Source: Octopus bimaculoides (lineage: Eukaryota). From it: DNA of 51,557 nucleotides. Position numbers and translations under genes: made by a program. The stretch spans positions 30,567,461-30,619,017 of the forward strand of contig NC_069005.1 of the NCBI RefSeq assembly GCF_001194135.2, written 5' to 3'. This document shows positions 1 through 51,557 of this stretch, in pieces. Within the stretch, counting starts at the first letter, position 1; every line of letters begins with the position of its first letter. The notes under the pieces were generated by a model that saw only the letters and a list, made by a program, of their open reading frames with translations, ran no database searches and was not told where the DNA came from.

Positions 1-132
1 ATATATATATGCATACTTATATATGTATGTCTATATTTATACATATATATATATATATATATATGCATACTTATATATGTATGTCTATATTTATACATAT
101 ATATATACACACACATATACATACATATATAT
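1..132. repeat. (TA)n-rich compound microsatellite
   Basis: Direct reading; contains a tandemly duplicated unit of about 54 nt. Confidence 0.9.
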
Positions 133-838
133 AGAATGCAATAAACGTTTATATATGTGTGTATATATATGTTTGTAAACATAGACGCATACACATACAC
201 ACACACACACACACACATTCCATAATCATGATTGTTCTCTGTTGCAACAAAACAACATCGAAATCATCATAGCAACAAGATGATGTACTCACTTGACGAT
301 ATCTTACACCGACTCGCAGCATCGCATTTACAAACAAGAAAATGTCTATACCAAAACATGTAAGAATTTATGGCTTTGATGACATTTTTAAAATGCATTA
401 AGAGACGTAAATAAAGTGAGAAGGCTGCCGCATGGGATCGAAACCTGACACTTGTTTCAACTTCGCCTGACGATCGATAACAGCTATTTTTTTTTTTAAG
501 GGAGTTTGTCCATATTTCATCCTGTGATGCAACTAGAAACCTCATCAATGATGCTTCCTCGGGGTCGTTAGATGCTTCGGGTCTTTTTCAACATCAAACA
601 CCTTTACCCAGGCAACCCAATCGGTGGTAGATCAAACCCCAGATTGAGTCCAATTAACAGTACCCCTAATATATGAATATTCTTCTCCAATTTACTATTT
701 TGTTTGTGGGGACCCCCCAAAAAAATCTTATATGGTCCCCAGTTGAGAACTATTGGGCTTGAGTGCGACGGAAGAACAAGCCCAGATGTCTTGCAACAGA
801 AGTACAAGGCTATCTCGCATTATATAAAAGGTGAATCA

Positions 839-1073
839 GGCGGCGAACTGGCAGAATCGTTAGCACGTCGGGCAAAATGCTTAGCGGTATTTCGTCTGTC
901 TTTACGTTCTGTGTTCAAATTCCGCCGAGGTCCACTTTACCTTTCATCCTTTCGGGGTCGATAAATTAAGTACCAGTTACGCATTGGGGTCGATGTAATC
1001 GACTTAATCCCTTTGTCTGTCTTTGTTTGTCCCCTCTATTTTTATCCCCTTGTGGGCAATAAAGAAATAAGAA
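839..1073 (+). mobile_element. tRNA-derived SINE, family A (other copies approx. 1087-1246+, 1835-2049-, 6860-7460-, 8130-8350-, 10610-10845-, 24535-24740+, 27270-27440+, 44300-44545-)
   Basis: GGCGGCGAACTGGCAGAATCGTTAGC head, B box GTTCAAATTCC (913-923), shared body CCTTTCATCCTTTCGGGGTCGATAAA, A-rich tail. Confidence 0.8.
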
Positions 1074-2754
1074 ATGTTGGCATACTGGGCGAAATGCTTA
1101 GCGGTATTTCGTCTGTCTTTACGTTCCGAGTTCAAATTCTGCCGAGGTCTACTTTACCTTTCATCCTTTCGGGGTCGATAAATTAAGCACCAGTTGCTTA
1201 CTGGGGCCAATCTAATCGACTGATTCCTTCCCACCAAATTTCAGGATTATATAAAAGGTGAATAGGAGTAGCTGGAAAAACGGGAAAGAGGACAGAACTG
1301 GTGGTATGAGATGCTAGAGCATGCACCTCAGCAGTCCCCAACCACCGGGCCGCAGATGATTTGAAACTGGGCCGCACAGAAACAATAAATTTTAAATTTT
1401 TATTTCCGTTTTATTGACTATCACAACCACTAATGTTCTTTCTGCTTTAAATGTGTACTACAGAAGTTTTATATCTTTTGCGTTTTACTTGCTTAAGTCA
1501 TTAGACTGCGGCCATGCTGGGGCACCGCCTTGAGGAAATTTTAGCCGAATAAATCGCTATCAGTATTAGTTACTTTCCCTTTAAGACTGGTATCGCTACG
1601 TTGCGGGGACGTAAACAAACCAACACCGGAACCATGTGGTTGAGAAACAAACCTCTTGCAATAACAGCCACGCTATGTTATTATTAAATTATGTAATATG
1701 CATTTTAATGCGTTTTTGTTAAACGCATGATCCCTCGAACCGTGTTGAATGAAACCGTTCCATGGTGCAAAAAAAAAAAGGTTTGGGACCCGTTGATCGA
1801 ATTCAATCAACTTTCATGATGGAGTGATGTAAATATTGATTTCAACTTTTGGCACAAAGCCAACAATTTCGGGGGTGGGGTTAAGTCGATTACATCGACC
1901 CCAGTGTTCAATTTCTGCTTATTTTATCAACCCCGAAAAGATACAAAGCGAAGTCAACCTCGGCGGAATTTGAACTCAGAACGGAAAGACGGGCGAAATC
2001 CTGCTAAGCGTTCTGCCCGACGTGCTAACGATTCCGCCATCCCATCGCCTTTTAAATAACGTACATAAGGGTAGCTAACAGGGGAGGCAACTCGCATTAT
2101 CAACAGTAACTCTTTGTTTGCAATGACAGATTTATTTCCCTTGTTAAATTTGCCATTTACATCGGTGAATGTGATTTATAATTTAATTTCATATTGCAAA
2201 TCCAGAACAGCTTCAAACGTTGGATATACACGTTCAAATCGAGTCGCAATGTGTTTAGGGCGTCTTTAGCGACGAGAGTGAAGAGAGAATAGGCGAAAGA
2301 CACACATCCACCTATAAAGATACATGTATTTGCACGCACATTTATATAATACATATGTTACACAGTATATACAAAAATGTACTATTATTCATATGTATGT
2401 ATACATATATTAAAACGTGTATGCGCGTGCGTCTGTGTATATGTATATGCGTGTGTGTATGTATATAGGCATATGAACATACAAATAAATATATACATTC
2501 TTTTACTTCTTTCAGTCATTTGACTGCGGCCATGCTGGAGCACCGCTTTTAGTCGAACAAATCGACCCCAGGACTTATTCTTTGTAATCCTAGTGCTTAT
2601 CCTATCGGTTTCCTTTTGCCGAACTGCTAAGTTACGGGGACGTAAACACACTAGCGTCGGTTGTCAAGTGATGTTGGGGGGGAATGAACCAATAAAGGGA
2701 AGAAAGAAAGAAAGAAAGAAAAAGGGAAAAGAAAAGAAGGAATTTTCAATAAAT

Positions 2755-2760
2755 TTTATT
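2755..2760 (-). terminator. Candidate polyadenylation signal AATAAA of PSMC2
   Basis: TTTATT on the plus strand, about 120 nt downstream of the stop codon. Confidence 0.55.
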
Positions 2761-2877
2761 CAGCAAAAACTGATGTGAAGGAGTTTTGACATAAGAAAAC
2801 AGTTTAAAAAAAAACATTTAAGCTTAAAATATATTAATCTAGATATATAGAGAAAGAGATATAACCATGATAGTTCT

Positions 2878-13353
<10,476 letters not shown>

Positions 13354-14773
13354 GCTTGTTGATTTTCTTTTAAAAAAAATAGCAAAACTCCTTCGATAAG
13401 ACAAAAATTAATTAGGGGACAAACAACTGACTACAAGACTTAACGAAGGATGATTTGACCGAAGAGCTCCACCGGGAGATAGTTGTCTACCCTTGACTAC
13501 GCTCCTTCACTATTGCTGTCTATTTACACTCTCTCTCATTTTCTGTCTTGATATAACTTTCTCTCTCTCTTATTTCTATTTATTTATTTATCTCTCTCTT
13601 ATTTCTATTATTTATCTCTCTCTCTCTCTTTCATTTTCAGTCAGTTATCTCTTTCTTTCTGTCTCTTTCATTTTCTGCCTAGTTATCTCTTTCTCTCTCT
13701 CTCTCACTCTTTCACCTTCTGTCTAGTTATCTCTCTCTCTTTCATTTTCTGTCTCACTGCATAATTGTTGAAAACGTAGGGATCCAAGGAAATATTCTTT
13801 AAAAGAAAGAAAATGAAGGGAGACAATGGCTTGAAAGAAATTTTGCTATTATTTCTAGCATATCATTGAGGCCTTCTAAGTGTCGTCTGCTCAGCATTTC
13901 CCATAGGCATGGTACCCTACTAACCTGAGTGTAGGACAAAAGCCCCCTAGGTCAAAACCCCCATAGTTAAAGTGTGAAAGTGGACAAAACCCCATCAGTT
14001 TATTTTTCCGGTATTTTTTCGCCGCCCCTGCCACCCTTTCGTTGTTTCAATCATTAGACTGCGGCCATGCTGGGGCACCACCTTGAAGAATTTCTAGATG
14101 ACTGTATGGAACCCAGAATTTTTTTAAGCCTGGTCAAAACCACCCCTGTGGTATATTTCGGTTCTTTTCCACCCCCTTTGTACTTATCAAGTCATTAGAT
14201 TGCGGCCAAAAAAGTAGCAAGAAATCTGCTTCACAACTACATGGCTCCGAGTTCAATCCCATGGCCTGGCACCTTTGATAAGTGTCTCTTACTATAGCCC
14301 CGGGCCGACTGAAGCCTTGTGAGTGGATTTGGCAGACAGAAACTAAAAGAAGCCCATCGTGTGTGTGCACGCGCGAGTATTTCTTCCAACATCGCTTGAC
14401 AATCAGTGTTAGTTTGTTAAAGCCCCCATAACTTAACATTTCGGCAACAGAGACCAACAGAATAAATATCACTTAAAAATTAAGTTCTGGGGTCGATTTG
14501 TCACGCTCAACCACTTCGAAGCGGTGTCCCACCATCGCCGCAATCCAATGATAGAAACAAATAAAGATAGAATATGATAAAATATACAACTAAGCCTCTC
14601 AGGTAGCTCGAAATAGCAGTCAAATCACCCTCAAATTACAATGCCTTAAAAAAATGGAAGGGAAAAGAGGGGAGACAGAAACGAAATAGCTGTGGTTACA
14701 ACGCATTCGGTGATATGTGGACGACCTAGGGTTAAAAAGCATAAACAATTACTGACATGGTTAACGTTTTAAA

Positions 14774-14861
14774 CACGTGATTACCTAATCCTACGTTTTG
14801 ATTGGCTGGTTTTCCTGATTGGTTCAATTTCAAACGTAGCGCGGCTAAACTTTTATTCAAA
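14774..14861 (+). promoter_or_regulatory. Candidate KIF20 core promoter: E-box, two inverted CCAAT boxes, two inverted CHR-like TTCAAA, GCGCGG
   Basis: CACGTG 14774-14779; ATTGG 14801-14805 and 14818-14822; TTCAAA 14829-14834 and 14856-14861; GCGCGG about 14839-14844. All lie just upstream of a strong donor. Confidence 0.5.
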
Positions 14862-15033
14862 TGTGAAAATACTACAAATTTCTGTTTATTTTTTCCTGGT
14901 TAACAAAGTTGTTTGTTTTTTTTTAACATTAATTCACCATTTTTCACTGCACTCGTTTTGTTTTTTTTTTACTACAAAACTCATCATTTCGTGATATTTC
15001 TTTCTGAAACTGACACGTTAAAGTCTTAATTAG
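14862..15033 (+). other. KIF20: Putative non-coding first exon of the kinesin gene (5' boundary uncertain)
   Basis: Perfect AG|GTGAGT donor at 15033/15034 downstream of the promoter motifs. The ATG exon has an acceptor (tttttgtgcag, ending 19150) only 10 nt before the ATG, so an upstream exon is required. Confidence 0.55.
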
Positions 15034-15868
15034 GTGAGTAACTTCAGAAGTTTTCTTTCATATTTATTCCATTAATTGAACTCGTAACCTTTGTTACTCT
15101 ATCTAATGTTTGTAACGTCTAACTAATTATATACACAAGCATCTCAAAATGTAAGTAGCCTCCGTCGTTTTCTGAAAGAATTATTTCTAGAAATAAATGT
15201 CATTTAATGCATTTAAAATACTTAATCTAGTAATTAGTAGGCATTCCTTGTGCTGCTTTTAATGGCTTGACCCGTTTCAGCATTGTGCTAATGAGTAATA
15301 TCTCCACAGATAAAATTGCATAATGTGAGGTGTCCAGTTTGGTGCAGGTAGCTAATTCTTCATTTGAATGACCGAGAAATGTATGTTTCGTAAAGAAAAA
15401 TTATCGATCCATTACCTTGTATTTGTGATCTGATTGCTGGTTTATAAATGAATGCGATAATGGGGACTGGCATTTTTGGTTATTCTAGCATTAAAAAGAA
15501 AAATATTATGAATACCTAACTAATTTTTTAAAAAATTATTTGCTTACCAGTTAATTAAGTAAATTTAGTTTGAAAAGTTAACGGCTATCTCTTAACGTGA
15601 ATCTAGTGAAAATGATTATATTTTCGGTGTATTTAAAGCACTTTCTTTTAGAACCTTAATTTATTAAGTATAGGCCTACTACGTTGGATATTGTATATCC
15701 AAATATACAGTGCTATCCTATATAATGTATATTGCTAGTATTCTTTTTTGATTACTAATTATATGGTTTTTATTATTATCAATTCTTCCTTTGGTAGCAC
15801 TTGAGTCGTTCGCGTATATATTCTACCATCTCTCGAAATATTTAATTTTTAGATATATATGCATTTAC

Positions 15869-15899
<31 letters not shown>

Positions 15900-18333
15900 N
15901 NNNNNNNNNNNNNNNNNNNNNNNNNNNNNNNNNNNNNNNNNNNNNNNNNNNNNNNNNNNNNNNNNNNNNNNNNNNNNNNNNNNNTATATATTATTATTTC
16001 GAGGTTGACTTTGCCTTTCAACTTTTTGGGGTGAATGAAATAAATACCAGTTGATTTCTGGAGTCGATGTAACGACTGAAACCCTATCTCTGGAAAAAAA
16101 AAAAATCCTGACCTTGTTTCTAAAGCAATATTATTTTTCGAATAGATAAAATAATTATGGCAATGCAAACATGTTCTTAACTATAAAAGATTGTGGATGC
16201 GTGTATGTATATGCACATACATATCCCAGTGTATATAAATGATAATTTTTGGTGGTGTTTATATAAAACTGAAATGTACATTTCATATGGAAATGGCGCA
16301 ATTCGTATTACAAGACGAAGTACCTCCCCTCACCCGCTTTCTTAGTTCAACTCACACTAGTTGTCAGTGTGTACATGCCGTTCGTATTTTCTTTTTAGCT
16401 GGGTGTCTGCATTAAAATGAATGACTGGTTTTTGCAATGAAAATAACTTACAAATATTGTAACGGCGTGGAACCCTTTATGTTAAGAAAGATTACATGTG
16501 ATGAAACGTAACAAAGTGGAATAAAATTTAAAATTTACTGTTTTTTTTAAATGAATAGACGGTTTGACATGTTAACAAAAGAAAGGAAATATAAATAGGA
16601 TAATTCTAATTTTTTTAATGAGAATTTCTGGGGTTTTTCGCGTAACATTGTAGCATTTAGTTAAGCAGCTTTGTCTTCCGTTCAAATTCTGCCGACGTGG
16701 TTGGTCTATGCCTTTCACATTTCAAAAGTTGTTTAAATAAATAAAGTACCAATCAAGTACACCTACAGGGCCCGATTCTTCCCTAATCGACGGTAGCTTT
16801 TCTTCAGATTTGTAGTTTGTGGTCTTTNNNNNNNNNNNNNNNNNNNNNNNNNNNNNNNNNNNNNNNNNNNNNNNNNNNNNNTATACATGCTCTCATACGA
16901 TTCCTGTTTATGACACAGCAAAATTTTTTTAAGAAACATGGTTTGTAAATAAAAGTGCATTCCAATATACTAAAATTGGAAATTATGTAGGGCACAAAAA
17001 AAATTTTTTTAATTTTTTCGAGCATGTAGGAGTGGCTGTGTGGTAAATACCTTGCTTCCCAGCCACATGGTTTTGGGTTCAGTCCCACTGCGTGACACCT
17101 TGGGCTAGTGTCTTCTACTATAGCCTCGAGCCGACCAAAGCCTTGTGAGTGGATTTGGTAGACGGAAACTGAAAGAAGCCCATCATATATATGTATGTGT
17201 CTGTATTTGTTCCCCCAACATCGCATGACATCCGATGATGGTGTGTTTACGTTTCCTTAACATTCTGGGTCTCCAAAGGGTCTAGCTCTACTGTATTGAT
17301 ATCAATCTTGAGTAGATGAAAACTGACAGAAGCCCATAATCATTTAATGTCTGTTTTCCATGCTGGCATGTGTTAGATGGTTTGACAGGCGCTGGCAAGC
17401 TAGAGAGCTGCACCAGGCTCCAGTTGTCTGTTTTGGCAAGGTTTCTATGGCTGGGTGCCAACCACCTTACAGAGTCTACCGGGTGCTTCTTATGTGGCAC
17501 TGGCACAGATTTGAATATATGGATCTGTGAATGTTTGTCTTCTTGTCTTGACGTTGTGTGGTTGTCTTAAATTAAAGTCGTTCATTTCCAGTGTTCTGGC
17601 CTTGGGGGGAAATATTACCTTGCTTGGAAGTGGGTAAGGGTTGGTGACAGGAAGGGCTCCCAGCTGTAAAAAATTGGCCTCAATAAGATCTGTTCAACTG
17701 ATGCAAGCATGGAAAAGTGGATATTAAAAATGATCATGGTGGCAGTTACCCAACCACCACATTACTCAACGCAGACTCCCTTGGGTTGTAATATACAACT
17801 ATAAAATGTCCCCAAGGACAAAAGTTACCAACCCCCACCTCTACCCCCTTGTGACATTTTTCTGCAGCTTGTCCATTTCCTCTCGTACACTGACTTTTTA
17901 TTCATTTGAATAACAATCAGGGGTCTATGAAACCTCCACCACCACCACACTGTCTCACCAACCATCATGACCTGTAAATAACACAGTTTTATAATATAGT
18001 GGCATTTGTAGTGTTCCACTGTCACATTGCTTGTCAGTGGGATGTGGTTGACAAACTGCAAGCAGCTCGAGGTGTGTTTGTGTTTGTGGGTCTCCTTATG
18101 TAAACTGCTTTGGGTTGCATTGGTTTTTTTAGCTTAACAGCTTGGTAAATTGAAACAGATAACAGAAGTAGTTGGGTCGACGTTGTATGTGTGATAAGCG
18201 GTGGGAAGATAAGTGGATGGACGTGCGTGATAGTAGAGATGAGATGTGAAGTCAAGAAAGAGGTGCTCAGAAGAAGTAAATGAGTGGAGCCAAGGGGGCA
18301 AAAGAAAAAATGGCAGCAAGTCAAAGCAGGGCA

Positions 18334-18372
<39 letters not shown>

Positions 18373-19160
18373 NNNNNNNNNNNNNNNNNNNNNNNNNNNN
18401 NNNNNNNNNNNNATAAGGGCATTACTACAGAATAATGCCACACACTAGACTTCCCAAATAAACACATTTTAGTACCGAATGCAAGGAAAGAAACCAACTT
18501 TCTTTTAAATAACTCAACTATGTATCGACCGATTTTGCGATTACTAGAATGAAATCTAGTTTTCGTTCATCAGCATAGTATAGTCCAAAAAAAAATATGC
18601 ATGGCTCAGTGGTTAGAGCATTGGGCTTACAACTGTGAGGTTGTGAGTTCAATACCTGGACCGAGCTTTGTGTTTTGTTCTTGAGTAAGACATATTTCAC
18701 ATTGTTCCAGTTCACTGAACTATAGAAATGAGTTGCGATGTCACTGACGCAAAGCTGTTTCAGCCTTTGCCTTTCCTTTGGACATTATTGGTTCTGTGGA
18801 GAGGAGAGGCTGGTATACGTTTGCAACTACTGGTCTTCCATAAACAGCCTTGCTCAGACTTGTGCCTCGGAGGGTAATGTTCCAGGTGCAATTCCATGGC
18901 CCTTCTTGACTGAAAGGGGTATTTGTGAGTTTGCTTCCTGGACTGAGCTGTGTTGTGTTCTTGAGCAAGACACTTTATTTCATGTTGCTCCAGTTCACTC
19001 AGCTGTAAAAATGGTACCAAGCTGTAGAAAATCTNNNNNNNNNNGGTGCCAAGCTGTAGAAAATCTTCAACAAATTTCATCTGACCCACACTTGTGCAAG
19101 GAAATAGTGAAAATTTTTTTAAATGGTTTAAATTTTTTTCTTTTGTGCAGAATTTTCATT

Positions 19161-19343
19161 ATGACGAGTAGAGAAACAATTTTATCATCGGAAGATGCTG
19201 AAGATGAGGAAAAGGTGGGAGATGGTCTGCGTAAAAACTTACTTGATGAATTTTACTGCGAAACAAATGAAAACTTTGAAAAGCTAAAGGTCTATTTGAG
19301 GGTTCGACCATTCACAGCAGAGGAGCAGCAGAACAAGTATCGG
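19161..19343 (+). CDS. KIF20: KIF20 exon 1 ([10 protein letters not shown]...[19 protein letters not shown])
   Basis: 183 nt; donor CGG|gtgagg; phase 0. Confidence 0.9.
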
Positions 19344-22300
19344 GTGAGGTTCTGTTTAATATTCTGTGAGATTGGTAAAGGCTGATGTGTGTGGGTTGTC
19401 TTTATAGTGAGAAAACCTTGTGTGTGTGTGTGTACATATACATACACATAGATGGTATGCCCTTTCTGATACCAACTGCTTTACATACGTGTGTGTGTCA
19501 TGATGTCTGGTCATGGGGAAAACATTGCCTTGTTTTGAAGTGAGGCTTATTGATAGGAAGGGCATCCGGTCATAGAGAATCAGCCTCAACAAAACTCCTT
19601 CTGACCCATGCAAGCATGGGAAAGTGGGCGTTAAACTGCTGGTGATGCCTTCTTTTCATTAAACTTTTTTTCTTACATCTTCTAGAGCTGTCTGACAATC
19701 TGTGGTAAGACTGTCACAGCCTGGGCACCAAAGGACTCCAACACTTACAAAAGTAGCACTTACATTACCAACAAGAATGTCCAGACATTCAAGTTCTCAA
19801 GAATTTTCGATGAACAGACATCACAGAGTGACTTTTACAGCGAAACCTGTCAGGGACTCGTGAAGAACTTCCTCAATGGACAGAACTGTCTCGTGTTTGC
19901 TTATGGAGTAACCAACTCGGGCAAGACATACACAGTACAAGGTATTCAATCTTTCATCTTTTTTTCATCTTAATTGTTGAAAACAATTGTTTTCTTATTT
20001 TTTTTTTTTTTTGTACAAATTTATTACCATTTCACTCGGTCCACTCAGCTGGCAAAAATGAGTAGTACCAGTAATTCAATGGGCCAACCTTGTCACGCTG
20101 AATCTCCCTGAGAACTACATTAAGGATTATTTACATAAGACGGATAAGTATCCTCACCTTGTTGTTACCACAGCATTTCAGCTGATGTACTCTACAGCCT
20201 TCATCAGGTGTCTTGGTAGAATTTCGAACCCAACACTTTATTTGACTAATGGGCTACTCTGTAGAACAGTATTACGTTAAGGATAAGCGTACATGTCTGC
20301 AGTACTCAACCACTTGCACCTTAATTCTATGAGCAGGCGGTTCTGTTGATCGGATCAACTGAAATCCTTGTCAGTAATGCCAGTAATGCCAGCTGTATGT
20401 TATATCATTTCGTCATTTATTCTTTCAGCGAAAATATCACATTCTTTGTTTGCTATTTCAGGTACACAGAAAGAACCGGGCATCTTACCTCGTACGCTTG
20501 AGACAATATTCAGCCACGTCTCTGGTAAACTGTGGCTCGGTCTCGACCTAAAACCAAAAATGTATTTAGATGTCATAAAATTATCGCCCAACTTTGAATC
20601 TGAAGAGAAACAAAGGAAAGAAGAACTTTTGCGGTTAGCTTCTTTTGAGGTGAGTTGTTTACTCGATTACTTTCTGAATTTTCCATCTTTCACCGTTTAA
20701 TTTAAAATATCTTGGAGTGGTCAAGCGGTCAGTAAGTGAAATATGTATTTAATCCCGTTCTCATCTAACTGCAGTTCTTTTGTACCATGCCAGGATATAA
20801 AGGCACTTTCAAGTGAAAGGTGTCAAATACCTTGACAAAACCATGATACGTTAATGCAGTAATATGCTTAAATCATTTATTTATATGAATATAACATATA
20901 TTTATATTTGTACATATGCTTTTTTATATTTCAGGAATCTGATATTCACAGCACTTTTGCCGACAGTGGTCGTGAGTCATGTACCTTAGACACCCAAGAA
21001 ACCAGCCACGGTGAGGATGCGGCAGCAGCCAAAGGTGGTGGTGGGGCATGCATTCACATTATGAAAAAGAAGTAGAGGGGTTGTCTGTTGTTGTAGAATT
21101 ATCAGACAGATTACTAAGCCAGGGAGCCAAAACCTCTTCACATCTTCTAATGAGGACATGGCCCTTCACTATTTAATGTTTTTGTCTTTTAATTGATGAC
21201 TGATTAATTACCATATACATTTGTAATTAACCCTTTAGCATTCAGATTGCTCTGTCAAATAGAATGCTCGTTTATTCACATTGTCTTGAAATAACCATGT
21301 ATTCTCTCATGGTTTTAAGATTTCAATTTTGCAATTATTTATTTTTAGAACGACATTGTAGAATAGGTGAGATAGGCCAGATCCAGTGTTTTAGCCAGAT
21401 AGGGCCTGGTTAAATTGCAGGACTTTATGAAAAAACTGCATGTGACTTATTTATTGAACCTTGCTGTGGGTTGGAAATTTGCAGCTTGCACTAATGCACA
21501 ATCATGTGCACATATGTTGACACTCATTCTGTTATTCCAGTCAAATGACTGAAACCAGTAACAGAATAACCGTTCCACATGCCAAACACTTTACAGTGTG
21601 AACTGGATGCTTTTTGCATGGCACCAGCACTGGCAAGGTCACCAAGTAACTTGCAAGACAAGGGAATTTGAGAGGGGGCAGGGGCATTTGAGGAGGAGAA
21701 CTTGTGTCAGAGGATGAAAGGTTAAAATATGACAGTCAGAAACAGGTGTCTTACTGTAGAGGATGTGCATGGTACCCAGTGAGATAGGTACAAGAAGTTT
21801 CTATGTCCTGAATTCATTTTCACAGATTTTAAGAACTTAGAAGTATAGCAGACAGTATTTGCCCAAGGTGCCATGCAGTAGGAAAGAATCTGGGGATTGT
21901 GTAGTTGTGAAATGAACTTAAAACAGTCGAGTGATCCTTAGGAGCTTCCATAGAATTTGCCAACATTTTCATAATTTATGAATTTAAAATAATGTCAATT
22001 GTTAAGACACACCTCAAACATGAAATTGTTCTTCTCCTCAGATTCTGATGTCAATGAAGAGGATTTGCTGCGTTCCACCCATCTGGATGACTCTGCGTTC
22101 TCGGGCCAAATAAAGTATTCCATATGGGTCAGTTTTGCTGAGGTATATAATGAAAATGTGTTTGATCTTCTGGTTACTCCTCTCCATAAGAAGCGGAATA
22201 TCTTGAAGTTGGGTCAGGACAAAAATGGTAACCATTATATTCGTGGTGAGTAATATTTCTTTTGACTTTTGATCTGGTGACAATTGAGTTGGATGGTTGC

Positions 22301-23234
22301 GCCTCTCAATGGTTTCGTTAACATCCTCATCACCATCGTCATCCAATGTCCACTTCTCCTTGCTTGTATGAATCGGATGGAATTTGTTGAGAGATATTCT
22401 TGGGCCAGATGCCTTTCCTGTCACTGGCCCACACCTATTTCTAAGTAAGGTTAAGTTTACCCATGGCCAGACATGTTTTCATGGCAGATTTGTATTTAAG
22501 GTCACTGGTAGTAACGACGTGTCACTCATTTACAACTATCATGCATAAGGAAAGGCATCTTGGTAGACAGAAACTGAAAGAAGCTGGTTCTATGTATCAT
22601 CATCATCATCGTTTAACGTCAGCTTTCCATGCTAGCATGGGTTAGACGATTTGACTGGGGACTGGTGAGACCAGATGGTTACACCAGACTCCAATCTGAT
22701 CTGGCAGAGTTTCTACAGCTGGATGCCCTTCCTAATGCCAACCACTCCGAGAGTGTAGTGCCACCGGCACTAAGACCAGTCAGGTGGTACTGGCAACGGC
22801 CAAGCTCAAAATGGTGTATTTTACGTATATATGTGTGTGTGTGTGTGTGTGTGTTAAGAGCTTAACGTTCATTCTCACTTGACATCTTTTCTTTTCTGTA
22901 TTAAATCCTAAACCCTGATTGTTATCTATCATCCACTGATTGCTTTCTGACACGTTTGTTTCCATTTCTTACACATGTGATAGGTTTGACAGAAGTGAAT
23001 GTTTCATCCATTGAAGAGGCCCAGAAAGTGTTGATTCTTGGCCAGAAAAATCTCCACAAGGCTGCCACAAAACTCAATCACAATTCCTCTCGAAGGTAAG
23101 GCTACATCGTTTGTTTATTCTTTTGTGGCCCATGGCTCTTGCTATCATCAAACCTCATCTGTTTCCAAGTGGAGTACTAATACTTCTCTCAGACAAGCAG
23201 GGACTTGCCAAGACAAGTGAAATACAAACTGACA

Positions 23235-23291
<57 letters not shown>

Positions 23292-26200
23292 CAGCAAAGT
23301 GAGATATGGATGCAATATTCCTTTATTCTTTTGCTGGCTTCAGTCATTTGACTGCGGCCATGCTGGAGCACCACTTTTAGTCAAGCAAATCGACCCCAGG
23401 ACTTATTCTTTGTAAGCCCAGTACTTATTCTGTCGGTCTCTTTTGCCGAACCGCTAAGTTACGGGGATGTAAACACGCCAGCATCAGTTGTCAAGCGATG
23501 TTGGGAGGACAGACACGCAAACACATATATATATATATGAAGGGCTTTTTTCACTTTCTGTCTACCAAATCCACTCACACGGCTTTGGTCAGCCTGAGGC
23601 TATAGTAAATGATGCTTACCCAAGGTGCCACACTGTGGGACTGAACTCAGAACCATTTGGTTGGTAAGCATGTTACTTACCACACAGGCTCTCATAGAGA
23701 GGGTCGAATATGGCTCCTAGTTTGAGAAGATTTTCTTCATAATTATAAGTTGTCACAATACCAGATTTTTTTGCCGCATTATATGTATGCCATATGTCGT
23801 AATATTATGTTGTTATGATATTAAACTTGCTTCTTCTTCTCATTCTCGTTGCAGCCATTGTATATTTAATATCAAACTCGTACAAGTTGTTAACAGAAAG
23901 AACCCAAGTGTGGCTAAAGTGAGCATGTAAGTACTCCTGGACGTTTGTTACAAATGTTCCCCTCTCTTTGTGTTGTTGTTTGTTCCTTCTCGAGTGATGC
24001 CTGGCTCAAAAGGGCTGGTTTCCTAATTTCATTGGTATATAGGTTCCTCAACGGGACGGGACGCCAGTCCATCACAGGTGAGCTGCTAGAGGCAGGAGAA
24101 AGTCGTGGCGAAAGACTCAGTAGAAGTTTGCCATTACCTTCTGCCGGATCCACGTGGAGCTTAAGTGTTTTGATCATATACACACATTGCCTGGTCTGAG
24201 ATTTGAACCTGCGATCCTGCACCGCAAGTCCGTTGCTCTAACTACTAGGCCATGTCCCTCTACTGTGTCTGTATGTACATTATTATTATTGTGAGCTGAG
24301 CGAGTTGTTAAAGCATTAGATAAGACCTTGTGTCATTTCTAGTTCTTTCCTGTTTGCATTATACTTTTGGGGTTGATGAAATAAAGGACCAGTTGAACAA
24401 AACTATTTGGCCACATTTAGTGATGTCTCTTTACATTCTGTTGTCAGCTTGTCTCTTCGTGTTTCCAGAGTCTGAGTCGGCATTCCCAAATCATTCGGAG
24501 CTCATTGTGTTACTTTTTTGATATTTCTTTTATAAGGTGGTGACCTGGCACAATTGTTAGCACATCAGCCAAAAATGCTTAGTGGCATTTTATCCATCTT
24601 TCAAATTCTTCCGATTACGACTTTGCCTTTCATCCTTTCAGGGTTGATAAATTAAGTACCAGTTTCGCACTTGGGTTGATGTAATTGATTTTAACCCTTC
24701 TCCTGAAATTGCCGGCCTTGTGCCAAAATTTGAAACCAATAGTTATTTGTGTTTTTTTTTTTTTCTCCAGGTTGTCTCTCTGTGATTTGGCAGGCAGTGA
24801 GCGTACGTGTAAGACCAATTCCACGGGAGATCGTCTGAAAGAAGCTGGCAACATCAACACTTCACTGCTGACACTTGGCCGGTGCATTGAGACGATGAGA
24901 AGTAACCAGTTAAGAAAGTGAGTTGACTGATGTGGTTTCATTGAGGCAGGTTTTATACGATTGGATGCCTTTCCTGTTCCCAACCCTCATTTGCTTCCAA
25001 ACAAGATAAGGTTTTTCACAAGAAATTGGGAACATGGGATGTCGCTCATATGATGAAGCTTGTTTATGCTATCCTGTGATGTCCAAAGGAGGAGGCACAA
25101 ACACACACATATATACAATGAGCTTATTTAACCCTTTAGGATCCAAACTAACCATATCAAGTCCAAATATTTTTCCTGTTCTATATTCAGACTGGACAGA
25201 TCAGGCCTTTCTCACTAACCCTACAATGGCATTCTAAAAACAAACAATTACATCGTTTAAATCTCAAAGCTATGAGACAATGTATGACAAATTCCAAACC
25301 ATGTGAATAAATAAGCATTACAGGTGATAGAGAAATCTGAGTGCTACCTATTGCCATTCCTGTTGAGGTTGCCGTTAGTAAGAGCATCCAGCTGTAGAAA
25401 CCAAGCCAAGAAGTGAAGCACACTTTGGCCATGATTATTGTACCTTGATGGTATTTAGTTTTGGCCCCAGTGCTGTCTGTGACCCCCATCGTCATTTAAT
25501 GTCCCATGCTGGCATGGGTTGGTTGGATCAACACTAAGCTCCAATGTCTGTTTCAGTGTGGTTTCTACAGCTGGATGGAGGCCCCCTCCTAACACCAATC
25601 AATTTACAGGGTAGACTTGTGCTGTTTCTTTGTTTGTTTTTTTTTTCATGGCACCAGCACTATGTAACTTGCAAGATTAAAGGCTTTGTGACCCCTATTA
25701 TTGATGAAGAGTAGAAAAAAGAGGAAATGCAATAATTCTGGTTGGAGTGATGAGGGGAAGGTATTTTTATATATGATTTCTTTTTCATATCTTTCTTTTT
25801 TTCTTGTCTTTTATTTCTAGGGAGTTTCCAAAGTTGATTCCTTACCGAGACAGCAAGTTAACCCGTCTTTTCCAGGGTTTCTTCAATGGTCATGGCGAGG
25901 CCATAATGATTGTCAACGTGAACAAATGCAGCAATTTGTTTGACGAAACTCTGCAGGTGTTCAAGTTCTCTGCTATTGCCAAGCAGATCGTCATTCAAAA
26001 GGACCCACTGAAGTCACCCTCTGTGAACATCTCACCTGTGCTCCCTGTCAAGCCACTCTCTAACCTTGAAAGGGTTTCAATACCCTGGGCTGAAGATGGT
26101 AAACAATTTTAATCACATCCACATGCCCACTTTTTCATTATAGCATGGAAGGCAGATAATAATGATGATATATATATAATTAACCCATTACTTATTTTGG

Positions 26201-29200
26201 ATGGGGTGAGGGGTTTACATCCATTGCCCCCTTTTTAGCCACCCTATTATTACTCCTCTATCACCAAAAAAGAAAACTATAATTCTCACTAAATATGACT
26301 GAGGCAGTTAGAGGACCTACAGTGCTAGAGATGAGAGCTAAAGCACTCTGATGCTGCACACACATATGGTGGGCTTCTCTCAGTTTCCGTCAACCAAATC
26401 TCCTCAGAAGGCTTTGATCAACCTGAATCTATAGTTACATACAAAAAAAAAACAAAAAAAAAAGCACTTGCCCAAAGTGCTACACAGTGGGACTGAGCCT
26501 GAAACCGTGTGGTTGGGAAGCAAACTTTTTAACCACACAACCAGCCAGCACCTTTGTCCATATTCATTCATTCAGTCTCACTGGAAAATTAGGTCCCATA
26601 ACATTTTCTCTGTAGCTTGCATCAAATTAATCTGAGTTACACTGTTTCTTTGAAAATTCCTCAGTTAACCATTTCACTATTAATCTGAGAAATTGGGCCT
26701 TAGTTTTGGACGTTAAATAAATGAAGGATTTTACAGAGATTTCTTCTCTTACCCAAAATTTTATTCATGTAGTGGGGTTGACCTGATGTTTTCTTGTTTT
26801 TTTTGTTTTTTTTTATATATATATTTTTCCTGTCATCCAAACTATGACTTCATTTCAAGGTATTTTGAGGGGTTTTTTTTTTCTTTCTCGCTCATTCTCA
26901 TTCTTACTTTATTCCCCTCATTCACTTTTTGTCTCCTCCTCTTTATTTTTCTCTCACTCTTACTCTCTCTCTTACTTTTACCCTTTTTCTCTCACTCTCC
27001 CTTTTTCTCTGTCTCCCTCATTCTCTTTTTTTTTTTTCTCTCTTCAGCCACTTTCAACGAACCACTTCCATCTGATGTTGAAGATGAAACCTTTGATGAA
27101 GAACTTACCGAAAGAGAAAGTGTAAATACTATTTTTGTCATTTTGCTTCTCACCATTTTTCATTTTATTTATCCTGGCTTAGTGGTTAGTGTTATACTCA
27201 TGGATCACCATTACTATTATTATTATTATTATTATTACGGCAGCAAGCTGACAGAAGTGTGAGCATGTCAGGTGAAATGCTTAGTAGTATTTTGTCTGCT
27301 GCTACGTTCTGAGTTCAAATTCTACCGAGGTTGACTTAGCCTTTCACCCTTTTAGGGTCAATGAAATAAGTACCTGTTATGCACTGGTGTCAATGTAATT
27401 GACTAAGCTCCCCTTCCCCCAAAATTTTCAAGGCCTTGTGCCTAGAGTACAAATATTATTATTATTATTATTATTATTGTTGTTGTTGTTGTTGTTGTTG
27501 TTTGTCTCAGGGATTATTGAACATCATAGAGACGTGCAAGACAAAGATTTCTTGGCTCCAGAAAATGTTGACTGAAGAGAAGAAGAACCGAATGTTGGAC
27601 GAAATCAAGATACGAGAAGAAGTGACCAAAGAGATGATGAAACAGTTTGTTATCATTGAGAAGAGTTACAAGTGAGTAGACCAGTTTTATTTGTTGGTTA
27701 AATACACAGCCTCCTTTGATCGTTTTTTTGGGGGTTTTTTTTTTTTTAACCCTTTTCATGTCAACCTGCCTAAGCCCATACTTGAAAGTGATCTTAATTA
27801 AAACCTATCAAAGTTTCATGCTAATTTATTTTAGGCGTGGCTGTGTGGTAAGAATCTTGCTTGCCAGCCATATGGTTCTGGTTTCAGTCCCACTACATGG
27901 CACCTTGGGCAACAGTCTTCTACAATAGCTTTGGACCAACCAATACCTTGAGTGAATTTGGTAGGCAGAAACTGAAAGAAGCCCATCATGTGTGTTTGTT
28001 TGGCCACCCCACCCCTGCTGTTGGTGTGTTTATATTCCTGCAACTTAGTGGTTTTGGCAAAAGAGTCCAATAGAATATGTGCTAGGCTTTAAAAAAAAAT
28101 AAGTCCTAGGGTCAATTATTTGACTAAAACCCTTCAAGGTGGGGCTCCAGAATCGCTGCAGTTAAAACTGCTATCTTGATAAATCTATTATTGTTTTCAA
28201 AATTAATTTGAAATGAAGTCAGTATATTTCAATAGAAACATGATAACAGAAAGGTTAACCCCTTTTGCTACCAACCTGTCTGGGGTTGCTCCTGGTTCCA
28301 TGACAGGATCCAAATTAAAAACTTTGGATTACATCGTTAATCTCATCGTCATCATTTAATGTCCACCATCCATGCTGGCATGGGTTGGACAGTTTGACAG
28401 GTGCTGGCCAGCTGGAGCGCTGTGCTAGCCTCTGTTTACTTTGGCATGGATTTTATGGCTTGATGCCAAAGTTAGAAATTGTTTTTAGTATGTTTGTCTC
28501 GGGGTTCACTGAAATTAATTTTAAAAAAAGGTTGTGTAATTCAGCAATAATATAATAACAGAAAGAGTCGAAGTGATTTAAATTAAAATCTCTAACTAAA
28601 ATTCCATGTTAATTTATACTCAGAGTACCAGCTTGAAGACAGTTAATTTACTAACTTTATTTTCGAGTATAATTCAAGTGTATTTCAACAGGAATATGAT
28701 ACCAAAAGGTTTAAATAAATGTAGGCATAATTAATGATATTCATCTCTGTTTTCATTTGGTGACAGTGAAAAACTCCGTGCCAGTCAGCTGGAAGCAGAA
28801 GAACGGTCCGATCAGTGTGTATTGAAGATGCTGAACACTGTAAGCTCCAAGAAGCGTTCTCATGATGAGATGGAGAGTGAAGAGAAATTTGTACCTTTGC
28901 ATGTGTTTGAAGAACTGCAGGAGAAGAAACAGGTAGATTGGATAATGGCTTCTTTGGATCTGAAATGTGTGTTGGTGGTTTTTGTATCTCTTTATCTGTT
29001 GGGGTTGTTTGTGTCTGTAGGTGTTTAGTAGTGCTTGTGTGTCAGATGGCATCGTTTGATTGTATTGCTGGATGCCCTTCCTAATGCCAACCACTACAAG
29101 ATTGTAGTGGGTGCTTTTTACGTGCCACCACCATCGGCCATGATTACAATCTCTCTTGGCTTGAGAGGTCTTCACAAGAACGGTGTATCGGCTGAGACCT

Positions 29201-32200
29201 TTGGCAAAACTTCCATGCTTGTGAAGACTTGTCAAGCCTAGTGAGCTCGTGGTCGATGCCAGTGTCGCATCAATGGCACCTATGCTGGTGGTACATAATA
29301 AGCACCCACTGCACTCTATAGTGGTTGGCATTAGGAAGGGCATCCAGGCGTAGAAAACCATGCCAAATCAGAATGGGACCTGATGCAGCTCCCCGGCTTA
29401 CCAGTTTTCGGTCACTGTCCAACCCATTCTAGTGTGGAAAGCAGATGTTAAATGATGATGATGCTGTTATTTGATGGTATGTGTGGTTGTCTCTTGATGT
29501 ATGTGTATACATGTAATGCACATCTGTAGTTGGTATTATATTCTCTCTTTTCTTTCTCTCAGGAATGTGAATTCAAAATCGAAAAACTAAACCAACAGCT
29601 GGAATCGACAAAAGCTCAGATGCGAAGGCTGACGTTGGATCGTTCTGCATTGCAATCAGAGAAGACTTCGTTACAACTGCAATTACAGGTTCCTGGTATC
29701 TACAAGCATTCGGTAAGTCTCTTGGCTATAAATTGATATGAAATGAAAATGTCTCATTATCATTAATGGAACGAAGGGAACTTGTTGATTTAGTGGATCA
29801 TCCTCACCAAAAGCTGTCTTGTTTGGCAGTCATTGAGAATTAGAAGAAACATGTGATGCTTTTCTAACTTCTTGTGTTCTGAGGTCAGCTTTGCCTTTCA
29901 TTTTTCTGGGATTCATAAAAAGCATATGAGTCTATGGCAGCCAACTTGTGGAATTGAAGCATCTCACGAGATATGTTGCAATATCTGATCCAGTTCTTTG
30001 CATTCTTAGTTCAAATCTTGCCAAAGTCTAATGCTTATTTCAGCCTTTCACTTCTGTAGGCCATTGATGAATTTCCTCTTGACTCTGGACTGTCTTTTCC
30101 TCATATTAAATTCCTGCTTTTTCAGCTCTACCTCAATATCCTACCACTGGCTATTCTATCTTCTATCTCCCTTTAGCAACTAGGCCAACTGTGTGACACG
30201 TGGACTTACATTCAGTTTAGTTTCTTTTTAATGTTTTAGTCATGGTGTGGTACAGGGCAGTAACCATATCTTCAGTTGAATCCCTGCAGAAGCTGGAGAT
30301 GTAGCAGAAGACACTTGCCCAAAGTGCTGCTCAGTGGGACTCAACCTGGGACCACTGGTTGCGAAACAAGCTTCTCAACCACACAGCCACACCTGCACCT
30401 ATTCTCTCTCTGTTTTTGATAATGTTCTTTAATAATAGACTTTAAAAAAAATATCAAGTATGTTACCTGTCATTTGAAATGTACCATTATCAGGTAGTCT
30501 GTATGATATTTATTGTTCTTTTTGGTCAGCTGGAGAATGCCACAAGTATGGGTGACAACATTGAACAGGCAAATGTATTGAACAAATTGACCAGTATGCT
30601 TAGAGACACCCAAGAAAAATTGGGGAATAAGGTATGTTTTAATCCTTTTGTTACCATATTCCTATTGAAGAAATATATCCACTTTATTTCAATTAATTTA
30701 AAAAATAATGAATATAGTAAAATAATTTCCATATTCCTATCAAAATATATCTACTTTATTTCAATTAATTTCCAAAATAATAAAGAATATAGAGGATATA
30801 TTCCTTGGAGCAAAGATTGTTTGCCAACATAACATGGCAGTTCTTGTTTAGGACGAATGTTGCTGTAATTTAGCCCAGCTAAATTTTATCAGGAAGAAAA
30901 TTTTATCACAGCCATGTCTGACTGAGCATTTTAGAAATATTGTGAAGGTAAGGTGTCAGGAAAGATTTAACTGCCTTTTCTAGCATGGTGAGAGGCTTAA
31001 TTATGCTTGTAGTCATCAAAGTTGCTTTAATATTCTAGGAATCTGCCGTAAATGAATTGGAAGAGCAACTCGAAGAAGCTGGTGAGACTTTCAAAGAACA
31101 ACAAGAGAAGATAGAACAACTGGAGAAGATGGTAGAAGAAATGAAGAAAGTAAGAAAGATATTAAAGATATTGTTGAATTCTTTGGTTTAGGCTTCGGTA
31201 AAGTTTCCTTCTTGAGTTGTGAGACTCATAAGAGTGCTTTCTTGGTTTCCATCATCATCATCTAACTTCCGTTTTCCATGCTGGCATGGTTTGGACGGTT
31301 TGACTGAGAACTATTAAGCTGGGGAGCTGCACCAGGTTCCATTCTGATTTGGCATGGTTTCTATGGTTGGGTGCCTTTGCCCTTCCTAATGCCAACCACT
31401 CCAGTAGTGTCGTGGGTGTTTTTTACATGCCACTGGCACTGGTGCCATTGACGTAACACTGGCATCAGCCACAACTATGATCTCACTTCGTTTGACAGGT
31501 TTTCTCAAGCACGGTTTTATAACCAAAGGTCTTGGTCACTTGTCACTGCCTCTGTGAGGTCCAACATTCAAATGGGACTGTTGCCATAGTAACGAAAGTA
31601 AAGCATGCAGAGTAAAGTTGCTTGGCAAAGATTGACCTTGAATTCTGCTGTGCATGGACACTAAGTTTTAATGTCCTAGCTCACTTCTGTTTACAGCAGT
31701 GCTTTGAAGGAACGTGTGTAGCGTGTGATTGTCGCATTGACCATGACGGAGAAAGTTGTCATCCAACATGTACTCATTGAGCTACTTTTTCATTTACCGA
31801 CTCCACTAACAAACCTTTAGTTGTCCGGGAGCTATAGCAGAAGGCATTTGACCTGGTTGCCATGCAATGGAATTGAACCAGAAATCATGGGGTTGGGAAG
31901 CAAACTTAACCACGCAGCCATTCCTGTAATATAAATAACAGTCCATGGTTTAAAAAAATTTTTTTTTTTTTCAAAATTTTCTCTCTTCAGACATCGACAG
32001 AATGCAAGGTGTGTCTGGAGAGATGTGAAGCCGGGTTGCCATTCAAGTCAAAGAAGATGGAGTCTGTTCCAGAAAATGCATCAGGTACAAACACTACTCT
32101 TCCTTTTCAAGGCACAACCAATGAAAAACGAGTTACTAGGAAAATGGTTTGTAATGGTATGGCAGCGAATGGACACAGAACTAATGATCTNNNNNNNNNN

Positions 32201-32575
32201 NNNNNNNNNNNNNNNNNNNNNNNNNNNNNNGCAGACGAGTCTCGTGTGCTACGGGTTTTGCTCAACAACAATTCCAATGGCCGTAACTTGGTTCCGACAC
32301 CGACAAAGACCAGCATGCTACGTATGAAGAAATTTTCTTTGAAACAGTCTGACATTGAAAATAGCCCACCTGGTCTTGTCGGTAAGCTTAATAAGGGAGG
32401 CAAGAAGAAAGAGAGCTTGCGGCATCGTTTGTTGGCTCCGATCTGCTCCAATCTGATTGCTGACAAGAAAAAGAAGAAAACTGAAATCAGGAATCGGCGC
32501 CGCTCTAGTTTAGTTTGCAATAAACGTACTTCTCTTGATATAAGCAGAAAATATAACTTACGAAGTAAAAGATGA
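19161..32575 (+). CDS. KIF20: Kinesin-6 family protein (KIF20A/B-like), short isoform, 16 exons, about 954 aa
   Basis: Motor motifs [16 protein letters not shown] (P-loop), [15 protein letters not shown] (switch I), LCDLAGSER (switch II), IPYRDSKLT. It also has a long loop-6 insertion and a [13 protein letters not shown] neck coil typical of kinesin-6. Phases are consistent; a 40-nt N-gap lies in the last exon. Confidence 0.92.
19686..19941 (+). CDS. KIF20: KIF20 exon 2 with P-loop (…[22 protein letters not shown])
   Basis: 256 nt; tctag acceptor; phase 0 to 1. Confidence 0.95.
20126..20272 (-). mobile_element. Degenerate hammerhead-family copy inserted into a family-D SINE, with a 10-bp TSD
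   Basis: GACACCTGATGAAGGCTG...GAAATGCT at 20212-20167; flanked by TACATTAAGG (20116-20125) and TACGTTAAGG (20273-20282). Confidence 0.65.
20462..20649 (+). CDS. KIF20: KIF20 exon 3 ([17 protein letters not shown]...RLASFE)
   Basis: 188 nt; phase 1 to 0; gtgagt donor. Confidence 0.93.
20935..21010 (+). CDS. KIF20: KIF20 exon 4, loop-6 insertion ([25 protein letters not shown]); donor ambiguous
   Basis: tttcag acceptor; phase-1 donors after 20971, 21010 and 21034 all fit the next exon. Confidence 0.7.
21227..21400. repeat. Possible piggyBac-like MITE fragment (related sequence near 36024-36190)
   Basis: TTAA-CCCTTTAGCATTCAGATT start is shared with about 36024. The TTAA-CCC terminus is suggestive only. 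Confidence 0.35.
22042..22245 (+). CDS. KIF20: KIF20 exon 5 (…[19 protein letters not shown]…GNHYIR)
   Basis: 204 nt; phase 1 to 1; gtgagt donor. Confidence 0.95.
22984..23095 (+). CDS. KIF20: KIF20 exon 6 (GLTEVNV...[11 protein letters not shown]), switch I
   Basis: 112 nt; phase 1 to 2; gtaagg donor. Confidence 0.95.
23241..23288. repeat. (CA)n microsatellite
   Basis: Direct reading. Confidence 0.95.
23855..23926 (+). CDS. KIF20: KIF20 exon 7 ([24 protein letters not shown])
   Basis: 72 nt; phase 2 to 2; gtaagt donor. Confidence 0.93.
24771..24917 (+). CDS. KIF20: KIF20 exon 8 ([12 protein letters not shown]...[16 protein letters not shown]...), switch II
   Basis: 147 nt; phase 2 to 2; gtgagt donor. 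Confidence 0.96.
25821..26098 (+). CDS. KIF20: KIF20 exon 9 (…[13 protein letters not shown]…[15 protein letters not shown]…PWAED)
   Basis: 278 nt; phase 2 to 1. Confidence 0.95.
27048..27121 (+). CDS. KIF20: KIF20 exon 10 ([25 protein letters not shown])
   Basis: 74 nt after a long CT-rich tract; phase 1 to 0. Confidence 0.85.
27511..27671 (+). CDS. KIF20: KIF20 exon 11 (GLLNIIE...[21 protein letters not shown])
   Basis: 161 nt; phase 0 to 2; gtgagt donor. Confidence 0.9.
28767..28932 (+). CDS. KIF20: KIF20 exon 12 ([14 protein letters not shown]...FEELQEKKQ)
   Basis: 166 nt; phase 2 to 0. Confidence 0.85.
29563..29712 (+). CDS. KIF20: KIF20 exon 13 ([14 protein letters not shown]...GIYKHS)
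   Basis: 150 nt; phase 0 to 0; gtaagt donor. Confidence 0.88.
30530..30631 (+). CDS. KIF20: KIF20 exon 14 (LENATSMG...TQEKLGNK)
   Basis: 102 nt; phase 0 to 0; gtatgt donor. Confidence 0.85.
31039..31149 (+). CDS. KIF20: KIF20 exon 15 ([13 protein letters not shown]...MVEEMKK)
   Basis: 111 nt; phase 0 to 0; gtaaga donor. Confidence 0.87.
31991..32575 (+). CDS. KIF20: KIF20 exon 16: terminal exon of the short isoform (TSTECKVC...[10 protein letters not shown]), with an internal donor after 32084
   Basis: ctctcttcag acceptor; ORF 32009..32575 in frame; basic C-terminal tail; AATAAA at 32684-32689 and 33511-33516; N-gap 32191-32230. Confidence 0.82.
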   Translation, partial: TSTECKVCLERCEAGLPFKSKKMESVPENASGTNTTLPFQGTTNEKRVTRKMVCNGMAANGHRTNDXXXXXXXXXXXXXXADESRVLRVLLNNNSNGRNLVPTPTKTSMLRMKKFSLKQSDIENSPPGLVGKLNKGGKKKESLRHRLLAPICSNLIADKKKKKTEIRNRRRSSLVCNKRTSLDISRKYNLRSKR

Positions 32576-32683
32576 TTTCACTTTAGATTAATTTAAACAG
32601 GAAGATTGTACCGAAAGAATTAGGGGCTGTCTTGGGTAAGTTGGTACCAGAAAGGTGAATAATGTGTATACTATTTATGGTAA

Positions 32684-32689
32684 AATAAA
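32684..32689 (+). terminator. Candidate polyadenylation signal of the short KIF20 isoform (a second lies at 33511-33516)
   Basis: AATAAA about 110 nt after the TGA, in repeat-free U-rich 3'UTR-like sequence. Confidence 0.45.
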
Positions 32690-34388
32690 ACATTTTTTTT
32701 AGAAATGTAACGTTATGTAGCAGTATGAAATATTGTAATGACTGGGCAATTTGTTCATTGTGAACCTTATGACTCCAGTAAACTAGAAAAGGTTTCAATA
32801 TCTGACAGCAGATGTCGTTGACAAAGGTCGGATTTCATTACAATATTATAACATTTGCAAGTCTTCCTCTTTTCTTGGTTAAAACCAAGGTCAACTAGTT
32901 TAAGAAGTGGCACCTGTTAGAATTATCATAAGATATAGCAGTTAGATCTGTCTGTGGCTCCCAAATGTCTCATTTTTCTTTGTTCATATCATCTCTAAAC
33001 GTGATACAGACAAACCTTTGTGGAGAACCAACATTATACCATCTGAATCAAAGTTGCAAATTTTGTAGTTGGTAACTTTATACAAGACAATCTCAAATTT
33101 AGAGGAAGCGACGCAAAGACAAACAACTTCTTCAAAGCATCGATGGCCATATTATTTCAGAAGCAGGGCAAGGTTCATTTTATCATCATTATTATTTTTT
33201 TATTTTTTTGAGATTTCTTTTTAATTTGCTGGAGTATGTCATGGATATGAATAGAGTTGATTGTGAATCTGTAGTAATCACCTGAATTACGATGAATGTC
33301 TGCAATCAATCTGTTGGGGATCAGATGTGAGAATTTGAATTAACCACTGTGTGAGTATGTTCGTGTATGTGCGTGAGATTTGAATCAGAGACTAAATTAT
33401 AGCTGAATTATCTCTTTTCACATATCATTGTCCATGATGTTTGGTGTTGTTGTTGTTGATGATTGTCGTGAATGTTGCAGAATTTTTTTTGAAAGAATCG
33501 TAAATTATGGAATAAATTTGTAAATGTCTCGACTAATTTTTGTTGACTTGTTTTTTTTTTTGTTTTTTATTTTTTGATTGGTTTTGTTGTATTGATTGAA
33601 GGGAATTCATTTCCCCCCTTTGAAAACCAGAGAAATCTTCACCTGAAGTCAATACTAACCTAAACTTTTGTTTTGGTTTCAGGTGAAGACCATTCCTGGC
33701 TGTTTGACCACACGGTCACCATATGGTTTCTATTTTTATTTTATTTTTCCCCACTCCAAGTCACGAGCATGTCTTGGCTTGCATCCTGGCCCAGGGTGGT
33801 GTTCGACAAAGGTGTAATCTGATATGATACGATGCTAGGTTGCACCATGACCAGAGATTTTCTCTCTTCCTCCCTGTCTCTCTTTTTCTCTCCATTTGCA
33901 TAATACTGAGAGCCATTCTACAAACTGGAGTTTGCCTCTTAAACTGGCAATTTAATCAATACTGGAGCCAGTTACTGTTGTCATCATTGTCATTGCTGTT
34001 TAGACCCATAAACGTATAATCAAAGGTATTTTAATTATGACCAATGTGTCATTTCTATTTTTAAAATGCCCAGGTGTGATTTCAGGGAAATGCAACCACT
34101 AGCAGATCAAGCTCCCTCCACTCTGTAGCCTCTTGCTTGTATGGCTTAAAAGTTGTATCGAAAATGTGATTGATCTGTTTTGAGCAAGATCTTACTACTA
34201 TTTCTAACAGATCGAGTTCCCTCCCTTCCATAGTTGCTCTCCCTTTCTGACTTATTTTATTGAAAATATGGTGACTAAGGGGTGTTACTTCTGTTGGGAA
34301 CAAGGCAGAAGCTAGTGAGAGAAGATTTATCTCCCCTTACAGAAGCTAGTCTACGTAAAACATCTACATGGAAATTACGTATGTAGAT

Positions 34389-34582
34389 CAGTGCTCAGCA
34401 GGCGGTATGCCGCGGCACGCTGGAGTGCCACGAGACGATGCTAGGTGTGCCGCAGTGTAACCTGAATGTAATTTTTTCCCTATACTTTTAGTTATATTCA
34501 TTTCAAAATTCGGTGGCATACCTAAACTAAAGATATAAGTCCTACAAGTGGTGGAGGGGGAGAAAAGATTTGCCGAGCACTA
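34389..34582. mobile_element. hAT-superfamily MITE (194 bp)
   Basis: Termini CAGTGCTCAGCA ... TGCCGAGCACTA; perfect 8-bp TSD ATGTAGAT at 34381-34388 and 34583-34590. Confidence 0.85.
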
Positions 34583-36199
34583 ATGTAGATGGATGTGTGA
34601 TAGTTTCCCCACTGCTTGATAACCAGTGTGGGCTTGTAACTTAGGGGTTACTGAGAGGAAAGACTACTTTGGGAACTAATTATGTATGTTACAGCTAGAT
34701 TTTTATCTACCTGGTTGTCTGATAAGTAATTTGCTTCCCAACGACACTCTTCTGGATTCAGTCCCACTATGTGGCACATTGGGCAAGTGTCTTGTGAGTG
34801 GATTTGGTAGGCAGAAACTGAAAGAAGCCTTTTGTGTGTGTTTGTGTTTGACACCACCACCACCACCACTGCTTGACAATTGCAGTTGGTGTATTTATAT
34901 CTCTGTAATTTGGTGGTTCGGCAAAAGAGACTGTTAGAATAAGTCCTAGGCTGACAATAAGTCTTGGGTCTATGTGTTTGACTAAAAGCGGTGATCCAGC
35001 ATGGCCACNNNNNNNNNNNNNNNNNNNNNNNNAAAAAAAAAAAAAAAAAAGAACAGTACAATACTGTTTCTACTTTGTGGGTTTTTATCTATCATGGGGC
35101 ATTTTGGAAAGTAACACTCACGATGGTCGAGGGCTTACTGTGTTATTTTATCTCTTGATCGTTTCAATCATTAGACTGGGGCACCACCTTGAATTTTTAG
35201 TCAAATGAATCAATCCTAGTACTTTTTAAGCTTAGTACTTATTTTATTGATCTCTCATGCCTAACTGCTAAGTTATGGGAGACGTAAACACACCAACACC
35301 AGTTGTCATGTGGTGTTGGGGGACAAAGACATTCACACACATATACGACAGGCTTTATTTGGTTTCTGCCCACCAAATTCACTCACAGGGCTTTGGTTGG
35401 CCTGAGGCTGTAGTGATAGACATTTCCAGTGGAAATGAACCGGGAACCGTGTGGTTAGGAAGCAAGCTTCTTACCACAGCCCCAACTGCATCTGTGTATG
35501 GTTATATTATTAAAAAAGATCATTTATAACAAAACTAGACTATTAATTCCAAATGGGTTTGGAAGGTAAAGTGTTAATCCATCATATCTGGGTCACAAAG
35601 TTTGCAGTTTGTGATCCATTTCTGGTTCTATGATGCAAATTCCAAATTATGTTTCAAACACAAGATAAATAATCTCAAAATTATTTTACTAAATTCTTCA
35701 CTATTTTCAAAATTAATAGAAACAAGGGTATCATGTTTCAACTGAGAGCATTATCATCATTTAACATCCGTTATCCATGCTGGCATGGGTTGAACGCTTG
35801 TGATGAAAGCTGGTAAGCCGGGTAGGGGAGGGCTGCACCAGACTCCAGTCTGATTTGGCATGGTTTCCACAGCTGGATACCTTTCCTAATGCCAACCATT
35901 TTACAGAGCGTGCTGGATGCTTTTATGTGGCATTCCCATGGGTGCTTTACACAACCAGAGGGATCGGTCTTAGCACTTGTGCTGCAGGGTACAGGTCTTC
36001 TTGACTACAGCCAAACAAATGGGTTAACTTTAGCATTCAGATTACACTGTCAAATGTAATGCTTATTTTTTCACATAAATTTGAATTAATCATACATTAT
36101 GTTGTGTCTCCGGGATTTCAGTGATGTGATGGTTTATCTCGAGAATGACATTGTAGGTGTGATTGGCTGGATCTTTTTGGTTTGAACATAAAACAAAAT

Positions 36200-36433
36200 A
36201 CATTATTTACATTTGACAGATATTTGTCCTCATCTTGTTTGTTGCTAACACAACATTTCGGCTGATATACCCTCCAGCCTTCATCAGGTGTCTTGGGGAA
36301 AGTTTCGAACTTGGGTTCTCATTCCTAAGGTATTTTTCGATGTTGTTATTATTATTCAGGTCACTGCCTGGAATTGAACTCGGAATCTTGGAGTTAGTAG
36401 CCCACGCTCTTAACCACTACACCATATGCCCAT
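36200..36433 (-). mobile_element. SINE-like element with a tRNA-like head and an internal minimal hammerhead ribozyme motif (most complete copy)
   Basis: Minus strand: GGGCATATGGTGTAGTGGTTAAGA (A box, 36424-36414) ... GAGTTCAATTCC (B box, 36381-36370), an (AAT)n linker, then GACAC-CTGATGA-A-GGCTG..CAGCC-GAAA-TGTT-GTGTT (36292-36247). Confidence 0.75.
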
Positions 36434-37659
36434 AAACATAGTGGTTAAGAACACAGCTACTGACCCCAAGATTCCGAGTTCGATTCCAGGAGTGACCTGA
36501 ATAATAATAGTGTTGGTGTGTTTACATTCCCTGTAACTTAGCAGTTCTGCAAAAGAGACCAATAGAATTAAGTCCCAGGCTAAAAAGAAATGATAGTAAT
36601 GGAAGTTGATTCATTCAACAAAGAGTTCTTCAAGGCAGTGCTCCAGCATGGCTGCAATCTAGTGACTGAAGCAAATAAAAAGATGGAGCAGGTAAAAAAA
36701 ATATGTTTGTGGCATGTAAACAGCGTCATCCAAACGTGGCCGATGCCAGTGCCACCTTGACTGGTTCCCGTGCTGGTGGCACATAAAAAGCACCATCCGA
36801 ACCTGGTCGATGCCAGCCCCCTCTGGCCCCTGTGCCAGTGGCACATAAAAAAGCACTCTCTACACCCTTGGAGTGGTTGGCGTTAGGAAGGGCATCCAGC
36901 TGTAGAAATACTGCCAGATGAGACTGGAGGCTGGTGCAGTACGGAAAATGGATGTTAAGCGATGATGATGATGTGCACTTGTGCCACCGACATATAAAAT
37001 GCCCTTGTGCTGATGGCACATAAAAAGCACCCATGCTGGTGGCACGTAAGATGTACCCAGCACACTCTAAGGTGTTTGGCAGTAGGAAGGGCATCCAGCC
37101 CTAGAAATCATGCCACAACAGACAATTAGAGCCTGGACAGCTCTCTGATTTTCCATCTCCTTTCAAACTGTCCAACCCAAGCCAGCATGCAAAATAAAAA
37201 CAGTTGGAGATATAATTCATAAACTCCTCTGAAATATTTAGGCAGAGGCATGACTGGTAAGAAGTTTGCTTCCCAACTGCATGGTTCTGGGTTCAGTCCC
37301 CCTGCATTACACCTTAGACAAGTCTCTTCTACTATAGCCTCAGGCCAACCAAAGTCTTGTGAGTGGATTTGGTAGACAGAAACTGAAAGAAACCCCTCCT
37401 TGGTGTGTGTTTGTCCTCCTCCACCACCACTTCACAACTGGTGTTGGTGCATTTACACCCCTATAACTTAGCGGTTTGGCAAATGAGATTGATGGAATAA
37501 GTCCCAGGGGTCAATTTATTCAGCTAAAACTTCTTCAAGGCATTGCCCCAGCATGGCCACAGTCTAATGACTGAAACAAGTAAAAGACAAAAATGGATAA
37601 AATTTGCCTTTATTACTTTCTTCATTCCTTTATTAATTTTGTCTTCTATTTCTTTCCAG

Positions 37660-40058
37660 AAGGCACCCAACCTGTGGAGAGCGTTGCAGAATTTGAGCTG
37701 CGAGAACGTGCTTTAATTCATGGTTACAATGCCGAGATAGCAAAGTACAAGCTATTGGTTCGAAGACTTCGTCAAGAACTTGGCTTTCGCAACACCAGTC
37801 ACCTCTCGCCAAATAAAAGCTTACGTCCCGACCTCAACAGTTGTCTGGAACAAAACGAACTGAAGCAGTATTTACTGCGACAGGTAAAGAAACTTCAAGA
37901 AGAACTGGACAAGAACTCTCAGTGCGTGTCTGAGTTGCTTCATGAACTCGAAGTTAAGAAGGCTGCTGAGACGGATTTGGAACAGAGGTTAGAGAAAGAA
38001 GCGATGGGACACCAACAAGCAAAAGCTGCTGTGTCTGAGATGAGAGAGAAGCTGAAGAAATTGAATGAAAGATGTCGTTCGTCGTCTTTCGAAGCTGAAA
38101 AGACTTATTTAAAGATCAACAGTGAGATGTTTGACAGCGGAAATCATGTTCTGTCTTGCAAAGAGGACAAAGATGAGGAGTTTGCTTTAGGTGTTAAGAA
38201 ATCTGATGAAAACCAGTCTGACCATAGTGATGGGAACAAGAAAGAAAGCAACAAGGAAGCGAGGAATAAAATGGTGAAGACGAAGAGAGAGAGTCCGCTT
38301 TTGAGCATTGAAAATCAAAATGACGTGAAACTGTCCGTGTTTGATAATCATAACTTGAAGGATAAGATAATTAATAAGAATAAGGAAATCTTGAAATTAC
38401 AAGAGACACTGCTTTCATATTCAGAACTGGACTCCAAATATCAAAAGAAAACGAAAGAAAATGAGGAATTTTTATGCAAAGTTCAAAAGCATGAAACTCT
38501 TGAACGTGATCTTAAAAAGAAAGTGAAACATTTAGAAGAAAAAGTCGAAAAGATTGTGGTGTTTGAAGTTGAAATAGAGAGCCAAGTTGCAATCATTAAG
38601 CACCTTCAAACAGCGGTGGATGAGAAGTCTAAATTGTTGTCTGATCTTCAGAGTCAGAATGGTGGAGAAAGTCCCATGTTGAAACGGAAGATGGAAGAGA
38701 TGCAAACTGTGATGGAAGGTTTGCGTGAAATGGTTGATGACAGCACAAAAGAACTGGCCAAAAATAACGAGAAACTCAGTGATCTGGAAAACAAGGAAAA
38801 GATGGTGTCTTCTCTTCAGACAGAATTGGAAACATTGAAGTCTGAGGCTAAGATTAAGTCTGATTCTCTTCAGAGTAAACTCGATGAGTTGCAAACTGAG
38901 AAAGACAAGGTTTTCAAAGGAAAAGATTGTTTAGAGAATGAAGTGATTCAGCTGAAAGAGCTTGTTGAGAAGAAAACACAAGAAATGTCTAGTTTGAGAA
39001 CAGAGCTGAAAGCCAAAGACATTGAGAGCGAGAAAGAAAATGTGTTGGTTATCAATAATTTGAAGAATACATTACACAATGCAGTAAGTGAACGAGAAAG
39101 TGTGGTACAGGAATTGGCAGAAGCTAAAGGGAAACTGTTGGGCAAAGATGAAGAAATCTGCCAAATGTCGAAAAAGATTGAGGAATATGAAAAAAAATTA
39201 GAAGACTCAAAGACTGAATTGGAAGCTGTTCAGGAAAAGAAGAGTATTGAAAGTGATGCTTTGAATGATATAATTAATGAGATGAACAACAAAATAGCTA
39301 GCATGAACCTACTGAAGGAAAAACTTCAGAAAGAAATAATGAATGTTGCAGAACATTTGAAATCTTTGAAAACAGAACTGGCTACAGTTCGCCAAATGAA
39401 GTTAGACATGGATGATAATGTAAAGAGTTATATGGCACATCTGAAGTCTAACCTGAGTGAAATTACTGGTCTTACAGCAGCTGCTGCTCACTGTGATAAA
39501 TCAATGTTAACCGATTTAGAGATGCTGCCTGAAAAGAAGGAAATTGAATCTCTGAATTTGAAGATAGTTGACTTGGAGAAAGATCTGGAAGACAATGTTC
39601 ATATGAGAGAAAATTTCATGACTGAAATTTCCTGCCTTGTAGCATCATTGAAGAATAAAGACCAACAAATAGAAAATTTAACCAAGGAAAAAATCCAGGC
39701 GTCTGAGAAAGAATCTTCAGAGAAGAAAGTAAATCTTGTTGAAAGTGATGTTGGATCTGAACACACGAGGAATCGATTGTCCGGTGAGAAATCCGATGGT
39801 CTGAGTTCATCATCGATTGAGAAACAACAGCACCACCAGGTGTCACCAACAAAGCAGGACAACCAATCACCACCACTGAAGAAACCAGCCCGTCAGTCAG
39901 CGCCAACGAAGCCAAGAAGACAGTCATTATGTAAGAAACAAGATGGAGACACACAGACTTCTCCTGAGAAGCAGAACAGAGTTAAACAGGCAACTCCTGA
40001 GATGCAAGTCGGATACACACAGACGTCTCCTGAGAAGCAGGATAGACTTTCAAATACG
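37660..40058 (+). CDS. KIF20: Large coiled-coil exon L1 (about 800 aa), probably the long KIF20 isoform
   Basis: ORF 37593..40079. Polypyrimidine tract plus cag acceptor ending 37659 in phase 1; donor ACG|gtatgg in phase 0; E/K/L-rich heptad sequence. The link to KIF20 is inferred. Confidence 0.85.
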
Positions 40059-40670
40059 GTATGGAGAAGAATTTGTTGAGTTAGTAGTCTTAAAGAAATT
40101 CCTCATTTCATCAGAGTCACTTCATCTGTATTGTTACTGCAGTCTTTTATTATTGTAGTCAAGGGTTCAATCCTATTGTGCAGCACAATGTGGTCTTTTG
40201 CTATATCCCCAGGTTGACCAAAGCCTTGTGAGTGGGTTTGGTTGAAAGAATCCCATCACACACACACGCATGTACATGTGTATGTGTACAGTTGCTCAAC
40301 CTGCTAGAAATAGCAGCTAAATTGTTCTATCTTATAAAAAGATACCTTAGAAAATATCATTTTGGATATCCATCGAGCTAGCTATGCACTTGTCTGTCTA
40401 TAGCAAAGATGGTGCATGCGAGTGACGAAACCACTTTGAGCATGATCCTGTAAATCGAAAAAAGAGAGAGAGAGAGTTCTTTGCTCTCATGTGTTTATTC
40501 CCTCCCTGCCTGAGGTTACCATGGTCTTTTCTGTAGGCTTTTCATTCCACGGATAAACCGAGTCTTACCTTTTATGTTTTTAAAACTCTTCTGTGATACA
40601 CAACCCCTTTTGATAGTTTTTATTCAATTTTATTTATTTATTTTCCGATCTCTTTTGATTGGAATTTTAC

Positions 40671-40950
40671 TGTGTGGTGGTAAGTAGCTTGCTTACCAAC
40701 CACATGGTTCCAGGTTCAGTCACACTGCGTGGCACCTTGGGCAAGTGTCTTCTTACTATATCCTCGGCCCAACCAAAGCCTTGTGAGTGGATTTGGTAGA
40801 TGGAAACTGAAAGAAGCCCATCGTATACATGTGTGTGTGTGTGTTAGTCTCCACCACCATTGCTTGACAACCAATATTGGTGTGTTTATGTCCTGGGGTC
40901 AATTTGTTCGACTAAATGTGATGCTCCAACATGGCCACAGTCAAATGACT
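40671..40950 (+). mobile_element. tRNA-derived SINE, family B (other copies approx. 2500-2680-, 17025-17250+, 23322-23690-, 27834-28165+, 34695-35007+, 35152-35480-, 37245-37590+, 49155-49370+)
   Basis: GTGGTAAGTAGCTTGC...GGTTCAGTC head; shared core CCTTGTGAGTGGATTTGGTAGACGGAAACTGAAAGAAGCCC; 3' end CAGCATGGCCGCAGTCAAATGACTGAAAC. Confidence 0.8.
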
Positions 40951-41016
40951 GAAACAAGTAAAAGAATAACAATATATAGAATAAATAAAAAATATATTGG
41001 CTTTTCTCATGTTCCT

Positions 41017-41065
<49 letters not shown>

Positions 41066-41072
41066 CAAAAAG

Positions 41073-41526
41073 ACAAAGAAAGCAAAACAAGAAGAAAATG
41101 AAGAAACTATGCAGATGGATGAAGCAAATTTGGAGAACTTTGGTGACAAGCATCATGTGAACTTGAAACAAGAGCTGGGTTCGATGGCATCAAAGCTGGA
41201 GTCGTTGCAGAAGTTCTACGACGACGAGAAATCCTTAAACGATGAAATCAAGTCTGAACTGAATGAAGTCAAGGTGAAGCTGTCCGAGGTGAAAGCTTCG
41301 TATGAGGCTGAGAAATCTGTGACTCACCGGCTTCGTTATGATCTAAACGATGTGAGGAGCAGCTTGAACGAGGTGCTTGAATCGTACGAGCAGTTGAACC
41401 TATCCCGGAGCGTAGTGCTTGGCGATGACAATGAACCAAGCGCAGATGATCGACCTGAGGTTAACGAACAGGCGATAAAGTCGTTACTTAACGAGCTTAC
41501 CCAGCCACAGCGTGACATCATCAATA
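41073..41526 (+). CDS. KIF20: Coiled-coil exon L2 (TKKAKQEENEETMQMDE...QRDIIN)
   Basis: 454 nt after a T42 tract; phase 0 to 1; gtaagt donor; in frame with ORF 41109..41612. Confidence 0.83.
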
Positions 41527-41710
41527 GTAAGTATGTCCTTTGTGGATTTTTTTTCTGTCATCAAGCATGGCTGTATGGTAAGAAGCTTGTATGGTGGAGG
41601 CGCATGGCCTAGTGGTTAGGGTGTCAGCACCATGATCGTAAGATTGTGGTTTCGATTCCCGGACCGGGCAGCGCGTTGTGCTCTTGAGCAAAACACTTCA
41701 TTTCACGTTG

Positions 41711-41864
41711 CCAAGTTCAATTCCAGGCAGTGACCTGAATAATAATAATAATAATAACATCAAAAAATACCATAGGTATGAGAACCCAGGTTCGAAATTT
41801 CCCCAAAACACCTGATTAAGGCTGGAGGGTCTATCTGCCGAAACGTTAACAACAAACAAGATGA
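41711..41864 (+). mobile_element. 5'-truncated, degenerate copy of the hammerhead-bearing SINE
   Basis: B-box remnant GTTCAATTCCAGGCAGTGACC, then (AAT)n, then CTGATTA (G8 mutated) ... GAAACGTT. Confidence 0.7.
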
Positions 41865-42003
41865 CGAAGTTAGATGAAGATGATGATGTATTCATTGTGT
41901 GTTTATTATACTAACTACATGGTTAATATACTAATTATATATTTATTGTACACATTGTATATATTTCTTAAACTCACTGAATATCAATTTTATTTCTATG
42001 TAG

Positions 42004-42863
42004 CCCTTCAAAAACAAGGACAAAGTTGGAAGAGAAAGTATGAGGAAACATCATTGGAACTTGTTTCAGAGCGCCAGAAACTCTTGGACAGTCAGCATCT
42101 TCAAGACTTCTCCACCAAAGCGGAAAATAAGAAACTCAGAAAAGAACTGATATCCATTGAAAAACAGCTGAAAGACGTTCAGTCTCAACATGAAATCCAT
42201 TTGATCACCATGGAAACAGAAAGGATGACAAAAGAGTTGATCGAGGAACGTAAGCGCAGCGAGGACCGTCATCTCCAAGAGGACATGTCGAGGTTACGGC
42301 ATCAGTTGCAACTGGCGAAAGAAAACAGCGAGAAATATTCAAAGCTTAAAATCGAAGTGGAATTGTTGAGAGACGAGAATAATAGTTTGAAGAAAGAGAA
42401 ATTAGATGTTGCAGTTGATGATAAAAGTGATGAGGAGGATAATGATAAACAGGATTGTAAATCCAGTAAAGAAGACATGGATTTAGATGACATGTCAACG
42501 GTTAAAGGGAAGGAGGGTTCGGAGGAGACATCAAATGCAACGGTTACTACGCAGACAGATCTTGACAGCAAGAAAACCTGCGATACGTGTGAAATGATGA
42601 AGACCGAGAAACAACAGTTGGCTGAAAAACTCAAAGTAAGTCAGAAAAAGATTCTTGCTTTCGAAGAAGATACCAATGGTGTAGAAACACCACCGTTCAG
42701 TCGAGTCGGTAGCAGTCGACAGCTGCGACGGGAGAAGATTTTGGCAGAAACTGCTAAGATGGAAGCTGAATTTGCTCTGAAAGTTGCGCAAGAGAAGATT
42801 CTCACACTGACCAAAGACCTTGAAAAGCTTCAAGAGAATAAATGCCAAGAGCCTTCTCAAAAT
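42004..42863 (+). CDS. KIF20: Coiled-coil exon L3 (TLQKQGQSWKRKYEE...CQEPSQN)
   Basis: 860 nt; phase 1 to 0; inside ORF 41874..42884. Confidence 0.87.
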
Positions 42864-43117
42864 GTAAGATTTATCATTTTTTAACATTTTTAATGATTAG
42901 TTTTAAACATCAGTGATCAGAATTTGCATTTAGGCTTTTTGTTTTTGTTTAATTTGAAATTTAAAATATAATTCTGGAATCATCATTGTATCCTATTTTA
43001 GAGACTACTACTACTACTGCTACTGCTACTACTATTACTACTGCTGCTACTACTATTACTACTGATGGGCCTGTATTTGTTCTCTCTAACTTTTTATCTA
43101 AATTCTTTGTCACCCAG

Positions 43118-43253
43118 GAAACTTGGTCTGTGCCATCAAAGTCCTGCAGTTGCCAAACAAACGACAATTCTCTCATTGAAGATAAAAATGAATTCAAGAA
43201 ACAAAAAGATGATCTTGAAATGGAAAGAAGACGAATTGTCACATTACAACAAG
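43118..43253 (+). CDS. KIF20: Exon L4 (ETWSVPSKSCSC...RRIVTLQQ)
   Basis: 136 nt; CTCTAAC branch-like site upstream; phase 0 to 1; gtatgt donor. Confidence 0.82.
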
Positions 43254-43350
43254 GTATGTATTTAGCAATTGTTCTCTTTCTCTTTAAAAATATGAACTTT
43301 TGAACATTATTTACATTTGACGGATATTTGTCCTCATCTTGTTTGTTGTT

Positions 43351-43396
43351 AACACAACGTTTCGACTGATATACCCTCCAGCCTTCATCAGGTGTC
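43351..43396 (-). ncRNA. Minimal type-I hammerhead ribozyme motif with intact core (dimer type)
   Basis: GACAC CUGAUGA A GGCUG-GAGGGUAUAU-CAGUC GAAA CGUU GUGUU: stem I 5 bp, stem II 5 bp, palindromic AACGUU in place of helix III. Predicted cut between 43356 and 43355. Confidence 0.72.
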
Positions 43397-43540
43397 TTGG
43401 GGAAATTTCGAACCTGGGTTCTCATTCCTAAGGTATTTTTCAATGTTATTATTATTATTATTCAGGTCACTGCCTGATTATTATTATTATTATTACTATT
43501 ATACCTTAGGAATGAGAACTCAGGTTCGAAATTTCCCCAA

Positions 43541-43586
43541 GACACCTGATGAAGGCTGGAGGGTATATCGGCCAAAACGTTGTGTT
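43541..43586 (+). ncRNA. Hammerhead motif copy with G12->A core mutation (probably inactive)
   Basis: GACAC CTGATGA A GGCTG..CGGCC AAAA CGTT GTGTT. Confidence 0.6.
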
Positions 43587-43830
43587 AAGAACAAACAAGA
43601 TGAGGACAAATATCTGTCAAATGTAAATAATGTACATAATTCCTCATCTCTTAAATATTGAACTGTATGAACCTTTGAGTTGGTGTTTATCTCTAGATTT
43701 CAAAAACATTCTGTGGATGAGAGAGACACAGGTGACACAGTGTGGTTAAGAGTCGTGTGTGTGTGTGTAATCATATATAGTTACTTTTCTCTGTATTTTC
43801 ATCTGCTTTGGTCTTTTCTTTCCACTGTAG

Positions 43831-43956
43831 ATCTTCAGCAGAAGTCCTCTATTGTTGAAACCCTGAAAATGTCCCTAAAAGACCAAGATGACACCATTGT
43901 AGAGTTGGAAGATATCATGAAGAGAAGGGAGTCCAAGATCAATGCTCTTGAAGAAG
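43831..43956 (+). CDS. KIF20: Exon L5 (DLQQKSSIVETLK...KINALEE)
   Basis: 126 nt; phase 1 to 1; gtatgt donor. Confidence 0.83.
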
Positions 43957-44609
43957 GTATGTAGTTCAACGTATAGAAGACTTTCCAGATAATCCTTGCT
44001 AATCCAGGAAAACGATTTTCTACTCTGCTCTACATCAGCTCCCAGATTAAGATTTAATTTTCCAAGGTCTTTTCTCAAAGCCTTTGTTATTAAGTGTCAC
44101 TAAATGGCAGAATCAGTAGAGCTTCACAAATGAGTTCAATGTTCTATTATATACACACACATATATAATACTCTGTGGAGTGGGTGGTGTTAGGAAGGGC
44201 ATCCAGCCGTAAAAAACCCCTGCCAGAACAGACGCAGTATCCTGAGATAGACTTCTACCTGGCCGGCTCTTGTCAAACCGTCCAGCCCATGCCACTAAGC
44301 ATTTCGCCCGGCATGCTAACGTTTCTGCCAGCTCACCGCCTTAAAAATATTCTTTTTTAATCTAGGCACAAGGCCCAAAATTTTGGGGGAGGGAGCCAGT
44401 CAATTAGATCAACCCCAGTATGCAACTGGTACTTAATTTTTTTGGACCCCGAAAGGATTAAAGACAAAGTTGACCTCGGTGGAATTTGAACTCAAAACAT
44501 ACCACTAAGCATTCCACCCAGCATGTTAACAATTCTGCCATCGAAAGACTTGTAATATTAAATATTGTTTCCATCCGTAATTTTTGTGTGTGTTTCTGTT
44601 TTTCTAAAG

Positions 44610-44836
44610 AATTGCTACAAAAAGATGAAAAAGATAGAAAGGTAGTTGCCGCAACATCTGACAAATGTGCGCAATGCAGATTATCCCTTGTTGAAGGAAA
44701 CGCACCAAAAACGACGGAGTCTTCCAACGGTTCGGGGGACACCACCAAAGACGACAATCTTCAAACTGTTGTTTCACACCAAACGAAAACCATCCAAACA
44801 TTGAGTCACGAGAAATCCCAAACAGAAATGACTTGC
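44610..44836 (+). CDS. KIF20: Exon L6, 3' end lost in N-gap (ELLQKDEKDRK...EKSQTEMTC)
   Basis: tttctaaag acceptor in phase 1; reading frame open up to the gap at 44837-44991. Confidence 0.75.
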
Positions 44837-45004
44837 NNNNNNNNNNNNNNNNNNNNNNNNNNNNNNNNNNNNNNNNNNNNNNNNNNNNNNNNNNNNNNNN
44901 NNNNNNNNNNNNNNNNNNNNNNNNNNNNNNNNNNNNNNNNNNNNNNNNNNNNNNNNNNNNNNNNNNNNNNNNNNNNNNNNNNNNNNNNNNNCCCTCGTTG
45001 GTTT

Positions 45005-45288
45005 CAGCCACTGGTTTCATGCTATGGGGCATTTGTCACTCTCTCGCTCTAAATTTTAGTTTGTATTCCATTTCGAGCGTGGCCGTTTTCGTGCGGGTGA
45101 CACGTAAAAGCACCCACTACACTCTCTGAGTGGTTGGCGTTAGGAAGGGCATCCAGCTGTAGAAACTCTGCCAAATCAGACTGGAGCCTGGTGTTGCCAT
45201 CCGGTTTCACCAGTCCTCAGTCAAATCGTCCAACCCATGCTAGCATGGAAAGCGGACGTTAAACGATGATGATGATGATGATGATGAT
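45005..45288 (+). mobile_element. SINE-like family C with a (GAT)n tail (other copies approx. 8427-8697+, 22604-22800-, 29060-29460, 31253-31570-, 36720-37180+, 45717-45870+, 47490-47700-)
   Basis: Recurrent core GTTAGGAAGGGCATCCAGCTGTAGAAAC...CCAACCCATGCTAGCATGGAAAGCGGACGTTAAAC(GAT)n. Confidence 0.78.
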
Positions 45289-45378
45289 ATGTGTGTGTGT
45301 GTATAGAAAATAAATTTCTAACAATTTCAAGCAAGAAAGTGTTGTTTTTAAGAAATCTTTTGTTTCTCTTTGCTTTAG

Positions 45379-45623
45379 TAATGGAATGTGAAAGGGATTC
45401 ACTGCGAAAACGGCTGGAGATGGTTTGTGGAAAATCATTACAAAGTCCAACCACAAACACACAGGGAGCTGCTACACAGTCTCACCAAAGTCCCATGGTG
45501 AATGCCCATTCAACTGCTGGGAAATCTTTCCAAAATCCTGCAATAAAATCCACAATCGCTTCTGCAAAATCTCAGCCAAGTCCTTCAAGGATGGTGCCAT
45601 CGTCATCATCGTCATCTTCAGAG
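45379..45623 (+). CDS. KIF20: Exon L7 (MECERDSLRKRLE...SSSSSSE), S/T/P-rich
   Basis: 245 nt; tttgctttag acceptor in phase 1; GAG|gtaata donor in phase 0. Confidence 0.75.
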
Positions 45624-45840
45624 GTAATATTATTCCCCCATTCCTCATTTAATCCAACATTGCAATTACAGACATGCACATGCTCAGATTTTGATACACA
45701 CACACACACACACACATAGGAAGGGCATCCAGCTGTAGAAACTCTGCCAAATCAGACTGGAGCCTGGTGTTGCCATCCGGTTTCACCAGTCCTCAGTCAA
45801 ATCGTCCAACCCATGCTAGCATGGAAAGCGGACGTTAAAC

Positions 45841-45871
<31 letters not shown>

Positions 45872-46470
45872 CACACAGTAATACCTCGCCATATCATGGT
45901 TCACATATCATGATTTATTATTTAAGCTTACGTCTGTGGTGTTGTTTTGCATTTCTAAGGGTTGGATGTGTTATCTAACATGAACTCAGAACATAAAATA
46001 AAAGGACTAAATAAAGTTCCTTCCTGTATCTTAGCCCCTTAGGGCTAATTTCCTGGATTCTGTGATGTATATATTCTCCACCCAGTCCATCGCAGGATTA
46101 CTCATTTCTGACAGCTGAGCGGACTGGAGCAAAGGGAAATAAAGTGTTTTGCTCAAGAACAGAACATGTGGCCCGTTCCAGGAATTGAAACCACAACCTT
46201 AGGATTTTCCTCTTTAATCAACCATGACCCATGTTTGATTTGAGAAGATCTAAGAGGTCACTCTGTTCTCTTAAATTTCCTAGTACAAAAGTTGAGAACA
46301 ATAGGTTGAGGACTTGTAGGAAACTGGATTCAGTTTCGAATCCGGGCTTAAATATTTGGTAGCTGTTCACTACATCCTAACCACTAAGCCAGGTACCTCC
46401 ATGTTCCTTTGATATGGTTTAAATAATATTCATTCTTTTAGTTATGTTTATCTTAATTTCTGCCTCACAG

Positions 46471-46560
46471 GGAAAAGACAATGGAAATGGTGCTGCCCAA
46501 AATACAAAATCCATGGAAGAGACTATGCCTGGAAATGGTATAATGTTAAGAAATGTTGAG
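46471..46560 (+). CDS. KIF20: Exon L8 (GKDNGNGAAQ...MLRNVE)
   Basis: 90 nt; phase 0 to 0; gtgagc donor. Confidence 0.72.
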
Positions 46561-46864
46561 GTGAGCAGGTTTATATTTCTTCTTTCAGGTTGAACATAAA
46601 TGCATGGTATCTTGAGCAAGTCTCTTCTACTATATTTCCAGGCTGATCAAAGCCCTGTGAGTGGATTTGGTGGATAGAAACTGAAAGAAGCCCACAATGT
46701 GTGTGTGTGTGTGTGTGTATGAGATCATCATCATTGTCATTTAATGTCCATGTTTCATACTGGCAAGGGTTGGATGGTTTCAAAAGATTTGATGTGTCCA
46801 TCAAGATCCAGTATCTGCTTTGGCATGGTTTTTATGGTTGAATGCCCTTCCTAACACCACTGTA

Positions 46865-46922
<58 letters not shown>

Positions 46923-47774
46923 ATGGTTAAGTAGTGACTGTATGAATCAGATAAATGAGTTAAGAACAATATTATTTGCTTGCTGAGATGGCCATTTGGC
47001 ACTCTGTCGGTCACGATGAATGTTCCAGTTGATCCAATCAGCAGAACAACCTGCTTTTGAAGATAACATGCAAGTGGCTGAGCACTCCACAGACAAGTGT
47101 ACCCTTAATGTAGTTCTGAGGGAGATTCAGCATGACACAGAGGGTGACAAGGCTGGCCCCTTTGAAATACAGGTACTACTCATTTTTTGCCAGCTGAGTG
47201 GACTGGAGCAATGTGAAATAAAGTGTCTTGCTCAAGGACACAACACATCACCAGGTATTGAACTCACAACCTTTCGATCATTAGCTGAATACTCTAACCT
47301 TGTGGAATTTTTTCTGGTTCCTCCCATTTTAAGTTCAAATCCTGCTGAAGCCAACTTTGCCTTTCACCCACTCTGTGTTAATAAAACAAAGTACTGAGGG
47401 ACTATGTACCATCTATCAAAAGTTGCTGGCCTTGTAATTAAATTAGAAACAATTAACTCTAATTACCAAACTCACCATCATCATCATCGTGATATAACAT
47501 CCGTTTTCCATGCTCACAAAGGTTGGATGGTTTGACCGGAGCTAGGAAGGCCAGGGGCTGCACCTGGCTCCATTATCTGTTCTGACATGGTTTCTACAGC
47601 TGGACACCCTTCCCTAATGCCAAACATTCCACAGAGTGTACTGGGTACCTTTTTATGGGGCATCAGCACCAATGTTTTTAATGTGACAAAAGCAGGAGTA
47701 CTTTTTATCTGGCACCAGCCTTCAAAATAATTAATTAGAATTTTTTTTTTCTTTTTGCCCTCTTCTTTTCACAG

Positions 47775-48053
47775 CAATGGCGCAAACAGAAAGCTCATGT
47801 GGTAAACAGCATAAAGAAAGGTAATATAGAAAAAGTAGCTACAACTCTAGCATCCAATTCTCTAGCATCCAAGACATCACATTCGGTTCATAAACACAAC
47901 AGCCCTGCACCAAACTCTGCAGTCACATCACGTCTTTGCAACAATGTCACTAGTTCTCTGCATAGATCACCTTCTACCTGCCGTACCCAGCGTCTGTGTA
48001 ACATGAAGCAAAATACTAATGCTGGCACCAGCAGCCTTGTTCCATTGAAGAAA
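47775..48053 (+). CDS. KIF20: Exon L9 (QWRKQKAHVVNSIKK...LVPLKK)
   Basis: 279 nt; phase 0 to 0; tttcacag acceptor, gtaagt donor. Confidence 0.78.
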
Positions 48054-49369
48054 GTAAGTCAGTTCCGGTTCTTATTTCATCTAATATATCTGTGTATCAG
48101 TGTGTCACATTTTTTCAACTTTACTCCTAGAGGCCGTAACCCTACATATACCATTTTGGAATCAGGCCGACTCCATAAGTAAATTAAAAACATTCTGGGC
48201 CGAATCCAGACCTGCAATCCTCAAATTTTGGATTCCCAAGTTTTTGTTATTGCGATTGTTTCCAGTAATTTTTTTTACATGATTTTTTTTGCAACGAATT
48301 TTTCTGTACAATAACAATTTTCATAACTTGAAAATTAAATTTGGGAATAATTGAAATTAATTGCAATATCAATGATTATTTTCGGCAGTATTTTTACGTG
48401 ATTTTTTGCGACAAATACGATCATCTTTGGGATATGACTCAGGAGAAAGCGATTGCAAGAAATTCTCTGTTTGGGATCTTCCTATTCGGGGCCAGTAGCT
48501 TAAATGCTATACACTGGCTTAAAATATAAAATATACATTAGCAAAAAAGGAGGTGATTTAAGGGACTATCTGCTGCCCATTAAAAATTGCTGGTCTTGTA
48601 ATTAAATTAGAAGCAGTTAATTCTAATTGCCAAACTCATCAGCCTTCAAAATCATTTAATGTTTTGTAAGACATTAATACTGTTGAGCCCCCAAAGTGCT
48701 GCACAGTGGGATTGAACCTAGAACTACATGATTGTTAAGCAAACTTCTGAACCATGCAGCCACAGCCATGCATCCATATCCACCATGGGGCTCTGTTCAT
48801 TTTGTTTTCATTTTTAAATCATCATCAAAATATTCCTGTGACAAGCATGCAACATGTCATCGCTGTCAAATAATATTATTTATTTATTTTAAAAGTGAGT
48901 CGGGAGAATGAGGAAGGGACGAAGTGGGGGCAGTGTCCTTGATCTTTAAAGAAAGCCCTAACCCTCACCTTCCTCTCTCCCTGGTTGCTGAACATTCATT
49001 TGGTTAACGTCCATTCTGAACAGGTAACGTGTGTAGGTGATAGCAGAACAGCTGTTGGGACTGAACTCGAAACCATGTGGCTAGGAAGCAAACTTCTTAA
49101 CCACAGAGCCATACCTGCCAAAATAATGCTATGGAATTTCTGGTATAGTCACAGCCATAGCTGTGTGGTTAAGAAGCTTGCTTTCCAACCCTATGGTCTT
49201 CAGTTCAATCCTAGTGTGTGGCACTTTGGGTGTTTTCTACTTTAGCCTGAGCGAATTTGGTTGACAGAAACTGAAAGAAGCCTGTCATTGTGTGTGTGCT
49301 TATGATTATGTTGTGTTTGTTCCCTATCACAGTTTTATAACCAGTGTTAGTTTGTTTACATTCCCATAA

Positions 49370-49800
49370 TTTGGAGATATATATATATATATATAGATAG
49401 ATAGATAGATTTTGTATATGTGTGTGTAAAAGAGAGCTATTTGTATGAAAGTTTGTGTGCATAAGGAAAAGAGTGTGTGTGTATGCATGTTGAGAGAGAG
49501 AGTATGTTTGTGTGAGTGTGTGTATGTGTGTGTGAGAGAGAGAGAGAGAGATAGTGTGTGTGAGAGAGGGGGAAAAGAAAGGCAGAGAGAAAGAAATATA
49601 GATACTGCATGTTTAAAAGAGGGCATATATATGAGTATGTGACAGTGTGTGTGTATGTGTGTGCTTATGCATGTGTGAAAGGGAGAGAGAGAGAGAGAGA
49701 GAGAGAGTGTAAGAGAGAGATATATAGACAATACATATGTAAAAGAAAGAGAGAAAGGGTGTTTGTGTGTTTGTGTGTGTGTGTGTGAGTAAGAAAGCAA
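49370..49800. repeat. Compound (TA)/(AGAT)/(GT)/(GA) microsatellite field
   Basis: Direct reading; the source of spurious ORFs at 49211-49830. Confidence 0.85.
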
Positions 49801-50433
49801 ATGCCTAGAAATTACATCGATGGTCACCAACGGTTATAACGATCGTTTGTGCAATAAGTAATCAAAATATTGTTTTGATGTGAATATGAGATGAAAGCAA
49901 TCTCAAGTTAGAAACTTTGTCAATAAAATAAGCAGACGACACAGCTTTGTTACAAACATGCAGGGAACAGCATCTGGTTAAGTTTAAGCATTCATTATAG
50001 ATTTTAGATGGCTTTATCAAGAGTAAGTGCTATAAAAACGACTCTGTTGCAGGGTTGTACAATCTGGTGGTGGTGGTGGTGGTTTTGGTATTGATGGTGG
50101 TGGTGGTGGTGGTGGTGGTGATAATGGCAGGGTATGTAAAAGCAGATTAACTGCAGAGTTAATCCCAAGGTACTGCTGGTACCTATTTACAGCTGGGTTT
50201 GCACATCATAAACGAATTTCATTCCCGCTCAAATGCTGCCCCTTTCACAAACACATCATCTTCTTATCTTCCCTCTTACATTCATATCCTCTTGTCCGCA
50301 AACTCTCATTCAAGCATCCACAATGTCTTTCTCCACTCTTTTATACAATGTCTGCCCTATCTGTGCATGGAAAGTGGACGTTAAACGACGATGATGATGA
50401 TTATTTTATTTATTTTTTTTTTTTTTGTAGCAG

Positions 50434-50625
50434 GTGATTGTTTCCAGTGAACCAAGTAAAACTCCACAAGTTGAGGGACTCCCTAAATCTGCCGAATCAC
50501 CACCAATGTCACCAGGAGTACCAACAGGCCGAGAGAACTACAGAGAAATTGATGTGACCCCACCAGTAGCTATCAGAGCTTTGAGAAGGAATCGCAAGCG
50601 AAAGCCACTGGAGACCTCCCCTCAG
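50434..50625 (+). CDS. KIF20: Exon L10 (VIVSSEPSKTP...EIDVTPP...RRNRKRKPLETSPQ); the gene continues beyond the window
   Basis: Poly-T tract plus tagcag NAGNAG acceptor (start 50431 or 50434); CAG|gtaaat donor in phase 0; no stop reached. Confidence 0.78.
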
Positions 50626-50759
50626 GTAAATTTCAGACAATCTATGGGTAATTATTACAAAGGTAAGTGGTCCCTGGGTTTCAAGCAGTTGTAACTCTGC
50701 TTTGATTTGAAACAGCTGCTTCATAACTACTGTTATTTAATTGTTGTGAGAAGCTATTT

Positions 50760-51557
50760 CAATTATCTATTCTTTTTACGATTTATAACTCCTGTTTCTC
50801 AGCCACGAATTTGTCTACATATTTTTTCCATCCAAATGATTTTGAAGATTGTGAAATAAATGATAATCAGATGGGGCAATGTCCGGCGAATATGGTGGCT
50901 GGAGCATCGTTTCCCATTCAAACTGCTCCAGCCTTTGGAATGTCATCCTCACTGTATGTGGCCGAGCATTATCCTGATGGAAGAACACCTTTCGTCTTGA
51001 AGCCAAAGCTGGCCATTTTCCTTCCAGCGCTGACTTAAGCCACTCAAGCTGCTCATTGTATATCTCCTCTGTTACTATTTGGTTTGGATTTAAAAGTTCA
51101 AAGTGGACTAAACCTTTCATATCCCACCAAACAACACCTCTTGTAGGTGAAAACTTTCTTTAGTCTGGGGTGCCTTTCTCTACCCACTGTCTTTGGCACT
51201 TGAGATTTTTATAGAGAAAACATTTCTCATCACCAGTCACTCTTCAGTCCCAAAAAGGTTCGTTCATGAGACATGACCGCAAAGAAGAGCTCGCATTCAC
51301 TCTCTGCGCGTGATTAGACTAAGAAAGTTTGTGAAGAACCCATTGACCCAATTTACTGACTTTTCCGATGCACACAGGTGTCGGTGAATGGTTGAACGAC
51401 CAAATCCAAGATTCTCTGCTAGTTCTTCAATAGTTACACTCGGATTTTGTTCCACCGGGGTTTGCAGGACATCCTTATCGAGCTCTACAGATCTTCCAGG
51501 ATGTAGCTCATCTCCTAGGCTGTAGTTTTTGGCTCTGAATTTCTGGAACCACCGTTG
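50760..51557 (-). mobile_element. Decayed mariner (Tc1/mariner, D,D34D) transposase, truncated by the window end
   Basis: ORF 50815..51120 has HQDNARPH and PYSPDIAPSDYHLF, with 34 residues between the 2nd and 3rd Asp. Upstream are QRWFQKFR (HTH region), GQWVLHKL (WVPHEL-like) and VTGDEK, interrupted by a frameshift and in-frame stops. Confidence 0.93.

Follow-up and report, generated by a model that had tools for sequence, protein, structure and literature searches.

A KIF20-type kinesin-6 locus of Octopus bimaculoides with a composite exon and two predicted protein endings

The kinesin-6 locus and its common exons

The stretch of DNA analyzed here (the window; 51,557 nt of Octopus bimaculoides contig NC_069005.1, positions 30,567,461 to 30,619,017) carries on its forward (+) strand, from 19.2 to beyond 50.6 kb, what is probably a single KIF20-type kinesin-6 gene with a composite exon 16. 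An independently built exon model starts at an ATG at 19161 and has 16 exons, all with AG/GT borders and consistent phases. The first 15 exons (19161..31149), which encode the motor domain, the neck, and the first coiled coil and are common to both products discussed below, are located at 19161-19343, 19686-19941, 20462-20649, 20935-21010, and 22042-22245 (exons 1-5), 22984-23095, 23855-23926, 24771-24917, 25821-26098, and 27048-27121 (exons 6-10), and 27511-27671, 28767-28932, 29563-29712, 30530-30631, and 31039-31149 (exons 11-15). Translated, they agree exactly with residues 1-760 of XP_052832821.1 (RefSeq), and each of them except 27048-27121 was matched in tblastn searches with Argonauta and other orthologues. 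The part common to both products amounts to 791 aa in the exon model.

The N-terminal region of the product is a kinesin motor (Pfam Kinesin PF00225, E 9e-94, aa 47-469; Microtub_bd PF16796, E 7e-17), in which 423 residues cover all 327 positions of the Pfam profile. The motor contains the insertion typical of kinesin-6 (loop 6), the extra segment being encoded by 20935-21010 and the neighboring exons. The named proteins among the best 120 matches were KIF20A and KIF20B, the remainder being unnamed, and none was KIF23/MKLP1, which places the gene on the KIF20 branch.

Exon 16 and the two endings

Exon 16 begins at a phase 0 acceptor (tcttcag/ACA). Its first part, exon 16a (31991..32084), shared by both products, ends with …VPENAS plus one base at an internal 5' splice site (CAG/GTACAA, 32082..32090, cut at 32084/32085), which is in phase 1 and lies inside a Gly codon (G/GT). 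Read-through of this site gives an extension (32085..32575), the predicted tail of the short product, that ends with a TGA stop at 32573-32575 and is followed by an AATAAA (32684..32689, 109 nt after the stop; a sequence match), a candidate poly(A) signal of the short mRNA. The earlier note, a model's reading of the letters, had described exon 16 as open to this stop with AATAAA signals behind it and had estimated a product of about 954 aa; both coordinates and arithmetic were reproduced by the independent model, in which the product is 954-955 aa as drawn in the assembly. A second candidate AATAAA (33511-33516) lies 936 nt after the stop and is not conserved in the Argonauta sequence, where an AATAAA follows the short-form stop by 204 nt.

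Open stretches of 114 codons are by themselves no rarity (shuffles give about three per window in six frames), and we call the tail coding because of its homology and not because of its length. It matched Argonauta aa 751-1011 (tblastn E 3e-26) and aa 884-999 of P0004 (E 2e-23), a 1000-aa protein of a second cephalopod derived from 12 independent intronless RNA-seq contigs of ~3.5 kb, in which the short ending is the end of the assembled mRNA. Homologous tails form the C-termini of Argonauta P0003, P0004, and bivalve proteins annotated as KIF20A, the motifs common to short tails being ESRVLRV, TPTKTS(L/M), and KYNLRSK, and the short-form orthologues are 1013, 1000, 1009, and 956 aa long. Judging from this conservation, the short ending is real coding sequence.

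There are three assembly gaps inside the locus (32191-32230, 35009-35032, and 44837-44991), and the first of them interrupts the extension. Its 40 N keep the frame, but the gap length is an estimate and is therefore uninformative. The exon 16 homologue is one unbroken genomic ORF of 264 codons in Argonauta, is unbroken in Haliotis too, and is continuous in the mRNA contigs of the second cephalopod; it is these orthologues that argue for continuity of the short ORF, and by their evidence the two flanks of the gap belong to one exon. Because the distance from the Gly-Thr to ESRVL is ~78-80 aa in Argonauta, Haliotis, and the second cephalopod, vs 33 aa plus the gap in the octopus, ~45 aa and not 13 would be missing at this position, and the short protein is probably nearer 985 aa.

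The internal donor (TCAG/GTACAA in its wider context) leaves one base at 32084, and the acceptor of a 2.4-kb exon downstream (ttccag/AAGG at 37660, with a NAGNAG alternative at 37663) needs one, just as the earlier note had proposed. The resulting octopus junction codon is GAA, and an acidic codon is kept at this junction across cephalopods (GAA, GAT, GAC, or GAG). CAG/GTAC and both splice phases are conserved across cephalopods (CAG/GTACAC in Argonauta, CAG/GTACGG in the mRNA of the second cephalopod), the equivalents being AAG/GTAGCA in Haliotis and AAG/GTACAC in Sinanodonta, and the donor nucleotides are kept although the surrounding stretch is poorly conserved. Within the gene model only the internal exon 16 donor fits the 2.4-kb exon, because the exon 15 donor is in phase 0, and this internal donor is the only one in the gene that is both compatible with that exon and conserved.

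The 2.4-kb exon, L1 (37660..40058; 799 codons), opens the part specific to the long form and corresponds to residues 793-1591 of XP_052832821.1. It is followed in phase by L2 (41073..41526; 64% identical to the Argonauta locus), L3 (42004..42863; 72% identical), and L4 (43118..43253), all three included in XP_052832821.1, and by L5 (43831..43956), which carries a conserved KIF20B stalk motif (…IVETLKMSLKDQDDTIVELEDIM…INALEE). A profile of this motif was made from long kinesin-6 proteins of abalone, annelid, sea star, and sea slug; when all 1735 six-frame ORFs in the window were scored with it, the L5 ORF came out best (E 1.4e-3). L6 (44610..44836) runs into the gap at 44837-44991, where the RefSeq model stops. 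L7 (45379..45623; phase-1 acceptor) is a candidate continuation past this gap, and the next database gene model (488 aa) begins at an ATG at 45420 inside it, which is position 36260 of the locus. L8 (47775..48053) is in phase 0 on both sides with good splice sites and has no homology support, and the last long-form exon in the window (50431..50625; …REIDVTPPVAIRALRRNRKRKPLETSPQ) ends at the donor CAG/gtaaat. The chain of in-phase exons claimed in the earlier note was thus found, with nine exons placed instead of ten, and its estimate of more than 2400 aa, unfinished at 50625, agrees with our 2192 + 240 aa. No match to a terminal long-form exon was found in the 3.3 kb past the window, 1586 nt of which are N; the gene leaves the window into a 1.6-kb gap, and the canonical KIF20B tail (a basic cluster, …SAPF.C.P…, and …VVRRQLR(S/T)K) was not found.

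L1 is under purifying selection, as judged from comparison with an octopod sequence of 88% identity: divergence is 6.4, 5.4, and 17.8% at codon positions 1, 2, and 3, respectively, vs 18-19% in the flanks, and the indels (21 and 3 nt) are multiples of three. Its phase-1 acceptor is kept in four cephalopod genomes, and the exon itself was also found in Argonauta and in a decapodiform-like genome. Because the phase-1 acceptor is present in every species compared and none of them has a conserved start codon in L1 ahead of its most conserved 115 aa, translation would have to enter L1 from an upstream phase-1 donor. The junction from 32084 to 37660 is already contained in XP_052832821.1 ("KIF20B, partial", 2192 aa, ended by the gap at 44837), which is identical in sequence to the independent exon model and might, like the model of the earlier note, have been chained by prediction. 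The evidence for expression of the long form is annotation, because word-index protein searches with L1 and with L2-L10 returned no transcript-derived cephalopod protein with L exons.

The KIF20B-like character of the long product, as proposed in the earlier note, was borne out by the stalk motif in L5 and by collinear matches of the octopus sequence to Haliotis KIF20B: the motor matched with E 1e-166, the N-terminus of L1 with E 3e-22 (45% identity to aa 969-1090; library-wide E 2.8e-14 for L1), and the exon at 50431-50625 with E 1e-3 (aa 2414-2469; …EMDATPPIAAKAIKKSGRKR…). For the join of motor to stalk, the support comes from XP_052832821.1 and the conserved splice phases.

Conservation in other species and alternative readings

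The earlier note had suggested looking for the arrangement in other molluscs. The long RefSeq protein of Haliotis asinina uses an exon that stops at a phase-1 donor within a Gly codon, and the same exon, when read through, has ~150 open codons that end …HTKTSLLRLK…KYNLRTRLKF followed by a stop. By its sequence, the abalone locus holds both endings in a composite exon as in the octopus, and the arrangement is accordingly dated as at least as old as the common ancestor of cephalopods and gastropods. On an 18-Mb contig of Argonauta hians, the stop of the kinesin is followed after 4.3 kb by L1, L2, and L3, in the same order as in the octopus. In amphioxus, coiled-coil genes with a KIF20B stalk motif lie on the same strand 1.1 kb downstream of a short kinesin-6 with a KYNLRS tail, which is suggestive.

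Each product is on record for some mollusc, the long one through annotation in Octopus and Haliotis and the short one through the assembled mRNA contigs of the second cephalopod. One locus with a composite exon 16 and KIF20A-sized and giant KIF20B-like products is well supported by the sequence comparisons, and a short protein of ~1000 aa and a giant one of >2400 aa are probably both made from the O. bimaculoides gene; the interpretation of the earlier note as a whole is partly supported.

Three other readings have to be weighed against this one. In the GenBank annotations of Argonauta and amphioxus, the coiled-coil part downstream is a gene of its own (1648 aa in Argonauta), and no transcript-derived protein across the junction was found in word-index protein searches, as would be expected if a short kinesin-6 gene ended at 32575, a coiled-coil gene had its own unrecognized first exon and promoter in 32.6-37.6 kb, and the RefSeq fusion were an artefact. 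We regard this as very unlikely: the Argonauta "gene" begins in the middle of L1, leaving the first 600 codons of an open conserved exon unannotated; L1 opens at a conserved phase-1 acceptor with no conserved ATG before its best-conserved segment; apart from a 77-nt block that lacks an ATG, nothing in the interval is conserved between Octopus and Argonauta; Haliotis KIF20B, which carries the motor, aligns collinearly with the L exons along its stalk and tail; and the internal donor and its phase are conserved. A mis-join at a gap, by which the middle part of some KIF20B gene had ended up downstream of a KIF20A gene, could be suspected from the three gaps inside the locus, at one of which the gene model is cut. 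Gap 35009-35032 falls in the long-form intron. The gaps do not create the arrangement, because Argonauta shows the same order, at similar spacing, on its 18-Mb contig; moreover, short tail and giant exon share a single locus in Haliotis, and there are no motor-domain exons between 32.6 and 37.6 kb. We consider a mis-join close to excluded.

It is also conceivable that a single ending is used in Octopus, the tail being a relic and only the long form made, or the L exons decaying and only the short form made, since RefSeq has the long form in Octopus, the assembled mRNA of the other cephalopod is short only, and neither species shows both. However, the tail ORF is open and keeps its motifs in Octopus, Argonauta, the second cephalopod lineage, Haliotis, and bivalves, and L1 has a clear coding pattern (divergence at positions 1 and 2 is a third of that at position 3) besides its conservation outside Octopus. 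Because tail ORF and L1 are both conserved, both endings are under selection in the cephalopod lineage, and we give the use of a single ending no more credence than the separate downstream gene.

Isoform choice and the relation to KIF20A and KIF20B

The production of two proteins from this gene can be pictured as follows. If splicing ignores the weak internal 5' splice site (32084/32085), exon 16 would run to the stop at 32575, and the transcript would probably be polyadenylated soon afterward (AATAAA at 32684), yielding a product of ~955-985 aa in which motor, neck, and a short coiled coil are followed by a basic tail with KYNLRSKR at its end. When the site is used, a 5.6-kb intron would be removed and exon 16a joined to L1 and at least eight more exons, and the same motor would be placed on a very long stalk in a product of >2430 aa, of the kind annotated as KIF20B. 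We infer that both products are made in O. bimaculoides and, from the anatomy, that the choice would be a competition between splicing and cleavage/polyadenylation.

The secreted and membrane forms of the immunoglobulin mu heavy chain arise from a composite terminal exon with intronic polyadenylation. Octopus exon 16 has the anatomy of such an exon, with in-frame read-through to a stop and an AATAAA before the next exon. In both systems a weak internal 5' splice site precedes an extension that stays in frame up to a stop and is followed by a poly(A) signal, and use of the site skips the signal and adds exons, so that a common N-terminus is combined with different C-termini. Unlike in the mu chain, the octopus exons add >1600 aa of coiled coil and not a short membrane anchor, and the competition is deduced from anatomy. 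Because abalone shares the layout, we regard the octopus locus as an isoform switch of an ordinary kind, acting on an interesting gene for a cell-division motor.

The short form belongs to the 800-1000 aa class of KIF20A (MKLP2) and ends soon after the first coiled coil. It resembles the molluscan proteins annotated as KIF20A (Mytilus, Ruditapes, and Patella; ~1000 aa) in size and architecture, and the bivalve tails share SRVL.V.L.P, TKTSLLRL, and KYNLR with it. A profile of molluscan short tails matched only molluscan and cephalopod sequences; it detected none of 60-odd vertebrate KIF20A proteins at E<0.1, a weak negative given the small set, and did not detect the amphioxus KIF20A C-terminus. 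The name KIF20A-like given to the short product in the earlier note can therefore be upheld for size and architecture only.

Vertebrate KIF20B is about 1800 aa long, vs >2430 aa for the octopus long form. Invertebrate proteins annotated as KIF20B (MPP1/MPHOSPH1; Haliotis XP_067658521.1 and XP_046579604.1, and those of Physella, echinoderms, arthropods, and cnidarians) share with the octopus long form an N-terminal kinesin-6 motor with a long loop insertion and a stalk of well over 1000 aa, and Haliotis KIF20B in addition matches L1, L5, and the last visible exon collinearly. KIF20B has been called vertebrate-specific (PMC5909929, citing Janisch 2013), a label that these database matches contradict. 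In molluscs, the names KIF20A and KIF20B appear to denote two outputs of one locus. It is tempting to speculate, although we think it rather unlikely, that the two-ended KIF20 gene is the ancestral bilaterian state, in line with the pre-duplication state raised as a possibility in the earlier note, that vertebrates divided its outputs between KIF20A and KIF20B after duplication, and that a hairpin in the long-form intron may set the ratio of short to long form. If so, the ancestral locus would have made a KYNLR-tailed short and a VVRRQLR-tailed long form, and the vertebrate paralogues would represent subfunctionalization of isoforms.

This hairpin is formed by the 77-nt non-coding block mentioned above (33633..33709), which contains TACTAAC, a pyrimidine tract, and TTTCAG/GTGAAG. 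It is 92% identical to Argonauta over 78 nt, conservation stopping sharply on both sides, occurs once in the window, and has no Rfam match. Recursive splice sites, known from long introns of Drosophila and vertebrates, consist of a 3' splice site directly followed by a 5' splice site. The juxtaposed sites of the octopus block (TACTAAC…TTTTGTTTTGGTTTCAG/GTGAAG), conserved in Argonauta, resemble them in the branch-point-like TACTAAC, the pyrimidine tract, and CAG/GTGAAG within a conserved intronic element, and differ from them in that the octopus intron is only 5.6 kb and the motif is buried in a stable hairpin. The block may take part in the choice between the two endings, and might just as well regulate that choice by U1 binding or by its structure, or have nothing to do with it; its fold is a 12-17 bp hairpin burying the splice-site-like motif, with z-scores of -4.7 and -3.6.

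Gene model and exon 16

The window (39% G+C, nine N gaps, eukaryotic DNA) is part of the O. bimaculoides chromosome record CM046625.1. An exon model was built independently on the plus strand from 19161 on the basis of open frames, AG/GT borders, and phase tracking; it places fifteen exons up to 31149 and begins exon 16 at 31991, and the common part comprises 791 aa. Pfam detects a kinesin motor in this part (E = 9e-94), with the complete 327-position profile stretched over 423 residues, the extra length being the long insertion that characterizes kinesin-6. Among the best 120 database matches, all named proteins were KIF20A or KIF20B, and the gene is a KIF20-type kinesin-6. Upstream of the kinesin, a 26S proteasome AAA-ATPase subunit gene (OB_PRS7/AAA/AAA_lid_3) is located on the minus strand at ~5500–13350 and is broken by two gaps.

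An earlier note had claimed that exon 16 both reads through to a stop of its own and donates to a 2.4-kb exon (L1, the first of the long form), and these observations were reproduced. The frame is open as far as the TGA at 32573–32575, with AATAAA at 32684 and 33511, while TCAG/GTACAA at 32084/32085 is a phase-1 donor and ttccag/AAGG at 37660 a phase-1 acceptor, the junction codon being GAA. The acceptor is a tandem NAGNAG (CAG AAG, 37657–37665), and an L1 start at 37663 keeps the frame with one Glu fewer than 37660; the junction of the RefSeq model is exactly 32084 to 37660. The downstream exons are also in consistent phase, as claimed, but nine were chained instead of ten, the numbers being otherwise reproduced. 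All on the plus strand, they are L1 (37660–40058), L2 (41073–41526), L3 (42004–42863), an exon at 43118–43253, L5 (43831–43956), an exon running from 44610 into a gap, L7 (45379–45623), an exon at 47775–48053, and the last visible one at 50431–50625. The long product amounts to 2192 aa before the gap at 44837 plus 240 aa beyond, and is still open at 50625. A mariner-type transposase remnant (…HQDNARPHT…) lies on the minus strand at 50815–51120, in the intron after the last visible exon.

Short and long endings

An open stretch of 114 codons would say little by itself, since shuffles give about three per window in six frames. Judging from its homologs, however, the short ending is real coding sequence. 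The short tail after the gap in exon 16, which ends KYNLRSKR*, aligns with the C-terminus of an Argonauta protein (1013 aa; tblastn E = 3e-26), with P0004, the 1000-aa short-form protein of a second cephalopod (tblastn E = 2e-23), and also with bivalve proteins of ~1000 aa named KIF20A. P0004 is present in twelve independent contigs of ~3.5 kb each from different RNA-seq samples, and each contig spans the intron-free 1000-codon ORF in full, with untranslated sequence at its 5′ and 3′ ends. At least one cephalopod, probably a decapodiform and 63% identical to Octopus, thus has the short form as an abundant mRNA. An additional AATAAA is found within the coding tail itself at 32519–32524, 50 nt ahead of the stop, where TGC AAT AAA CGT encodes CNKR; this peptide is the same in Argonauta and is CSKR in the second cephalopod.

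The 40 N of the gap at 32191–32230 happen to keep the frame, but this proves nothing because the gap length is an estimate only. The exon-16 homolog is a single uninterrupted genomic ORF of 264 codons in Argonauta hians, is also uninterrupted in Haliotis asinina, and is continuous in the mRNA contigs of the second cephalopod. The stretch over the gap consists of 33 residues plus the gap in the window vs 78–80 residues in orthologous species, so that some 45 residues are probably missing, which would bring the short protein nearer to 985 aa than to 954 aa.

As for the long ending, codon positions 1, 2, and 3 of L1 differ by 6.4, 5.4, and 17.8% from an 88%-identical octopod contig, the flanks differ by 18–19%, and the only two indels are of 21 and 3 nt; by this pattern L1 evolves as coding sequence. 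Word-index protein searches provided no transcript evidence for the long form: the one with L1 gave two genomic ORFs only, and the one with L2–L10 gave nothing among its 8000 candidates, a limit saturated by coiled-coil words. When the L1 N-terminus was compared with the best 120 kinesin-6 matches by pairwise BLAST and with a small HMM, the results were not significant, only a motif match in Elysia standing out, and the homology of L1 was settled by an exhaustive HMMER search. This search retrieved four proteins, including the window's own RefSeq model XP_052832821.1 (L1 at aa 793–1591) and KIF20B of Haliotis rubra (E = 2.8e-14), a 2625-aa protein with the matching segment ~960 aa downstream of its kinesin motor. 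In pairwise comparison, the Octopus long model is collinear with Haliotis asinina KIF20B in the motor (E = 1e-166) and the L1 N-terminus (E = 3e-22), as is exon 50431–50625, the last one visible (E = 1e-3). In addition, a stalk-motif profile made from abalone, annelid, sea-star, and sea-slug long kinesin-6 proteins had exon L5 as its best match among the 1735 six-frame ORFs of the window (E = 1.4e-3). Judging from this collinearity, we have little doubt that the long ending belongs to the kinesin gene.

Two rival readings are that L1 has a first exon of its own, or that the scaffold was wrongly joined. In four cephalopod genomes, L1 has a strong acceptor and needs one base from the preceding exon, and no conserved start codon was found in them ahead of its best-conserved 115 residues. 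The earlier note had seen no ATG exon in 32.6–37.6 kb. From the short stop to L1, Octopus and Argonauta have just one unique element in common, a 77-nt block that contains no ATG; what else they share there is a microsatellite and dispersed repeats. Exon 15 ends in a phase-0 donor, which leaves the internal donor of exon 16 as the only one in the kinesin gene that fits L1. This donor is kept at the nucleotide level where the protein is not (CAG/GTACAA in Octopus, CAG/GTACAC in Argonauta, and CAG/GTACGG in the mRNA of the second cephalopod), and the junction codon is always acidic (GAA, GAT, GAC, or GAG). On these sequence grounds, L1 must be joined to exon 16. A mis-join or mis-assembly is excluded by synteny, as an 18-Mb contig of Argonauta has the same order, namely the kinesin stop, 4.3 kb, and then L1, L2, and L3; the gap at 35009–35032 sits in non-coding sequence.

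Copies of the dispersed short repeat occur at 35750–35900 and 36860–37130, and also at 14134–14472, 16804–17226, and 34648–35061. The same repeat is found many times in the Argonauta locus (L004) and explains all other apparent conservation within 32.6–37.6 kb. The Argonauta annotation has a separate 1648-aa gene starting at L004 28429, in the middle of the L1 homolog (within L004 25948–29529), and leaves the first ~600 codons of that homolog (25948–27750) unannotated.

Splicing, polyadenylation, and a conserved intron block

In its anatomy, exon 16 corresponds to a composite terminal exon, with a weak internal donor (no G at +5 of the 32084/32085 site), an in-frame extension, a stop, a poly(A) signal, and a large exon 5.6 kb downstream. 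The choice between splicing and polyadenylation at such an exon is a known kind of mechanism, whose anatomy the Octopus gene shares. From these features and their conservation we infer that the exon most likely works by competition between splicing and cleavage/polyadenylation, and likewise infer the site used and the product ratio. Cleavage and polyadenylation after 32684 would generate the short mRNA, while use of the donor would remove the poly(A) signal and generate the long mRNA.

The 77-nt block (33633–33709; L004 24381–24458) is non-coding, unique in the window, and 92% identical between Octopus and Argonauta (vs 76% at the L1 start), and its conservation is sharp-edged. It contains, in order, TACTAAC, a pyrimidine tract, and TTTCAG/GTGAAG, and it folds into a hairpin of 12–17 bp (arms at 33640–33693; z = −4.7 and −3.6) in which the splice-site-like motif is paired with a complementary stretch upstream. 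No counterpart of the block was found in the loci of abalone or bivalves, and Rfam gave only sub-threshold, chance-level matches in 32–38 kb, none of them for the block. The block is reminiscent of a recursive splice site, or of a U1-binding site that is masked, and lies in the intron whose splicing out defines the long form. It was rejected as a coding or first exon, since besides the missing ATG no donor is conserved after it, and as part of a conserved distal poly(A) site, since the AATAAA at 33511 is not conserved.

Other molluscs, amphioxus, and the naming of the locus

The same layout was sought in other molluscs, as the earlier note had suggested, and Haliotis asinina has both endings in one locus. 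Its exon for aa 868–913 of the long RefSeq protein ends CAAG/GTAGCA in phase 1 at a Gly codon and, when read through, is open for ~150 codons ending …NRVLRVMVTPIQKLMARHTKTSLLRLK…KQKYNLRTRLKF*; this tail matches the short tails of bivalves and cephalopods (E = 2e-12 to 1e-5). The L1 motif ALIHGYNAEI is located in the following long-form exon, which measures 3.2 kb. Since Haliotis asinina and cephalopods have the same composite exon, it predates the cephalopod–gastropod split. The freshwater mussel Sinanodonta has AAG/GTACAC at the homologous Gly of its terminal exon, and an L1-like exon was not found within 10 kb downstream; the Mytilus contig stops within the gene. In the Haliotis asinina locus (L017), four tandem copies with a period of 128 nt (23965–24477) encode the same 29 aa (KIF20B aa 825–853), only one of which appears to be used in the RefSeq protein.

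The amphioxus Branchiostoma belcheri (L018 10001–28018) has a 976-aa kinesin-6 ending KYNLRS and, 1.1 kb downstream on the same strand, two coiled-coil genes, one of which contains a 42-aa KIF20B stalk motif (L018 26440–26565; E = 2e-7 vs abalone). This arrangement is suggestive, but the candidate donor at the Gly codon is poor (AAG/GTTCAC), and an ATG of its own is present in the first of the downstream ORFs.

The description of the short product as KIF20A-like stands in size but not in the tail, as the molluscan short-tail profile detected neither vertebrate KIF20A tails nor the amphioxus tail. A KIF20B C-terminal tail profile gave no match in the short tail or in exon 50431–50625, and the canonical KIF20B tail was not located in the window or adjoining sequence because the gene runs on past the window end into a gap of 1.6 kb. 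The further proposal of a pre-duplication state is therefore unsupported and remains an idea. The vertebrate paralogs KIF20A and KIF20B act at different steps of cytokinesis, and the locus offers a concrete model in which they could have arisen from isoforms of one gene.

RefSeq already contained the long model; the new point is that the locus is recognized as one with two conserved endings across molluscs, and no literature on kinesin-6 isoforms or evolution in molluscs was found. KIF20B has been described as vertebrate-specific (PMC5909929), which is contradicted by the many invertebrate long forms among the best 120 database matches; contrary to that literature, the long-stalk kinesin-6 is not a vertebrate invention. 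The composite exon explains why the bivalve proteins are named KIF20A while those of Octopus, abalone, and Physella are named KIF20B, and the molluscan names appear to cover one orthologous locus. A locus with two endings also explains the annotations that split it in Argonauta and amphioxus, and in RefSeq at the gap. There, the gap at 44837–44991 cuts the public model (“KIF20B, partial,” XP_052832821.1, 2192 aa), which stops exactly at 44836; another model, 488 aa in length, takes an internal ATG of L7 (45420) as its start and extends past the window end. A search of the 3.3 kb that follow the window, mostly N, did not reveal the terminal long-form exon. The O. bimaculoides model should be completed across the two gaps, and the short isoform should be added, or sought, in the Octopus and Haliotis annotation. 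NCBI names are also inconsistent between close relatives, with KIF20A vs KIF20B in congeneric corals, scorpions, shrimps, and sea urchins, and one 825-aa coral protein, “KIF20A isoform X1,” apparently consists of the motor of the long form plus part of the tail region, without the stalk.
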